A stretch of DNA of 64,000 nucleotides from a virus (IMGVR_UViG_3300044535_002275:32001-96000); one strand, 5' to 3'; shown: positions 1-64,000, counted from the stretch's first letter. Program-made: numbers and translations. The notes: generated from the letters alone by a model not told the origin.

Positions 1-3000
1 TTGGTCTTCCTTAACGGCAGCTTATTAACTAAAGATTATGAATATATCGTATCAGATGATTCACCAACATTAACTATTACAGCGCCATTGGCCATTGGAG
101 ACTCCATCAGAATTAGAGAATATCCAACAACTTACGGCAGTTATGTACCCAACACTCCTACAAAGATAGGATTGTATCCATCATTTAAACCTGCTATTTA
201 CATAGACGAAACTTACCTGTCTCCGCGTGCAGTGATTCGAGGACACGACGGGTCTATTACCGTAGCATTTTCAGATGTAAGAGATCAGGTTCTGTTGGAA
301 TTTGAAACTAGAATATTCAATAATTTAAAGATACAATCGACAGTGCCATTGGTTGCTGCAGATGTTACACCGGGCCAATTTAGAACAACAGATTATACAC
401 TAACTGAAATCAACCAGATTCTGTCTACGGATTTTTTAAGTTGGATTGGATGGAACAAGCTAGATTATACATCGCAGACGTATCTGGAAAATAATCCTTT
501 TACCTATAACTATAGTCAGAGTGCCAATGTTTTAACAAAAGCACCATCGATTGGCGCATGGAGAGGGATTTATAACTATTTTTACGATACCTATACTCCC
601 AACACAACACCCTGGGAAATGCTAGGACTGGCAGAAGAACCCAGTTGGTGGCAGGAAGAATACGGTCCAGGTCCTTATACCAGTGGTAACACAGTTCTTT
701 GGGACGACCTTGCTGCCGGTATCATCCGAGATCCGCAAGGAGCATATATTGATCCTCGATACGTGCGTCCAGAATTGCTGTCGGTGTTGCCGGTAGGTTC
801 CGAAGGAGAACTGTTGAATCCGTTGGATTGTACAGTTGGTAATTTTGATGCCACCAGCTTCCGTAGAAGTTGGGTGTTTGGCGACGACGGACCAGTTGAA
901 AATGCCTGGCGCACTTCCAGCGCATGGCCTTTTGCTGTCATGCGATTATTGGCATTAACAAATCCTGCTAAGTTTTTTAGTTTGTTTGCCGACAGAGATC
1001 GTTATGTTTACAATCCAGCAATTGAACAATTTCTCTGGGACGGAAGATACCGTCTTGATGCCAAAAAGCTGACACCTTTGTACGGTAATGGTGTCAGCAA
1101 AGCCAGTTATCTTGACTGGATTATCGATTACAATCGACAGTTAGGACTTAACAGTACTAACAAACTTACATTAACATTAAACAATATTGATGTCAGATTA
1201 TGCTGGAGAACCGGTTCGTTCACTGACAAACGCTACTTGAAAATTCTAACCGAACGTTCAGCCCCGGATAGTCAAAACACCAGTTTTGTGCTGCCAGACG
1301 AAAGTTATCAGTTATTACTGTACAAAAATCAGCCGTTTGAACGTATAATTTACAGTTCGGTGGTGGTACAAAAAACTGAATCCGGTTATGTGGTCTTGGG
1401 CTATAGCAATCAAGATCCATATTTTGAAGCATTAGTGTCTCGCCCTGGTCCCAACTCAGTTGATATTGCCGCTGGTAATGTATCAGTTAGACTGTCAACT
1501 GATTATACAGATAACACAGTGCGTATACCTTACGGATTTGAGTTTTCTAATACAACTGGTGTATGTGATTTCCTAGCCGGCTATGGACAACTGCTGGAAC
1601 AACAAGGCTTGATATTTGAAAACAGAGAAAATGGTTACACTTTAAATTGGTTGCAAATGGCCCAGGAATTTCTGTACTGGACACAGCAGGGTTGGGCAGT
1701 CGGCTCCATTATTAATTTAAATCCTGCAGCAACTAGTATATCGATTGAAAGGCCTCAAGCTGTAGTCGATAGTATTAATACCTACACCCCTGAGAATATT
1801 ATTCTGAATCAGAATCGTCAAGCCTTGCCGGTATCTGAATTAATTGTTGATAGACTGGATAACTTATTTCGTGTAACTACTACAACTTCTAATACCATCA
1901 ATTATATACAATTAAAGTTTACTGCGTTTGAACATCTAGTTGTTATTGATAACCGCAGTATATTTGCTGACTTGATTTATCAGCCAGTGACCGGTGTAAG
2001 ACAAAGTCGTGTGCTAGTGTCAGGATGGCTCAGTGGCGACTGGACCGGCAGACTTAATGCTCCTGGCTTTATTCTCAATCAAGACAACATCGTAGAATGG
2101 GTACCAAATCGAAAATATGCCAAGGGCGAAATTGTTCTGTTTAAAAATGAATATTGGGCAGCTGGTACTATTATTCAGCCCAGCCAGCAGTTTAATTACA
2201 ACGAGTGGGTCAAGAGCGATTACGCAGATATACAGAAAGGGTTGTTGCCTAATGCCGCTAATGCCAGTGATCAATTATCCACAGCTTACAGCGTGTACGA
2301 TGCTAATCTCGAAAGCGAAGTTGACTTGTTTAGTTACGGATTAATCGGATTCCGACCAAGAGAATATATGCAGGCACTGAATCTTGACGACGTTAGTCAG
2401 GTCAATCTATATCAGCAATTCTTAAAGTCCAAAGGTACACTTCAAAGTGCTGAATTATTCAGCTTGGCTGACCTTGGCAAGGAAACCGCTGAGTATAACA
2501 TATATGAATATTGGGCTATTCTGCGCAGCGCATACGGAGCCACAGCCAACCGTAGTTATTTTGAACTATTACTTAATCAAGCGTTATTGCCAAGCGATCC
2601 TAGTTTGGTGCAAGTAGTATTACCAGGACAAGAATCTCCAGCAGATCAGGCAATACTGCTGCAAAACGTCTGGAAGTCATCGACTAAGTTGACATCACCT
2701 AACATTCTACCTACCTCAGTTCCTGCAGAGACAGACCGTAATTTACCATCGGCTGGTTATCCCAATCTTGAGGACGTTGATATCACAGCATTTGATTTAG
2801 TTGCTGTTGAAAATAGCGATGCGTTAATAGGTGACATAGGTGTTGGTACTACTATCTGGGTAGCCAAGGTCAATAATTACGATTGGAATGTGTACAGAGC
2901 TCAATTGGTAAATGCTGGAATTACACAAGTTTCTGACAATCTTGAGGGACGAGCACTGGTTGAATTTGACTCAGTTCACGGACTGACAACCGGCGATCTA

Positions 3001-6000
3001 TTGGTCATCAAGTTTTTCAATGACGAGATTAACGGAATATATCGTGTTGGTGCAATTCCTAGCATAACAACATTGTTGATTGATTATGTATTCACCGGAT
3101 TACAAACTACCTTCACTGGAACTGGGATTGGATTTACTTTAGAAACTGCCAGAGTCTCCCAGGCTTCTGACATTGTTAATTTACCTTATGCCAAACAATT
3201 ACCGCCAGGCGTGCGTATATGGGTCGACAACAACGGGAACGGACGTTGGACAGTGATCGAAAAAACTGATCCATTTACCTCACCTTTTACAGTGGTCCCA
3301 GACGCTATAGTAGAAAATTCTAGATTCGGAGCTAGTGTTGCTCAAGGATTCCAAAATCTAAGTTCATTGGTAGGTGCTCCGGGATACAATCCTAGTGGTC
3401 TAGCAGCAGCCCCGGGTGCTGTTTATACCTATGTCAAAACTGATGCCAATACTTACAAACAAAATTCAATATTACAATTAGGTACAACAGGAACTGCCGG
3501 TTATGGTAATGCCATCGACATGGGAGATCAGCAATGGGCAATAATTGGAGCCAGTGACAGTTTAAGCGGTCAGGGCTATGCTTCGATAGTTTATAGAAAT
3601 CCTGCTTCTAATGTATTCCAGCAGTGGCAAATTTTGTCTATAGACTCTGGTAGTATAGTAACTGCTGCCGACGAGTTTGGCTACTCAGTAACTATGAGCC
3701 AAGACGAACGTTGGATTTATGTCGGTGCTCCAGCTGGTAATCGTGTATATGCATACGGCCGTGTAGATTATCAGACACAATCTGTAGAATATATTGCTGG
3801 TGCAAGTCAAAACTTGTACAACTATACAGATCATATTGTGATCGACATCGACGATCAAATTGTTGTTGCCAATGGAACAGTTTTATTGACATTGGGAATT
3901 GATTATCTGGTATCGGGTCAGAACATAGCATTTCCTGTGCCACCCTTGGCTGGTTCTCTTATTACAATCAGTCGTAGAAACTCTGCTAGCTTCCTAGGCG
4001 ACGGCAGCACAACATCATTTAATTTAGATATGTTGTATTCTGCTACTAATGATTATAGCGTGTCTGTTGAAGTAGATGGCATATTACAGCGTCCGGTAAC
4101 TGATTACTCAGTGGACGGATCAAAAAATCTTGTGTTTGTTGCTGCACCAGTTGATCAATCTGAAATTTTTGTCCGCGCTCAAACATATTTTACGCCTGTT
4201 GCAACTATCACAGCATCTGGTTTGTCGGCATCCGACAGATTTGGGCACAGCATCAGCACAACCACAGACGGACGTCATTTACTAGTAGGTGCTCCAGATC
4301 GTACTTACACCGATCCTGTTACAAGCGAAGTCTATGTTGAAGCTGGGGCTGTTTATGTATTCGACCGATCTGCACAAAATTTTCAAGTCACAGATGCATC
4401 TGATCAAACTTACACAACTGAGTTACCGTTGGTAACACCAACGCAAGTATTGTTAAACAATGCTGCATTAATCAACTCATCTGGATCTATCGGAGGACAA
4501 TATTCAACAGCCGGTCAGACAGTTACTGTTACAGCTAGCCTTTCTGTAGGCGATATTATTTCAGTTGAAACTAATCAGTTTAATCTTGTACAAGTAATAC
4601 GTTCAGATCAGGTTGACGCAGGATCTAAGTTTGGTTACAAGGTTGACCAATGCGTAAATGACTGTAGTTTATACGTGGGTTCTCCGTTTGCTGATTCTGT
4701 GTTGCCCGAATCAGGCAAGGTTGAATTTAATATCAATCAATCTAGATTTTACGGAACTATAACTAGTACAATTGCTAATCCAACATTAACTACGGGAGAT
4801 TTTGTACGTATTAATAACTTCTTTGTAGAAATCACCGGTACTACTATCGAACAGCTGGTTGAAGATATCAATAATGCAGCTTTGCCTAACGTGCAAGCAA
4901 GTTCTACACCAAATCTTACATTAATTGCCAATGGAACTACTAAATCTTTTGATGTTGGGTCAATTTATTCTGCTGCTGAGTCGTACACTACAGTAGTTTA
5001 TGTCAATGATGTTTTACAGACAAGCGGAGTTAACTACAACTACAGTTCTGCAACTCAACAAATTACATTTACTATAGCACCAGAATCTGGAAGCCGTATT
5101 GTGGTTGTCAGTGGTCGAATAACTGTATCAGCCAAGAATGTTCAAGCAGCACCAGCATTATCAAAATTAATAGTTAGTCCAGGAACTGGAACTGCATTTA
5201 TTGACATCGGTTGGCCGATTTATGCATGGCAACAGACTATTGTTTCTCCTGTAGAACAAGATTTTGCTCACTTCGGCGAAAGTATTTTCATCAGCGACAA
5301 CACAGTTACTTTGGTAATAGGTGCACCGAATGGAACAGCAATACAGTTCGATACATTTGATAATGATACTACAACATTTGATGCTGACAGTATCACGTTC
5401 TTTGATACAGTACCTCAGAGCGGCGTAGTGTACACATACGACTACCTGCCATCTTCGACGCAATCAGTGACTAATCCTGCACAGTTTGTTTTTGGTCAAC
5501 AGATTTTTGATAATAGTATTAATTCTTTAGACCAATTTGGAGCCAGCATTGATTATACCACTGGCACACTGTTGGTAGGATCACCCGGAAGCGATTTCAG
5601 CGACAGCCAAGCCAATTATGGTCGTATTGTCGAGCTAATCAATCCAGATCAGTCATCTGCTTGGGTAGTAACACGTACTCAGCAACCGGTAGTAGACATT
5701 GATTTGCTGAACACTGTCTACATGTATGACCGCGTCAGCAACAACACCAAACAATATTTTGATTACTTTGATCCATTACAAGGCCGTTTACTGGGCGCAG
5801 TTGCACAAAACATTGACTATATAGGTGCTGTCGATCCAGCAGCTTATAACGTTGGTCCTGTTGGCAACTACGGAAGTTCGTGGACACAAGAACGTGTGGG
5901 AGAAATTTGGTGGGATATATCCACTGTTCGGTTCCTTGACACCAATCAAGATGATGTAGTTTATGCCAGCCGACGCTGGGGGCAGATATTCCCCGGTAGT

Positions 6001-9000
6001 GTAGTTAGAGTCAGCCAGTGGATTGCCAGTTCGGTACCACCAACAGAATATACTGGCCCAGGGGTTCCTGTAAACTTGTTTAGCTACGTAATTTCAACGT
6101 CGTTAAATGAACAAGGTATTTTTGGAACCACATATTATTTCTGGGTTACCGGTATCAGTACTGTCAATCGAGCTGCCAAGAAAACACTCAGTATTGAAAC
6201 TATAACTCAATATATTAATAGTCCTAAAAGCAGCGGAATTTCTTACATTGCTCCTATCAATGCCAGTACCGTGGCAATTTATAACGGACTTTCGTATATT
6301 TCTGCTGAAGATACAGTGCTACACATCGAATACGATCAACAGATCAATGACGATGCAGTACACGTTGAGTACCAGTTGGTACCTCAAGACCGAGAAGACG
6401 GCTTTTTAAGTGATAGCCTGTATTTAAAAATGCAAGACAGTTTATGCGGAGTTGATACTCAAGGAAACTTAGTTCCAGATCCCTTTCTCAGCATCAGTGA
6501 GCAATACGGCGTCCAGGCCCGGCCGCGACAAAGCATGTTTGTTAATAGATTTGCTGCACTAAGAAATTATCTTGGTCGCTCTAATACAGTACTAAAGCAG
6601 TTTCCTATTGCCGAAACTCGTAGATTTAATCTACTCAATAGTCAAGAACCAGAACCTAGTAGTTTTTCCGGAGCTTGGGATTTCCGTGTAGCTAACTATG
6701 AAGAACTAACTTATCAAAACTTATCAGAAGTTCCGTTTGGGTACAGATACTTGGTAGCAAACGACTCCACTAATCGAGGACTTTGGACCATCTATCAAAC
6801 TGTCCCTGGCGTAATTCCGGGATCCAAGGAATTGACGTTAGTGCGTGTGCAAAACTATGATACCAAACAATTTTGGAGTTATATTGATTGGTACTTGCCT
6901 GGGTACAATCCCTTAACACGTATTTTAATCGAAGTTCCTACTTATTCTGCACTAGACACTATCTCCGTTCCTAACGGTAGCAGCGTTAAGGTAACTGCAA
7001 ATGCACAAGGTAAATTCGAGATTTATCAGTATCTCAATAACGAATGGGTTCGTGTAGCATTACAGGATGGAACAATTGAGTTTTCGTCAACATTATGGAA
7101 TTATATCGAAGGTCGATTTGGGTTCGATACTGAGGTATTTGACGCACAGTTTTTCGATCAAGAACCGGTAATTGAAACTCGTAAGATTATACAAGCTATT
7201 AATCAAGAATTGTTTATCGGAGAATTATTGATTGAAAGAAACCGATTGTTGATCCTGATGTTCAATTATATTTTGAGCGAACAGCAGGCCCCGACGTGGC
7301 TGACAAAAACCAGTTTGATCGACGTCGATCATACAATTCGCGACCTAGTCCCTTTTCAGAATTATAGAAGAGACAATCAAGATTTTGTAGTTGATTATAT
7401 TAAAGAAGTCAAACCATATCACGTACAGATTCGAGAATTCAACTTGATTTATAAAGGATTCGATCAATACAATGGTACAGTAAACGATTTTGACTTGCCG
7501 GCATTCTGGGATCCTGCACAAAACTTGTTTATTAGTCCGGTTTTAGATAATGTAGGCAATTTAAGCACCACCAGCAGTTTTGCTGCTACTGATCCAATCT
7601 GGACTACATTTCCCTGGAATCAATGGTATCAAAACTATCTGTTGAGCATTGAGTCAGTTAGTGTTGTCAACGGCGGTAGTGGATACACAGTGCCACCGGT
7701 TGTAATTGTAGTAGGCGAAGCAGAAGTAACTGCTGAAATGACAGCTAGAATAAACAGTGCTGGCAGTGTGATTTCGATAGATGTTGTCAATCCAGGATCT
7801 GGTTATAGTACCACTGCGGAAATTATTCTCGAAGGCGGTAACGGAACCGGGGCACAAGCAGTTGCAGTCATGGGCAATCCATTGGTTAGAGATATTGTCA
7901 CCACAATCAAATATGATCGTTATCAATATCAAACTGACATTGTAACATGGCAATCCGGAGTTAGTTACGACAACGGAACACTGGTTCGATTTGATAACCG
8001 AGTTTGGAGTGCTAGTTCTGATGATAGTTCGGCAGTTAGCGGCGATTCATTTGATCCACAGCAATGGACTTTAGTTCCTGCTGGTAACTTAACTGGTGTT
8101 GATCGTACTATGGGCTACTACGTGCCAACAGTCAATCAGCCAGGCCTTGATTTGGCACTGTTAATATCAGGAGTTGATTATCCAGGCGTACAAGTAGCAG
8201 GTCCAAACTTTAGTCAGAACACAGGCTTTGACGTCGGAAACTTTGATATAAATCCCTTCGACAATATTGCTTTTGGACCAGAAGGATTGCCCACTTACGA
8301 TCCAGCTATTTTGGATGCTATTTACGAAAGCGAATTCACTGATCCTTACTTAGGTATTGGACCCACTGCTATTAACATTGATGGCGGAGAATTTGTAGAC
8401 ACTTATTCTAGTCATGCACCTGAAGAATTAGTTCCGGGTGCAATATTTGATACCCTGGATATTCGTGTATTCACTACTCCTGGCTCTGATTGGGTTGGTG
8501 ACGGTCATGGATTCCCTACTGCTGCTTTGAGATTCACATATCTTCCAGCTACATTGTCATACAGTTTTGACGGCTTGTTGGAAAATACAGTATCCATTAG
8601 AGTATGGAATCAGACTTTGGGGTTTGAATTAAATCCTGTTACTAATTATTCTATTAATTGGAATAATCTCAGTATCTCTATTAATTCAGGTGTGTCCAAC
8701 GGACAAATTATTGTTGTAACTGCTTATGGATTGGGCGGTGGCAATCAGTTGTATAACAATTCTTACAACGGAGTTGAGGTTGGAAATTCTCTGATACTGC
8801 CAGTGGCTACCAGTTTGATTAATGAAATGGTGATATTTGTAAACGGTCAGCTGATAACAAGCTACACCTACTCTGTCTATGAAACTTATGAAACAAGAGT
8901 TGAGTTCAGTAATACATATACCGCCAGCGACTATGTGGTTGTTTCAGTGTTGGGAGTTTCGACACCGATTGCTGGACGATCATGGAGTACACCGCAGACT

Positions 9001-10458
9001 CAATATTTCTTATCTGCAGGAGAATTGGCCTATACTTTGTCAAATAGTTTATCTGGCACAAACCCAGCTAATCTTATTGTAGAGAAAAACGGTATCAGAG
9101 CCCGACCTGCTGAAAGTGTTGAGTATATCGATGACGGCTCTAGCCTGCAATTCTATCTACCGACCAGAGGTGGATATAGTCAAGGCTTGGTATCTGACAA
9201 CGATGTAACAGTCTATATCGATAATACTCCCTTAACATTAGGCACAGAGTTTGTAGTAGATCCGTGGGACGGTGTTACTCCGCGTACAGTTACACTAACT
9301 GCACCTCCTCCGGCTGGATCAATTGTGCTAATTTCTGTGCGAACTGCTGCTCAATATTATCTGTCAGGAAATACCTTAATTTGGAAAAATTCTGGATCAC
9401 TTATTCCAGTAGCAGGAGATATTATTTCTGTTACAACATGGAATGATACTTCAGAGCAAGGCATATTAACGCAGGTGTTTGCCGGGCCCACTTCAGAAGG
9501 CGTACAAATAACACAACCGTACGATACAACAGACTTTGACCTTGCTACAGTCACAGGTGATCCAGGATCATTTGATTATAGCGAAGGTACTATTACGCAA
9601 ACTAATTCGTTTGATACTGGTAGAGAAATATTAAATTCGTCTCGGTTAGAAGTTTCGTTAGATGGCATCTATCTATTTGAAGGTATAGGATATTCAGTCA
9701 ACGGTTCTATAGTAAACATTGCTGGCGCACCAATCAGTGCTGCTCAAATTGTTGCTATCACCAGTTTTACCCAAACTGTGGTACCTGGAGAAATTGGATT
9801 TAGAATTTTCCAAGACATGAGAGGACTGCAATCTACCTATAGAATTAATGAACTAGCCACAACAGAATTAGCACAGCCTCTTTCTGCTACTGATGAAATA
9901 ATCTATGTAGTTAATGCTGAGGCTTTGGCCGAGCCTAACTTAGAACTAGGTTTATTTGGATTAATAACAATCAATGGCGAACGTATATCATATCGTACAC
10001 GAAATTTGGCAAACAACACCTTAAGCGGATTGCGTCGAGGTACTGCCGGAACTGCTGCCGACAGTCATATTTCAGGTGCCGAGGTATACGATATCGGACG
10101 AGGAGAATTGTTGCCTAGAGAAGATCAAGATTATATACAATCACAAGATTATCTAGCCAACGGAACTACTACAGTTTTTGTAACTGATGATATTGTGTTA
10201 ACTGGGCTTACGGTGGCGCAACAAAATCGTGCTGTAGAAGTCTATGTTGGTGGATTGTTGCAATCGGGCGGATACCAGGTAACTAGTGTTGCTCCAGTTG
10301 CAGTTGCATTTAATACTGCTCCTACTGCCAACTATCAAGTAACACTATTAGTGCGCCGCGGAGTCAGTTGGTATACTCCGGGTCCAGGTACTGCTAGCGA
10401 TGGTGTTCCCTTACAAGAACAGCAGACTACAGCCGCAAGGTTTATCCGTGGTGATTAA
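1..10458 (+). CDS. Giant virion structural protein (baseplate wedge/hub-like), 5'-truncated by the window edge
   Basis: Open frame of at least 3485 aa from base 1. About seven FG-GAP-like blades (RFGASV, GYGNAI, EFGYSV, RFGHSI, KFGYKV, HFGESI, QFGASI), two CBM5/12-like motifs (WVPNRKYAKGEIV, WQSGVSYDNGTLV) and many V.VNG..L...DY beta-sandwich repeats. Lies directly upstream of tail-fibre genes. Confidence 0.75.
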   Translation: MVFLNGSLLTKDYEYIVSDDSPTLTITAPLAIGDSIRIREYPTTYGSYVPNTPTKIGLYPSFKPAIYIDETYLSPRAVIRGHDGSITVAFSDVRDQVLLEFETRIFNNLKIQSTVPLVAADVTPGQFRTTDYTLTEINQILSTDFLSWIGWNKLDYTSQTYLENNPFTYNYSQSANVLTKAPSIGAWRGIYNYFYDTYTPNTTPWEMLGLAEEPSWWQEEYGPGPYTSGNTVLWDDLAAGIIRDPQGAYIDPRYVRPELLSVLPVGSEGELLNPLDCTVGNFDATSFRRSWVFGDDGPVENAWRTSSAWPFAVMRLLALTNPAKFFSLFADRDRYVYNPAIEQFLWDGRYRLDAKKLTPLYGNGVSKASYLDWIIDYNRQLGLNSTNKLTLTLNNIDVRLCWRTGSFTDKRYLKILTERSAPDSQNTSFVLPDESYQLLLYKNQPFERIIYSSVVVQKTESGYVVLGYSNQDPYFEALVSRPGPNSVDIAAGNVSVRLSTDYTDNTVRIPYGFEFSNTTGVCDFLAGYGQLLEQQGLIFENRENGYTLNWLQMAQEFLYWTQQGWAVGSIINLNPAATSISIERPQAVVDSINTYTPENIILNQNRQALPVSELIVDRLDNLFRVTTTTSNTINYIQLKFTAFEHLVVIDNRSIFADLIYQPVTGVRQSRVLVSGWLSGDWTGRLNAPGFILNQDNIVEWVPNRKYAKGEIVLFKNEYWAAGTIIQPSQQFNYNEWVKSDYADIQKGLLPNAANASDQLSTAYSVYDANLESEVDLFSYGLIGFRPREYMQALNLDDVSQVNLYQQFLKSKGTLQSAELFSLADLGKETAEYNIYEYWAILRSAYGATANRSYFELLLNQALLPSDPSLVQVVLPGQESPADQAILLQNVWKSSTKLTSPNILPTSVPAETDRNLPSAGYPNLEDVDITAFDLVAVENSDALIGDIGVGTTIWVAKVNNYDWNVYRAQLVNAGITQVSDNLEGRALVEFDSVHGLTTGDLLVIKFFNDEINGIYRVGAIPSITTLLIDYVFTGLQTTFTGTGIGFTLETARVSQASDIVNLPYAKQLPPGVRIWVDNNGNGRWTVIEKTDPFTSPFTVVPDAIVENSRFGASVAQGFQNLSSLVGAPGYNPSGLAAAPGAVYTYVKTDANTYKQNSILQLGTTGTAGYGNAIDMGDQQWAIIGASDSLSGQGYASIVYRNPASNVFQQWQILSIDSGSIVTAADEFGYSVTMSQDERWIYVGAPAGNRVYAYGRVDYQTQSVEYIAGASQNLYNYTDHIVIDIDDQIVVANGTVLLTLGIDYLVSGQNIAFPVPPLAGSLITISRRNSASFLGDGSTTSFNLDMLYSATNDYSVSVEVDGILQRPVTDYSVDGSKNLVFVAAPVDQSEIFVRAQTYFTPVATITASGLSASDRFGHSISTTTDGRHLLVGAPDRTYTDPVTSEVYVEAGAVYVFDRSAQNFQVTDASDQTYTTELPLVTPTQVLLNNAALINSSGSIGGQYSTAGQTVTVTASLSVGDIISVETNQFNLVQVIRSDQVDAGSKFGYKVDQCVNDCSLYVGSPFADSVLPESGKVEFNINQSRFYGTITSTIANPTLTTGDFVRINNFFVEITGTTIEQLVEDINNAALPNVQASSTPNLTLIANGTTKSFDVGSIYSAAESYTTVVYVNDVLQTSGVNYNYSSATQQITFTIAPESGSRIVVVSGRITVSAKNVQAAPALSKLIVSPGTGTAFIDIGWPIYAWQQTIVSPVEQDFAHFGESIFISDNTVTLVIGAPNGTAIQFDTFDNDTTTFDADSITFFDTVPQSGVVYTYDYLPSSTQSVTNPAQFVFGQQIFDNSINSLDQFGASIDYTTGTLLVGSPGSDFSDSQANYGRIVELINPDQSSAWVVTRTQQPVVDIDLLNTVYMYDRVSNNTKQYFDYFDPLQGRLLGAVAQNIDYIGAVDPAAYNVGPVGNYGSSWTQERVGEIWWDISTVRFLDTNQDDVVYASRRWGQIFPGSVVRVSQWIASSVPPTEYTGPGVPVNLFSYVISTSLNEQGIFGTTYYFWVTGISTVNRAAKKTLSIETITQYINSPKSSGISYIAPINASTVAIYNGLSYISAEDTVLHIEYDQQINDDAVHVEYQLVPQDREDGFLSDSLYLKMQDSLCGVDTQGNLVPDPFLSISEQYGVQARPRQSMFVNRFAALRNYLGRSNTVLKQFPIAETRRFNLLNSQEPEPSSFSGAWDFRVANYEELTYQNLSEVPFGYRYLVANDSTNRGLWTIYQTVPGVIPGSKELTLVRVQNYDTKQFWSYIDWYLPGYNPLTRILIEVPTYSALDTISVPNGSSVKVTANAQGKFEIYQYLNNEWVRVALQDGTIEFSSTLWNYIEGRFGFDTEVFDAQFFDQEPVIETRKIIQAINQELFIGELLIERNRLLILMFNYILSEQQAPTWLTKTSLIDVDHTIRDLVPFQNYRRDNQDFVVDYIKEVKPYHVQIREFNLIYKGFDQYNGTVNDFDLPAFWDPAQNLFISPVLDNVGNLSTTSSFAATDPIWTTFPWNQWYQNYLLSIESVSVVNGGSGYTVPPVVIVVGEAEVTAEMTARINSAGSVISIDVVNPGSGYSTTAEIILEGGNGTGAQAVAVMGNPLVRDIVTTIKYDRYQYQTDIVTWQSGVSYDNGTLVRFDNRVWSASSDDSSAVSGDSFDPQQWTLVPAGNLTGVDRTMGYYVPTVNQPGLDLALLISGVDYPGVQVAGPNFSQNTGFDVGNFDINPFDNIAFGPEGLPTYDPAILDAIYESEFTDPYLGIGPTAINIDGGEFVDTYSSHAPEELVPGAIFDTLDIRVFTTPGSDWVGDGHGFPTAALRFTYLPATLSYSFDGLLENTVSIRVWNQTLGFELNPVTNYSINWNNLSISINSGVSNGQIIVVTAYGLGGGNQLYNNSYNGVEVGNSLILPVATSLINEMVIFVNGQLITSYTYSVYETYETRVEFSNTYTASDYVVVSVLGVSTPIAGRSWSTPQTQYFLSAGELAYTLSNSLSGTNPANLIVEKNGIRARPAESVEYIDDGSSLQFYLPTRGGYSQGLVSDNDVTVYIDNTPLTLGTEFVVDPWDGVTPRTVTLTAPPPAGSIVLISVRTAAQYYLSGNTLIWKNSGSLIPVAGDIISVTTWNDTSEQGILTQVFAGPTSEGVQITQPYDTTDFDLATVTGDPGSFDYSEGTITQTNSFDTGREILNSSRLEVSLDGIYLFEGIGYSVNGSIVNIAGAPISAAQIVAITSFTQTVVPGEIGFRIFQDMRGLQSTYRINELATTELAQPLSATDEIIYVVNAEALAEPNLELGLFGLITINGERISYRTRNLANNTLSGLRRGTAGTAADSHISGAEVYDIGRGELLPREDQDYIQSQDYLANGTTTVFVTDDIVLTGLTVAQQNRAVEVYVGGLLQSGGYQVTSVAPVAVAFNTAPTANYQVTLLVRRGVSWYTPGPGTASDGVPLQEQQTTAARFIRGD

Positions 10459-10462
10459 ACAG

Positions 10463-10470
10463 CATAAATA
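10463..10470 (+). promoter_or_regulatory. T4-like late promoter motif (CATAAATA)
   Basis: TAAATA lies just upstream of ORFs here and at 11226, 11251, 41912, ~49065 and ~61495 (+), and at ~37891, ~47680, ~52874, ~53992, ~54358, ~57322 and ~59689 (-). Confidence 0.6.
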
Positions 10471-10475
10471 ATATC

Positions 10476-10628
10476 ATGAACGATAATAAAGATACTAATT
10501 CTCAGCCAGCAAAACCACAAAATTCTGTGGCCACGAAGCCCAACGAAACCGGGTCGGTGTATATTGAATCCTTTATTAAGATTCATGACCCAAATACTCA
10601 AGAAGTGTTAGTGGAGAAACGAGCATGA
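10476..10628 (+). CDS. Small 50-aa protein, paralogous to the N-terminus of the next gene (not in the ORF track)
   Basis: MNDNKDTNSQ...GSVYIESFIKIHDPNTQEVLVEKRA*; follows a late promoter and overlaps the next gene at ATGA. Confidence 0.7.
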   Translation: MNDNKDTNSQPAKPQNSVATKPNETGSVYIESFIKIHDPNTQEVLVEKRA

Positions 10629-11230
10629 TGTCTTTAGGCCCAGTGACTATAGAAGGTTTTTTAAAGATATATGACCCAAACAATGGGGAAATTTTTGTTG
10701 ACAAACACAATGCAATTCATTATGAAAATATGAGTATTGCATTGGCTCAGTCCCTGGCAAATAAAAATCTAGGCTACATCTACGCCATGGCCTTTGGCAA
10801 CGGCGGATCTAGTGTGGATCCCACTGGTGTTATTACCTATTTGCCGCCGAATGTAACAGGACAAAATGCCGATCTTTATAATCAAACTTTTATTAAAGTG
10901 GTAGATGATAATAGCCCAGCAAATACTGATCCTACACGCAACAATCTTTCTGTATTGCATACATCGGGGCGAGTTTATACTGATGTTTTAGTAACTTGTT
11001 TGTTAGATTATGGTGAACCCACTGGTCAACAGGCATTTGATAACAGCACCAATTTTAATGGTGAATATGTATTTGATGAACTGGGATTAAAAGCCTGGGA
11101 AGGGACTTCAAGTGAGTTGATGTTGATTACTCATGTTATTTTTCACCCGGTACAAAAGAGCCTTAATCGTCAAATACAGATCGACTATACTGTGCGTATA
11201 CAAACACTTACTAACCTAAGTGCGACATAA
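10625..11230 (+). CDS. Baseplate/tail-collar-like structural protein
   Basis: MAFGNGG, FDELGL and IDYTVRI motifs typical of tail-collar/baseplate proteins; structural-gene context. Confidence 0.55.
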   Translation: MMSLGPVTIEGFLKIYDPNNGEIFVDKHNAIHYENMSIALAQSLANKNLGYIYAMAFGNGGSSVDPTGVITYLPPNVTGQNADLYNQTFIKVVDDNSPANTDPTRNNLSVLHTSGRVYTDVLVTCLLDYGEPTGQQAFDNSTNFNGEYVFDELGLKAWEGTSSELMLITHVIFHPVQKSLNRQIQIDYTVRIQTLTNLSAT

Positions 11231-11280
11231 ATATGCGTATAGAAACCTACCATAAATACTGACAGGACGGAGTAAAGAAA

Positions 11281-12642
11281 ATGGCATATACAATTAATTT
11301 AACTGATGGCACCATATTTGCTACTATTGCAGATGGTACTATCAACACCAGCTCAAGTATGATTTTAGTTGGTAAAAACTACGCTGGCTACGGTGAATTC
11401 CTAGATGAAAACTTCATTCATCTTTTGGAAAATGGATCCAACTCCGTTCCTCCAGGTGCTCCGTTAACTGGACAACTTTGGTGGGACAAAGCCAATAGTC
11501 TGATGAAAGTCTACACTGGTACAACATTTAAAACTATCAGTGCAGCTACTGCCAGTGCTACAGCGCCAACCAACAACGTCACCGGTGATATTTGGTGGGA
11601 TACTACCAATCAGCAGATGAAAGTCTGGAACGGTACTAGTTTTACTCTTGTAGGTCCTGCCAGCAGTGCTGGACAAGGAACTTCAGGTGCTATCGTAGAC
11701 ACAGTGACAGACAACGTTGCAGTTGATCATGTTGTTATCAAAATGTTTGTAAACGACGTAATTGTTGCAATCATTTCAAAAGATGCTACATTCACTCCTC
11801 AAGTTGCGCTGTCGGGCTTTGCAACCATTGGGCCCGGTATGCAACTCAGTACAACTGTCAGCAATAACTTATTCCGTGGTACTGCATCTAATTCCAGTTT
11901 GTTAGACGGAGTTGCAAGAACTGCATTTTTAAGATCTGATACCAATTCTACTACCACTGGTACTCTTGGTGTACTTAACGATACCGGTTTGACTGTAGGT
12001 GCTGACCAAGATGCTAAGATTTCTGTTTCCACAGTTACTTCTGCTGTCAACATTCAGAATCAAACACAAGATGCTAACATTGCTATTCAGGTCAATGACG
12101 GCGGTTCTACCACAACAGCATTATTAGTTAACGGTGCTACTAGCCAAGTAGGCGTATTAGGCATTACTAATCTTAACGCCAGCGGCGTAGGTAACATCGG
12201 CGCAGCAGGTGCAGCATTTAACACAGTGTTTGCTACTGCTACCACAGCTCTTTATGCTGACGTGGCAGAAAGATTTGCAGCCGACGAAGAGTATATGCCT
12301 GGAACCGTGGTTGAAATTGGTGGAGAAGCAGAAATCACCAAAGCGGTCAATGAACTGAGCGAAAATGTATTCGGGGTCATAAGTACTAGAGCTGCATATC
12401 TCATGAACTCGGGTGCAGGAACAGATTCAACTCATCCTCCTATCGCAATGACAGGTCGCGTTCCAGTAAGAGTATCGGGTATAATTCGTAAAGGTGATCG
12501 ATTAGTTGCAGCTGGTAACGGTCTGGCAAGGTCTGCTCGTGCTAACGAAGCAACTGCGTTCAACGTAATTGGTCGTGCATTAGAAAATAAGACAACCGAC
12601 GACGAGGGCGTAATCGAAGCCATAGTTACAATTAATAATTAA
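11281..12642 (+). CDS. Tail fibre/baseplate protein with a C-terminal intramolecular-chaperone-like domain
   Basis: N-terminal LVGKNYAGYGE...ENF..LLEN, two G.LWWD repeats, C-terminal YADVAERF...PGTVV...GRVPVRV.G...KGD.LV. Confidence 0.7.
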   Translation: MAYTINLTDGTIFATIADGTINTSSSMILVGKNYAGYGEFLDENFIHLLENGSNSVPPGAPLTGQLWWDKANSLMKVYTGTTFKTISAATASATAPTNNVTGDIWWDTTNQQMKVWNGTSFTLVGPASSAGQGTSGAIVDTVTDNVAVDHVVIKMFVNDVIVAIISKDATFTPQVALSGFATIGPGMQLSTTVSNNLFRGTASNSSLLDGVARTAFLRSDTNSTTTGTLGVLNDTGLTVGADQDAKISVSTVTSAVNIQNQTQDANIAIQVNDGGSTTTALLVNGATSQVGVLGITNLNASGVGNIGAAGAAFNTVFATATTALYADVAERFAADEEYMPGTVVEIGGEAEITKAVNELSENVFGVISTRAAYLMNSGAGTDSTHPPIAMTGRVPVRVSGIIRKGDRLVAAGNGLARSARANEATAFNVIGRALENKTTDDEGVIEAIVTINN

Positions 12643-12653
12643 CGGAACAAAAC

Positions 12654-13637
12654 ATGACTTATTCATTAGGTGGATTAATCCAAGCAGCAGATTACAATGG
12701 ATTTGTGGCCAATACTGTTGGCGCTAACGTTAACGGTATATGGGGCGCAGGATCAACCGACAGTGGTTACGGACAATCTGCATTGTCTACTGTGTCTGCA
12801 GCAGGAACTATTACAGCGACTCAGTGGGCATCGTTGGTTAATACTATAAGTTCTATGGCTAGTCATCAAGGCACTACTATTACTGCAAGATCGGCACCAG
12901 TTGCTGGTAACACAATTACTATTTTGAGCAACCTCAACACCGATCTTACTAATCTCACTACTAATCGTGGTAACGCTGCAGCATCTGGATCACAGTTTAC
13001 TGGATGGACAGGTACTGCTAGCAAAACCACAGGAACTGGATCTGGTACTACTGCTTGGACAATTACTTTTACTCATACAATTACCTGGGCAAGTGCAGCA
13101 GCAGCAAGATATTTTTTCAACGCCGGCGGCAGAATCAAATGGGAAACAAGTAAAACTGCAGATGCAACAGAAGCTGATACTGAGTGGAACGATTTGGCCA
13201 ATACCTTAGTAGGTGATATTTTTATCACCGGAGGAACAGGATCCCAGACCATTGCCGGAACATCGTACACAGGAACCACAAAAATAGGTGGAACAGGATC
13301 TCCTAACATTCTGTTGACTACAACTGGTTGGTACGATCTTACAACGTCGGATACCAACATTTACAGACAGTTTGCTGATACAGCACCTTACACTGGACAG
13401 TATATCAACATTGCGGCCAAAACAGCTGGGTCAGGAACACAATTGGTACTTACTACAACCTGGGTTGATCCCGGTGGATCAGGCGCAGGATCAACTGACG
13501 CTATTTCTGGTGGCACTGCTACTACCGGTATCTCGTTTGGTACAGCGCCAGCTACAGTGGTAACTTATTTCCCTCCTTCGGCTACTTATCTCAGCAACAC
13601 CTGGGGTACACCTACTGTTGCCGCTACAACTGCTTAA
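12654..13637 (+). CDS. Thr/Gly/Ala-rich virion fibre-type protein
   Basis: ARYFFNAGG motif, very high Thr/Ser/Gly content, last gene of the structural operon. Confidence 0.6.
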   Translation: MTYSLGGLIQAADYNGFVANTVGANVNGIWGAGSTDSGYGQSALSTVSAAGTITATQWASLVNTISSMASHQGTTITARSAPVAGNTITILSNLNTDLTNLTTNRGNAAASGSQFTGWTGTASKTTGTGSGTTAWTITFTHTITWASAAAARYFFNAGGRIKWETSKTADATEADTEWNDLANTLVGDIFITGGTGSQTIAGTSYTGTTKIGGTGSPNILLTTTGWYDLTTSDTNIYRQFADTAPYTGQYINIAAKTAGSGTQLVLTTTWVDPGGSGAGSTDAISGGTATTGISFGTAPATVVTYFPPSATYLSNTWGTPTVAATTA

Positions 13638-13658
13638 TTAATAAATCAAGCAATTTTG

Positions 13659-13690
13659 GTAAAGGACTTTCGATAAGTCCTTTACTTTTA
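13659..13690 (+). terminator. Rho-independent terminator ending the structural operon
   Basis: GTAAAGGACTT-TCGAT-AAGTCCTTTAC followed by TTTT. Confidence 0.7.
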
Positions 13691-13709
13691 TCTACATTTA
13701 CTGTATAAT
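13681..13709 (+). promoter_or_regulatory. Sigma70-type promoter for the modification cluster
   Basis: TTTACT-N17-TATAAT, 6 nt before ATG 13716 (would give a nearly leaderless mRNA). Confidence 0.5.
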
Positions 13710-13715
13710 CAAAAG

Positions 13716-14024
13716 ATGGATAATAATGACCTTGTTAAACAGGCTCGTAGCCGTTTTGATCATGCAGCGGCCAAGCGAGTTCTTAAAGAAAAATACGAAG
13801 CCAAAATGTTGTTTGCTTACAACGGTGGCATGTGGAGAGCTGGTCCCGAACTGAACACAATGATTTTTACCTGCGGGCGTGTGGGAGAAATTGTTTTACC
13901 AGATTTGTACGAAACTCCAATCAAAGTTGATTCCGCTGAATTAATGAAGCTGAGCCAGGAACGCTGGAATGAACAAATGAATGCCTGGTTGATCGAACAC
14001 GAAGAATTATCTCGACTACGATGA
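13716..14024 (+). CDS. Hypothetical protein, first gene of the modification cluster
   Basis: 102-aa ORF translationally coupled to the next gene. Confidence 0.6.
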   Translation: MDNNDLVKQARSRFDHAAAKRVLKEKYEAKMLFAYNGGMWRAGPELNTMIFTCGRVGEIVLPDLYETPIKVDSAELMKLSQERWNEQMNAWLIEHEELSRLR

Positions 14025-14824
14025 TGCGCGGCGTAGTCATATTTGCTTACAACAGTGGTGACATTGATTATCAAGCAATGGCTGCTTGGAGTGCTGGCCG
14101 CATCGCTAAACATTTAGGATTACCAACTACACTAATAACTGATATTGCTCCAACCAATTCGACTGTATTCGAAGATGTTGTTGTAACTACTGCTGAGTCG
14201 GGCGGTACCAGATACTTTGCCGATATCGGCAACAACGTAACTTGGTTCAATGGCAATCGGATGGACGTGTATAATCTGAGTCCTTATGATGAAACACTAG
14301 TGTTAGATGCGGACTATGTTGTTTGTAGTGATCAGTTAAATTTATTGTTTGATTCACCGCAAGATTTTTTAGCACCGATTACAGCATATGATATCACTGG
14401 TACACGTACATTTGATGATCTTAATTTTTTTGGCAATGTGCGTATGCCCATGGCCTGGGCCACTGTTATGAAATTTCGTCGATCCCTGTTGAGTAAAAGT
14501 GTGTTTGACATGATGTCAATGATTCGAGATCACTGGCAACACTATCGAAATTTATATGGAATTGCTAGAGCTACTTATCGCAACGACCATGCATTGAGCA
14601 TAGCCCTAAACACTCTTCACGGACATCAAGGTTGCTGGCCTAGCATTCCATGGCAATTGGCCAGTCTAGTACCAGAACATCGATTAACTCAATTAGATGA
14701 TGATAAGTTTCAGATCACATACAGTACTAGCGACAACAAACAGCGTTATATTATAATTGCTGGTCAAGATTTCCACGCCATGGGTAAACAACACTTGGGA
14801 GACATCATTGCCGGTACTAGCTGA
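14021..14824 (+). CDS. GT-A glycosyltransferase (GT8-like)
   Basis: RGVVIFAY start, LSPYDETLVLDADY (DxD), RND.ALSIA, H.MGK. Confidence 0.7.
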   Translation: MMRGVVIFAYNSGDIDYQAMAAWSAGRIAKHLGLPTTLITDIAPTNSTVFEDVVVTTAESGGTRYFADIGNNVTWFNGNRMDVYNLSPYDETLVLDADYVVCSDQLNLLFDSPQDFLAPITAYDITGTRTFDDLNFFGNVRMPMAWATVMKFRRSLLSKSVFDMMSMIRDHWQHYRNLYGIARATYRNDHALSIALNTLHGHQGCWPSIPWQLASLVPEHRLTQLDDDKFQITYSTSDNKQRYIIIAGQDFHAMGKQHLGDIIAGTS

Positions 14825-15614
14825 ACGAGGATATTTGATTCCTGCTATCAATACCGAGGATGTTGATTACATTGCCTGCGCAGAACAATTGGCGCAGAGT
14901 ATTAGATCTTGGCATCCAGAAGCCCGCATTTGTTTAATGACAGCTGAAACTTATCAATCCAGACAATGCGGATTGTTTGATTGGGCAGTTACTTTGCCTT
15001 ACGGCGACCAATCTACAAATAAAAAATGGAAATTAAGCAATGATTGGCAAGCAGGGTTCTGCTCGCCATTTCGCCAGACCATTAAACTTGAAGCTGACAT
15101 GCTGATTACTAGTCCTATTGATCATTGGTGGACTATGCTAGAACATCGAGACATAGTGATCTCAACAGGTGCTAGAGATTATTATGATCAGCTAGTCACT
15201 AACAGATACTATCGTGAAACATTTGATACCAACGATTTACCTGATGTATACAATGCTGTAACTTACTGGAGGCTTAGTCAAACTGCTGTAGAATTCTGGA
15301 GATTAGTTCGTGCTATATTTAAAAATTGGGAAGAATTCAAGACTTTATTAAAGTTCCCCGACGATGATCCAACAACTGACGTGGTATACGCTATGGCAGC
15401 AAAAATTATAGGCTCAGAATTAATTACCATGCCATTTGCTAGTTATCCTCGCATTGTTCACATGAAGCGCAGATTAATTGGCACACGTACAGATAATTGG
15501 ACACAAGAGCTGACTTGGGAAATTGATCAAGGACGATTAAAAATCAACACTGTTGCTCAACACGGCGCATTTCATTATCTTGTTAAAACCTGGAGACCCA
15601 ATGAACAACAATGA
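14808..15614 (+). CDS. GT-A glycosyltransferase (GT8-like), paralog of the upstream gene
   Basis: SPFRQTIKLEADML (ExD), TDVVYAMA, VHMK, FHY. TTG 14808 follows GGGAGA; the ORF track starts at 14757. Confidence 0.65.
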   Translation: MPVLAERGYLIPAINTEDVDYIACAEQLAQSIRSWHPEARICLMTAETYQSRQCGLFDWAVTLPYGDQSTNKKWKLSNDWQAGFCSPFRQTIKLEADMLITSPIDHWWTMLEHRDIVISTGARDYYDQLVTNRYYRETFDTNDLPDVYNAVTYWRLSQTAVEFWRLVRAIFKNWEEFKTLLKFPDDDPTTDVVYAMAAKIIGSELITMPFASYPRIVHMKRRLIGTRTDNWTQELTWEIDQGRLKINTVAQHGAFHYLVKTWRPNEQQ

Positions 15615-15945
15615 AATTTTTGAGGAATTTTGGGCGAATTATTCATGGCCAGAATCTGTGCCTGTGTTTTATCGTTTGTACTATAATGAATTGGGAGAAC
15701 CAGTAGTTTATAGCATGGAAGACCGACCTGGTAAGTATATTGAAATCACCGCCGAACAATTTGCCGCCAGTGACCCGCATGTGCGTGTTCGAAACGGCAA
15801 ACTCATTCAATTGCAATTTGCAAGAACAACTAAACTGGTACCTTCTGACACAGGTACTCCTTGCGATCCCGCTAACATAGCGATAGTAGTTGACGAAAAC
15901 CAAATTTTTCAAAGATGGAAATTAACTCATTATGAAAACAGTTGA
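15601..15945 (+). CDS. Hypothetical protein
   Basis: Overlaps both neighbours; likely start MNNNE at 15601. Confidence 0.55.
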   Translation: MNNNEIFEEFWANYSWPESVPVFYRLYYNELGEPVVYSMEDRPGKYIEITAEQFAASDPHVRVRNGKLIQLQFARTTKLVPSDTGTPCDPANIAIVVDENQIFQRWKLTHYENS

Positions 15946-16858
15946 CATAGCAGACTTGGATGTAATTTATCTCAGTTATGATGAACCGCAGAAAGAAGAA
16001 TTTTGGGTAAAAATAAAAAATCAAATCCCATGGGCGCAACGTGTAGACGGGGTTAAAGGGTCCGATGCGGCACACAAAGCCGCCGCTGAAGTCAGCACAA
16101 CTGACCGCTTTGTTCTCATCGACGGCGACAACATGCCAGACTGGGAATTTTTTAATTTAACCTTGTCATACCCTACAGCAGAATACGAAAAGGCAGTGTA
16201 CCGCTGGCGTGCTCGCAACCACATCAACGGTCTCATGTACGGCAACGGTGGCATTAGTTCTTGGACTCGAGACTTTGTGCTCAACATGAAAACTCACGAG
16301 AACACCGACGGCCGTGATGAAACTGTAGTTGAATTTTGTTTTGATCCTGCATATTGGCCCATGCACGACTGCTACTCAACCACACATCCCAACGGCAGTC
16401 CCAAGCATGCTTGGCGTGCAGGGTTTAGAGAAGGTGTTAAAATGTGTCTTGACAAGGGTCGTCGCCCAACTCTGTCTGAGTTCAAAGCCCGAGTGCATCG
16501 TCGCAATCTTGATCATCTAACTGTTTGGCATAATGTAGGAGTAGATGTCCAGCAAGGGGGCTGGGCCATTGCGGGTGCTAGGATGGGTACTTATAAGACC
16601 ATGTTAAGTGATTGGGATTACAGGGAAGTGCAGTGGTTTGATGCCTTAGAAGCTTTATGGGAAGATACCAAGGGCAGAGATCCATTTGACATCATTATGG
16701 CATACCAGGATCCATTACGTACCCAATTAGATCTTCCTATGTGTATTCACGGTCCTGAAATAAGCAAATTTTTTAAGCATCATTATCGCAGCAACTGGCA
16801 CAATCAGGGTGTCATGGTCAGAGAAATTGATGTGATTCGGAGACAAGAAGGATGGTAA
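15932..16858 (+). CDS. GT-A-fold glycosyltransferase-like protein
   Basis: DVIYLSYDEP, VDGVKGSDAAH, IDGDN (DxD), NGLMYGNGG, AWRAGFREGVK; homologous to the C-terminal domain of 30454..33675. Confidence 0.65.
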   Translation: MKTVDIADLDVIYLSYDEPQKEEFWVKIKNQIPWAQRVDGVKGSDAAHKAAAEVSTTDRFVLIDGDNMPDWEFFNLTLSYPTAEYEKAVYRWRARNHINGLMYGNGGISSWTRDFVLNMKTHENTDGRDETVVEFCFDPAYWPMHDCYSTTHPNGSPKHAWRAGFREGVKMCLDKGRRPTLSEFKARVHRRNLDHLTVWHNVGVDVQQGGWAIAGARMGTYKTMLSDWDYREVQWFDALEALWEDTKGRDPFDIIMAYQDPLRTQLDLPMCIHGPEISKFFKHHYRSNWHNQGVMVREIDVIRRQEGW

Positions 16859-18255
16859 ACAACAAAGGCGACGAATCAATTGACAACAAGAGTCGATTCA
16901 TGAGCTCAGCTGAGCAAATGAAGCAAGATTTAGGTCCTGCATTATGTTTAGCCAAATGGAAACAAGTCAGTTTGCACTTGCCTACAGGACTCAATAACTC
17001 GTGTTATCATCCGCCTTTGCATGCAATTGATGCCACACTATTGGCTGACAATCCTGGTGCATTACATAACACGCCATTCAAGAAAGAACAGCGTAAAATC
17101 ATGTTACGTCAAGAAAAGCCCGCGGAGTGTAGCTACTGTTGGAACATCGAAGCACACGACCAACTAAGTGATCGTCACTATCGATCTGGCGAGCCCTGGG
17201 CAGCTGATGCATTGAATTTTGTTAAAAACTCAACCGGAGATGAAGATGTCGTTCCTAGTTATGTGGAGGTTAATTTTAACCACGCTTGTAATCTTGCTTG
17301 TAGCTATTGCAGTCCTCAATTTAGTTCCACATGGGAGCAAGAAATTAACCGCATGGGCGGATACCCTACAAGTCGTATTCACAACGATCCTAGTCACTTC
17401 ACTGGCCGTAACCGGCCTATTCCTGCTAGGGACAGCAATCCTTATGTAGAAGCATTTTGGCGATGGTGGCCAACATTGTATCCACAACTGAAACATTTTC
17501 GTATGACCGGCGGCGAGCCGCTTATGGACAAAAACACCTATCGGGTATTTGACTATGTGCTGGCCTTGCCCAATCCTGATCTGCATTTGAATGTGACCAG
17601 CAACTTTAGTGTAGACACTGGCTTGTTCGAAAAGTACATTGGTTATGTAAAACAATTGTGCAACACACAAATCGAACACTTCATGCAGTATGTCAGTCTT
17701 GATTCAGGCATAGCTCGACACGCCGAATATATCAGACACGGTATGAACCACGATCGAGTAATGTCGTATTCACATCATTTTCTAGCCGAAATTCCTTATC
17801 GCAACAGTCTCACATTTATCATCACAATGAATAATCTCGGTGTGTTGGGTTTACGGAAACTTTTGCAAGACATATTGGACATGCGACAATCCTACAGCAC
17901 AACATATCAACGTGTATGGTTTGATACACCGTTGCTGCGACAACCAGCCTGGCAAAGCCTGCAAATTTTGCCACCATCGTACGCTGATATCTTAGATCGC
18001 ACAGCTGACTGGATGGAATCAAATCTAGAAACTGCCGAAGATCCTTTTCATGGCTTCAAAGATTACGAAGTTCAACGGCTACGTAGAGACATTGCCTGGA
18101 TGCGAGAAGGGACTGAAAAGACGGACGAGAAGAAAGCTGATTTTTACAGATTTTTCAACGAACACGACCGTCGGCGCGGCACTGATTTTTTGCGATCATT
18201 TCCTGAAATGACCAATTGGTGGAAGGAGTGCGAAGCGCATGCTAGAAAATCGTAA
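16852..18255 (+). CDS. Radical SAM enzyme with N-terminal twitch (partial SPASM) domain #1
   Basis: CLAKW...SCYHPP...CSYC precedes CNLACSYC and TGGEP. Confidence 0.9.
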   Translation: MVNNKGDESIDNKSRFMSSAEQMKQDLGPALCLAKWKQVSLHLPTGLNNSCYHPPLHAIDATLLADNPGALHNTPFKKEQRKIMLRQEKPAECSYCWNIEAHDQLSDRHYRSGEPWAADALNFVKNSTGDEDVVPSYVEVNFNHACNLACSYCSPQFSSTWEQEINRMGGYPTSRIHNDPSHFTGRNRPIPARDSNPYVEAFWRWWPTLYPQLKHFRMTGGEPLMDKNTYRVFDYVLALPNPDLHLNVTSNFSVDTGLFEKYIGYVKQLCNTQIEHFMQYVSLDSGIARHAEYIRHGMNHDRVMSYSHHFLAEIPYRNSLTFIITMNNLGVLGLRKLLQDILDMRQSYSTTYQRVWFDTPLLRQPAWQSLQILPPSYADILDRTADWMESNLETAEDPFHGFKDYEVQRLRRDIAWMREGTEKTDEKKADFYRFFNEHDRRRGTDFLRSFPEMTNWWKECEAHARKS

Positions 18256-19375
18256 CCTGGTCGTTGATACTTTTAGCGAAGTATACAATTTAATGAAACC
18301 ATGGATGACGCATGATTTTTGGGATTTTGCAAATCACGAAATTATTGGCAATTCCGTTTATATCATTAGCAGAAAACAATTTTTTGAATATCCGGAAAAA
18401 ATTCGAACTCTATTAGAGCGCGACGATCTTATTGTATTTTTTGATAATGCAGCAGAAGGATCTTGGACATTGATCAGTCAGCTACAAGCATTAGGGCTTA
18501 AAGAGTTAGCACTAAACAAAAAATTATTCTTAATCGGCGGCGGAGATATTGAGTCATCGTATGTGCATGTGCAATTTGAGCATTTTTTATCTAGTATTTT
18601 ACGCTACGAAGAAAATAGTCAAGCAACCAAACATATTGATAATATTTTTAAAAAAACTGACAAACCTTACAAATTTTTATTTCTAAACGGTCGAGCAAGA
18701 CCACATCGAAAATATCTCTTCGAACGATTCAAAGAAGAAGAATTATTAGATTGTGCAATTTGGACAATGCTAGACAGTCGTCCCAGTATTAGTCGCTCTT
18801 TTAAATTAGAAAAAGATGGCATTAATTTAATGGCCACAGTTTCTCCTCTAAAATGGTTACCTGAAGAATACGAATATCAAACATATAGAGGAAATGAAAT
18901 AGTGCCGGGTCCTCCTGAGCGTACATTTATCAAACACGAATTGTTTAAAAACGAATGGGGCGAAATCTATCTAGAACCAGCTCCTTACATCGACACTTAC
19001 TTTAGTTTAGTTACAGAAACAGTGTTTGAGTATCCGTACAGTTTTAGGACAGAAAAAATAGCTAAACCATTGGCAATAGGACATCCTTTTATTGTTGCTG
19101 CCAACACAGGATTTTATCGAGACCTGCGTAATTTGGGGTTCCGAACATTCGATAATGTCATTGACGAAAGTTTTGATACTATTGAAAATCACCAAGACCG
19201 AATGAATCGAATCTTTGAAATTGTTAAAGATCTGTGCCGACAAGATTTGCAATCTTTCCTAGCAGAGTGTTTTAATATTTGTAAATACAATCAACAGCAT
19301 CTAATTGAACTAATCCCGCAACTTCAGCAGCAATTCCCAGAAAAATTTTTTAAGACGATAAACCAACATGGATGA
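18239..19375 (+). CDS. GT10 (fucosyltransferase)-like GT-B protein #1
   Basis: FSLVTET...RTEKIAKPLAIGHPFIV...LRNLGFRTF...DESFD resembles the GT10 EN...TEK donor-binding motif. Confidence 0.5.
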   Translation: MLENRNLVVDTFSEVYNLMKPWMTHDFWDFANHEIIGNSVYIISRKQFFEYPEKIRTLLERDDLIVFFDNAAEGSWTLISQLQALGLKELALNKKLFLIGGGDIESSYVHVQFEHFLSSILRYEENSQATKHIDNIFKKTDKPYKFLFLNGRARPHRKYLFERFKEEELLDCAIWTMLDSRPSISRSFKLEKDGINLMATVSPLKWLPEEYEYQTYRGNEIVPGPPERTFIKHELFKNEWGEIYLEPAPYIDTYFSLVTETVFEYPYSFRTEKIAKPLAIGHPFIVAANTGFYRDLRNLGFRTFDNVIDESFDTIENHQDRMNRIFEIVKDLCRQDLQSFLAECFNICKYNQQHLIELIPQLQQQFPEKFFKTINQHG

Positions 19376-20696
19376 TTTAACATTCCGCAAGCAAGTACTT
19401 GATCCGCTAAGTTCTAGTTTTTGTGGAGCCAAGTGGTACAATGCTACAATCTGGCTAGGATCCGGCATGACCACTAGTTGTCACCATCCGCCGGCGCATA
19501 AAGTCGGTGTGGAAGCAGTGACAGCCAATCCCCGGGCTCTGCACAACACTCCTGAGAAAAAAAGAGATCGGGCGCAGATGATTGCGGGAGAACGTCCGCC
19601 TGGCTGCGAATACTGTTGGAAGATTGAAGACATCGGACGTGACAACATCAGCGACCGTGTTTATAAAAGCAAAATATATCCCATAGCAGAATTAAAAGCT
19701 GCTGCAGCAATGCCAGTGGATCAAGATGTCAATCTTAAAACGCTGGAAATTGCGTTTGATCGCACTTGTCAGTTTGCTTGTAGTTACTGTAATCCTGCAT
19801 TCAGCAGCACCTGGGTCAATGATATCAAAAAGCACGGAGCATACATCAATTTGGTAAGCGACGGTCGCAATCACTTTACTCACACGCACGAGTCTGCACA
19901 GTTATATCGATTTGGCGAAACAAATCCTTATGTGGAAGCATTTTTTCGTTGGTGGGAAACTGACTTACATCGTACACTAGACGAGTTACGAATTACCGGC
20001 GGCGAGCCGTTGATGTCAGGATATACCTGGCGTCTAATTGATTGGTTCAAAGACAATCGCGGAGCAAGTGCAACCCGATTGGCCATCAATAGTAACCTAG
20101 GTGTTGATATTGACCTGGATAGATTTATCAACAGTGTCGACGGACTAGCAGTAGATGTGTACACCAGCAACGAGTGTTACGGCAACCATGCAGAATATAT
20201 AAGAGACGGTCTTGATTACCCTGCCTGGTGCGACAATGTAATCAAGTTGTTAGAAAGTTCTGTTCGAGCAGTGCATGTCATGTGCACCATCAATGCTTTG
20301 TGCTTGGAAACCTTACCAGAGTTTTTATCATCTCTGGTAGCATTAAAAAATATCTATGGACGTGAACGAGTTAATTTTACCTTAAATATTTTACGATTTC
20401 CTAGCTTCCAGAGTCCCCTAATTTTGCCCGACGAAATCAAAACACGTTACCGTAAAAACCTAGAAGCATGGCTAGATTACAATGCAGACAATCCTGTCAT
20501 GCAGGAACACGAACTAAATCATTTGCAGCGTTTAATTGACTACTTAGACACAGTCAAAACACCACACAGAGAAACGTTTGATATGCCTAAGCTATTGAAT
20601 GATTTCAAACAATTTTATGCACAATACGATCAGCGTAGAAACAAAGACTTTACAACGACGTTCCCTAAACTAAAAGAATGGTACAATTCACTATGA
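19368..20696 (+). CDS. Twitch-domain radical SAM enzyme #2
   Basis: CGAKW...SCHHPP...CEYC, CQFACSYC, TGGEP. Confidence 0.9.
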   Translation: MDDLTFRKQVLDPLSSSFCGAKWYNATIWLGSGMTTSCHHPPAHKVGVEAVTANPRALHNTPEKKRDRAQMIAGERPPGCEYCWKIEDIGRDNISDRVYKSKIYPIAELKAAAAMPVDQDVNLKTLEIAFDRTCQFACSYCNPAFSSTWVNDIKKHGAYINLVSDGRNHFTHTHESAQLYRFGETNPYVEAFFRWWETDLHRTLDELRITGGEPLMSGYTWRLIDWFKDNRGASATRLAINSNLGVDIDLDRFINSVDGLAVDVYTSNECYGNHAEYIRDGLDYPAWCDNVIKLLESSVRAVHVMCTINALCLETLPEFLSSLVALKNIYGRERVNFTLNILRFPSFQSPLILPDEIKTRYRKNLEAWLDYNADNPVMQEHELNHLQRLIDYLDTVKTPHRETFDMPKLLNDFKQFYAQYDQRRNKDFTTTFPKLKEWYNSL

Positions 20697-22015
20697 GCAA
20701 ACTTAGTAATTACAACTGGAAGGATCGCATACCTAATTATATAAAAATTGATTCACTAAATGAAGATCAACGACACAAATTAATCGATAGCGACACATTC
20801 TGCATGCTTCCGTGGATACATTTACATGCATGGCCGGATGGGCGTGCTTATCCTTGCTGTCTGGGCCAGGCTAAACATCCAGTAGGAAATTTCAAAGAAA
20901 AAAGCATGAGAGAGATATGGAACGACGAACCCATGAAAGAAATGCGTCGCAACATGCTAGCAGATAAGCCTTGCAAACAATGCGGAGATTGTTATGAGCA
21001 AGAAGCTGCTGGATTTTCGAGTATGAGAAATAACAGTAATAAAAGCTTTGGACACTACATTGACGAAATCGATCAGACATTACCAGACGGCAGTTTACCT
21101 GATATGAAATTGCACTATTGGGACGTGAGATTCAGCAACATTTGCAATCTTAAGTGTCGCAGTTGTGGTAGTATTTTTAGCAGCAGATGGTATGATGATG
21201 ATGTTAAACTTTGGGGCAAGCCTTTGCGTCCGCGAGTACAATTTGCAGGGCGGCACGAAGAAGATGTTTGGGAACAAATGCAAGAGCACATTCCGCACTT
21301 AGAACAAATTTATTTTGCTGGTGGCGAACCGTTGATAATGGAAGAACATAATCGCATACTTAAACTGCTGATCGAAAAAGGCAACACACGAGTAAGATTA
21401 ATCTATAACACAAATCTTACAGAATTGAAATTCAAAAAAGAAAGCGTTTTAGAACTATGGAAACATTTTCCTTCGGTATGTGTAGCTGCTAGTCTTGATG
21501 ATATGGGCGATCGAGCTGCTGTAATCAGATCTGGTACCGACTGGACACAGGTAGAACAAAACATACGTGATCTCAAAAGAGAATGTCCACATATCGATTT
21601 TATGATTAGTCCTACATTGAGTATGATGAACATATGGAATTTTGTCAACTTTCATCGATATATGATCGAAGGAGGGTTTATTGAACCCAAGGATTTTAAT
21701 CTAAATATTCTTCAAGGTCCCGATGACTACAGAATCGACGTATTGCCAATGGAGATAAAATTACAATTTAAGCAACAGTTTGAAGAACATATTGAATGGT
21801 TACGTCCTCAAGATCCTATAGAACGTGCAGTAGGCGGATTCGAAGGCGCAATAAAATTTATGATGGCTACTGACAACACACACCTGTTGCCTAAATTCTG
21901 GAAAACAGTTAATGACCTTGACTGGAGTCGCAGCGAAAGTTTGTTGTCGGTTGTACCAGAATTATCTGCTATAATTGAACATAGACCGATCGATACAAGG
22001 GTTCCGATAAAATGA
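20693..22015 (+). CDS. Twitch-domain radical SAM enzyme #3
   Basis: CMLPW...PCC...CGDC, CNLKCRSC, AGGEP; ATG 20693 overlaps the upstream TGA. Confidence 0.9.
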   Translation: MSKLSNYNWKDRIPNYIKIDSLNEDQRHKLIDSDTFCMLPWIHLHAWPDGRAYPCCLGQAKHPVGNFKEKSMREIWNDEPMKEMRRNMLADKPCKQCGDCYEQEAAGFSSMRNNSNKSFGHYIDEIDQTLPDGSLPDMKLHYWDVRFSNICNLKCRSCGSIFSSRWYDDDVKLWGKPLRPRVQFAGRHEEDVWEQMQEHIPHLEQIYFAGGEPLIMEEHNRILKLLIEKGNTRVRLIYNTNLTELKFKKESVLELWKHFPSVCVAASLDDMGDRAAVIRSGTDWTQVEQNIRDLKRECPHIDFMISPTLSMMNIWNFVNFHRYMIEGGFIEPKDFNLNILQGPDDYRIDVLPMEIKLQFKQQFEEHIEWLRPQDPIERAVGGFEGAIKFMMATDNTHLLPKFWKTVNDLDWSRSESLLSVVPELSAIIEHRPIDTRVPIK

Positions 22016-23223
22016 AATTACCTACAGATAAATTCTGCGTACTACCATGGATCAGCTTAGAAGCCAGTCCGATAGGTACAGTGCGTCCTTGCTGTTTAGC
22101 CGACGACGAAATCGTTGACAATGCCGGTAACAAATTTGAATTGGCCACAGCTAATTTTATAGATATACAGAACAGTAATCACATGCGTCAATTGCGGGAA
22201 CAATTTTTAGACGGACAAAAACCACAAACTTGTCGCAAGTGTTGGAATGAAGAACGATCAGGTCGTACTAGTAAACGTATGCATACACTGGATAGACTTA
22301 AACACATGTTGCCAGACCAGGATTGGACAACTGATGCCAAGTCGCTTATGTTTTTAGATTTAAAATTGGGTAACATTTGCAATTTAAAATGTCGTATCTG
22401 CGGTTCTTGGAGTAGTAGTCAATTTGCTGCTGAAGAACTAGGTCACATGAATCCAGCAGAAGATAAAAAGAAAACATTTGCTTATCAAATGCTAAAGGCA
22501 GGAGCATGGCCTAGAGAAAATCAACAGTTTTGGAATCAACTGGATTCTGTTGTTGACCAGATTCGATATATTGAATTCACTGGCGGCGAGCCATTTATGA
22601 TACAAGAACATTTTCAGTTACTGGAACGTTTAGTTGATCGCGGCATCGCTGGACAAGTTGAAATTCACTACAACACCAACGGCACACAGTTCCCAGAACA
22701 AGCTGAAAACATTTGGCAGCATTTTAAAACAGTAGAAATCGCTTTCAGCATCGACGATCTAGGCGATAGATTTGAATATCAACGAACCAATGCTGTATGG
22801 TCGGAAGTTGAGCACAACATTGCTAAATTCGATGCTATGCGTTTCCGTAATTCCAACATACAGTTACAGGCATGCATCACAGTCAATATATTCAACATTT
22901 ATTATATTGCCGAAGTAGCCAAGTGGGCTGCAAAACAAAATTTTAATTTCGTTTACTGGAACATGATGCATGACGCTTGGTATTTTAGCATTGCTACCTT
23001 GCCCGAATCGGCAAAATCTGCTATTACTCAACATCTCAGTCAACAAGATGTTCCAATACAATACCGAGCAGAATTTGAGAGAATTTGCGATTTTATGAAT
23101 CGAGGAGCTTCAACCGACGGATCAATACTACGAATGAAGATACGTGATCTAGATCATAAACGTAATCAAGATCTAAGACAAGTAGCAGCTGAATTTGCTG
23201 AGTTAATTGATTACAAATTATAA
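22012..23223 (+). CDS. Twitch-domain radical SAM enzyme #4
   Basis: CVLPW...PCC...CRKC, CNLKCRIC, TGGEP. Confidence 0.9.
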   Translation: MKLPTDKFCVLPWISLEASPIGTVRPCCLADDEIVDNAGNKFELATANFIDIQNSNHMRQLREQFLDGQKPQTCRKCWNEERSGRTSKRMHTLDRLKHMLPDQDWTTDAKSLMFLDLKLGNICNLKCRICGSWSSSQFAAEELGHMNPAEDKKKTFAYQMLKAGAWPRENQQFWNQLDSVVDQIRYIEFTGGEPFMIQEHFQLLERLVDRGIAGQVEIHYNTNGTQFPEQAENIWQHFKTVEIAFSIDDLGDRFEYQRTNAVWSEVEHNIAKFDAMRFRNSNIQLQACITVNIFNIYYIAEVAKWAAKQNFNFVYWNMMHDAWYFSIATLPESAKSAITQHLSQQDVPIQYRAEFERICDFMNRGASTDGSILRMKIRDLDHKRNQDLRQVAAEFAELIDYKL

Positions 23224-23226
23224 TAC

Positions 23227-24525
23227 ATGCAAAAACCAGAAACACTATGTATGGCACCGTGGACTCATACGTATCTAAGTCCGCAAACCGAAAGACGTAT
23301 GTGCTGTGCCAGCAGAGAGCCTGCTCAAAATTTTCAACAGTACATTGATACAAGTGCAGGAACTGGACGTTATATTCCAATCACACTCGATCAGCACTGG
23401 AATAGCGAACACATGAAAAGTGTTCGTCGTAGAATGATGGCCGGAGAAATCTTGCCCGAGTGCGAAGTTTGTAACGATAAGCTGTTAAATACAGATGTCT
23501 ATAGAACTTATTTTTGGCATTTGTTTAAACACAAGTATCAAGACATATGGACTTCAACTGACGACACTGGTGCAACTACAATGAAACCAGTTAGTTGGGA
23601 CTATCGTTTTAGTAATTTATGCAATTTTAAATGTAGGACTTGTGGAGACATGTTGTCCAGTGCATGGGAAAGCGAGCAACGGCAAAATAATATGATCGAC
23701 TGGTCGAATCCTAAAAATAACTGGATGCTACCGGAAGTTAAACAAGAAATTACTGCTTTTCAAGATAGACAAATAGAAGCCGAATTTGCGCAAGCAGTGG
23801 CAGAACATAGAGTAGAAGAAGTTTATTGGGTCGGTGGAGAACCGCTCATGTACGAACAGCATTGGCGATACATGCGTCAGATTGTCGATCAAGGCGACGG
23901 AGGACTTGTTTATGCTAGGTATAATACTAATCTTAGCCGCGTACAGTATCGCGGTATTGATCTTTACAGCGACATACTTGATCGTATACGTGATTGGCAA
24001 ATCTGTGCCAGTATCGACGGTACAGGAGCCGTCGGAGAATACATTCGTACCGGATTATCATGGCCTGTATTTTTAGAAAATTTCAAACGAGGTGTTGATC
24101 ACATGCGTCATCCTCGTCAGATGAGATTAGATTTTACATTAACATTACCTGGATTATTTGAAGTATCTAATATGCAATCAGCTGCTGATCAATTGGGAGT
24201 AGGTATTTTGGCCAAGGTTATATTCAGCTTTAGTCCAGACATTATCATGAGTCCACTGGCATTACCTCGACACATATTAGATAGAAAAATCAATCAGCTG
24301 GTAAAACAATTGCCCGCAGGTGCCTTGCAAGATTTATTGTTACAGCTTAAATCCAGACCTACGTTCCAGGAACAGTGGCCCGATCAATGGCGCGATGGAT
24401 TGGTCAAAGGCAAACAAAGAGTATTAAAACTAGAACACATTAGAAAGGATCGTTATACGTTAGGAGATATTCTAAGTGAAGATTCCGAAATAAAACAATG
24501 GTGGGACGATGTCAAAACAAATTAA
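23227..24525 (+). CDS. Twitch-domain radical SAM enzyme #5
   Basis: CMAPW...MCC...CEVC, CNFKCRTC, VGGEP. Confidence 0.9.
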   Translation: MQKPETLCMAPWTHTYLSPQTERRMCCASREPAQNFQQYIDTSAGTGRYIPITLDQHWNSEHMKSVRRRMMAGEILPECEVCNDKLLNTDVYRTYFWHLFKHKYQDIWTSTDDTGATTMKPVSWDYRFSNLCNFKCRTCGDMLSSAWESEQRQNNMIDWSNPKNNWMLPEVKQEITAFQDRQIEAEFAQAVAEHRVEEVYWVGGEPLMYEQHWRYMRQIVDQGDGGLVYARYNTNLSRVQYRGIDLYSDILDRIRDWQICASIDGTGAVGEYIRTGLSWPVFLENFKRGVDHMRHPRQMRLDFTLTLPGLFEVSNMQSAADQLGVGILAKVIFSFSPDIIMSPLALPRHILDRKINQLVKQLPAGALQDLLLQLKSRPTFQEQWPDQWRDGLVKGKQRVLKLEHIRKDRYTLGDILSEDSEIKQWWDDVKTN

Positions 24526-25600
24526 AATGACGCTTGGGAATTATTTAACCGGAGATAAATTACCAGTTTATATCGATGTTTACCAAAATTCACTGAGTGA
24601 AAAATGGATGGCTTCGTTAAATCAATTATTGAAAAATAATTATCATCTTGAAAAAAATTATTGTTTTTTTGGATTTGTCGACAACGAACGTGACGGACCC
24701 TATATACTAGAACAGATTAATAAATCAATAGCAGCTATTAATGCGTCTAATTTAGACTACCACATTGACGATTATTTTTCTATGTCGAACACTATAGCAC
24801 CTGGTGAAATAGGTGATGGCAAACCAGGAAGAAAAATTATTCGTGACAAGTTTAACTGGCTGCATAGATATTTTGAAGATCTTCAAGGAGTAAGTGGTAA
24901 CTTATCGCCGCACTATATCAAAGCCGATGCAACAACACGATGGCATATTAGACAATTGAACTTGCTGTGCCACGAGTTTGAATCCTGGGCACTGAGCTAT
25001 CGAAAAGTTGCACACGCACCTGAATGGCAACGCATGAGTCAGTTGATGTGTTGGTTACATGCTCCGAGATTTGTGTTAGATAACGAAGATTATGACTTGT
25101 TTGGGATTGAAACAATCAATAGATCATTGGGTGGTGTATACATAGGAGTAAACAAAGCTGTAGGTAAACATCACTGGGAAGTATTTTGTGACGAAGGTAG
25201 AGATTCCAGATTAGAAGAATTAGTAACTACATCATTGAGACCTCAAACTGAAGCTGCTGGAGATTTTGATATCGAATGGTCCAACGATCCTGGAAAATAC
25301 CACTGGCAACAAAAAATGCTAGGAGATTTTAGAACATGGTTAGTCAACAACGGATTTGATCCAGACGACAAAATGCTAACGATCGGGCACCCGAAAATTG
25401 CACAAGTTAATTTGCAAAAATCTTTCGGCACAGAAAATTATCAACACATTTGGAATACGCTCTATAAATATCTCGACGTGTACAGCATCGAAACCGATTC
25501 GGAATCTGCAATGTATGATTATCATTGGTCAGATTCTGATTTTGTTGAACGGCAAATAGAAATAATATTCAAAGGAAAAGCAAATGAATTGGCTGCGTAA
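24509..25600 (+). CDS. Hypothetical protein in the modification cluster
   Basis: 363-aa ORF overlapping its neighbours; His/Glu-rich segments (WLHRYFE, LCHEFE, GKHHWE); no family recognised. Confidence 0.65.
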   Translation: MSKQIKMTLGNYLTGDKLPVYIDVYQNSLSEKWMASLNQLLKNNYHLEKNYCFFGFVDNERDGPYILEQINKSIAAINASNLDYHIDDYFSMSNTIAPGEIGDGKPGRKIIRDKFNWLHRYFEDLQGVSGNLSPHYIKADATTRWHIRQLNLLCHEFESWALSYRKVAHAPEWQRMSQLMCWLHAPRFVLDNEDYDLFGIETINRSLGGVYIGVNKAVGKHHWEVFCDEGRDSRLEELVTTSLRPQTEAAGDFDIEWSNDPGKYHWQQKMLGDFRTWLVNNGFDPDDKMLTIGHPKIAQVNLQKSFGTENYQHIWNTLYKYLDVYSIETDSESAMYDYHWSDSDFVERQIEIIFKGKANELAA

Positions 25601-25685
25601 AATCATTGACAAAATTAAATTAGAAATTCGATATAGAAAGAAACTCAAAGAACTACGCAAAAGAGATCCGTTTATCTACAAATGA
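25584..25685 (+). CDS. Small basic 33-aa protein (not in the ORF track)
   Basis: MNWLRKIIDKIKLEIRYRKKLKELRKRDPFIYK*; AAGGA upstream and ATGA coupling to the carbamoyltransferase. Confidence 0.55.
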   Translation: MNWLRKIIDKIKLEIRYRKKLKELRKRDPFIYK

Positions 25686-27169
25686 AACATATCTTAGGAA
25701 TCAGTGCTGGATTTCATGATGCTGCTGCTACTGTAGTTCGCAAAGACGGAGAAATAGTATTTGCCGGACACAGTGAACGATACAGCAAGAAAAAGAATGA
25801 TGCCGATATTTCGTTAGAATTATTAAACGAAATTGACATGTCTTCTATTGATACTATTGCTTATTACGAACGTCCTGCAATGAAGCAACTGCGTCAACTC
25901 TACAGCGGTCAAGGCATTGAGTGGAATAAATTAACAGCTCGGCAAGTTCTTGAGAAGCAGCTGGGCTTTAATAGAATCAATGGTCGTCAATTACAAACTT
26001 ACAATCATCATTTAAGTCATGCAGCAGCAGGATTTCAAACCAGTCCCTTTGATCGTGCTACCGTAGTAGTTATTGATGCAATCGGTGAATGGGACACAAT
26101 TAGTATATGGGCAGCAGATTATAGTCGGATGGGTCAAGCAGTTTATAGAAAACTTTGGGGACAGCGTTATCCCCACTCAATAGGACTTTTTTATAGTGCA
26201 ATTACTCAGCGAGTCGGACTACATCCATTGGACGAAGAATACATAACCATGGGTATGGCAGCATGGGGGAAATCGACACATTCTCTAGCCATGCTCGATG
26301 ATTTATTACAAGATCAATCAGCTATTCGATTCAAAGATAATTTACATACCGGAATTGATCAATCTTGGATGTCTTCTGTAAAGAACGAAGACATTGCGGC
26401 TAGTGCTCAAGAACTTGCCGAACAACTGATTTACAATGTAATGCAACGAGCTGCTGAGTTTAATTGGAGCGATAATTTAGTTTACATGGGTGGAGTGGCT
26501 TTAAATTGCTTGGCCAATAGAAATCTTGGAAATTATTTTGATAAAATTTGGATTATGCCTTGCCCTGGTGATGCTGGTAGTAGCCTCGGTGCCGCTGCCC
26601 TGGCTCATGGTCGTCGCCTTAATTGGCAACATCCCTACCTGGGTCATGTTATACCTGGCGCATACCCTGTTGCTACTGCTGTTGATTGTTTGCTTGCTGA
26701 TCGCATCGTGGGAGTAGCCAGTGGCGCAGCGGAATTTGGACCACGAGCACTGGGCAACAGAAGTTTGTTGGCCGATCCACGCGGCCCTGATATCAAGGAA
26801 CAAGTAAATGAAATCAAACGTAGACAACAATTTAGACCTTTTGCCCCTGTCATCTTGGAAGAATATGCTGATCAATACTTTGATCTTCCTTGCGGTTTCG
26901 ATAGTAGTCCTTATATGCAATCTGTCGCCCGCTGTCTGGCTCCTGACTTATATCCTGCTATTGTTCACGTGGATGGCACTAGTAGAGTTCAAACAGTGGC
27001 TCCGGACTCGAGCTCAGGAATCAGACAACTGTTAGAAGCCTGGCATGCACGCACCGGATGTCCTATGTTGTTAAATACCAGCTTAAACATCAGAGGTGAA
27101 CCCATGGTCAACAATAGAGCTGACGCTGATAGATTTGAAAAATTATATGGAGTAAAAGTAGTTTCGTAA
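25682..27169 (+). CDS. O-carbamoyltransferase (NodU/CmcH/TobZ family)
   Basis: HDAAA, HHLSHAA, GGVALNC, EFGPRALGNRS, FRPFAP, HVDGTSRVQTV, LNTSLN. Confidence 0.93.
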   Translation: MKHILGISAGFHDAAATVVRKDGEIVFAGHSERYSKKKNDADISLELLNEIDMSSIDTIAYYERPAMKQLRQLYSGQGIEWNKLTARQVLEKQLGFNRINGRQLQTYNHHLSHAAAGFQTSPFDRATVVVIDAIGEWDTISIWAADYSRMGQAVYRKLWGQRYPHSIGLFYSAITQRVGLHPLDEEYITMGMAAWGKSTHSLAMLDDLLQDQSAIRFKDNLHTGIDQSWMSSVKNEDIAASAQELAEQLIYNVMQRAAEFNWSDNLVYMGGVALNCLANRNLGNYFDKIWIMPCPGDAGSSLGAAALAHGRRLNWQHPYLGHVIPGAYPVATAVDCLLADRIVGVASGAAEFGPRALGNRSLLADPRGPDIKEQVNEIKRRQQFRPFAPVILEEYADQYFDLPCGFDSSPYMQSVARCLAPDLYPAIVHVDGTSRVQTVAPDSSSGIRQLLEAWHARTGCPMLLNTSLNIRGEPMVNNRADADRFEKLYGVKVVS

Positions 27170-27173
27170 CGTA

Positions 27174-28193
27174 TCAAAGATACGTTTCTAAACCACCGCG
27201 TCGACGCAAGTCCTGAGTACAGCAACTAATACCACCATCCCAGAAGTAACTGTGTCGCAATTCGCTAATGATCGGTTCAATTTTGTGTTTGCGACAAAAA
27301 TCAAAAACTTGCTTGTTGTAAGCACTAAAGATAACATGTTGTTCATCTAATACCAAGCAGTTGACGTCGAACACAGTTTCGGCAACAAACCCCGTCCAAT
27401 TAGTAAGATATGTGTTTACGTAATTAGTAAACTCTGGAGTAGGAGTTTGTCCTTGAATGTACCATGCTCCAGGACTTTGTTCATATTTAAATTTACCAAT
27501 TTCCATAGCAGCCCAGATACTACTGTCCCAAATTTTACACACATCCCAACCAGGAAAATCTCTTGCTAGATTCAGATTAACATCGTGCTTGCTAGATAAA
27601 ATAACCCCAGGTTTAAGTATAGCAAATACAGCATCACCGTGACCGTCGGTTACTGCTTCGTGAATTCTATATTCTGGCCCTAGTACATTTTCAACAATCC
27701 ATTGAGTTTGATCTGGACGAAGAAAATCGCTATTGTCAAAAAAAACGTCTCGCCCTACACGTACAATACAACTAGCACTGGCGCCGTTTAATATACAATC
27801 CTGATCCCATGCACTTTTATGTGGATTAATTACTTGATCTGTATATTGCCCGCAAATCTCGTCTAGCTCGTGCATAGCTAATACACGTAACAATTTGTCT
27901 CCGAGAGTAATTTGCCAGTCTCTGGGAGTCAGTGGAGGTAGCGGAGCACCACCGCCTTCGGTTTGAAACCAAACAAACTGATCTTTAGGTGGTAAATCCG
28001 GCCGCAGTACACGAGCACCGTATTGTTCGATTGTTCGTTGAAGATTGTTGAGATCTTCTTCAGTTTCGGCTAGTATTTGCTGCAACTGATTGCGGACTTG
28101 AGGATTTTCAATAAAATCAAAATAATCCGGACTGTAGGCACGCCCTACAATAACTTCTTCAAGAGGTTGCCAACTGGTATAAGAATTGATCAT
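27174..28193 (-). CDS. Amidinotransferase (glycine/inosamine-phosphate amidinotransferase family)
   Basis: NSYTSWQPLEEVIVG start, PRD, HGD, C-terminal DGGISCCTQD with the catalytic Cys. Confidence 0.85.
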   Translation of the reverse strand: MINSYTSWQPLEEVIVGRAYSPDYFDFIENPQVRNQLQQILAETEEDLNNLQRTIEQYGARVLRPDLPPKDQFVWFQTEGGGAPLPPLTPRDWQITLGDKLLRVLAMHELDEICGQYTDQVINPHKSAWDQDCILNGASASCIVRVGRDVFFDNSDFLRPDQTQWIVENVLGPEYRIHEAVTDGHGDAVFAILKPGVILSSKHDVNLNLARDFPGWDVCKIWDSSIWAAMEIGKFKYEQSPGAWYIQGQTPTPEFTNYVNTYLTNWTGFVAETVFDVNCLVLDEQHVIFSAYNKQVFDFCRKHKIEPIISELRHSYFWDGGISCCTQDLRRRGGLETYL

Positions 28194-29380
28194 GTGTATT
28201 GTAATTTATTAAGTAAGGTATTTAAGCGATCAAATTTACGTTGATTAAATAATTTTTGATTGTGTTCTATGTCATCTCTACAAGAATCAAACCATTTGTG
28301 CATGTCTTGTTGTTGCAGTTTAGCAATAGAATCTCGACACTTAATCCATCTTTGGGTGTTATCAGATACAGTATCGTAATTGTTGTCTATGGCATGATCA
28401 AATGTTCGATATCCTAATTCTCTTAGTGCTTGTAAACTACCTGCACAACCTACAATAACAAAAGGATGCCCGTGTTTGATTGCCTTAAAGGTTTTTTCTG
28501 TTAGAAAAGCACCCCTGGAACTGTCGGCATCGTAATGAGTTTCTAATACTATACTGCAATAAGAGTCAGTGTAGTGATCGTAAACTGTGTTGTGATGATC
28601 GTTGTGTTGATCTATACTCAACGAGTCGCAAGAATACGGGCAATTGGACAAAAACTTGTAAAGATTATCTCTAATATTTAATGTATCAATTTCAATGGGA
28701 CAGTCAGATTCAGATTCCCCAGTTCCGAGCTCTGTTGAATAACTCCAAAAACTCTGATTTAGTAAATTTTGATTCTGCAGGTCTGTCATTACAACAGCTC
28801 GCCACCATTTATGCGTTCTTGATAACACAGTGAATTGCTGATTTCTTGAACGCTGATGTATTTCTGCTGCTGTCGAACTTTGATTTCTTTGCCAGTACAA
28901 CAGTTCGTGATCAGGAAACCAGGCAAATCCTTTCAACGACGCCGCTGCAGTATTGCCACTAACAAAGCGATAACAATTGCTGGATAATTTGTGTTGTTGA
29001 CACAACTGATCCAGTCTTTGTTTTATATCAGCAGGGCTATCGCCTTCGTGATAATAAAATAAAACTGTTAATTTTTCTGCCCGAAGTGATTCTGATACTT
29101 CAGCAGGCATAAGAGCAAAGTAATCAATTGCGAAATCAAAAAATCCCAGGCCTATGCAATAAAACGAATCAGGCGGCCATGATTCTTTGACCCAGTGAAA
29201 CTCGTATGGATAATTGTGTGTACGGCAGTGCTCAAACAACTCAACTGGAACAGTGTGTGGCCAGTGCTGACCAAATTCCCGCCAGGCAGCAGTATATGGT
29301 CTGGCTTGCCATGTAGTCAATGCAGGGTATGCTTTATTTCGAACAATCCGATCAACTACAAAATTAAATTTTGAACTCAT
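28190..29380 (-). CDS. GT10-like GT-B protein #2
   Basis: SIVLET...LTEKTFKAIKHGHPFVI...LRELGYRTF...DNNYD. Confidence 0.5.
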   Translation of the reverse strand: MSSKFNFVVDRIVRNKAYPALTTWQARPYTAAWREFGQHWPHTVPVELFEHCRTHNYPYEFHWVKESWPPDSFYCIGLGFFDFAIDYFALMPAEVSESLRAEKLTVLFYYHEGDSPADIKQRLDQLCQQHKLSSNCYRFVSGNTAAASLKGFAWFPDHELLYWQRNQSSTAAEIHQRSRNQQFTVLSRTHKWWRAVVMTDLQNQNLLNQSFWSYSTELGTGESESDCPIEIDTLNIRDNLYKFLSNCPYSCDSLSIDQHNDHHNTVYDHYTDSYCSIVLETHYDADSSRGAFLTEKTFKAIKHGHPFVIVGCAGSLQALRELGYRTFDHAIDNNYDTVSDNTQRWIKCRDSIAKLQQQDMHKWFDSCRDDIEHNQKLFNQRKFDRLNTLLNKLQYT

Positions 29381-30455
29381 TTAACATTCCAGTTAATTCA
29401 GTCCACAAAACTTCTGTTAGCCCACCATTATAAAAATGATTGTAGTTGTGTTCTACAATTGGCAAGCATGCACGATGTATAGCTTGTCTTTCTTTAACAG
29501 ATAACGAATCCAATTGTTTAAGTAATGTAGTTACACGCTCGATGCGTTGAAAATCATCAATTTCTTCATCGTAGCTTTCGTCGAATATGCTCGAGAAAGT
29601 CTTGAATCCATAACCTCGTAGATAATCAAGACTACCAGCAGGAGCTACTAGTACAAATGGCATTTCTAATGCAATGGCTTTAAATGTTTTTTCGGTGATG
29701 TGTAGTCTACGTCCAAAGTATACAGTTTCGGTCGGAACATAAACTAGACTATCGGCAGCTTCGTTAAAGTTAGTAAGCCAACAAGAAGTCATGTGCTGTT
29801 GTTCCTCTCCTGGAAATAACTTAGGCAATGATGCTTGATTTAATACTTGTTCAATGTCGTTATATGTGTTACAATATTTTTGTGCTATAACACTAATATC
29901 TATATTTTCATAACTACAAACTCTCGGAGCAGAAATCCAATTATGATCCAGCTTATTCTTAAACACATTATACAAAAACAAAACTCTATGGTCACGTTTA
30001 CCAGCAACTATTCTATTTGGGCTCATAAATGTGCGAGTGGGGGCACGGTCTCTGGCTCTTGGTATTAAAAAAGTTTTATCGTAACCACGAAACCAGTCCT
30101 GACAAGCCCAACCATGATAAAAGTAATAATGCGGCTGCCATCCATACTGTTTGATCAATTGTTCAACCGGTTCACCGATTTCGCTAACAACTACATGTCC
30201 TTGAGGCTTGGCCCAGATGTCTTTGTTTCTTCTGATTACATCATCAAATAAAGGTTTATGCAAATCCAAATGAATAGGTTCTTGGTCGTGAAAAAATACA
30301 TAATCGGTTTCTATGACATTGTCCTGCCCTAGGTTAAATAGACTGTCAGGATCACTGCGTCCTGGCGGATCACAAAAGAAAACTCTAGTTCCGTCTTTGT
30401 TTTGATTAATCCAAGGCCAGAACGTGTTGTTGTAAATTTCATCTATTCTAATCAT
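29364..30455 (-). CDS. GT10-like GT-B protein #3
   Basis: VPTET...ITEKTFKAIALEMPFVL...LRGYGFKTF...DESYD. Confidence 0.5.
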   Translation of the reverse strand: MIRIDEIYNNTFWPWINQNKDGTRVFFCDPPGRSDPDSLFNLGQDNVIETDYVFFHDQEPIHLDLHKPLFDDVIRRNKDIWAKPQGHVVVSEIGEPVEQLIKQYGWQPHYYFYHGWACQDWFRGYDKTFLIPRARDRAPTRTFMSPNRIVAGKRDHRVLFLYNVFKNKLDHNWISAPRVCSYENIDISVIAQKYCNTYNDIEQVLNQASLPKLFPGEEQQHMTSCWLTNFNEAADSLVYVPTETVYFGRRLHITEKTFKAIALEMPFVLVAPAGSLDYLRGYGFKTFSSIFDESYDEEIDDFQRIERVTTLLKQLDSLSVKERQAIHRACLPIVEHNYNHFYNGGLTEVLWTELTGMLNEFKI

Positions 30456-33400
30456 GTTTGATATTTTCTATCTAGGTAAAAAGCCCAATTTGTTTGCTCA
30501 CGAAAGAGCAGTGGATAATATTGAACAAGCACAACAGCTAAGTCGCACAAGATATTTTTGGATTGTCGATTACTTATCGGATTATACAGGGTGGGATTGG
30601 CTTTGGGAACCTGTGCCGTGGCAATCCCATCAGAGACATGCATGGCCCAGTCAACACCAGCTAGATTCTGGCACTTACCTTGTACCAAAATTAGGTTACG
30701 CAGAAACAAATTATCATACAGATCAAACTATAATACGTTTGCCGTCTTACGATAATTGGGAAATTCTAGAAAAAATAGATGACTTACAATGGGATTGGTC
30801 GTGGCATCCTAATGCGTCGGACCCTGCATACATTTACGATTTTGGTAATCAATGGAATCCTCCCGAATATAAAGCTAGTGTTCGATATCATGTTTCTGAA
30901 GCCACGGAAACAAAATACATAAGTCATATAAGAACAGTTCGTCTTCCGCAACCTGGTTTATTTAGGCACAATCTGGCTGTGAGTTCTTTTGATTATAGTT
31001 GGGAACCAAACCCGTTTGATCCGCCAATGACTTATGTTTTCGGAAATCAATGGAATCCGGCTGTATTGGAACCAACAGTGATCTACGATACACCCACAGC
31101 AACGGAAATCAAATATATAGATGATATCAGTGCTGTGGTAGCCAAGGATATGTCTCATTGGCAGATATTAGACGATATTATTGATTTTGATTACAGTTGG
31201 CGACCGAATCCCACTGATCCTCCGTACATCTATATATTTGGTAATCAATGGTTAAGTCCGGAGCAACGCCCTGCACTAAAATACGTAGTACCTGGTGCAA
31301 CTGATATCAAGTACATGGATGAACCCAAGGCAGTTCGAGTTGCAGATCCAGATAAATTTGAAACACTGCATGAATGTGATTTTGATTACTCTTGGGAACC
31401 AGATCCTGGATCACCGCCTTACGATTATGTATTTGGTAATCAGTGGTGGCCAGCCGAAATTATGCCTACTGTTAGATATAACATGCTGGGCGCAACTGAT
31501 ATCAAGTACATAGATCAACCTATGGCTCGTTTGCCCGAAAGGCACGATAACCATTGGGAAACTGTAATTGATTGCGAATGGGATTATAGTTGGATTCCAG
31601 ATCCTGGAGATCCGCCGTACATTTACGTATTCGGCAATCAGTGGTATTCAGCAGAAGTAATGCCCACAGTGAAATATCATGTTGCAGGAGCAACACAAGA
31701 AAAATATTTAGATTATCCTGCAGCAAAATTGTTACCATCAATTGAGTATTGGTCTATTCCTGAGGAAGTCGACCGTGTCAATATTGATTTCAGCTGGGTG
31801 CCGCACCCCAACGACGACCCTTATATACACCATTTCGGTAGCGAGTATCAAGTTAGTGTTGGTTTAACATACACTGTACCGGGTGCAACTGAATTGAAAT
31901 TCGAAGGAGAAATTCCTTTACTGTCAAAAGAGAAAAAAGCAATTGATGTAGTAGATATGTTTTTTATCGACCGAAGCAACGCTATGAGCAATACTAGATT
32001 CCAGGACTTGCAGGAGCGATATCCTCACATTCAACGAGTACGGTATGTTAATTCTATAATGGATACAATTAACCGTTGTTTATCCAAGTCAAAGACTAAT
32101 CGTTTTTGGGTAATAGGCAGCGAAAATGTCTATGACAATTTTGATTTTGCGTGGCATGCCCAACCGTGGCAGAGCTCGATGACTCATGTTTTTGGTTCTC
32201 AATGGAACAAATGGAGCGACACATTTCTAATTAACAAATGGGAATTTGAACGTCATGCCAAATGGGCCAAGGGCATTGAACAGTTTCCCAATTTGAATTT
32301 TGTGTCGGATCAAACAGTAACTGCACCGGCTGATGCTGCTGACATTTACGTTATTGATCACGGAAACTCGGAAAACAAACAGGTACTTGAATTCCTACAG
32401 CAACGTTATCGTGTGGTCAAGCAAGCTCGTTACTTTGATAATTATCTCGACACATTAAAAAGACTATTACAGGATGTTTCTGCTGAACATGTATGGGTAG
32501 TTTCTAGTATTTGTGATTATAGTAGATTTGATTTTAGTTGGCAACCAGAGGCATGGCAGCGAGACATGCTGCATGTCTTTCCTAGTAAAGAACAAAAGTT
32601 TGGTGACACATTTTATGTGCCAGTGGCAGCATTGCGAAATCAGATTACAAAATTGGAATTGCTTGATTGGTTTGACACTATAAACTACTGTAACGATCAG
32701 TGTGTACCTAGGTGGGACATGCCAGTCTTTATACATCAGCAGGATTCGCATGTTGATTTTGTTAAGACAGTAAACGTTGCAGCACCCTTGGTTTTGATCA
32801 GCAACAGAGAAATAAAACAACAGGATTTACCTACTGTTAATCTCTGGAGAGAAAAGACCAAAACAATTGTGCCACTCGATGCCGGAGGCACAGCAGTAAT
32901 TGTGCCACGCACAGCCATTGGATCAATACAACAACAATTCTACGATTATCCTTATATAGATAAGAGTTATCGGAGACTAGAAGATCACCTGCTGGATATC
33001 GTATTTCTAAGTAACGGTGAACCCAATGCCGGTGCCAACTGGCATCACTTGCAAAACATTGCAGCAGGCCGCGGCAATCGTTGTATAAGAATCGACGGTG
33101 TCAATGGACGAAGTGCAGCATATAAAGCAGCAGCCGCGGCCAGCGAAACACCTTGGTTCTTTTCTGTGTTTGCCAAATTGGAAATTGATCCTACTTTTGA
33201 TTTTACATGGCAACCAGATCGAATGCAACAGGCCAAGCATTACATCTTTAATTCCAGGAATCCAGTAAATGGATTAGAGTATGGTCACCAAGGTCTGATT
33301 GCTTACAATAAAAAGTTGGTATTAGCAACTGAAGAAATACAGGGATTAGATTTTACCCTGAGTCAGCCGCACGGCGTAGAACCTATACTAAGCGGTGTAG

Positions 33401-33675
33401 CACATTACAACAGTGATCCTTGGAGCACATGGCGTACTGCATTTAGAGAAGTTGTTAAACTACGACACTATTACAAAACCACGCCAGATGTTGAAACAGA
33501 GTACAGACTAGATGTATGGCAAAAACGTGCAGAAGGCGATTATGCCGAATGGAGTCTACGCGGAGCGCAAGACGCTATGGATTATTATGATTCGGTGTCG
33601 GGAAATTATGACAGCTTGTTGCTGACGTTTGAATGGGCTTGGCTACGTGACTATTTCAATAATCTTACAACTTGA
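30454..33675 (+). CDS. Large multidomain GT-A-like repeat protein
   Basis: Six tandem ~65-aa repeats (FDYSW.P.P.DPPY.Y.FGNQW...GAT..KY) plus about four GT-A-like domains; the last is homologous to 15932..16858. Confidence 0.65.
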   Translation: MFDIFYLGKKPNLFAHERAVDNIEQAQQLSRTRYFWIVDYLSDYTGWDWLWEPVPWQSHQRHAWPSQHQLDSGTYLVPKLGYAETNYHTDQTIIRLPSYDNWEILEKIDDLQWDWSWHPNASDPAYIYDFGNQWNPPEYKASVRYHVSEATETKYISHIRTVRLPQPGLFRHNLAVSSFDYSWEPNPFDPPMTYVFGNQWNPAVLEPTVIYDTPTATEIKYIDDISAVVAKDMSHWQILDDIIDFDYSWRPNPTDPPYIYIFGNQWLSPEQRPALKYVVPGATDIKYMDEPKAVRVADPDKFETLHECDFDYSWEPDPGSPPYDYVFGNQWWPAEIMPTVRYNMLGATDIKYIDQPMARLPERHDNHWETVIDCEWDYSWIPDPGDPPYIYVFGNQWYSAEVMPTVKYHVAGATQEKYLDYPAAKLLPSIEYWSIPEEVDRVNIDFSWVPHPNDDPYIHHFGSEYQVSVGLTYTVPGATELKFEGEIPLLSKEKKAIDVVDMFFIDRSNAMSNTRFQDLQERYPHIQRVRYVNSIMDTINRCLSKSKTNRFWVIGSENVYDNFDFAWHAQPWQSSMTHVFGSQWNKWSDTFLINKWEFERHAKWAKGIEQFPNLNFVSDQTVTAPADAADIYVIDHGNSENKQVLEFLQQRYRVVKQARYFDNYLDTLKRLLQDVSAEHVWVVSSICDYSRFDFSWQPEAWQRDMLHVFPSKEQKFGDTFYVPVAALRNQITKLELLDWFDTINYCNDQCVPRWDMPVFIHQQDSHVDFVKTVNVAAPLVLISNREIKQQDLPTVNLWREKTKTIVPLDAGGTAVIVPRTAIGSIQQQFYDYPYIDKSYRRLEDHLLDIVFLSNGEPNAGANWHHLQNIAAGRGNRCIRIDGVNGRSAAYKAAAAASETPWFFSVFAKLEIDPTFDFTWQPDRMQQAKHYIFNSRNPVNGLEYGHQGLIAYNKKLVLATEEIQGLDFTLSQPHGVEPILSGVAHYNSDPWSTWRTAFREVVKLRHYYKTTPDVETEYRLDVWQKRAEGDYAEWSLRGAQDAMDYYDSVSGNYDSLLLTFEWAWLRDYFNNLTT
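30790..31910 (+). repeat. Six coding tandem repeats of ~195 nt (coordinates approximate)
   Basis: Recurring gattatagttgg and tttggtaatcaatgg variants, and gcaactgatatcaagtacat twice. Confidence 0.8.
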
Positions 33676-34736
33676 TCGGCAATGTATTCTACTTCTGTAT
33701 CGGTTAGTTCTGGATAGATCGGCAAGCTTAAAACCCTGCGACTTAATGCACTAGAGCAACTCAGCAATGAGTTTGGCCCTTGATAATAATCATACAGCGG
33801 TTCTTCGTGTAAGGGCTTGGCATAGTGTACTTTGGCTTCAATACCACGAGTGAGAAGATCTTGTTGTACCAGATCTCGATTGTCGATTTCGATAACAAAT
33901 TTATGAAAGCAGTGATGATACATCATGTCGCCTGAGATCAGGGTCTTTACTGCAGCTTCTTTGAAGCAACTATTATAATAAGCAGCAATTTGCTGACGTC
34001 GATTTTGCCAATCGTGTATATGATTGGCTTTGATCATCATTAACGCACAATCCAGCTCGCTCATCCTACTATTGGTACCTACAGTGGTACCGCTGGTCAC
34101 AGAGTTTGTTCTCCATTGACGTACAAACTCTGCTAGTTTACTGTCTCTGGTGACAACAGCGCCACCGTTACCGTAGCAGGCCAAATTCTTGGTGGGATCA
34201 AAACTAACAGCAGTTGCTGATCCCACACGATTACCGCTATCAGCTAGCCAGTGTTGAGCACCATCTTCAATTATTATGACATCTCTATAAAGCCAATCTT
34301 GCCATTGCTTCACATAGCCCATGTGCCCCACACTAGCACCATACAAGCCCACTATGACTACAGCTTCGTAATCGATCTTTTCGGGCAAAGAATCAAAATT
34401 CAATAGCCCGTATCGGTCGGTATCAACAAAACGTATGTTCCACCCTGCACGTATGAATGCATTGGCAGTGGCGCGATATGTAAGTGCAGGAATTAAAACT
34501 GTAGGAGTATATGGAAACTTTTTTCTATAAAATTCAGCAGTGGCTTCTAGTGCATGTGTTCCTGAATGCACAGTTACGGCATGTTTACTGCTGTTGTATT
34601 TTGCAAGCCACTGTTCGAATTCTTCAGTATACTGACCATTCATAAGATAGCCCGAAGCGTAAACTTGGGCCACTACAGGATCGATTTCGTCTTTTAATGA
34701 AAGGTACTGACGATCTAACCCGTTGAACTTGATCAT
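33651..34736 (-). CDS. DegT/DnrJ/EryC1/StrS PLP-dependent sugar aminotransferase
   Basis: SGTHAL, IEDGAQ, SFDPTKNL (PLP Lys), GNGG, LSLPIYPEL. Confidence 0.93.
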   Translation of the reverse strand: MIKFNGLDRQYLSLKDEIDPVVAQVYASGYLMNGQYTEEFEQWLAKYNSSKHAVTVHSGTHALEATAEFYRKKFPYTPTVLIPALTYRATANAFIRAGWNIRFVDTDRYGLLNFDSLPEKIDYEAVVIVGLYGASVGHMGYVKQWQDWLYRDVIIIEDGAQHWLADSGNRVGSATAVSFDPTKNLACYGNGGAVVTRDSKLAEFVRQWRTNSVTSGTTVGTNSRMSELDCALMMIKANHIHDWQNRRQQIAAYYNSCFKEAAVKTLISGDMMYHHCFHKFVIEIDNRDLVQQDLLTRGIEAKVHYAKPLHEEPLYDYYQGPNSLLSCSSALSRRVLSLPIYPELTDTEVEYIADQVVRLLK

Positions 34737-35701
34737 GCTTTGAGTTTCTGTTGCCAGTAAGAAGAATTCTTAAGCCATTGGTAATAGATATCGAAACCTT
34801 CTTCCATGTCCACTCGAGGATTGTAGCCCAGGTCGGCTCTGGCAGCATCGATGTTTAAAGCACCGCGGCTAGGAAAATCCAAGTCGCGATCTCTCACATT
34901 GATTGACCCTTTTCCGGCAATCTTGACTGCCAGTTCAGCAGCTTCTAGTAATGTCTTGCTATGGCTCTTGGTAATGTTGTAGGTTCGGTTGTTGGCAATA
35001 TCTAACGTGGTAGCAGCCGCAATGCCATCAGCGGCATCGTCAACATAGGTAAAGTCTAGTGTTTCGTTAGCACCGTTGACATTAAGTGTTTCGCCACGCA
35101 TGGCTGTCAACAAGAACTTGCTGATTACGCGATCGTTTACATCTAATGGTCCGTACACAGCACTGGGACGAATGATCACATGTGCCATGCCGGTTTTTCT
35201 AGTATAGTCCTTGACCAGCCATTCTCCGGCTAACTTTAAGATACCGTATTGTCCTTGAGGACGACACGCAGCATCTTCACGTACTTGATCGGTAAAATCG
35301 CCGTAGACCATACTGCTACTGATATAAACAAACTTCTTTACTTGATGTTGAGTAGCCAGTTCTAACAAGTTTAGCAAACCTTCACTCATGGTCTGACTAC
35401 CCAATTGTGGATTTACATTTACAACCTTTTGTCGCGGAAAGCTGGCCAAGTGAACAACAGTGTCAATCTTGTGTTGTTCGATTAGATTGCTCATGGCCTC
35501 GGCTGCAATGTCTGTGCGATAAATCTGACCAGTAGTGATTTTCTGTCGACGTTCGGCAAACAGGTAGTCCATTTCGTCTTTGGGAATAAGACCGTAGTCG
35601 GTGAAGTTGTCAGCAATGACAACTTCTTGTCCTTGTGATTCTAAACGTTGCACTACATTGTGTCCGATAAGCCCAAGCCCGCCAGTTACTAGTATTTTCA
35701 T
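34733..35701 (-). CDS. NAD-dependent NDP-sugar epimerase/dehydratase (extended SDR)
   Basis: GGLGLIG, SSSMVYG, YGILK, RPSAVYGP, DFTYVDD. Confidence 0.93.
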   Translation of the reverse strand: MKILVTGGLGLIGHNVVQRLESQGQEVVIADNFTDYGLIPKDEMDYLFAERRQKITTGQIYRTDIAAEAMSNLIEQHKIDTVVHLASFPRQKVVNVNPQLGSQTMSEGLLNLLELATQHQVKKFVYISSSMVYGDFTDQVREDAACRPQGQYGILKLAGEWLVKDYTRKTGMAHVIIRPSAVYGPLDVNDRVISKFLLTAMRGETLNVNGANETLDFTYVDDAADGIAAATTLDIANNRTYNITKSHSKTLLEAAELAVKIAGKGSINVRDRDLDFPSRGALNIDAARADLGYNPRVDMEEGFDIYYQWLKNSSYWQQKLKA

Positions 35702-36012
35702 TTGAATTTCAATTTAAAAAATAATTCGTGTTGTTCAGTTAATCTTGCTGTAATACAGTACCGATACGAGTAGTAACCGACACAGCGACGCCATTGCGGC
35801 TGTTCTACGCTGTGTTCCATAACCCATTTACCAGCTTCGCTATGTTGCCACGCTAGCAAAGGTTCAGCAGCATAGACATCGGGATCTTCAACGTCGCCTA
35901 CGGAGAATTCATGCACGACAACTGTAGATATCTTAACTGGTTTGCTGTTTACTAGTTGCCACTGCGGCTCTTCATGAACGTTGCTAACAGGAAACTGATT
36001 AGTATAAGCCAT
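35698..36012 (-). CDS. Hypothetical phage protein
   Basis: 104-aa ORF coupled to the epimerase. Confidence 0.6.
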   Translation of the reverse strand: MAYTNQFPVSNVHEEPQWQLVNSKPVKISTVVVHEFSVGDVEDPDVYAAEPLLAWQHSEAGKWVMEHSVEQPQWRRCVGYYSYRYCITARLTEQHELFFKLKFK

Positions 36013-36039
36013 ATTTTTATGTTAACACATTTGGCATTC

Positions 36040-36726
36040 TTATACAACCGGTACTAGATTTTTAGCCATTGGAAAAATTTCTGCAATAACCTTTGCACAA
36101 GCCAACGCAACCAATTGATGTTCTTTTTGTGTACCATTGGCGCTTCTTAATTCAATAAAATGAATCCAAGATCTTAAGGTGCCATTCATGTATAGTCGAC
36201 TTACGGTATTACCTTCGGGCAATACTGCACGAGCTTGCTCTTTGGCAATACCATTATGCACCGCCCAAGTGTAGGCTTCTTTGGCAGCCGCAATCACTGC
36301 CTGTTGTTTTTCTACCCATATGTTATTCAACTCACGTTGATTGGGATCAGCGAGGTCAAGATCAACTGAGTTCTGTCGATTTTTTGTATCTTGAAAACGT
36401 GCTTCTCGAATTTCGAAATCTAGATCTTTAGTGGGATCCGCATAACGCTGACTAAACTCTTGGAAAGCAAAGCTACGATGACGTAAGATTTGTCGAGCAA
36501 TATCTCGAGTAGTTGTAATTTCAACACAGGCCGAAACCATTTCCAAAGGCGACCAATGAGCATGTTTGACCAAATAATTGATCAGTTTTTCGCTTGTTTC
36601 GGTGTTGAGTTGATTTGATGGGTTACTGACCCGGGCGCAAAATGCAATAAGTTCTTGCACGTTGTCAATTCCCAAGTCAGCAAACTCCACTGTGGGAGCA
36701 GAGCTTGAGACTAGGCGTACTTGCAT
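36040..36726 (-). CDS. thyX: FAD-dependent thymidylate synthase
   Basis: HWSPLE, RHRSFAFQEFSQRY (RHRx7S motif), EQARAVLP, TQKEH. Confidence 0.95.
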   Translation of the reverse strand: MQVRLVSSSAPTVEFADLGIDNVQELIAFCARVSNPSNQLNTETSEKLINYLVKHAHWSPLEMVSACVEITTTRDIARQILRHRSFAFQEFSQRYADPTKDLDFEIREARFQDTKNRQNSVDLDLADPNQRELNNIWVEKQQAVIAAAKEAYTWAVHNGIAKEQARAVLPEGNTVSRLYMNGTLRSWIHFIELRSANGTQKEHQLVALACAKVIAEIFPMAKNLVPVV

Positions 36727-37028
36727 TAGATACCTCTTAGAAGTTTGTCGGTTTCGGGTTGTATAATCTCAGCAACAGCTTCGACATCCAATACCAATTC
36801 CATCGAAGCAATTAGTCCATCATTGTCGCTGATATATGTTGTAACTGCATGTTCAATGCTGTCGTTGTCGAATCCTTGTTTGCGTAATTGACGCAAGTTG
36901 ATGGTTTTTTGTTTACGATCGGTAGTTTTAAAAACTACTTTTTTAACACATTCGATTGGACAATGATTTTTGTCAACATCGTTGACTATTTGTTCCCACC
37001 GTTGTAAGAAATCTCGATCAAGCTGCAT
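36726..37028 (-). CDS. Hypothetical phage protein
   Basis: 100-aa ORF in the operon. Confidence 0.6.
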   Translation of the reverse strand: MQLDRDFLQRWEQIVNDVDKNHCPIECVKKVVFKTTDRKQKTINLRQLRKQGFDNDSIEHAVTTYISDNDGLIASMELVLDVEAVAEIIQPETDKLLRGI

Positions 37029-37692
37029 CGACAGTTTTCACCTTCTTCTGCCGTCCGCGTTTGGGTTTAGGTGCTCCGCCGGCCATAGCTTCGGCTTCAG
37101 CTTTAAGCCTGGCACTTTCAGCCAGCAGGCCACGTGCTTCTGCTTCCATGCGTGTGGCCTGGGCCAGACGATCTTTAGCTAACGCAGCATCATCAAGAGC
37201 TTTAGCAGCATCAGAACCAGCAACTTCAGACAATCGTTGTGGCGCCGGTGCACCAACTTCTCTTCCGTAATCATCACGTCGTCGTGCTTTACCAGTCATG
37301 CCACGATTAGAATCCAGCTCGGCCATTTCTCGAATAGCAGATTCGCCCATCTTCATTTTACGAATAATCTGATTCATCTCGTCAAGATTAACTGAACTGC
37401 TGGGAGTAGGAGTAACAGTTACTTGTTTGGCTTGTACTTTTTTAATCATGCCTTCAGTATGTAAGGTCTGCAACATAGGACGTCCATCTGGTAATAGATT
37501 GCGAAACAAAGCATCGCCTAAGTTTTCTGCAGTTTGTCCTTCGGCAGATTCGATTACTCGCATAATCGAATCGTGCATATGTACCGGCATGATGTCAGGA
37601 TAGACAACTAATGCCATATGATCTTCTCCGGGAACTTCTCTAAATACAATAGCAACCTTTCGATCACCGTGTTTTCCAATATGTTTAATCAT
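37018..37692 (-). CDS. Hypothetical phage protein with a coiled-coil and basic tail
   Basis: 224 aa; GGAG RBS upstream. Confidence 0.65.
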   Translation of the reverse strand: MIKHIGKHGDRKVAIVFREVPGEDHMALVVYPDIMPVHMHDSIMRVIESAEGQTAENLGDALFRNLLPDGRPMLQTLHTEGMIKKVQAKQVTVTPTPSSSVNLDEMNQIIRKMKMGESAIREMAELDSNRGMTGKARRRDDYGREVGAPAPQRLSEVAGSDAAKALDDAALAKDRLAQATRMEAEARGLLAESARLKAEAEAMAGGAPKPKRGRQKKVKTVDAA

Positions 37693-37886
37693 TTTGCTTC
37701 TCCTTGTTGGGCGGACTCGGCTGTAGCAACTATATGCTCTAAAAAGCCAGTCAGTTTGTCGTAAAGTTCTCCGACAGTGGTCATTTCCTCAGCACGAAAT
37801 GCGCCGCGTTCGCATGCAACGCTGATAAGGTTTTTAACCACAGCTAAATCGTTAATTGTAATTTGGGGTGTTTGGTGTTCATCCAT
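37689..37886 (-). CDS. Small hypothetical protein (MDEHQ..., 65 aa)
   Basis: TAAATA just upstream; the longer track ORF runs through a terminator. Confidence 0.6.
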   Translation of the reverse strand: MDEHQTPQITINDLAVVKNLISVACERGAFRAEEMTTVGELYDKLTGFLEHIVATAESAQQGEAK

Positions 37887-37902
37887 GTAAATATTTAACA
37901 GT

Positions 37903-37937
37903 AAAAAGAAACCCCGAATTAAAATATTCGGGGTTTT
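37903..37937 (-). terminator. Rho-independent terminator after the vWA gene
   Basis: AAACCCCGAAT-N6-ATTCGGGGTTT then CTTTTT on the minus strand. Confidence 0.75.
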
Positions 37938-37950
37938 GGACAAATTACTT

Positions 37951-39216
37951 TTACTCGTACAAAGCCCAAACTCCGAAAGGAGGATCGGGATTACGATCAC
38001 CGTGAATGACCCAGGTAGTGTCGCAGTAGTTCGGATCACCCCAACTACCACAGGGATAGCCATCTGTAAACACAATCAACTTCTTGGGTTCAATATCTTC
38101 GCGTTTTAGAAAGTCAAAGATAGCATCAAAATCAGTGCCACCGCCACCTTTAATTTCATAATTAGAAATATCTTCGAGATTATCGCTGGTAAACAACTGC
38201 ATATTATAAACTTCGGTGTCGAAACAGGCTACATGAATACGATAGTCTTCAAATGTTTCCATGATACCCTTGATTTCGCTAATGAAATCTCGCCCTTGTT
38301 CATCGCTGATTGATCCAGACATGTCAATAAACACAGCAATATCAATAGCATCTTGTGTACGCATACCAGGCATAACAGCATCCATTTCCCATCCTTTTCG
38401 GCTGCTCTTCATCCAAGTATAATCGCTCTTAACTGTACTTTGTATTTGCTGCAGAATGAGTTCGCGCCAGTTTAGCTTGGGCTCTGTTAGTGTCTCAATC
38501 ATGCGTTTGACGCCAGCTGGGATATTGCCGGCATCGCAGGTCTGTGCAGCACTGAGCATGGCTTCTTTGATTTCGTCGCGAATAGCAGCACGTTCTTCTT
38601 CGGTTAGTCGTGGACGTCCTTTGCCGTTCTTGCTGTCTTTTCCTTCTTGCCCGTCGGCATCGTCGCCGTCGATATGATCATCTAACATCTTGTCAATGAG
38701 ATCATTGATGTCGATTTTTTCAGCGTTTTCGTACAAGTCGTCGTAGACTTGTTCTGCACTCATACCATCATATTTTTTGTCGTATAGACAAGGCACCGAA
38801 GTTATAAAGTCGCCAATTCGGTGTTTCTTTAGATCAGCATTGTTGCAGAAATCTGCAGCAATATTCCATAGTCTAGGATCTCGACTACCTCTACGACCAA
38901 AATGGTCGTAGATCACATGCAAAACTTCATGCCCAAACAAGAATTCAATTTCTTTAGTTTTGAGCATTTTAATAAAACGAGTATTGTAATAAAAGTTTCG
39001 ACCGTCAGTGGCAGCAGTAGCGCACCACTCGTCGGCATTGACCAATTTCAAACGAGTAGCTAAGTTACCAAAAAAACTAGCCTTTAGTAGCATGCCAACT
39101 CTGGCCGTGATCAGCAATTCTCGGACTTCACGATCAAGCTTGGGGTCAGTTGGACCAATCAATTCAGCAAACCGCTTGGCGTCATCTTTGTTGGAAGTGT
39201 CTGTTGCTGTAGTCAT
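37951..39216 (-). CDS. Metallopeptidase-vWA protein (DUF2201-type), MoxR partner
   Basis: TAATDG, HEVLH (HExxH), DMSGS (MIDAS), GGGGTDF, FTDGY. Start set at 39216, downstream of the promoter and GGAG. Confidence 0.85.
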   Translation of the reverse strand: MTTATDTSNKDDAKRFAELIGPTDPKLDREVRELLITARVGMLLKASFFGNLATRLKLVNADEWCATAATDGRNFYYNTRFIKMLKTKEIEFLFGHEVLHVIYDHFGRRGSRDPRLWNIAADFCNNADLKKHRIGDFITSVPCLYDKKYDGMSAEQVYDDLYENAEKIDINDLIDKMLDDHIDGDDADGQEGKDSKNGKGRPRLTEEERAAIRDEIKEAMLSAAQTCDAGNIPAGVKRMIETLTEPKLNWRELILQQIQSTVKSDYTWMKSSRKGWEMDAVMPGMRTQDAIDIAVFIDMSGSISDEQGRDFISEIKGIMETFEDYRIHVACFDTEVYNMQLFTSDNLEDISNYEIKGGGGTDFDAIFDFLKREDIEPKKLIVFTDGYPCGSWGDPNYCDTTWVIHGDRNPDPPFGVWALYE

Positions 39217-39245
39217 ATGGTTACTCCGTTGTTTCAGTATAATAC

Positions 39246-39274
39246 ATTGTAGCATTAATGGTTTTTCTGGTCAA
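39246..39274 (-). promoter_or_regulatory. Sigma70 promoter
   Basis: TTGACC-N17-TACAAT. Confidence 0.65.
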
Positions 39275-39635
39275 CCGGGTGTGCCAAGCAAAACAAAGTA
39301 AGTTCCTGTTGTGTTGCCACATATATACGGTATTCTCCATCTACCCCGTTTGTCCACGACCATAATGGGTTGCATTCCGCAGGTATCGAGTCTTGGCCAA
39401 CAGGTGCAGCAATAGACCATTTTTTAGCAGCAACATAGTTGGTATACCAGTCGTGTATCTTGCGATACAAGCGGACTTCGGCACTCCAACCATATGTATT
39501 GGTAAACCATTGTTGAGCTCGGCAAAACAATAAGGGGCCTTCGTTTTGTGCCATTCCGCCCGAGAATCCAATGTAATACTTGAAATATTGATGGTGCGTG
39601 TGGCGTTGATCCATCTGCCGTATAGTGTACATCAT
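39255..39635 (-). CDS. Hypothetical phage protein
   Basis: 126-aa ORF in the operon. Confidence 0.55.
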   Translation of the reverse strand: MMYTIRQMDQRHTHHQYFKYYIGFSGGMAQNEGPLLFCRAQQWFTNTYGWSAEVRLYRKIHDWYTNYVAAKKWSIAAPVGQDSIPAECNPLWSWTNGVDGEYRIYVATQQELTLFCLAHPVDQKNH

Positions 39636-39919
39636 AATGAGTATTTAAGGCCGAACAAGGTTGCATCTCGTGGATCAGAGAAGAAAAATTTCAGTGCCCA
39701 GGTGTTTACTTCGTTGTAAGATTCTGTTTCGAAATACCATCTACCGCGATTGGCTGGTCCAAAGTCTCGGGTTATTTCTCTTAGATATCGGCTAACTTCT
39801 AAATAATTATAAGGATCGAACACGATCCTTATAGTAGAAAGGGACGGTACTGGATCCAACGTAGTTCCATGTTCGATGAAATTGGTCGGATCCACCTCTA
39901 TACTCTTACGAGTTGGCAC
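39632..39919 (-). CDS. Hypothetical phage protein
   Basis: 95-aa ORF ending DATLFGLKY. Confidence 0.55.
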   Translation of the reverse strand: MPTRKSIEVDPTNFIEHGTTLDPVPSLSTIRIVFDPYNYLEVSRYLREITRDFGPANRGRWYFETESYNEVNTWALKFFFSDPRDATLFGLKYSL

Positions 39920-40994
39920 TCAAGATGTACTTGCCAAACCGCTGGTGAAACTCGTCAAAATTCTTTAGTTTGGTTGGTTTGAACGGTAATGCATAAGTGG
40001 TAAGAGCAATCCTAGCACCCATGACAACCAGTTCGGTCTCAAAGTTCTTCATCATGTAAGCAAAGAAGTTGTCGGCCATTTCGTGAAACTTTTCGTCAGT
40101 TTCTTTGCGATCAAGTGCATCTTTGAGTTCGTAGCATAAACTAGTGACCAACGAGTACATGGCCGATACTTCTTTAACGTCAAGATCTTTGACCTTGCCC
40201 GACAAAATGTCTTCGGGCTTGGGCAAACGACTAGAAATCTTGCGATGTGCCATGAACTTGACAGCTAACCCTTCGCCGACTGTACCAGCAATCAAGTCGG
40301 TAGCAGTGACATCATCTAAATCCTCGTCTGCCAACAGCTCGCTTACAAAGAACCACGAGCGTGGTGTAGCAAAAGCACGTGAACTAGATTTAGCATCAAA
40401 ATCGTAGAGATCTTGCTTGGCAAAACTTATGTAACCCACAACATCTTTGTGAGTCTTGTTTTGCACAGCCCATTCGTGCCAGCTAGGAAAGTCTACTTTC
40501 ATTTCCAAGTGTACAAAGCGGTTAGACAACGGAGTAGGCATACGATAAGTAACACCCTTGTCGCTTTCACGATTACCGGCAGCAATCATGACCACATTGT
40601 CGGGCAATACATACTTGCCGCAGCGACGGTTAAGGATCAACTGATAAGCAGCAGACTGTACACCGGGCGGAGCCGAGTTCATTTCATCCAAAAATAACAC
40701 TATTACAGGGTACTGACTGGCTAGTTCTTCGTCAGGCAAATCAATTGGGGGAGCCCAATCCATTTTGCCAAGTTCTTTGTTATAGAAAGGAATACCACGA
40801 ATATCCGTGGGATCCATTTGTCCCAAACGCAGATCGATCATGAAACCTCCTAGTTCTTGAGCAATGTCAGCAACAACTTCGCTCTTGCCAATACCCGGAG
40901 GACCCCACAAGAATACAGGGCGTTTGGTTTTGAAGCATTTAACAATGCTCTTGCGGGCACCAACTGCTGTAACTGTACGGGTATCTACTGACAT
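39906..40994 (-). CDS. MoxR-type AAA+ ATPase
   Basis: Walker A GPPGIGKS, Walker B LFLDEMN, AAGNR, NRF. Confidence 0.9.
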   Translation of the reverse strand: MSVDTRTVTAVGARKSIVKCFKTKRPVFLWGPPGIGKSEVVADIAQELGGFMIDLRLGQMDPTDIRGIPFYNKELGKMDWAPPIDLPDEELASQYPVIVLFLDEMNSAPPGVQSAAYQLILNRRCGKYVLPDNVVMIAAGNRESDKGVTYRMPTPLSNRFVHLEMKVDFPSWHEWAVQNKTHKDVVGYISFAKQDLYDFDAKSSSRAFATPRSWFFVSELLADEDLDDVTATDLIAGTVGEGLAVKFMAHRKISSRLPKPEDILSGKVKDLDVKEVSAMYSLVTSLCYELKDALDRKETDEKFHEMADNFFAYMMKNFETELVVMGARIALTTYALPFKPTKLKNFDEFHQRFGKYILSANS

Positions 40995-41049
40995 AGTGTT
41001 TCCTTAGGGAGAGGGATAAAATTAAATTCTGTATTGCTAGTGAAATACT

Positions 41050-41078
41050 ATTATAGCGTTTCGTAGATTACTGGTCAA
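41050..41078 (-). promoter_or_regulatory. Sigma70 promoter
   Basis: TTGACC-N17-TATAAT. Confidence 0.75.
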
Positions 41079-41274
41079 CTAGACCTTTACCTACTTCGGT
41101 TTGTTCGATGTAGTTGGCTAGCGTATTAACAACAACCATGACCGCAGTCATGACAGCCGCAGGATTATCTGTGCCTTTGGCAATACTGTAAGCATAGTCC
41201 AAAGCTTCGTCGAAGGAGGCACGGTCTGCAAAAAGATTATTTCGGATGGATTCGGCAAGTCCAGTCGGTGTCAT
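41068..41274 (-). CDS. Small hypothetical protein
   Basis: 68 aa; GAGG upstream. Confidence 0.55.
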   Translation of the reverse strand: MTPTGLAESIRNNLFADRASFDEALDYAYSIAKGTDNPAAVMTAVMVVVNTLANYIEQTEVGKGLVDQ

Positions 41275-41275
41275 A

Positions 41276-41497
41276 TTAGGCCTCTACTGACAAGTCTGAC
41301 ATGTTGGGAAAACGACCAGTGGCCTTGTAAGTATTCACAGCTGAATAACCTGCTTCTAAGGCATAGTCAGCGTCGGGGAAAATAGCCGCGCTGGTGAATA
41401 CCGCAATATCACCGTGACGGTCAAATACTTCAATAGACACTTCATAACGATCAACAGCTTCGTTTAGCTTGATTTCGGTGACTTGAGCTTGACGCAT
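41276..41497 (-). CDS. Small hypothetical protein (MRQAQ...)
   Basis: AAGGAG RBS before ATG 41497. Confidence 0.55.
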   Translation of the reverse strand: MRQAQVTEIKLNEAVDRYEVSIEVFDRHGDIAVFTSAAIFPDADYALEAGYSAVNTYKATGRFPNMSDLSVEA

Positions 41498-41507
41498 TGA
41501 GTACTCC

Positions 41508-41786
41508 TTAGATACGAGTAAGATTAATAACACGCCCAGGATAGTCGTTGTAGGAAACTCTAAGTGGAACAAACACAATTTCGCCAACGCGGCTACCATA
41601 GCCGCGTTCTTCAAATCGCTTGCCGTCAAACTCATCTACCAGCACACGGATTTTGACGGCAGCATAGCCTGGCTCATTTGTCATCTCAAGCACACGGCCT
41701 TCGACAAAACAGTCGGAACGGCCGTACATGGGTTTAAAATCATATGAACGAATAACATCGTTCTTTTCAATTTTTTCTACTAGCAT
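41508..41786 (-). CDS. Small hypothetical protein (MLVEK...)
   Basis: GGAG RBS; downstream of the promoter at 41817-41845. Confidence 0.6.
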   Translation of the reverse strand: MLVEKIEKNDVIRSYDFKPMYGRSDCFVEGRVLEMTNEPGYAAVKIRVLVDEFDGKRFEERGYGSRVGEIVFVPLRVSYNDYPGRVINLTRI

Positions 41787-41816
41787 GATCTGCTCCGTTT
41801 TGTTCACTGTAAATAC

Positions 41817-41845
41817 ATTATAGCAAATGGTGTATTTCCGGTCAA
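41817..41845 (-). promoter_or_regulatory. Sigma70 promoter
   Basis: TTGACC-N17-TATAAT. Confidence 0.75.
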
Positions 41846-41879
41846 CCAAAAGAAAGCCCCAAATTGCGGAGCTTTTTAG

Positions 41880-41897
41880 TGTTGTAAAAAAACAACA
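41880..41897. promoter_or_regulatory. Palindromic operator-like site TGTTG-N8-CAACA
   Basis: TGTTGTAAAAAAACAACA; related copies at 47183-47200 and 47293-47310, half-site at 47125-47142. Confidence 0.5.
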
Positions 41898-41921
41898 GTT
41901 ATCTAACAGATTATAAATATA

Positions 41922-42016
41922 TTTGTTAGCGCCGATTATCGCAATTGACGCAGAATATATCAAAACGCCTGGCACGTTATGCCTTTACTGTAGTGTTGCT
42001 ACAGAACGCCAACAAA
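41922..42016 (+). ncRNA. Candidate structured RNA/leader after a TATAAATA promoter
   Basis: Outer stem TTTGTTAGCG/CGCCAACAAA enclosing the hairpins GGCA-CGTTA-TGCC and CTGTAG-TGTTG-CTACAG. Confidence 0.35.
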
Positions 42017-42057
42017 ATAAATCGTATTATCAATTACCTCTAATATAAAATCATTCA

Positions 42058-43386
42058 ATGATAGAGCCATTTGTTTTTTGGACAACAGGAATAGTGTCAG
42101 GAATCGCAACCGGGATTCTGCCTGGCATTGGACCATTGGCTTTGGTAATACTTTTTTATCCTGTACTGATGTCCACTGATGTGCTATCAATCATGCTTTT
42201 TTACAGTGGCATGCTGGTGGCAGCACAATACACCGGTGCTGTCATTGGAGTTGTGGCCGGAGTACCGGGTGAAATATCGTCCACTGTAGCAGCAACATCT
42301 GGACATAAACTATTCAAAAAAGGCAAAGGATTTGACGCCTTGGGAATTGCTGCTATTGGTGGCACAACAGCATCGTTGATTGCTGTTTTTCTTGTTCCAA
42401 CAATTGCAAACTTATTTTACAATAATGCCAAGTTCTACAGTATTTTTGTGCAAGTGTTTATATTTTTGTCTATTATTATTTTGATGATCGTTTACAACAA
42501 AAATTATCTTGTTAATCTGGCATTGATAGCAACTGGATTTACCGCGGGATTGATTGGATATCATCCTAGTTTTGGATCCATAATGACATTCAATTCAATG
42601 ATTTTGGATCCTGGGATATCCATAACAGTTTTTTTATTTTGTATTTTTATTGTGCCTCAACTGTTGATGTTTGGTCGAATCAAATTCAACACAGCTAATT
42701 TACCCGGCAGACACAGTATGCGTCAGATAGTAAAACTTGCGGTCAATCGATATCAATCCATTCTCAGAGGATCGTTGATGGGAGTTTTGTTAGGGCTAAT
42801 ACCAGCTGTGGGCACATCTATTTGTAGCAATGTTGCGGCGTTTGTTGAGAAAAGAATCAATCGTCAGCAGTCCAAACAGTTGTCATCCGCAGAAGCAGCC
42901 AATAATTCTTCTGCAATCAGCAGTATGATTCCTTTGGTAGCATTTGGTATTCCGATTACTGCGTCCGAAATGGTAATTTACAATGTAATCAGTACCAGTA
43001 CTCCGTCGTTTGGATATGCATGGTTCCAAACATTGGCATTTGGAAATTTTACCAACCTGGATATCTTGTTATGCAGTCTTGTTATAGGTTCTGTTATTAT
43101 GACCTTTGTGGCTTGGAACTGTGCATCAACCATAATTAAAATAATATCCAAAATTTCTTTCTTACACATATACTCAACTGTTGTTGTAATTATTGTAGGT
43201 GCCATAATTTACCAAGCAATTGATCAATATCGAATCGACACTGACTTTATTTCTTTGTTGGTGTTGTTACCCATCGGATGGATTTGTTACAAGAAAAATA
43301 TCGACACATTGCCGGCAGTGTTGGCTTTTATGATAGCTAAACCGTGCTTGTCAGCAATGTCTATAGCAGTTCAATTATTAAATTAA
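42058..43386 (+). CDS. tctA: Tripartite tricarboxylate transporter large permease (TctA-like)
   Basis: Polytopic membrane protein with an internal repeat: GILPGIG/GLIPAVG, GVPG, EAANNS, GIP. Confidence 0.75.
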   Translation: MIEPFVFWTTGIVSGIATGILPGIGPLALVILFYPVLMSTDVLSIMLFYSGMLVAAQYTGAVIGVVAGVPGEISSTVAATSGHKLFKKGKGFDALGIAAIGGTTASLIAVFLVPTIANLFYNNAKFYSIFVQVFIFLSIIILMIVYNKNYLVNLALIATGFTAGLIGYHPSFGSIMTFNSMILDPGISITVFLFCIFIVPQLLMFGRIKFNTANLPGRHSMRQIVKLAVNRYQSILRGSLMGVLLGLIPAVGTSICSNVAAFVEKRINRQQSKQLSSAEAANNSSAISSMIPLVAFGIPITASEMVIYNVISTSTPSFGYAWFQTLAFGNFTNLDILLCSLVIGSVIMTFVAWNCASTIIKIISKISFLHIYSTVVVIIVGAIIYQAIDQYRIDTDFISLLVLLPIGWICYKKNIDTLPAVLAFMIAKPCLSAMSIAVQLLN

Positions 43387-43401
43387 AAGGAAATTTTTAC
43401 A

Positions 43402-44280
43402 ATGAAAAAATTAATTATTGCGTTTTTTATCGCAGCATCGTCGGTGGTTGGTGCTGCAGATCTAACCTATTATCAACTGTCGTCCCGTACTGAGCCCACT
43501 GTGTTGATTCAGGATGCATGGCTTGATAGCCTGAAATCCACAGGCATCTCGGTCACCGCCAAACGAGGAATGGGTTGCGGAGGTATGACCGCTTACCAAG
43601 CTGATCCTGCTGCCAAATTAGTTTATTTTTCAGGCGGTCGTTACTGGCTCAGTCTGCAAAAAAATGAAACAGCTTGTGTCATCGACTTGGACTCAATTGA
43701 ATGGGTGGCCACTGTGTCTGATCCGTATTTGATGTGCTCACTGACAGATTCCCCAATTCGGGATAGAGATTCTTTTAGACAAAAAAAGCAACTGACCATT
43801 GGCAGTACCGGCGCAGCGCCATTTGGTAGTTGGATCAGCGATTACAATCGCAAAAATCACACAACTCACAAATCTATTTCTTTTGGCAACAGCACTGAAG
43901 CAGCAATGGCCCTACTGGCCCGAGATATACAGGTGGCTGTGTTGCAGGCTATTGCTGCCAAAAAACACATATCAAGTGGAAAAATAAAATGCTTTGCCTC
44001 AACAGCAACATCTTCTGACCTGGCGAATTTCTCCAGTTTGCACCCTACAGGGGATAAAGTAATAAATGAATACACATCAACATTTGCGTTAGGAGCAGTT
44101 GGATTATCGCATGATATGTTATTGCGTGTGAGACAAGCAATAAGCAGCACATCGGTTGATGTCAGCACAACTGGTTTTAAAATTCGTTATATCACAACCG
44201 ACAAAGAACAACAGGACGGTAAGAAAATGATTAAATCGTTGATCACCGACGTGTTGCAAATTACAAAAACAAGCAGATGA
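43402..44280 (+). CDS. Periplasmic solute-binding protein (divergent TctC/Bug-like)
   Basis: Signal peptide, LTIGSTG, F..STEA.MALLARDIQ, GKIK; directly after tctA. Confidence 0.55.
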   Translation: MKKLIIAFFIAASSVVGAADLTYYQLSSRTEPTVLIQDAWLDSLKSTGISVTAKRGMGCGGMTAYQADPAAKLVYFSGGRYWLSLQKNETACVIDLDSIEWVATVSDPYLMCSLTDSPIRDRDSFRQKKQLTIGSTGAAPFGSWISDYNRKNHTTHKSISFGNSTEAAMALLARDIQVAVLQAIAAKKHISSGKIKCFASTATSSDLANFSSLHPTGDKVINEYTSTFALGAVGLSHDMLLRVRQAISSTSVDVSTTGFKIRYITTDKEQQDGKKMIKSLITDVLQITKTSR

Positions 44281-45371
44281 AATACGGATATTACGAAGTA
44301 GCTGGTAAACAGTACGCCAGCAAATTGCAGGCAATAGAAGAGGCTACCCCAAACGGCTGGTGGCCTCATTGGAATTTCCATGAAAAATATTTTTCGTCAG
44401 TGGATTGGTCTGTTGAACCAGAGGAATCTCTGTCGGTATTATATCAACGTCGTGCAAAAGAAATCAGAGAACAACACAGTCGTGTGTACCTGCACTACAG
44501 CGGTGGATCGGACAGCTGGCAGGTTGCATATTCATTCTTGACTGCTGGATTGAAAATTGATCGTTTGATTTACCGGTCGTATGAATTTGTAAAAGATTTC
44601 AAAACAATAGGAGCAGAAAATTTAAATGCCGAAGGCAAATTATCAGCTTATCCATCCTACAAGGCCTTGCTGGAACTAGATCCCACTCTCAAATGGGAAA
44701 CTTGGGAAACAGGCGACGACATGTTAAAATTATGGGCAAACACAAAGCTTGATACCACTTTATTGAATATACCGCAACCATCAATTATTTCTAGATTAAA
44801 TTTGATCAAAAACTCATTTAATCTAACAGACCAATCAACTGCCAACATATATGGCATTGAAAAACCGAATCTGTATTACGAAGATGGCAATTTTTATCTA
44901 TTTTTTCCAGATCATGCAGTGAACTTTCAGTGCTTTAACGAAAACAATCAAAACAATATTTTGTTTTTTTGGGACAACACTCCGGCTGCAATCGACATAT
45001 TGAAAAAACAAGTACATCTAGTTAAGAAATGGTTTTTAAAAAATCCACAACATATACACAAGATTGCAAGTCGTAAATCTCGTGATGCTGATTGGTATAA
45101 TCGTGTTGTTGCCAACATTGTTTATCCAGATTACAAATTGACCTGGCAAACAAAAAAACCTGCTCGAATTGTTAAAATTGAAACTACTAATTGGTTTTAT
45201 CAAATAAGCCCAGATCAGCCGGAATGGAAAGCATACCAGGCATGGCGCAGATACGTGGTCGAACAAAGCGAACGCATTAAAATAGCCATGAAAGACTTCC
45301 CGGAATTTCAGAAGAAAGAGGAAGATTTGAATGTTCTTCCTACGTCGTGGAGTAAGTTATACAAAGTATAA
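44277..45371 (+). CDS. PP-loop (adenine nucleotide alpha-hydrolase-like) protein
   Basis: LHYSGGSDS PP-loop; ATGA coupling to the binding-protein gene. Confidence 0.6.
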   Translation: MKYGYYEVAGKQYASKLQAIEEATPNGWWPHWNFHEKYFSSVDWSVEPEESLSVLYQRRAKEIREQHSRVYLHYSGGSDSWQVAYSFLTAGLKIDRLIYRSYEFVKDFKTIGAENLNAEGKLSAYPSYKALLELDPTLKWETWETGDDMLKLWANTKLDTTLLNIPQPSIISRLNLIKNSFNLTDQSTANIYGIEKPNLYYEDGNFYLFFPDHAVNFQCFNENNQNNILFFWDNTPAAIDILKKQVHLVKKWFLKNPQHIHKIASRKSRDADWYNRVVANIVYPDYKLTWQTKKPARIVKIETTNWFYQISPDQPEWKAYQAWRRYVVEQSERIKIAMKDFPEFQKKEEDLNVLPTSWSKLYKV

Positions 45372-45389
45372 ACTAAGACACTGCGATTT

Positions 45390-45992
45390 TTACATTGCAG
45401 GGCCGTTACCGTTCCTAAAACCCACTACCCCACCTTCGGCTTCGATACGTTTGATTGCGTCTTCAAAAAGAATAGGTGCAAAATCAGTTTGTTCAACACA
45501 AACACAGTGATATCTAGGATCAATTTGATCGCTGTAAAGGACCTCTCCGGTACGAGCATCAACCCCGCGCGGTTTCATAACACGATTGGCATGGAGGTGA
45601 CCGTGTATGTTTACACCAAATCGTCCAAGGCTCTCAGGATGGACAGGAATATGACTAAGAATCATTCCGTTCATGACATGGTATGCACGAAGTTCGCGGA
45701 AGTACTGTCTGTATTCGTCATCCCGAAAGATGTCGTGATTACCGCGAATAAGCACTTTATCGCCGTTGAGACGGGCAAGTGTAGACATTGCTCGTCGGTT
45801 AATGACTACATCTCCGAGATGGTATACTTTGTCATTTGGACGCACACGTTCGTTCCAACGCTCAATCATGGCTTCATCCATTTCTGCCGGATCGTCCCAC
45901 GGACGAAGTTTAGTCACACCGTCGTTGCGCACAAAGCGACACACGCCAGCATGCCCAAAATGTGTATCACTTACAAGAAAAACTGCTGGCAT
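45390..45992 (-). CDS. Calcineurin-like metallophosphoesterase
   Basis: SDTHFGH, HLGD, GNHD, SHIP, HGHLH. Confidence 0.9.
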   Translation of the reverse strand: MPAVFLVSDTHFGHAGVCRFVRNDGVTKLRPWDDPAEMDEAMIERWNERVRPNDKVYHLGDVVINRRAMSTLARLNGDKVLIRGNHDIFRDDEYRQYFRELRAYHVMNGMILSHIPVHPESLGRFGVNIHGHLHANRVMKPRGVDARTGEVLYSDQIDPRYHCVCVEQTDFAPILFEDAIKRIEAEGGVVGFRNGNGPAM

Positions 45993-46004
45993 GATTGCCT
46001 CCTT

Positions 46005-46274
46005 TTATTTTTTACTTGAGTTGGATGCCAACAATGCCATGGTTGCCATGGCCTCTGACTTTACCCCAATCCAATAAACTTTAAACCCATCTCGAGCTGC
46101 TCGATAACCAAATTTTGACTTCCACGGTGAATCTCGCCTGTACTGACCGCCAAAATGGCGTTCCATTGTCCGTTCCATATTGCCAGCCACAACACTGTAG
46201 TGGCTGAAACGAAAAGCATGAGTATAACCATCACGGTACAGACTGTGAGTTTTGTTTAGTTTTATCAACTTCAT
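46005..46274 (-). CDS. Hypothetical phage protein
   Basis: 89-aa ORF. Confidence 0.5.
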   Translation of the reverse strand: MKLIKLNKTHSLYRDGYTHAFRFSHYSVVAGNMERTMERHFGGQYRRDSPWKSKFGYRAARDGFKVYWIGVKSEAMATMALLASNSSKK

Positions 46275-46378
46275 TTTATTGACTCAGTTTAATTGCTGCC
46301 CATATAAGAACAGCAGCAACAAGACCAGATACTACAAGAGCAGCAATCACAATTAGCGCAGCCACTATCAAGTCCACG

Positions 46379-46579
46379 CTACACCATCTGCTCGTAAAAT
46401 CCGTACCGGGCAGAGTAAGCATCGAGTGCTTCCAACTCACGCACCAAGGTCCAGCGTCCTACACCAGCCATGCGTTTACGAAATCCGTGTACAGACTTAT
46501 GATAGTCTGACAAAATTTCAGCTAGATCAGCATCGCTGTATTGACTCTTAAACCAATCAATCTTGTTTGATGATTGCAT
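46379..46579 (-). CDS. Small hypothetical protein (MQSSNK...)
   Basis: AAGGAG RBS; SDYHKSVHGFR motif. Confidence 0.55.
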   Translation of the reverse strand: MQSSNKIDWFKSQYSDADLAEILSDYHKSVHGFRKRMAGVGRWTLVRELEALDAYSARYGFYEQMV

Positions 46580-46601
46580 TACATTTCTCCTTGGTCCGAG
46601 A

Positions 46602-47060
46602 TTAAACAGCAACTTCGTCGTTGTCTTGAGCAACCTGGCTCATGGGGTTTGGGTAGTAGGCCATACCGCCGTTGCCAACTGGGAAAGCAATAAACTGCAT
46701 GGCAGCCAATTCCTTGGCAGTAAGTTCACGTGGCTCTGATGCCGCCGTCTTTTTAGACTTGGTTACTTTGACTTTGACACGGACTTCTCGTTTGGCTTTA
46801 GGAGCCTTGGCAAAAGGATTCTCATCCTTGACCTGAGCTGTCAAAAATGCAGTAACTTCTGCTTCGGCATTGCTGTACAGTTGGATAACAGCCTTTACAG
46901 CTTCGTTTTTTGTAGAAACTGGCACAGCCAACTTGATGATGTTGATATCAGTGTCGCCTAACTTGGCCAACTGCTCAATGCGCTTTTCGTCAGTGGCAGT
47001 ACGGAATTTGAGCTCGCCTGCTACACGGCTATAACCTGCAAAAGAGATTAGTTTAGACAT
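46602..47060 (-). CDS. Basic hypothetical protein, probably early
   Basis: AGGAG RBS; upstream promoter TAGACC-N17-TATAAT at 47091-47119. Confidence 0.6.
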   Translation of the reverse strand: MSKLISFAGYSRVAGELKFRTATDEKRIEQLAKLGDTDINIIKLAVPVSTKNEAVKAVIQLYSNAEAEVTAFLTAQVKDENPFAKAPKAKREVRVKVKVTKSKKTAASEPRELTAKELAAMQFIAFPVGNGGMAYYPNPMSQVAQDNDEVAV

Positions 47061-47232
47061 TTACTGCTCCTGTTTTGTTAGTGTAAGTACATTATAACCG
47101 AAAGGGCTTTTCTGGTCTACCAAAATATGCAAAAAAGCAACATAAAAACTAGGAAAAACTCTGCTACGCCCATTAAAACAAGTGTGGCAAAATTACAACA
47201 TACGCTGTTGAGGTGCTTTTTAGCATGTTCTT

Positions 47233-47261
47233 AGTATAACAAACACACGATTTTAAGTCAA
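47233..47261 (-). promoter_or_regulatory. Sigma70 promoter
   Basis: TTGACT-N17-TATACT. Confidence 0.6.
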
Positions 47262-47262
47262 T

Positions 47263-47286
47263 AAAAAAAGCCCCATTTTGGGGCTT
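47263..47286 (-). terminator. Rho-independent terminator
   Basis: AAGCCCC-AAAAT-GGGGCTT then T-tract on the minus strand. Confidence 0.7.
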
Positions 47287-47313
47287 GATTTTTGTTGCAT
47301 TTTTACAACATTA

Positions 47314-47652
47314 TTACTCAGTATCGGTTACAATAGTACCCAAATAAGTCCAACCGGCTGCTTCATCGGCAGCAAGAGCTGCACTGTCACTGTATCCATA
47401 TGACACTCTTATTGCTTCATATTCATCGCCGTTAGTTACATGCTTATTAATGGATAAAATGAACGTTTCCTGATCCCACTCGTACGTGATTGGCTCTAAC
47501 AAAACTCCGTCAGCAAGTGCAGCATTATTGCCTTCTGTTACAGATAGTTCTAGTTCCGCTGGGTATAAAGAATTTTTATTGGCATACGCTTCGTTGCCAT
47601 CTACAAAGATTGCATTATCTTTCTCGTATTGTATTTTCAATAATTGTGACAT
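47314..47652 (-). CDS. Acidic hypothetical protein (late)
   Basis: CATAAATA and AAGGA upstream. Confidence 0.6.
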   Translation of the reverse strand: MSQLLKIQYEKDNAIFVDGNEAYANKNSLYPAELELSVTEGNNAALADGVLLEPITYEWDQETFILSINKHVTNGDEYEAIRVSYGYSDSAALAADEAAGWTYLGTIVTDTE

Positions 47653-47721
47653 AGAATATCCTTAACAGTGTTATGAAATTATTTATGATTGGTTTAATAA
47701 AGAAAACTAACATGTTGTTTG

Positions 47722-48141
47722 TTATTTTGTTCTATCAACAATATCCTTGTATCCGGACCAACTGGGATGAATCCCGTCTTTCTGTAATCCGCGAATTGGT
47801 AAAACTGTATCTCCGTATTCAGCAGCCACAGCCTTTACATAATCTTGAATTGTTTCAATTGGTACTTCACTGCCTTTTAAGTTGCCAGCTGGCAGTACCC
47901 AAAAGACTCGATTGCTTTTGACACGAGCCCGCATCTTACGCAATTCTTGCGTTGTCTTAATGTATTTGTGATCATTAGTTGCCAGACTGATAATAACAAC
48001 ACTGGCTGTTAAATTAGCAGCAGAATACATGTTATTCCATTGCCATGTATTGATACCGCCTTTGCCTACTAGTTCGCATTGTGGTGCAAATTGTTTGGTA
48101 CCTACTGCAATTGAGTCACCTAATATTAAACATTCCAGCAT
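47722..48141 (-). CDS. SGNH/GDSL hydrolase
   Basis: GDSIA, GxN-like ATND, DGIHP. Confidence 0.85.
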   Translation of the reverse strand: MLECLILGDSIAVGTKQFAPQCELVGKGGINTWQWNNMYSAANLTASVVIISLATNDHKYIKTTQELRKMRARVKSNRVFWVLPAGNLKGSEVPIETIQDYVKAVAAEYGDTVLPIRGLQKDGIHPSWSGYKDIVDRTK

Positions 48142-48162
48142 AATCGTCCCCGTAAAAATATA

Positions 48163-48438
48163 TTATAACATAATTACAGCGATCAGTGCTTGTCTATTAT
48201 CCCAAAATGCCCAATACCATTTTTGATGCGTGTCTCTTGATAAAAACACCGGCTTGGCATTGTATTTTTCTAAAAGTTGGTTGGCATCGTCCCAGGTTGT
48301 ATTTCGTCGATGCCGGTCTAAAATGTCAATTTCTAATAAGACTTGAGGCGGATCGACTGAGTATTGAGCCCTCAGTCGATCCGCCTCATAGTAAGGAATA
48401 TGCTGTTCTAACCAGATATTCCAGTCATAAACTCGCAC
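48163..48438 (-). CDS. Hypothetical protein
   Basis: 91-aa ORF between rubrerythrin and the SGNH hydrolase. Confidence 0.5.
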   Translation of the reverse strand: MRVYDWNIWLEQHIPYYEADRLRAQYSVDPPQVLLEIDILDRHRRNTTWDDANQLLEKYNAKPVFLSRDTHQKWYWAFWDNRQALIAVIML

Positions 48439-48450
48439 ACTGCGTTCCTA

Positions 48451-48894
48451 TTACTCGCCTGCTTCTGCTTTGTATGCGTCTAATGCTCGCTGATAGCGAT
48501 TGGCATGTGAGCGTTCTGCTTTGGCCAAAGTCTCAAACCAGTCAGCGACTTCGTCAAAGCCTTCGTCGCGAGCAGTTTTGGCCATGCCTGGGTACATGTC
48601 GGTGTACTCGTGTGTTTCACCGTGAATTGCTGCTTCCAATGCTTCCTGTGGTGTTGTACCTGGCATGCCTGTTCCGGGTTCGCCTGCTCCGCCGTTGATC
48701 AAGAATTCCATGTGACCGTGTGCATGTCCTGTTTCGCCTTCGGCTGTGGAACGGAACAAAGCTGCTACATCAGGAGCACCTGCTACATCACACAAGTTTG
48801 CAAAATACAAATAACGGCGATTGGCCATTGATTCACCTGCAAATGCTTCTTTTAGGCACTCTGCTGTTTTACTACCTTTTAGACTTTCTGACAT
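48451..48894 (-). CDS. rbr: Short rubrerythrin (diiron four-helix bundle, no rubredoxin domain)
   Basis: [28 protein letters not shown]. Confidence 0.92.
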
Positions 48895-48949
48895 GTAATA
48901 CTCCTTGTGATATAAAATGTGTGTATCAGTATTACTACTGACTTGAACT

Positions 48950-49038
48950 ATTATATATGATTTTAACTCTATAAGTCAATGTATTTTTATAGGTTTTTTC
49001 TATTGTATTTTTTAATAGGCAACATTGATGTTTTCTAT
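48950..49038 (-). promoter_or_regulatory. Rubrerythrin promoter with LysR/OxyR-like boxes
   Basis: TTGACT-N18-TATAAT (48950-48979), ATAG-N7-CTAT (48989-49003) and ATTG-N7-CTAT (49024-49038). Confidence 0.4.
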
Positions 49039-49101
49039 GTACACTGAAGACAAACTTGTGTTGACTAAATATTAGTGGAGCACTTAAAAAAAGAGAACAA
49101 T

Positions 49102-49383
49102 ATGAACGAAATATTCAAACTGATTTCAGATCTGGGATTTCCCATTGCCGCTGCTATTGCCGGCGGATACTTTGTATATCTAACTATTAAACTGTTACTG
49201 GCCGGTGTACTGTCTGCTGTCAAAGGCATGGCTGGCATCATCACTGCTTTAGATAACCGTGTCAAAACTATGAACCACGACGTGGTGCGCATTGACGCAG
49301 TGGTATCAAATGCCTTGGGTCTCAGACCAGATGTTGAGCGTATTGCCCGAGCTGACGGCAAGAACGACGCACGTCGAGATTGA
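49102..49383 (+). CDS. Small single-TM protein (YvrJ/holin-like GFPI motif) A
   Basis: LISDLGFPIAAAIAGG TM segment then coiled coil (LDNRVKTMNHD); CTAAATA upstream. Confidence 0.55.
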   Translation: MNEIFKLISDLGFPIAAAIAGGYFVYLTIKLLLAGVLSAVKGMAGIITALDNRVKTMNHDVVRIDAVVSNALGLRPDVERIARADGKNDARRD

Positions 49384-49568
49384 TCATGGTAAGAGAAGAT
49401 TGGATAGCCGAACTTCGCGACTTGGCAAAGCGCATTGATTTAGCTGGCCAGCCGCACATTGCCAACAGCATGAGATACGACGCTGATCGACTGGAAATGA
49501 TAGTAGAAAAAACAAAAATAACTCAAACAAAGGAAGAAATCAATGGGCGACATAGCAGATTTAATTAG
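49380..49568 (+). CDS. Small hypothetical protein
   Basis: 62-aa ORF between the paralogous pair. Confidence 0.4.
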   Translation: MIMVREDWIAELRDLAKRIDLAGQPHIANSMRYDADRLEMIVEKTKITQTKEEINGRHSRFN

Positions 49569-49842
49569 CAAGTACGGATTTCCTATCGTAGCAGCAGTAG
49601 GCATGGGCATGATGATCAAGTATGTGTGGACCTGGGCCACAACCGAAATTAAGCCGGTTATCAGCGATGCCAACACAGTTCTTATTGCCTTAATCGATCG
49701 CATTCGTATGTTAGACAACGACTTGATTCGATTGAATCAAAAGGTCAATACTGTGCTACATTTACGCGGCAAAACAATCGAACACGAGCGTGTGCAAGCA
49801 GAAGAAGAAATCAATCAAAAAATCACGGAAGATAAAAAATGA
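49543..49842 (+). CDS. Small single-TM protein (YvrJ/holin-like) B, paralog of A
   Basis: LISKYGFPIVAAVGMG TM segment then LIDRIRMLDND. Confidence 0.55.
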   Translation: MGDIADLISKYGFPIVAAVGMGMMIKYVWTWATTEIKPVISDANTVLIALIDRIRMLDNDLIRLNQKVNTVLHLRGKTIEHERVQAEEEINQKITEDKK

Positions 49843-50180
49843 AATATCTTACTGCAGCATTATTAGCCGTAACCTTAACTGGCTGTAGCTTACTACCGCG
49901 AGCACATGATCCTGTTATGTTTGGACAATTGGTAGTATTAAGCCTGCAAGTTGAATCTGTAGATTGCGATCGACCCAATTGGCAACCGGCTGTGCAGCAA
50001 TCACAGGCTTTGTCACGTTATACAGCCTGGCGACGAGATCCGCAGGCCGACAATCTTGCAGGGCTACATAAGCATGTAGAACGCATGAATCAAGGTGGTA
50101 GCAAAACATTCTGCGAACTGGGAAAGCAAACAGCAGCAGGAAGAATTTCAGCAGCTCGAACAGCATGGGAAGGAAGATGA
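49839..50180 (+). CDS. Lipoprotein
   Basis: MKYLTAALLAVTLTG-C lipobox. Confidence 0.7.
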   Translation: MKYLTAALLAVTLTGCSLLPRAHDPVMFGQLVVLSLQVESVDCDRPNWQPAVQQSQALSRYTAWRRDPQADNLAGLHKHVERMNQGGSKTFCELGKQTAAGRISAARTAWEGR

Positions 50181-50419
50181 TAAATTCAATTGACGTGTTA
50201 GAACAACTCAAACTGGTAGATCCGGTGTTTACCGGCATTGCAACAGAAATGCAAGCAATTGAGGATGCGTATGCCCGCGGTGATCTGTCTGCTGAAGAAC
50301 GACATCATTTAATATCCGAAATGCGTGACGTTCGTGCTGCCGAAGTCTGCGCCGGTAATGAAATTGCATTCCGTCACTTGGTACAGGTCTGTACACTGAT
50401 ACTAAGCGTGGTCAAGTGA
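50177..50419 (+). CDS. Small hypothetical protein
   Basis: ATGA-coupled to the lipoprotein gene. Confidence 0.5.
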   Translation: MINSIDVLEQLKLVDPVFTGIATEMQAIEDAYARGDLSAEERHHLISEMRDVRAAEVCAGNEIAFRHLVQVCTLILSVVK

Positions 50420-52471
50420 TTACTTGCTTTGTGCTATAAACACGCCGTTCCAGTCGCCGGGCAGTCGCTGTGTCTTTTGAAACTCGCAGCGTTCAATCCA
50501 CATGGTATAGTAATCAGTCATTCGACCATCAAACTCTGATTTCAGCTGTTCACACATTTCGATTGCTTGATCAAATTTCTGAGCACGATACAGACGGTGC
50601 ATTTCGTCGTGTTCTCTTTGTGATCTAACCTGTCGCAGTGTAGCATCACCAATGGCACTTAACACAGTGTAGATACCAACCCCAACTGACTTGCCTTTCA
50701 CGGCCAAGTCATCTATCTTGAGAAACAAGAACGCATCTCCGCACTGTTTGACTGTGTTCTCTCCAACCAACAGTACACAACCATATTCTTTACACTTGCT
50801 TTCAATGCGAGCTGTAGTACTCACAGCATCACCTAACACATCATAACTGTGTCGTGCAGTTGATCCCATTTCACCTATGTAGCCTAATCCTGTATTGATA
50901 CCAGCACCCATCTTAACACCTGGACGACCTCGAGCTTCTAATTCTCGACTAAACTCTTTGACTGCTTGAACCATTTTGAGTCCCACTGCCACAGCAGTCC
51001 GAGCGTGGTCGGGATCATCAATAGGAGCATTGTGTATGTGCATTGACGCATCGCCGATGTACTTGATGATCATACCGTTGGCTTCTAATACTGGTCGAGT
51101 GATAGCATCCATGTAGCCGTTCATGACTTCTGTCAAGCCTTTAACATCGTCTCCGAAACTTTCTCCTAATGGTGTAAAGCCGCGCAGATCACTGAAGCAG
51201 ATTGATACTTCTTTTTTAACACCCTTCTTGATCAGGTCAGGATTCTCTTGCAGCAGACGAACCACAGTAGGGCTGGCATAACCAGCAAATTGTTTCTTGA
51301 TGGCTTGCTTCTGTAGGAACTCGCTTACAAACTTAACACCATAAGCATGCAGAAGAACAAGACCCAGGCCCACAGCGATAGCAGTACTATCCACGAGCCA
51401 ACTATAAGCAGAAAACAGATATACACTACCACCGATACTGCCAGCAAGCACGACAACAGCAGAAATAATTCCAACATAAACCCACCTTGTTAACATTAAT
51501 AATATGATACTCAACACAACCAGTGCTACAATTTCGGCACCATCTGCCCAGTCAGGTCTTTGAATCGCAACACCGTTTAACAGTGTACCTACTACAGCGG
51601 CCTGTACTGCATGCGGATGAACAGCACCTAGACCGGTTGCCACTGGATTACTGATACCAGCAGCAGTTGGGCCCACAATGACCAAGGCACCATCAAACGA
51701 TTCGGGCAATGCAGTCATGGTGGCCGAATGTGCAGTCTGGCTCCAGTCGATCCATACACGGCCCAGGCTGTCGGTAGCAACAGGGCCAAACTTGGGAATA
51801 CGTATGCGTTCTACTCCTGACTCATTTAGTTTGACTTGGAATGTGGTATCGGATGCAGCCACTCGCATGATTTCAAATGCCAGGCTGGGGTACAAGCGAT
51901 CGCCCACAGCAATCACCAACGGCATGCGTCTATTGACACCGTCTAATTCAGGCAAGGTATGGACAGTGCCTACTCCCCGTGCTGGTCGTTCTAATTCTGG
52001 GATGTTGGCGATCATGCCAGGATATGACACAATGCGATCCAAGTATTGCGATCCAATCACAGCAGATCCAGGTCTACGTGGAGTATTTTTATTTTGTTCT
52101 GCTGGGATGTTGGGCAAGATTACCAGGTGCTTTTGCATTACAGACGACAATGCAGCATCGCCGCCGGCACGATCTGTTTCCGGCATCAGTACATTGAATA
52201 CCACTAGCCCAGCATCACGACGATACAGTTCTTCGATCAACTCAGCATAAACTGTTCTGGGAAAGGGCCATTGGCCATGTTTATTGATTGCAGCTTCGTC
52301 TATGTCCACAGTCCAAATTTCATTAACAGTGGGAGCCTGATTAACAATAAGCGTATCAAAGTATCTCAAGCGAACGCTTTCAACAAATGCAGGATCTGCT
52401 GCACGAATAACCACAATCAAGGCCAAAGTAACAACAGCAGTCCAAGGACTTAGCAAGATCTTTTTTATCAT
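50420..52471 (-). CDS. CHASE2-domain class III adenylate cyclase
   Basis: N-terminal TM, CHASE2 (VDIDE...GQWPFPR; DGVNRRMPL), three TMs, cyclase FSDLRGFT, KYIGDA, YDVLGDAVSTTARIE. Start MIKK at 52471. Confidence 0.92.
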   Translation of the reverse strand: MIKKILLSPWTAVVTLALIVVIRAADPAFVESVRLRYFDTLIVNQAPTVNEIWTVDIDEAAINKHGQWPFPRTVYAELIEELYRRDAGLVVFNVLMPETDRAGGDAALSSVMQKHLVILPNIPAEQNKNTPRRPGSAVIGSQYLDRIVSYPGMIANIPELERPARGVGTVHTLPELDGVNRRMPLVIAVGDRLYPSLAFEIMRVAASDTTFQVKLNESGVERIRIPKFGPVATDSLGRVWIDWSQTAHSATMTALPESFDGALVIVGPTAAGISNPVATGLGAVHPHAVQAAVVGTLLNGVAIQRPDWADGAEIVALVVLSIILLMLTRWVYVGIISAVVVLAGSIGGSVYLFSAYSWLVDSTAIAVGLGLVLLHAYGVKFVSEFLQKQAIKKQFAGYASPTVVRLLQENPDLIKKGVKKEVSICFSDLRGFTPLGESFGDDVKGLTEVMNGYMDAITRPVLEANGMIIKYIGDASMHIHNAPIDDPDHARTAVAVGLKMVQAVKEFSRELEARGRPGVKMGAGINTGLGYIGEMGSTARHSYDVLGDAVSTTARIESKCKEYGCVLLVGENTVKQCGDAFLFLKIDDLAVKGKSVGVGIYTVLSAIGDATLRQVRSQREHDEMHRLYRAQKFDQAIEMCEQLKSEFDGRMTDYYTMWIERCEFQKTQRLPGDWNGVFIAQSK

Positions 52472-52475
52472 AAGT

Positions 52476-52865
52476 TTATTTTGTAGTAGAGTCGCTGAAC
52501 ACGTACACACGTATTGGTGTACCTGACTTTGCGGCACGAGCACTTCTATGATGCCCGTCTAATATATAAAGCCTGCGGTCTTTTTTGTACACCACAGGTA
52601 AATCTTCATATTCGTCAAACAAGGCTCCGTCACTACCGTAGTTGCTGAGCCAGTCTTGTGTGGCAAACAACTGAGCAGGATTTACTGTAGCTACTTGTGG
52701 TTCGACGCCGGCTGCTATCTGTGCTTCCACCGCGTTGTGTAATAGGCCTGCATCTAGATAATCATCTGCTTTTTCAAATTCAGCAGTGCTAGGATCCAAA
52801 TATTGACCTATACGTAAATTGGTGCGCCATATATTGGGGTCTTGAGTAATTTCTGTTATTCTCAT
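52476..52865 (-). CDS. ParB/sulfiredoxin-like domain protein
   Basis: LFATQ, P.V, ILDGHHR; CTAAATA upstream and MRITEI N-terminus. Confidence 0.65.
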   Translation of the reverse strand: MRITEITQDPNIWRTNLRIGQYLDPSTAEFEKADDYLDAGLLHNAVEAQIAAGVEPQVATVNPAQLFATQDWLSNYGSDGALFDEYEDLPVVYKKDRRLYILDGHHRSARAAKSGTPIRVYVFSDSTTK

Positions 52866-52884
52866 AGTAGCAATATTTAGTCAC

Positions 52885-52906
52885 AAAGAAGCCCCAAAAG
52901 GGGCTA
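52885..52906 (-). terminator. Terminator after pstS
   Basis: AGCCCC-TTTT-GGGGCT then TCTTT. Confidence 0.7.
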
Positions 52907-52959
52907 ATTACTGGTTACGAGTTCCAGTGTGTACTCTATCTTGTACCCGGTTTACTTGA

Positions 52960-53970
52960 TTATTTTGCGATCTTGGACCAAACTTTATTACGAATTTGGT
53001 CGGTTAGCGTGTCAGGCAGTGCTACATAGTCCAGCTCTGATGCCAAGGCTTTGCCGTTCTTGAATGCCCAGTCAAAAAACTTGATGACTTCTGCTGAAGC
53101 TTTTGGGTCAGCGGGCTTGGCATACACTAGAATAAAACTGGCACCAGCAATGGGCCAGCTCTTAGCACCTGTGGCATCAATAATGCTTATGCCCATGCCT
53201 GGCTTACTGAACCAATCAGCATCGGCTGCTGCTGCGGCAAAGGATTCTTCGTTGGGATTTACATAGTGTCCATCACGATTCTGCAATTGAAGATGTTTGA
53301 TGTTGTTCTTTTTAGCGTAGGCATATTCTACATAACCAATGGCGCCAGCAACTCGTCTCACATTAGCAGCTACACCTTCGTTGCCTTTACCGCCAACTGA
53401 ACTGGCTGCGGGCCATTTGACAGCATTGCCTTTGCCAATCTTGTCTGCCCAGTCCTTGGATACTGTAGCAAGATAGTCGGTAAAGTGGTAAGTAGTGCCC
53501 GAACCGTCAGCACGATGTACCACGGTGATATTTTGATTGGGCAACTGCTTGCCGGGATTCAGTGCTGCTATCTTGGCATCATTCCATTTGAGGATGTTGC
53601 CTTGATAAATTTCAGCCAACACTGCACCAGTTAGTCGCAGTTCGCCTGGCTTGAATCCATCCAAATTGGCTATTGGCACCACACCGCCTAAGATAGCTGG
53701 GAATTGCAACAAGCCCAGCTTGTCCAAAGTGTCACCTGCTACTGGAGCATCTGACGCACCAAAGTTTACTGTTTTGTTGGTGATTTGACGAACACCACCA
53801 GAACTACCAATACTTTGATAATTGAATCTTACGCCGGTTTCTTTGTTGTAAACTTCTGCCCACTTGGCATAGATGGGATAGGGGAATGTTGCACCAGCAC
53901 CTGTGATTTGTTGTGCTGATACTGCAAAACTTGATACTGCTAATAATAGTACAGCTACTATTTTTTTCAT
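52960..53970 (-). CDS. pstS: Phosphate ABC transporter substrate-binding protein
   Basis: Signal peptide, GAGATFP, YQSIGSSGG, FGASD, RADGSGTT, GAIGYVE. Confidence 0.96.
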   Translation of the reverse strand: MKKIVAVLLLAVSSFAVSAQQITGAGATFPYPIYAKWAEVYNKETGVRFNYQSIGSSGGVRQITNKTVNFGASDAPVAGDTLDKLGLLQFPAILGGVVPIANLDGFKPGELRLTGAVLAEIYQGNILKWNDAKIAALNPGKQLPNQNITVVHRADGSGTTYHFTDYLATVSKDWADKIGKGNAVKWPAASSVGGKGNEGVAANVRRVAGAIGYVEYAYAKKNNIKHLQLQNRDGHYVNPNEESFAAAAADADWFSKPGMGISIIDATGAKSWPIAGASFILVYAKPADPKASAEVIKFFDWAFKNGKALASELDYVALPDTLTDQIRNKVWSKIAK

Positions 53971-54002
53971 TGTAAATCTCCTTGTGAAAAGTATTTACAA
54001 TA

Positions 54003-54036
54003 ATAGTAGCATATTATTATTACAGTTGCGTGACAA
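54003..54036 (-). promoter_or_regulatory. Pho box promoter of pstS
   Basis: TTGTCAC-GCAA-CTGTAAT (54036-54019), 10 nt, then -10 TACTAT; canonical PhoB geometry. Confidence 0.75.
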
Positions 54037-54049
54037 AAGCAGCTTTTGT

Positions 54050-54337
54050 CTATTTTGTTTTTGTAGTGTGACCAGTTCCTAACCCAATTACACAGACCAT
54101 GTCGGTGTTAAATTGTATAAGAGTCCACCCACCAGTTTTTTCGTCCACCAATAAGGCATAACGACTTGAGACACCTGAGCCAATCCAAAAAGGTCGTTCA
54201 GTAGGGTTGGCTTCGATCAAGGCTCGAAATGCAACTTCGGGTGTTTCGCATATAACTTTTTTGTCTACAGTCACAGGTCCCGATTGGGCCAAACTCAGGG
54301 CAGGCAACAGTAGAATACTAGCCAATAAATGTTTCAT
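54050..54337 (-). CDS. Small exported protein
   Basis: Signal peptide (SLA|Q), two Cys, GGAG RBS. Confidence 0.6.
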   Translation of the reverse strand: MKHLLASILLLPALSLAQSGPVTVDKKVICETPEVAFRALIEANPTERPFWIGSGVSSRYALLVDEKTGGWTLIQFNTDMVCVIGLGTGHTTKTK

Positions 54338-54411
54338 AGTATTCTCCGTGTTACTGCTATTTACCCTAAACCACTGTTATCGCACTGCAATTTGCAGCAC
54401 AAAAACGTTGT

Positions 54412-55503
54412 TTATTTTTGTACGATTGTAATTGCAGTGTTACCACCTTGGTTAACTTGTTGTCTAACTTGTACTCCGCCTTGATTTATGTTGATCACAG
54501 CATTGGACTCGGTGCCGACAGTGACTTCGGCAATGTGATCGGTCCTACGATACAAAGTGATCTTGCTTTTGTCATCATTGAAATAGTATCCGATGTTGGT
54601 GGCAGGATTATAATTGGGCAAGATATTTTTTTCAAAGGCACTGCCCAGTGCTGTTTTATTCTGTGCTGATAGTTCGTCTGTTTCGGCCAAGGCCAGGAGA
54701 TCAATGTCTAAATCATTACGATCGATCTCTTTCTTTTCGTCTAGTTCGTTTTTATCCAAGTCCTTGAACGCCAATAAATCCACATCAAGATCGTTTTTAT
54801 CCAACTCAGTCTTGTCCGACCGATACGCAGTTTCTTTAATTTCCACCGGCGGACTTATGATCAACATGTTGTTGATGTTGGCCTGATCGATTGAAATCAC
54901 AGTGGGATTAGATGGAGCAGAGGTCAAACTGTTGACCACAGTGGCTTGATAAGCCACATCCAACAACACACTTCCTGCTTCGTTGGAAACTTCGATAGCA
55001 CCAGTCACACACCCTTTCTTGTCGCAGCTGGGCAATAGCATGACCAAGCTGCGACCCAATTCATCCACCGTCATAGAGAAGTCTGTGCCACGCACTGCTA
55101 CAGTAGCAGTGGGAGTTCGTACGTTGACTGCTTGTGGATTATTTTTAGCAATCTGACCAGACGCATAACGTGCTGTGCCTAGTGCAACTCGCATGGCCAG
55201 CTTGCCTGTTCCTTGCGAAGCGTCGTACACAAAGTCATCTATGACCAGTTTACTTTGCTCAGTTATTTTGACCGTGGTTTTATCTTCGAACGACAAAGTG
55301 ACACGACTCTTGGCAGTGGTCACTGTGTCCTGCATCTCGATTGCGGTGTTGATTGAACTCTCAACACTTTTTTTATTTCTGACAATTTCTGTAGGACCAG
55401 TCTGTTCAGTGACTCGCCCCACAGGAGCTGCAAAATTAGTTGGACTGATTGACAGTAATAGAGTTACTGTTACCAGTTGAAGTAATAGTTGCTTGTTGTA
55501 CAT
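54412..55503 (-). CDS. FecR-domain protein with an acidic repeat linker and a curlin-like C-terminus
   Basis: DTVTT...LSFEDKTTVKI.EQS.L.ID, VRTPTATVAVRGTDF; its signal peptide overlaps the curlin gene end. Confidence 0.85.
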   Translation of the reverse strand: MYNKQLLLQLVTVTLLLSISPTNFAAPVGRVTEQTGPTEIVRNKKSVESSINTAIEMQDTVTTAKSRVTLSFEDKTTVKITEQSKLVIDDFVYDASQGTGKLAMRVALGTARYASGQIAKNNPQAVNVRTPTATVAVRGTDFSMTVDELGRSLVMLLPSCDKKGCVTGAIEVSNEAGSVLLDVAYQATVVNSLTSAPSNPTVISIDQANINNMLIISPPVEIKETAYRSDKTELDKNDLDVDLLAFKDLDKNELDEKKEIDRNDLDIDLLALAETDELSAQNKTALGSAFEKNILPNYNPATNIGYYFNDDKSKITLYRRTDHIAEVTVGTESNAVININQGGVQVRQQVNQGGNTAITIVQK

Positions 55504-56047
55504 TGGTTCCGCCTTGTGTCAAGCTGATGGTATTGCCACTTAACGCTACTCCGCCAGTGACTGTTATGATTGCTGAGTGCGCACCAGAACCTGACGTGGT
55601 ATGTGTCACTGTGTTCTCATCACCGGTGATCAAGATCTCACTGTACTGAGTAGCAGATGCAACCAAGTTTTGTGTCACTGTGTTGTTGTCACCAGTGACT
55701 TGTTGCTTGATGAAACTGCTGCCGCATGTGGCACTGTTGGCAGTACCGCAATTGATCACCTGTGTGTTGTTGCTGCCGTTGGTGGTCACAGTTGCAGTAA
55801 TTGCAGCGCCGTTGATGATCATGTCCAAGGCATTCGAGCTACCAATTTGATCAATGGTTACTATATTGGCATCGCCTTTGATTATGGAAGGTGTGCCGTC
55901 AGCGCCTATCCTGTTGCTGTTGCCATCCTGTAGTATGGTGATAGCAGCACCATCACCTACCTGTTCTATATAAACATCATTTGCTTGAGCTGTAGGCACC
56001 CAAGCCAGGGCAGCGATTACTGCCATTATTCCAAAACGTTTAAGCAT
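55436..56047 (-). CDS. Curlin-repeat (CsgA/CsgB-like) exported protein
   Basis: Signal peptide; N...I.Q.G..N repeats (NDVYIEQVG, ITILQDGNSN, VTIDQIGSSN, ISLTQGG, ITVNQSN). Confidence 0.75.
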   Translation of the reverse strand: MLKRFGIMAVIAALAWVPTAQANDVYIEQVGDGAAITILQDGNSNRIGADGTPSIIKGDANIVTIDQIGSSNALDMIINGAAITATVTTNGSNNTQVINCGTANSATCGSSFIKQQVTGDNNTVTQNLVASATQYSEILITGDENTVTHTTSGSGAHSAIITVTGGVALSGNTISLTQGGTNVQQATITSTGNSNSITVNQSN

Positions 56048-56066
56048 TTTTTGCTCCTTTTTATTA

Positions 56067-56849
56067 TTATTTTTTGAACCGCCATAAACCTGAACGTTCT
56101 CCGCTCATGATCATTTCATACACAGCCTGCTCAATTGCCACACGTACTGCATAAGTTGTGGGCTCATTCAAGGTTGCACCGTTTTCTAATTCTATGCTTT
56201 TAGTAGCAGAGTCAAAGAATTTAAGTGCGCCCAGAGTATGAGCTGTACTGTATATTGTTTTGGAGATACTGTTGCTGATCAACACTTCTCCTGAGTTGAC
56301 TGATATCAGTCTAATGCTGACTACCACTTCGTCAACTCGATACTGTTGGCTTCCGCCGATGCCTAGTATTCTAGCACCGCTTCCGCCTGTTCTGATGTTG
56401 CTGTCATAACCAATGATGCCACCTTCTATTATGAGTCCAGCCACTATCATGGGCTTGAGAGGTTTGGCATCCTTGCCTTCGTAAATTTCTCGCTGATTAC
56501 GTATCAGCTGACGTTCCTTGATCAAGTTGTCCAGGCCCACACGCTCGACCACACGGAACCAACCCGGCACATCCTTTAGGCTCTTGATCAAGAACACTTC
56601 AGCCCCTTGTGTCACTGCTTTGCTGAACACAGCCAACTTATCGTTGGGTTTCAGCTGTCCTGTCTTGTCAGCAAATCCGTACACTGCCACAGTGACAACA
56701 GGACCATCGAGAGGAGGAATCTTTTCAATGAGATTCACTCGTGGTTTGATCTCCACGGGTTCCTCGCGAGCTGCGCTCATGTGAATCTGAGCACACCCGC
56801 CGACTAAAGCAAGTAGTAAAACGGCTAGGATACGCATGTTAAAACGCAA
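56067..56849 (-). CDS. csgG: Curli secretion channel CsgG-like lipoprotein
   Basis: Lipobox LVGG-C, VAVYGFADKTGQ.K, AVTQG, WFRVVERVGLDNL.KERQLIR, IEGGIIGYDSN, NEP. Start may be 56837. Confidence 0.92.
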   Translation of the reverse strand: MRFNMRILAVLLLALVGGCAQIHMSAAREEPVEIKPRVNLIEKIPPLDGPVVTVAVYGFADKTGQLKPNDKLAVFSKAVTQGAEVFLIKSLKDVPGWFRVVERVGLDNLIKERQLIRNQREIYEGKDAKPLKPMIVAGLIIEGGIIGYDSNIRTGGSGARILGIGGSQQYRVDEVVVSIRLISVNSGEVLISNSISKTIYSTAHTLGALKFFDSATKSIELENGATLNEPTTYAVRVAIEQAVYEMIMSGERSGLWRFKK

Positions 56850-57288
56850 AGCTCGCTATTGGTACAACAACTTCAGTTCTATTACCTGTGGTATCTAGTA
56901 TGGTTAGAGTCACCGTGCTGCCATTCTTGAGCCACGTGATGCTGCTGCCTTGAAAGTCCAAGGTGCCGGTGTTCTTGTCTGACTCACCGAACATGTTGTC
57001 GGCCAACTGTTTGCTCAACTGCGCATAGATTCTTGATTCCAAGTTTACAATAAACTTGGCCAAGGTGGTGTTCTTGGCATCACGCTCGGCCTTGTCTCGG
57101 GCTGCTTGTTCAGCATCGTTAATTTTTTGTCGACGTTGTGTTTCTAATTGTTCTATGGTCAACACATGTGCCGAATAGCCCTGGCCACTAAAGGCAGGGC
57201 TAGAAAATTGGTGCACCAATTCGCTGGCCTGTGTACTGCCGCCTACGACCGATAGTGCCAGCATGATTGCTGTCAACCCGGTTCTCAT
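56839..57288 (-). CDS. csgF: Curli assembly component CsgF-like
   Basis: Signal peptide, ELVHQFSSPAFSG, F..NLESRIYAQLS.QL, TEVVVP. Confidence 0.85.
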   Translation of the reverse strand: MRTGLTAIMLALSVVGGSTQASELVHQFSSPAFSGQGYSAHVLTIEQLETQRRQKINDAEQAARDKAERDAKNTTLAKFIVNLESRIYAQLSKQLADNMFGESDKNTGTLDFQGSSITWLKNGSTVTLTILDTTGNRTEVVVPIASFAF

Positions 57289-57357
57289 TGTAAACGCTCC
57301 TGTTATTTTTTACCTGCTTTATATTTAATCATACCGCGAAATTAGTTATGTACACAC

Positions 57358-57389
57358 AAAGAAAAATCCTGCCGAGGCAGGATTTTCTT
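57358..57389 (-). terminator. Terminator after ompA
   Basis: AAAATCCTGC-CTCG-GCAGGATTTT then TCTTT. Confidence 0.75.
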
Positions 57390-57409
57390 GTACGCTAAAG
57401 AGTGTACGC

Positions 57410-57958
57410 TTACTTGATTGCAGTGATGACCACTCGTCGGTCGGGTGCCAGGCATGACTTGAGGCGTTCAAAGTTTTTCATTCCAGTACAAAGTTTTGTA
57501 CCTTCGGTTGGTTGTGTTGCTCCAACTCCTTGAGTGACAAACTTGCTCTTGAATCCCGACTTGGCATTCAGATAATCGCCTACCGCACCTGCACGTTGCT
57601 GACTCAATCGAAGATTGTAAGCAGCAGTGCCAATACGATCAGTGTGACCAACCACGGTCACTGTAGAACCTGGAGCAATGGTTGCAGCCAACTGATCCAG
57701 TGCTGCACGACCTACTGATGTAAGTGCTGCTGAATCAAATTCAAACAACACATCACCATTGATAGTGACAGGCGCACGTTCTGCAACAGGATCACATGCC
57801 TTGACTGCGTCAGCAGCGGTATAAGTTCCGGTATGCAAGCAAAGGCCTGAACCTGTACGAACAATCTGACCTGATCCATCTGTTACATATCCTGGAGTGC
57901 CTTGAGCAATGGCCAGGAATGCAACAGCGGATAACATGACGGCTAATAATGCTTTCAT
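57410..57958 (-). CDS. OmpA/RmpM-type peptidoglycan-binding protein
   Basis: Signal peptide, betaproteobacterial N-terminus GYVTDGSGQIVRTGSGLC, LFEFDSA.L, GHTDRIG, YN.RLS.QRA, CLAPDRRV. Confidence 0.9.
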   Translation of the reverse strand: MKALLAVMLSAVAFLAIAQGTPGYVTDGSGQIVRTGSGLCLHTGTYTAADAVKACDPVAERAPVTINGDVLFEFDSAALTSVGRAALDQLAATIAPGSTVTVVGHTDRIGTAAYNLRLSQQRAGAVGDYLNAKSGFKSKFVTQGVGATQPTEGTKLCTGMKNFERLKSCLAPDRRVVITAIK

Positions 57959-57972
57959 TGTTATCCTTTAGA

Positions 57973-59145
57973 TTAGAACTGGTGACGCAAGCCAACACCG
58001 ACCACAGTGCTCTTGGCAGTGTCAACAGTGGCCAGGTTATCCATGTAACTCACGTAAGCATACGCATTGGTGCGCTTGGTGAAATCATATGTATAGCCCA
58101 GGTTGTAAGCTGACTGATTCTGTGCATTGTAAACATCTTTCATGTTGGTGTTGGGAGTCAACAAGGTCCAGCTGACCATAACACGGCTTGCGGCATTGAC
58201 GGGGACAGTAGCACCCAGCAGGTAGCTGTTGTAACCCATGTTCTGATCAAAGATCACTTCGCCATTGGCATTGGCCGGATTACCGTTTAAATTAATACCA
58301 GCACCTGTAGCGCCATTGCCCTGACCCAGGATGTAACCACCGCGTGTTTGGCCGTACGCTGCTGACAATTTGGCAACCTTAAGATCATACGCTCCGCCCA
58401 GGTTCCATGAACTGGGATTGCTGGCACTGATAGAACTGGTAGGTGCATAAATCTTGTCATATGACAAGGCAGTATAAACTGGACCATTGGTGTAGTTGGC
58501 ACCTAATGACAACTGACGCACGTTGTTGTTGGTTTCAAAGTTGTAGCCAGTAGAACCTACTCTTGAAACTCTTGCAGCAGCACCATCAATAGCTGTGTTG
58601 CTCATGCCATTGGCAAATGAGTAAGCAGCACCTGCACGGAATCCTGACATCAAAGGTGACTGGTACTTGATGGCATTGCTCATACGCAAAGTATTAGCTG
58701 CACCAAATGCTGCACCAATGTTGGCTTGTCCGAAGCCTTGACTAAACGGATCAATTGCGCCGAAATAGTCAGAGGCTAAGTTGTATTGACGGCCGATACG
58801 AGCCAAGCCCCAGGCGTTGTTTTCCACACCCAGATAAGCCTGACGACCAAACAGCCGGTTGGATTGACCACTAGTGCCATTTCCTAATTCAAATCCGCTT
58901 TCTAAAACAAAAGTAACGCGGTTACCGTTGCCAATGTCTTCAACACCACGCAGACCAAAACGGTTGCCACTTTGTACGCCATATGCAGCACCAAAGTTTG
59001 ATGCAGACGCATCTTGCAAACTCACTGTTTGATAACGAATTCCAGCATCTAGAATACCGTACAGTGTAACAGATGATTGAGCTGTAGCTGCAAAGCTCAG
59101 GCCCATTGCGGCCGTTAGTACTGCTAGTTTATGAGTAACTTTCAT
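57973..59145 (-). CDS. Betaproteobacterial-type trimeric general porin
   Basis: AQSSVTLYGILDAG, RFGLRGVEDIGNG, LFGRQAYLG, C-terminal GLRHQF. Confidence 0.93.
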   Translation of the reverse strand: MKVTHKLAVLTAAMGLSFAATAQSSVTLYGILDAGIRYQTVSLQDASASNFGAAYGVQSGNRFGLRGVEDIGNGNRVTFVLESGFELGNGTSGQSNRLFGRQAYLGVENNAWGLARIGRQYNLASDYFGAIDPFSQGFGQANIGAAFGAANTLRMSNAIKYQSPLMSGFRAGAAYSFANGMSNTAIDGAAARVSRVGSTGYNFETNNNVRQLSLGANYTNGPVYTALSYDKIYAPTSSISASNPSSWNLGGAYDLKVAKLSAAYGQTRGGYILGQGNGATGAGINLNGNPANANGEVIFDQNMGYNSYLLGATVPVNAASRVMVSWTLLTPNTNMKDVYNAQNQSAYNLGYTYDFTKRTNAYAYVSYMDNLATVDTAKSTVVGVGLRHQF

Positions 59146-59196
59146 TACTTCTCCTTTAAAGTTTTAAAAAATGTGTATATATTTTATAGACAAGTA

Positions 59197-59225
59197 ATTA
59201 TATAGCGAATTGTGCAACGTGTCAA
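59197..59225 (-). promoter_or_regulatory. Consensus sigma70 promoter for porin-ompA
   Basis: TTGACA-N17-TATAAT. Confidence 0.8.
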
Positions 59226-59240
59226 ACATTTCGAACACAT

Positions 59241-59287
59241 AAAGAAAAAAGCCCACCGAAGTGGGCTTGGTGATTTCTGTTACGAGG
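59241..59287 (-). repeat. Second copy of the tmRNA 3' end plus terminator, downstream of the HNH gene
   Basis: CCTCGTAACAGAAATCACCAAGCCCACTTCGGTGGGCTTTT vs tmRNA CCTTCGAAACAGAAAATAGTAGCCCGCTTCGGCGGGCTTTT. Confidence 0.7.
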
Positions 59288-59683
59288 TCAGATCGAATAC
59301 GTATTGCCTTTGCTCATATTTTCCTTAGCTGGCAAATATTGCAGATTTTCTAAGACATGGAATCCGCTTACTAATTTTCCTCTTAGCGGGATTATATGGT
59401 CGACATGGTATCCTTCGGGACAATTTAGATAGAAGTTTTTAATCGCTTGCTTATCTGCCCAAGCCGGCATTCTTTGCAATCTAACTGCTCGTTCAGTTGC
59501 ACTTTTTAATCTAACTTTATCTCTATTATTTTTTTGCCACCGTCTGTATCGTTCTGACTGAGTTTTGGCATTAGACCGACGTTGAGCTTCTTGTTTACCG
59601 GGCTTGTTTAAATATTTTTGTTGGTAAGCTTTAAAACGTTCTTTTCGTTCTTCTTCGGTTTCTATTATTTTTTTGCGTCCCAT
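59288..59683 (-). CDS. Free-standing HNH (homing-type) endonuclease
   Basis: YHVDHIIPLRG..VSGFHV.ENLQ.L...EN.SK.N; basic N-terminus. GATAAATA late motif favours start MGRKK at 59683. Confidence 0.88.
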   Translation of the reverse strand: MGRKKIIETEEERKERFKAYQQKYLNKPGKQEAQRRSNAKTQSERYRRWQKNNRDKVRLKSATERAVRLQRMPAWADKQAIKNFYLNCPEGYHVDHIIPLRGKLVSGFHVLENLQYLPAKENMSKGNTYSI

Positions 59684-59706
59684 GATATTATTTATCATCG
59701 TTTGCT

Positions 59707-59732
59707 AAAAGAAAAGCCCGCCGAAGCGGGCT
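59707..59732 (-). terminator. tmRNA terminator
   Basis: AGCCCGC-TTCG-GCGGGCT-TTTCTTTT. Confidence 0.8.
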
Positions 59733-60048
59733 ACTATTTTCTGTTTCGAAGGATAGTTCCTCAATAACGGCTTAAGCGGCCGCTAAAAATAACTCATCAT
59801 TAGCTGCGGTTATTTGGTTGTTTACTTTTAACGACTATCTGTGTCGAGTTGTCCATGCCGTTACTTGTTGCCCAATCGAAACCTGGTCAGCCCCATCAGA
59901 AGCATACTATGGTGAAATAGACTTACAATGTAGAGGTCTTGGCTTACCATTCCTGATCTTTTTACAGATTTTAATATGCTTATGGTGGAGCTGGAGGGAA
60001 TCGAACCCTCGTCTTGAACACTTTTCTCTTTACTTCATACAACAATTC
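59733..60048 (-). ncRNA. ssrA: Circularly permuted (two-piece) tmRNA
   Basis: Minus-strand order: T-arm plus CAGCTCC-A-CCA (ends 59983), 88-nt spacer, GGGGCTG (59894; G3.U pair), tag GCA GCT AAT GAT GAG TTA TTT TTA GCG GCC GCT TAA = AANDELFLAAA* (59807-59772). P2 TTGGGCA/TGTTCAA. Confidence 0.92.
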
Positions 60049-60054
60049 TTAAAA

Positions 60055-60210
60055 TCAATCCGGCTGTTTACGAGCATTGAGTTTATCAGATGCATAGGTA
60101 ACCAGCACCCATGGTAGTACAGCATGAATTACTAATGCACCTGCTATCTTTAACGCAAAAAATAAATGCTTGAAATATCCCACGTTGTTTTCTTTCAGAT
60201 GATCAATCAC
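60055..60210 (-). CDS. Small membrane protein (DUF6356-like; not in the ORF track)
   Basis: MIDHLKENNVGYFKHLFFALKIAGALVIHAVLPW...AS; H/Y..H/IHA..P pattern. Confidence 0.55.
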   Translation of the reverse strand: MIDHLKENNVGYFKHLFFALKIAGALVIHAVLPWVLVTYASDKLNARKQPD

Positions 60211-60268
60211 CACTGTACCCCTGTGTTTATACAATATTATACCCGTCTTTTTCGGGTATAATATTTAG

Positions 60269-60511
60269 TTAAGCATCAGAGTCCTGCGGCGGACGTTCCT
60301 TGCGATCCAATGTGCGTGGCTTTAACAAGTAATCACGCCCGATCAAGCCTGCTTCGATTTCTCGTAGTGCAGTAACTGGCAGATCATTGTTGCATTGAAC
60401 CCTGGGTAACCACCCGCGTTTAAGTTCTCTGACTCTACGCGAAGCAATTAACACCAGGTCGTATTTGTTGCCCACTGCTAAGGCAGCAGCGTCACTGGTA
60501 ATTCTGGCCAT
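60269..60511 (-). CDS. rpoZ: RNA polymerase omega subunit homolog
   Basis: MARIT...VGNKYDLVLIASRRVREL...VTALREIEAG; own promoter TTGACA-N17-TATAAT at 60541-60569. Confidence 0.9.
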   Translation of the reverse strand: MARITSDAAALAVGNKYDLVLIASRRVRELKRGWLPRVQCNNDLPVTALREIEAGLIGRDYLLKPRTLDRKERPPQDSDA

Positions 60512-60565
60512 TTTATTTCCTTAAGAAAGTTTAAGTACAAATTATACAACAATATCAAAAATTTG

Positions 60566-61444
60566 TCAATTCCAGTTAGGATCAAACAATACTTGCCCGT
60601 CTGTATTGATATCAAATCCCTTAACTGTGTAGTTGTTAGCTTGTTCTTCGTACCCGGCATAACCGCGAGGATTGCACAGCACAGTAGTTTCTCCAATTTG
60701 ATATCGGAAATCATCATGTGTGTGACCATGTGTCCAAACTCTAATTTCGGGATGGTCCAGCATGAACTCGCTGAGATCACTAGAGTAACCACCGTTCATT
60801 AAATGGTCATCGGCATACTTGGGTTTGATACTGAGCTTGCTGGGTGCATGATGAGTAACCACAACTACCGGTCTAGGATCAGGTCTAGCACGATTGTTTT
60901 CTAACGCAATGCGAAAAAAAGTCAAGGTATCCTTGTGGTGACGATACGCAATTTCTGGCTGGAAACGATAGTAATCGTTGTTGTCATTTTGATAACGAAT
61001 GATCCTAAAATCGTTCATGCAGCTTTTGAGATGAAACATGGTGAGATCATCACCACCGTTCATGTCAGTCCACAAAGTAGCACCCAAAAACAACACACCG
61101 TCCAGCTCGATACTTTCTTTTTCCAGCAAGTACACGTTGGTGGGCAACTGGCTTTTGATGTGATCGTAGGTTTTGTTAAATGTAAAACTGTAGTGTTCGT
61201 GGTTGCCCATGACCCAGATCACATGGCGATATTTTTGACTACATTCTTCCAGTAAAAATCGATAGTAGCGATCAGGCCGTTTAGCAGCCGATTCAAAAGG
61301 TAATGTAACCTGCTCAGGGTTGTAGTCTTTTTCGCTGAGATTTTTGGCTTCAAATACATCACCAGACAGAATCAAGACATCACCCCCGGGCAAGGTCAAG
61401 TCACTAAATTCCAAATGAAGGTCACTAACTAGGTCCACGTGCAT
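60566..61444 (-). CDS. Calcineurin-like metallophosphoesterase
   Basis: SDLH, SGD, GNHE, THHAP, HGHTH, NPRGY; promoter TTGACA-N17-TAAAAT at 61534-61562. Confidence 0.9.
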   Translation of the reverse strand: MHVDLVSDLHLEFSDLTLPGGDVLILSGDVFEAKNLSEKDYNPEQVTLPFESAAKRPDRYYRFLLEECSQKYRHVIWVMGNHEHYSFTFNKTYDHIKSQLPTNVYLLEKESIELDGVLFLGATLWTDMNGGDDLTMFHLKSCMNDFRIIRYQNDNNDYYRFQPEIAYRHHKDTLTFFRIALENNRARPDPRPVVVVTHHAPSKLSIKPKYADDHLMNGGYSSDLSEFMLDHPEIRVWTHGHTHDDFRYQIGETTVLCNPRGYAGYEEQANNYTVKGFDINTDGQVLFDPNWN

Positions 61445-61555
61445 TTTAATTTCTCCAAATACTCAGTAGAAACCATTAGTTTCTGCTGCAGTCGCATAAA
61501 TACTTTCATAGTAGAAACACTGAGTCTACTGCCATTTTAACACAAAACTTATATC

Positions 61556-61723
61556 ATGTCAATACTTAACTTACTAGAACGCCTTGCAGAAATGTTCCCT
61601 AACCAGGATTATCACTCACGCATGGAGCGTTATATACGGCTGTGTCGGCCACAATCAGCAGCAGAAGTAGATCATTGCCAGCGGCAATTTGAAAGAAACG
61701 AATTCAGGAGATTGGGATTATGA
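61556..61723 (+). CDS. Small protein (DUF3563-like; not in the ORF track)
   Basis: MSILNLLERLAEMFP...MERYI...AAEVDHCQRQFER; CATAAATA upstream. Confidence 0.5.
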   Translation: MSILNLLERLAEMFPNQDYHSRMERYIRLCRPQSAAEVDHCQRQFERNEFRRLGL

Positions 61724-61812
61724 AAGCATTTTTTAAATCAATATTGAGCAGCATGCAAGACGCAATGGCATTGCGAGCAGAACTATATATTAAAACAAGA
61801 GGATGGGAATAA
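61720..61812 (+). CDS. 30-aa amphipathic peptide
   Basis: MKAFFKSILSSMQDAMALRAELYIKTRGWE*; AGGAG upstream and ATGA coupling. Confidence 0.4.
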   Translation: MKAFFKSILSSMQDAMALRAELYIKTRGWE

Positions 61813-61814
61813 TC

Positions 61815-61943
61815 GTGAAAATCTTAAAGAAAATTGCAGCTTTTTTTGAATTTTTTGGCCGAGCAAGATCTGCTGGTATATTGGCAAGACAAGGTCGACG
61901 CCAAGAAGCAATCGACCATATCCAAGGTTCAAGAATCGTTTAA
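61815..61943 (+). CDS. 42-aa amphipathic peptide
   Basis: MKILKKIAAFFEFFGRARSAGILARQGRRQEA...; GTG start. Confidence 0.4.
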   Translation: MKILKKIAAFFEFFGRARSAGILARQGRRQEAIDHIQGSRIV

Positions 61944-61954
61944 CAGTTGAAGTT

Positions 61955-62314
61955 TTAAGACTGTGGTCCGTACTTGTTGTCACCGGGAGTTGGTGGAATA
62001 AAAATTAGAGCAATTGCCACAGCAAATCCCACATAGGGAATAAGATACAAAAATACCCAGCAACCGCTTTGGTCGAAGTCTCTTATACGTTGAGCTGAAA
62101 CAATCATGCTCATTACGTACAAGACAATGAATGCTGGTACCATGATGATGAGGCTAAGTCCGTAAGACAAAAATGCAAAAACGGTACCTACAATGACCAC
62201 TGCAATGGCCAGCGCGATCAATGCCACGTTGGCCAATACATAGCTCTTTCGACCGCGACGTCCTTCAAATTTAAACATGCTACCAAAAAAAGATTGTGCT
62301 TGAGTGTTGTCCAC
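61955..62314 (-). CDS. DUF805 inner-membrane protein
   Basis: F.GR..RK.Y, QRIRD...SG, LIPYVG, G.NKYG. Confidence 0.85.
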   Translation of the reverse strand: MDNTQAQSFFGSMFKFEGRRGRKSYVLANVALIALAIAVVIVGTVFAFLSYGLSLIIMVPAFIVLYVMSMIVSAQRIRDFDQSGCWVFLYLIPYVGFAVAIALIFIPPTPGDNKYGPQS

Positions 62315-62391
62315 TGTGGGATCTCCTGATTAAGTTAATATATTTGTATTGTACTGTGTGATATATTACTGATCAACTGCTTTGGTGATAT

Positions 62392-62466
62392 TGGTGCCCC
62401 CACCCGGAATCGAACTGGGATTTGATGATTACAAGTCAACTGTAATAGCCGTTATACTATAGGGGC
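62392..62466 (-). tRNA. tRNA-Thr(UGU)
   Basis: GCCCCTA...CT-TGT-AA...GTTCGATTC...TGGGGGC-A-CCA. Confidence 0.92.
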
Positions 62467-62476
62467 GTGAAACTGT

Positions 62477-62683
62477 TTACTCAACTGATTCAACAGCTAC
62501 AACCTGTCCGATGTAGCTTTTTCGACTTTTTACAATCCGAATTCGATTGAGAATTTTTGCTTTAATTTTCTTTTTTCCTTCTTTTTCTAATACAGACTCT
62601 AGTTGACTCACTGTCAATCCACCAAGCCTAATTTTACCAGTTTTGGTTTTGTTTGGATCTCTAACTTGATTACGTTGCGACAT
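62477..62683 (-). CDS. Small basic hypothetical protein
   Basis: AAGGA RBS; 68 aa. Confidence 0.55.
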   Translation of the reverse strand: MSQRNQVRDPNKTKTGKIRLGGLTVSQLESVLEKEGKKKIKAKILNRIRIVKSRKSYIGQVVAVESVE

Positions 62684-62701
62684 TTTATTCCTTTAAAATT
62701 T

Positions 62702-62789
62702 TGGCGGGTAGTATAGGAGTCGAACCTATCCACCGGTTTCCCAGTGAGGGATTAGCAATCCCTTGCCTTAACCGCTCGGCCAACTACCC
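62702..62789 (-). tRNA. tRNA-Ser(GCU)
   Basis: GGGTAGT...TT-GCT-AA, long variable arm, G73, encoded CCA. Confidence 0.93.
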
Positions 62790-62801
62790 AATAATCTTAT
62801 T

Positions 62802-62996
62802 TTATAGCAAATCTTTTAAATTTGCAATCTGCGCTGGACTCAAAACCAATTCGAACTGTGTCTGCACACTTCCGTCTCTACGAGCATGATCCCATTCTGT
62901 TAGGAATCTAATTTGTTTGTGTCCTGCTGGTTTAGCTATGTCTCTGATTTCTAAAATAGTTCGAAATCCGTCGTTGTCATTAATAACTGTTTTCAT
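62802..62996 (-). CDS. Small hypothetical protein
   Basis: 64 aa; AGGA upstream. Confidence 0.5.
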   Translation of the reverse strand: MKTVINDNDGFRTILEIRDIAKPAGHKQIRFLTEWDHARRDGSVQTQFELVLSPAQIANLKDLL

Positions 62997-63003
62997 TTTA
63001 ATC

Positions 63004-63453
63004 CTAAGTATTTGCGTCTGTAAATAATTTAGTAAATTCTGGATCCTTGCTAAAGACTCGCACAGATGATGACAAACGAGCTACTAAATGTATTCCAGTT
63101 TCGGAATGTTCTTGGCACCATTCAAACACTTGGTCTTTCACGGGACGATTGGATAGTACCAACAACACATACCGATAGTTTTCAATCGATCTGTTTACTA
63201 AAATAACACCTGACTGATCCGGGCGCATCCATTCGGGTACACGGGTGTTTATTTTCCAGTGACATTTGAATGTTTGGCAGGGCGTTTCTGGTCGGATCAT
63301 GTAGATACCGCAACCTGATTGATTCAAGTAATGACAAGGTTTTCCGGGATAAAATTCGTGTCCGTATGCTTCGCCAGTTAACCAACCTTCACAACACATG
63401 CGGCAACTGCTGCAGGCTCGGTCTACGGACTTTTTACTAAGTATCGGTATCAT
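63004..63453 (-). CDS. YkgJ-like CxxCxxCC zinc/iron-chelating protein
   Basis: CSSCRMCC...C.YL....C.IY..RP..C..F.C.W. Confidence 0.75.
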   Translation of the reverse strand: MIPILSKKSVDRACSSCRMCCEGWLTGEAYGHEFYPGKPCHYLNQSGCGIYMIRPETPCQTFKCHWKINTRVPEWMRPDQSGVILVNRSIENYRYVLLVLSNRPVKDQVFEWCQEHSETGIHLVARLSSSVRVFSKDPEFTKLFTDANT

Positions 63454-63494
63454 CCATTAATTATGCAAAATATATCAGGATGGTAAAATAAAAT

Positions 63495-63571
63495 TGGATG
63501 CAGGGGCTGGATTCGAACCAGCGACCTCCAGGTTATGAGCCTAGCGGGATGACCAACTTCCCTACCCTGCG
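63495..63571 (-). tRNA. tRNA-Met(CAU), initiator-like
   Basis: C1.A72 mismatch, G2-C71, C3-G70, purine11-pyrimidine24, CT-CAT-AA, CCA. Confidence 0.9.
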
Positions 63572-63584
63572 ATTGATTGTTCAA

Positions 63585-63782
63585 TGGCCACTTGCGTCCC
63601 CGCTAGCCCCATTCTGAGTTGTCTACCCTGTCGATCCATTTATTTTTCTGGACAGGTTGGCTCCTGCCCTACGGTGTTTTCAAGACGCGGCGGTAATGCC
63701 GCCTTGAGGACTGACCGTATGTACCCTGCTGGTATGGCTGCAGCAATCGCCCCCTATACTTACGAGTAGGGATCCCGGGATT
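63585..63782 (-). ncRNA. Unidentified ~200-nt structured RNA in the tRNA cluster
   Basis: GC-rich non-coding gap between tRNA-Asp and tRNA-Met, with multiple helices, a possible pseudoknot and a ...GGCCA end. Confidence 0.6.
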
Positions 63783-63790
63783 CTAAAAGT

Positions 63791-63868
63791 TGGCGACTCG
63801 GACGGGATTCGAACCCGTGATCTCTTGCGTGACAGGCAAGCGTATTAGGCCAACTATACTACCGAGCC
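63791..63868 (-). tRNA. tRNA-Asp(GUC)
   Basis: GGCTCGG...CT-GTC-AC...CCGAGTC-G-CCA. Confidence 0.94.
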
Positions 63869-63872
63869 AATT

Positions 63873-63956
63873 TGGTGGAGGTGGTAGGGATCGAACCTAC
63901 CTGGCGTTAGCCCACGAATTTACAGTCCGCTGTCCCACCGTTGGAACATCACCTCC
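63873..63956 (-). tRNA. tRNA-Tyr(GUA)
   Basis: GGAGGTG...CT-GTA-AA, long variable arm, CACCTCC-A-CCA. Confidence 0.92.
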
Positions 63957-64000
63957 AAAAACTTTTGTGTTGCTATTATAGCAACGCCATATTGAAGCAC

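Follow-up and report, generated by a model that had tools for sequence, protein, structure and literature searches.

A type VIII secretion (curli; T8SS) module of the composition CsgF-CsgG-CsgA/B-FecR-(CsgA/B)-AC has been described in pelagiphages by Wittmers et al. 2022 (PMC9599517). According to that study, FecR and AC do not occur within bacterial T8SS operons, and modules of alphaproteobacteria are without CsgC, CsgD and CsgE. Freshwater pelagimyophages have been reported without the operon (Zaragoza-Solas 2020, PMC7029224), no cell clumping was observed for phage Melnitz (Buchholz et al. 2022, PMC9004378), and the host lineages of related phages have no csg genes according to the literature. 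CHASE2 is mentioned in none of the three papers (PMC9599517, PMC7029224, PMC9004378). Sensor pairs of a FecR-domain protein and a CHASE2 receptor are known from the Burkholderia BiofilmReg operon and from P. aeruginosa PA4035/4036 (PMC5192318), and the S. meliloti CHASE2 cyclases CyaK and CyaD1/D2 receive input via the outer-membrane protein NsrA, a precedent for signalling from an outer-membrane protein to a CHASE2 cyclase (PMC7529298).

The window investigated here is a 64,000-nucleotide stretch of DNA from a lake-water, T4-like phage whose genome encodes a T4 gp23 capsid protein and which has a complete relative of ~364 kb; the whole contig is 159.5 kb long and was rated 44% complete. It adds a member to the known phage T8SS (curli)-FecR-cyclase module; the gene set as such is not new. 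Read along the minus strand, csgF and csgG are followed by a single curlin-repeat gene and the gene for a FecR-fold protein; then come a small ORF for a secreted product, pstS, a ParB-like ORF and, last, the gene for a CHASE2 class III cyclase. The features are:

57362..57387, minus strand: terminator-like hairpin with an 11-bp stem, dividing the upstream porin-OmpA operon from csgF
57322..57327, minus strand: TAAATA motif, T4-type late promoter-like, 39 nt upstream of csgF
56839..57288, minus strand: csgF, secreted pore-cap/nucleation factor (Pfam CsgF, E 1.9e-18; phrog_35372)
56067..56849, minus strand: csgG, outer-membrane lipoprotein channel (Pfam CsgG, E 4.8e-51)
55436..56047, minus strand: curlin-repeat gene, CsgA/B-like, 203 aa (Pfam Curlin_rpt, E 1.7e-6)
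54412..55503, minus strand: FecR-fold periplasmic protein, 363 aa (Pfam FecR, E 2.3e-12)
54363-54358, minus strand: TAAATA motif before orf95
54050..54337, minus strand: orf95, small secreted protein of 95 aa with two Cys
53997-53992, minus strand: TAAATA motif before pstS
52960..53970, minus strand: pstS-like gene, periplasmic phosphate-binding protein (Pfam PBP_like_2, E 6.7e-35)
52905-52890, minus strand: terminator-like hairpin after pstS (terminator scan)
52879-52874, minus strand: TAAATA motif before orf129
52476..52865, minus strand: orf129, ParB/sulfiredoxin-like with a DGHHR motif (weak match to Pfam ParBc_2, E 0.0016, which does not reach the curated cut-off)
50420..52471, minus strand: CHASE2 class III nucleotide cyclase, 683 aa with the ATG at 52471 as start (Pfam CHASE2, E 7.9e-37; Guanylate_cyc, E 3.2e-17)

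All five genes named in the original prediction (csgF, csgG, curlin, FecR and the cyclase) were confirmed to be real and intact at these positions. The tight coupling claimed for the first four was borne out: the stop codon of csgF overlaps the ATG of csgG, csgG and the curlin gene are spaced by 19 nt, and the curlin and FecR ORFs overlap by 68 nt. Likewise, the cyclase had been placed about 2 kb downstream on the same strand, and the measured gap is 1.94 kb; the median over 55 relatives is 2.5 kb. This gap contains the 95-aa secreted ORF, pstS and the 129-aa ParB-like ORF. The latter lies directly upstream of the cyclase, with the same placement in a 93%-identical relative (L002), and pstS is missing at this module position in most relatives. 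The pstS gene is cargo inserted inside the module and the FecR–cyclase interval is a cargo hotspot. Contigs from two independent lake-water metagenomes span the cyclase/ParB-like ORF/pstS junctions with no differences to the window, which rules out an assembly chimera. Across the genome, 28 TAAATA motifs lie 10-39 nt ahead of a gene start, where ~1.4 were expected, and we infer that the motif is a promoter. Since the FecR–cyclase interval holds promoter-like motifs and a terminator, co-transcription across it is not required.

The window has the same genes, order and strand as the published phage module (PMC9599517), which is contiguous in Melnitz: csgF, csgG and curlin are adjacent on one strand, FecR directly follows the first curlin, and the cyclase lies downstream. 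Among 50,697 GenBank phage records, a cyclase homologue was found only in Melnitz (50.5% identity) and HTVC008M (35.6%), two phages that both have the module's gene set. The published modules are marine, whereas the window's phage is from lake water. Unlike them, the window carries pstS and the ParB-like ORF before the cyclase and a porin-OmpA operon directly upstream of csgF. In podophage versions a histidine kinase lies upstream of csgF (PMC9599517); none was found there in the window, where OmpA and a porin are located instead, and in relatives the large ORFs at the upstream side matched no Pfam domain. A second curlin gene is frequent, but not universal, in the phage modules; most relatives carry a larger one of 190-840 aa. 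It is absent between FecR and the cyclase here and in the closest subclade, and the 159.5-kb contig has one curlin gene, which contains all three Curlin repeat matches in that sequence. The single curlin and the lack of csgE and csgC noted in the original prediction were thus confirmed, with no match to CsgE or CsgC at E <= 1 in the 159.5-kb contig rated 44% complete.

Bacterial curli systems (csgBAC-csgDEFG in E. coli, csgF-csgG-csgA in alphaproteobacteria) have in common with the window a lipoprotein channel (CsgG), CsgF and a curlin-repeat subunit that is secreted, but the window has no CsgE/CsgC match and additionally encodes a FecR-fold protein and a CHASE2 cyclase. As alphaproteobacterial modules also lack CsgC, CsgD and CsgE, their absence here is no evidence against fibres. 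The csgF-csgG-curlin order recurs in seven alphaproteobacterial csg loci, none of which has a FecR gene near csg, and CsgG is 41-48% identical to the CsgG of such loci. The csgG ORF opens with a TTG at 56849, the probable start being the ATG at 56837, and its product has the lipobox LVGGC. CsgF has a signal peptide and has kept a mature N-terminus of the pore-inserting type with the motif F-x-x-P-x-F-x-G, which resembles the constriction peptide of E. coli CsgF. The curlin-repeat protein has a signal peptide, one Cys pair and, counted by eye, at least six strand-turn-strand Q/N/G units.

The FecR-fold protein consists of a signal peptide, a FecR/PupR-type beta sandwich (residues 56-213) with an invariant Cys pair, a disordered acidic linker (226-287) and a C-terminal six-stranded beta domain (305-362), which ends in a curlin-like Q-G-G-N-x-A-x-x-x-x-Q pattern. 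In the AlphaFold2 model (pLDDT 73), the fold matched PupR 6ovk with Z 15.3 and rmsd 2.5 A over 134 residues, and BDI_1681 with Z 13.9. The periplasmic beta-sandwich fold is thus shared with FecR/PupR anti-sigma regulators, but the phage protein lacks their cytoplasmic anti-sigma domain and membrane helix, no STN subdomain aligned, and neither a TonB-dependent transducer nor an ECF sigma gene is part of the module. In both sequence and model, the signal peptide was the sole hydrophobic segment. Because it has neither an anti-sigma domain nor a membrane helix, the protein presumably cannot itself regulate transcription. A role as an iron regulator in the FecR sense was rejected. The C-terminus aligned with the last curlin repeat at hhalign E 0.011; Pfam Curlin_rpt matched none of 20 members, nor was there a fold match, and the domain can be called curlin-like only weakly.

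The long cyclase ORF spans 52543-50420, the likely true start being the ATG at 52471. As in other CHASE2 receptors, the extracytoplasmic domain lies between an N-terminal TM helix and a TM cluster, and a cytoplasmic cyclase domain and a conserved ~80-aa helical tail follow. The hydrophobic segments flanking CHASE2 are at residues ~26-56 and 331-408 (long-ORF numbering), and the membrane region comprises ~75 hydrophobic residues, read from hydropathy as three TM helices. The CHASE2 domain is conserved among phage sequences. Alignment to PDB cyclases revealed five of the six catalytic residues, D428, D474, K470, D544 and R555, all invariant in 60 distinct phage sequences; they represent the pair of Asp that bind metal, the Lys and Asp that specify the substrate, and the Arg of the transition state. 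In class III cyclases, a Lys-Asp pair points to ATP. The sixth residue, the transition-state/ribose-contact Asn, is replaced by Ser551 in 60/60 phage-clade sequences, while Asn is kept in all 20 homologues from bacteria and, among the csg-linked copies, in the basal ones. The pocket of the main phage clade is accordingly altered and invariant, with Asp544 at the specificity site and Ser551 for the usual Asn; this Ser makes the activity and the product of the predicted cyclase less certain. No cNMP_binding domain was found in the window's contig or in the complete 364-kb relative.

Co-occurrence had been proposed as a check on the five genes. Among the relatives sampled, they were linked in all 55 cyclase-first loci and in 41/41 CsgG-first loci, and a cyclase unlinked from csg, which was to count against the prediction, was not seen. 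Linkage was retained at cyclase identities of 37-93%, in phage and bacterial copies, and in two loci where the cyclase is inverted. These data support the five genes as one conserved unit. PMC9599517 reports no FecR or AC in bacterial T8SS operons, whereas we found the full csgF-csgG-curlin-FecR-CHASE2 cyclase block in bacterial chromosomal context at three MAG loci: Henriciella L314, on a 397-kb contig with metabolic-gene flanks, and the Caulobacteraceae MAGs L235 and L236. The csg-linked cyclases all fall into a single clade (SH-aLRT 100) in which the bacterial copies are basal, and the whole block has a single origin, common to phages and Caulobacterales chromosomal copies. Its presence as one block in a few bacteria suggests that the parts probably function together. 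The expected neighbourhood of FecR and CHASE2 genes in bacteria was recovered as well. Among bacterial relatives of the FecR protein, a CHASE2 gene was adjacent, within 1.6 kb, in 25/66 loci, and a second sample had a FecR-fold gene beside a CHASE2 gene in 4/20. The pairs in Burkholderia and P. aeruginosa (PMC5192318) likewise place a periplasmic FecR-domain protein beside a CHASE2 receptor, but unlike in the phage module the Burkholderia pair has a histidine kinase as its output and a partner protein with a LysM domain.

We judge it reasonably probable that the locus is a curli module with a linked FecR-fold protein and CHASE2 receptor cyclase, in which fibre export and signalling coexist. 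Late in infection, as the late-promoter-like TAAATA motifs would suggest, the CsgG-CsgF channel would be placed in the host outer membrane, and the curlin-repeat protein would be exported through it and probably polymerise on the outside of the cell. In the periplasm, the FecR-fold protein, whose closest co-inheritance is with CsgG and CsgF, may form with the inner-membrane cyclase a periplasm-to-cytoplasm arm. This arm would respond to a cue from the envelope or from the state of secretion by making a cyclic nucleotide, most probably cAMP. The nucleotide would be read by receptors of the host, since no phage-encoded cNMP-binding protein was found. Every module partner is either extracytoplasmic or a membrane protein, a topology that permits a relay, and trans-envelope signalling by the module is plausible. 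The original prediction is supported in part, in that the five genes are one conserved unit of suitable topology; its second part, a sensor instead of fibres, is not supported, given the kept signal peptide, repeat units and CsgF pore motif, and the second curlin of most relatives. A more specific version, in which T8SS, FecR-fold protein and CHASE2 cyclase are one trans-envelope device from Caulobacterales captured whole by phages, seems doubtful to us. The FecR-fold protein would then report the state of curlin export or polymerisation at the CsgG-CsgF pore to the cyclase, the Asp544/Ser551 pocket would alter activity or product, and infected cells would thereby control when lysis occurs, the exclusion of superinfecting phages or the metabolism of the host.

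That the CsgG pore and single curlin act purely as a surface sensor, with FecR relaying to the cyclase to detect, for example, superinfection, could draw on the single curlin of the window's subclade, the curlin-like pattern at the FecR C-terminus, Melnitz cultures without clumping (PMC9004378) and the signalling from NsrA to CyaK (PMC7529298). The S. meliloti system resembles the module in that CHASE2 adenylate cyclases are fed via an outer-membrane protein; NsrA is a beta-barrel protein rather than CsgG. All export and fibre sequence features are kept by curlin and CsgF, however, most relatives have two curlins, and the missing CsgC, CsgD and CsgE are uninformative (PMC9599517), which makes a fibre-free sensor improbable. 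Two independent units, a T8SS/fibre unit with the FecR-fold protein as secretion accessory or nucleator and a separate cyclase, may instead travel together by shared ancestry and linkage. In distance-matrix comparisons, the FecR domain and C-terminus co-varied with CsgG and CsgF (r 0.89, 0.75 and 0.72) but weakly or not with CHASE2 (0.49 and 0.06), and no FecR-CHASE2-specific signal was seen, the r of 0.49 being no better than that of CsgG–CHASE2 (0.50). Variable cargo, promoters and a terminator separate FecR from the cyclase, which is inverted in two loci. The FecR domain–CsgG value of 0.89 can be explained by physical linkage alone. We nevertheless consider such independence rather unlikely: linkage persists across the whole identity range and even after inversion, FecR relatives outside csg contexts pair with CHASE2 in 25/66 loci and with csg in 0/66, and the seven alphaproteobacterial csg loci function without a nearby FecR gene.

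A repurposed CsgG-CsgF pore that times lysis or admits molecules has been put forward by Buchholz et al. (PMC9004378) and Zaragoza-Solas et al. (PMC7029224), and the cyclase could then be part of the timer. The late-promoter-like TAAATA motifs fit late expression, but this reading leaves the conserved curlin genes and FecR-fold protein unexplained, and for the copies of the module in chromosomes of bacteria the timing of lysis is irrelevant; it appears very improbable. There is hardly any likelihood that the cyclase is a Pycsar-like defence signal generator, whose product activates a membrane effector for abortive infection or superinfection exclusion. The altered nucleotide pocket of the phage clade would fit, as would a PycTM-like 2TM effector in L236, encoded on the strand of the cyclase and 442 nt downstream of it (Pfam PycTM, E 8.8e-25; PADLOC PycTM, E 9.6e-18). 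This effector was confined to that one locus, with none in L235, L314, the window's genome or ~174 phage-type loci. Pycsar places the cyclase adjacent to a cNMP-activated effector (PycTM/PycTIR), whereas the window cyclase has no PADLOC effector among its neighbours, its PycC model matches are no stronger than expected for any class III cyclase, and the Lys-Asp pair points to ATP. Orf95, with no Pfam, PHROG or PADLOC match, has homologues just upstream of the cyclase in ~15 related loci.

Curli genes of phages are plentiful in aquatic viromes, where Wittmers et al. (2022, PMC9599517) put them at ~0.1% of the viral proteins assembled. Clusters of csgF and csgG have previously been described in pelagimyophages, with a freshwater group that does not carry them (Zaragoza-Solas et al. 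2020, PMC7029224), and in Methylophilales phage Melnitz, where a role in lysis timing was proposed (Buchholz et al. 2022, PMC9004378). The full module was defined as CsgF, CsgG, CsgA/B, FecR and an adenylate cyclase, in many cases with a second CsgA/B; it occurs in both myo- and podophages, an alphaproteobacterial origin was inferred, and FecR and the cyclase were stated not to lie within bacterial type VIII secretion system (T8SS) operons (PMC9599517). CHASE2 is mentioned in none of these three papers. The Melnitz GenBank record has a contiguous, annotated csgF-csgG-curlin-FecR-curlin-cyclase. The module in the window is a real and well-conserved freshwater addition to this published phage module, and extends its range to large freshwater phages. 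The five genes of the original prediction were recovered in the predicted arrangement, among the following features:

within 57288-50420, minus strand: CsgF, first gene of the module
within 57288-50420, minus strand: CsgG, a lipoprotein with lipobox LVGGC
within 57288-50420, minus strand: curlin-repeat protein, 203 aa
within 57288-50420, minus strand: FecR-domain protein, 363 aa
within 57288-50420, minus strand: orf95, a secreted protein of 95 aa
within 57288-50420, minus strand: PstS-like phosphate-binding protein
within 57288-50420, minus strand: ParB-like ORF, 129 aa
within 57288-50420, minus strand: CHASE2 and class III cyclase protein, 683 aa

The genes from csgF to FecR are packed with overlaps (68 nt for curlin/FecR) or a 19-nt gap, and the end of FecR lies 1.94 kb from the start of the cyclase. 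The cyclase/ParB-like/pstS junctions were spanned by identical contigs in two independent lake-water metagenomes. The single curlin gene noted for the window is also the only one on the whole 159.5-kb virus contig, where CsgE and CsgC were likewise not found, the contig being rated 44% complete. A histidine kinase was looked for upstream of csgF and not found.

The contig is linear, has 42% G+C and carries a gene for a T4-type gp23 capsid protein; among its relatives, one of 364 kb is rated 100% complete. Lake-water metagenome runs containing the stretch are numerous and come from different studies; no RNA run was listed among them, and one labelled RNA-Seq is probably DNA, with small contigs only. 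Among cultured phages, the closest are Melnitz, whose cyclase is 50.5% identical, and Pelagibacter phage HTVC008M, at 35.6%; no others among 50,697 GenBank phage records have a cyclase homologue. Naming the host from the porin was too weak: the best matches were 45-55% identical and fell within the taxonomic order to which one MAG labelled Bordetella belongs (3/201 genomes).

Linkage was surveyed from both ends of the module, and the expected co-occurrence held in each direction. Cyclase relatives were encoded on 287 viral contigs. Starting from the cyclase, 55 loci had 8 kb or more of upstream sequence, and csgG was located within 7.5 kb in every one (same strand in 53, convergent in 2); starting from CsgG, FecR and the cyclase were both present in 41 of 41 loci whose downstream sequence reached 8 kb or more. 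The FecR-cyclase interval (median 2.5 kb) is a hotspot for cargo: many loci have a second curlin there (190-840 aa), ~15 have orf95 homologues, and various unknown genes also occur. In the window's lineage the cargo is pstS and the ParB-like ORF. Another envelope-directed neighbour, a secreted D-Ala-D-Ala carboxypeptidase (Peptidase_S11, E 1.4e-37), was observed just downstream of the cyclase in 31 related loci (e.g. L023:12080-12814) and is absent at that position in the window. Directly upstream of csgF, a porin (Porin_4) and an OmpA-like gene (57410-59225) form their own operon, with a promoter matching the sigma-70 consensus at 12/12 positions and their own terminator. The pair occupies this position in the closest relatives only (L152, L153); in the related locus L003 it is downstream of the cyclase.

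Of 301 alphaproteobacterial genomes sampled, 153 encoded homologues of the CHASE2 cyclase (~33-36% identity). At the 20 best of these loci, a Pfam-confirmed FecR-domain gene adjoined the cyclase in four and csg genes in none. CsgG was detected in 7/400 genomes, in the same csgF-csgG-curlin order, with neither FecR nor the cyclase within 10 kb of csg in those seven. FecR genes do neighbour CHASE2 in bacteria, as stated in the original prediction: this was the case for 25 of 66 loci of phage-FecR relatives, at distances of at most 1.6 kb, with cyclase output in 14 and another output in 11, including cultured Pelagibacter strains. The occurrence of such pairs across loci spanning several phyla indicates an old two-gene pairing, consistent with PMC5192318. 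In the Pelagibacter (SAR11) genomes (L245-L249, L286, L292-L296, L302-L303; cultured HIMB4 among them), the FecR-domain protein is their own and is encoded ~1.3-1.4 kb away from a CHASE2 protein in which no cyclase domain could be recognised.

A complete csgF-csgG-curlin(s)-FecR-CHASE2 cyclase block in bacterial chromosomal context was found at three MAG loci, which is new here. The Henriciella copy is situated on a 397-kb contig, has a G+C content close to that of its flanks, and is flanked by genes for an alanine racemase-like protein, FAD oxidase, FAA hydrolase, TonB-dependent receptor and others. The two Caulobacteraceae copies are flanked by acyl-CoA dehydrogenase, amidohydrolase, DsbA, glycosyltransferase and peptidase genes. 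When bacterial genomes were searched with the phage cyclase as single protein, only three MAG contigs were returned (52-59% identity); their cyclases were closer to phage than to bacterial ones, and one contig lay in a MAG with several phage-type cassettes. In the cyclase tree, all csg-linked cyclases fell on one side of a branch with SH-aLRT 100, the bacterial csg-linked copies being basal and the phage copies nested within. Transfer from bacterium to phage is suggested by this topology rather than proven, because the root was set by the csg-unlinked outgroup and midpoint. Should cultured relatives prove to have the block, a coupling of amyloid secretion to cyclic-nucleotide signalling could be tested genetically in them, which is hard in the SAR11 and OM43 phage systems.

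Phage-type copies were also seen in several other MAGs of unrelated phyla. One MAG labelled Rhodobacteraceae (G001, Water_Bin34) holds five CsgG copies and several phage-type cassette copies on separate contigs, and this bin is therefore probably contaminated with phage contigs. In one Caulobacteraceae MAG alone (L236:11554-12147), a PycTM-like effector with two transmembrane segments (Pfam PycTM E 8.8e-25, PADLOC PycTM E 9.6e-18) follows the module cyclase by 442 nt on the same strand.

The cyclase has the usual CHASE2 topology. Both metal-binding Asp residues, the Lys-Asp specificity pair and the Arg were invariant in 60 distinct phage sequences, and the usual Asn was replaced by Ser in 60/60. 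In 20 alphaproteobacterial homologues and the basal csg-linked copies, the same two positions (544 and 551) are Ser/Thr and Asn, indicating that Asp544/Ser551 is derived in the main phage clade. Pairwise distances for the CHASE2-transmembrane half and the cyclase-tail half (window 50420-52471 and 60 relatives) correlated at r 0.40, compared with 0.83 and 0.91 within the halves, which hints at recombination between sensor and catalytic halves. Small ORFs of 99-133 aa upstream of csgF or the cyclase in six related loci (L004, L007, L044, L052, L063, L081) share 24-28% identity with the helical tail of the cyclase (residues ~572-677) and may be a free-standing copy of this domain.

Behind its signal peptide, the FecR protein has a beta sandwich with two invariant cysteines, then an acidic, disordered linker and, at the C-terminus, a beta domain of six strands. 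The sandwich matched the periplasmic domain of the anti-sigma regulator PupR (Z 15.3, rmsd 2.5 Å, 134 residues). Unlike FecR-type regulators, however, the protein has neither a cytoplasmic anti-sigma domain nor a membrane helix, and so cannot by itself be such a regulator. We reinterpret the so-called "iron regulator" as a putative periplasmic partner of the CHASE2 receptor. Because CHASE2 receptors in general have no known ligand, pinning down a periplasmic partner would be of value outside phages as well. The best 120 of 6266 homologue matches (E <= 1e-5) were all close metagenomic relatives and gave no bacterial context.

The C-terminal end carries a curlin-repeat-like Q-G-G-N-x-A-x-x-x-x-Q motif, kept in a bacterial copy (Caulobacteraceae, L235). 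Pfam Curlin_rpt matched 0/20 family members, hhalign against a curlin alignment gave E 0.011, and modelling the domain on its own (pLDDT 71) led to no Foldseek match in the PDB at E <= 0.001, making the likeness a lead only. A Foldseek match to the "cell surface anchoring domain" 5ix9 falls on the N-terminal sandwich and is not meaningful (Z 4.2). Inspection by eye had pointed to TbpB-like C-termini in two bacterial FecR partners, for which Pfam returned nothing.

That the secretion part and the FecR-CHASE2 part have been conserved and inherited jointly, in phages as in bacteria, is an argument for their working together. It was originally proposed that the CsgG pore and curlin form a surface sensor signalling through FecR to cAMP synthesis, rather than building fibres. 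The topology would allow a periplasm-to-cytoplasm relay, with the S. meliloti NsrA-CyaK system as precedent (PMC7529298), and the signalling idea is a reasonable hypothesis; we found nothing in support of the claim that no fibres are made. In a mirror-tree comparison of distance matrices, FecR tracked CsgG (r 0.89) and CsgF (r 0.75) rather than CHASE2 (r 0.49), with no specific signal of FecR-CHASE2 co-evolution. This pattern can be explained by linkage alone. A cAMP receptor or cNMP-binding protein was found neither in the contig nor in five large relatives, one of them complete, so that host receptors are the likely readers.

Across the whole virus contig, TAAATA occurs 28 times at 10-39 nt upstream of gene starts (~1.4 expected), and is probably the core of the phage's late promoter. 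It precedes csgF, orf95, pstS and the ParB-like ORF, suggesting late expression from several promoters. Elsewhere in the window, an ORF of >3485 aa runs off the start (1-10458), and four radical SAM/SPASM genes lie in a run beside several unknown ORFs (16852-24525). ARAGORN identified a permuted, two-piece tmRNA with tag AANDELFLAAA at 59681-60075, and a cluster of five tRNA genes is located at 62392-63956.
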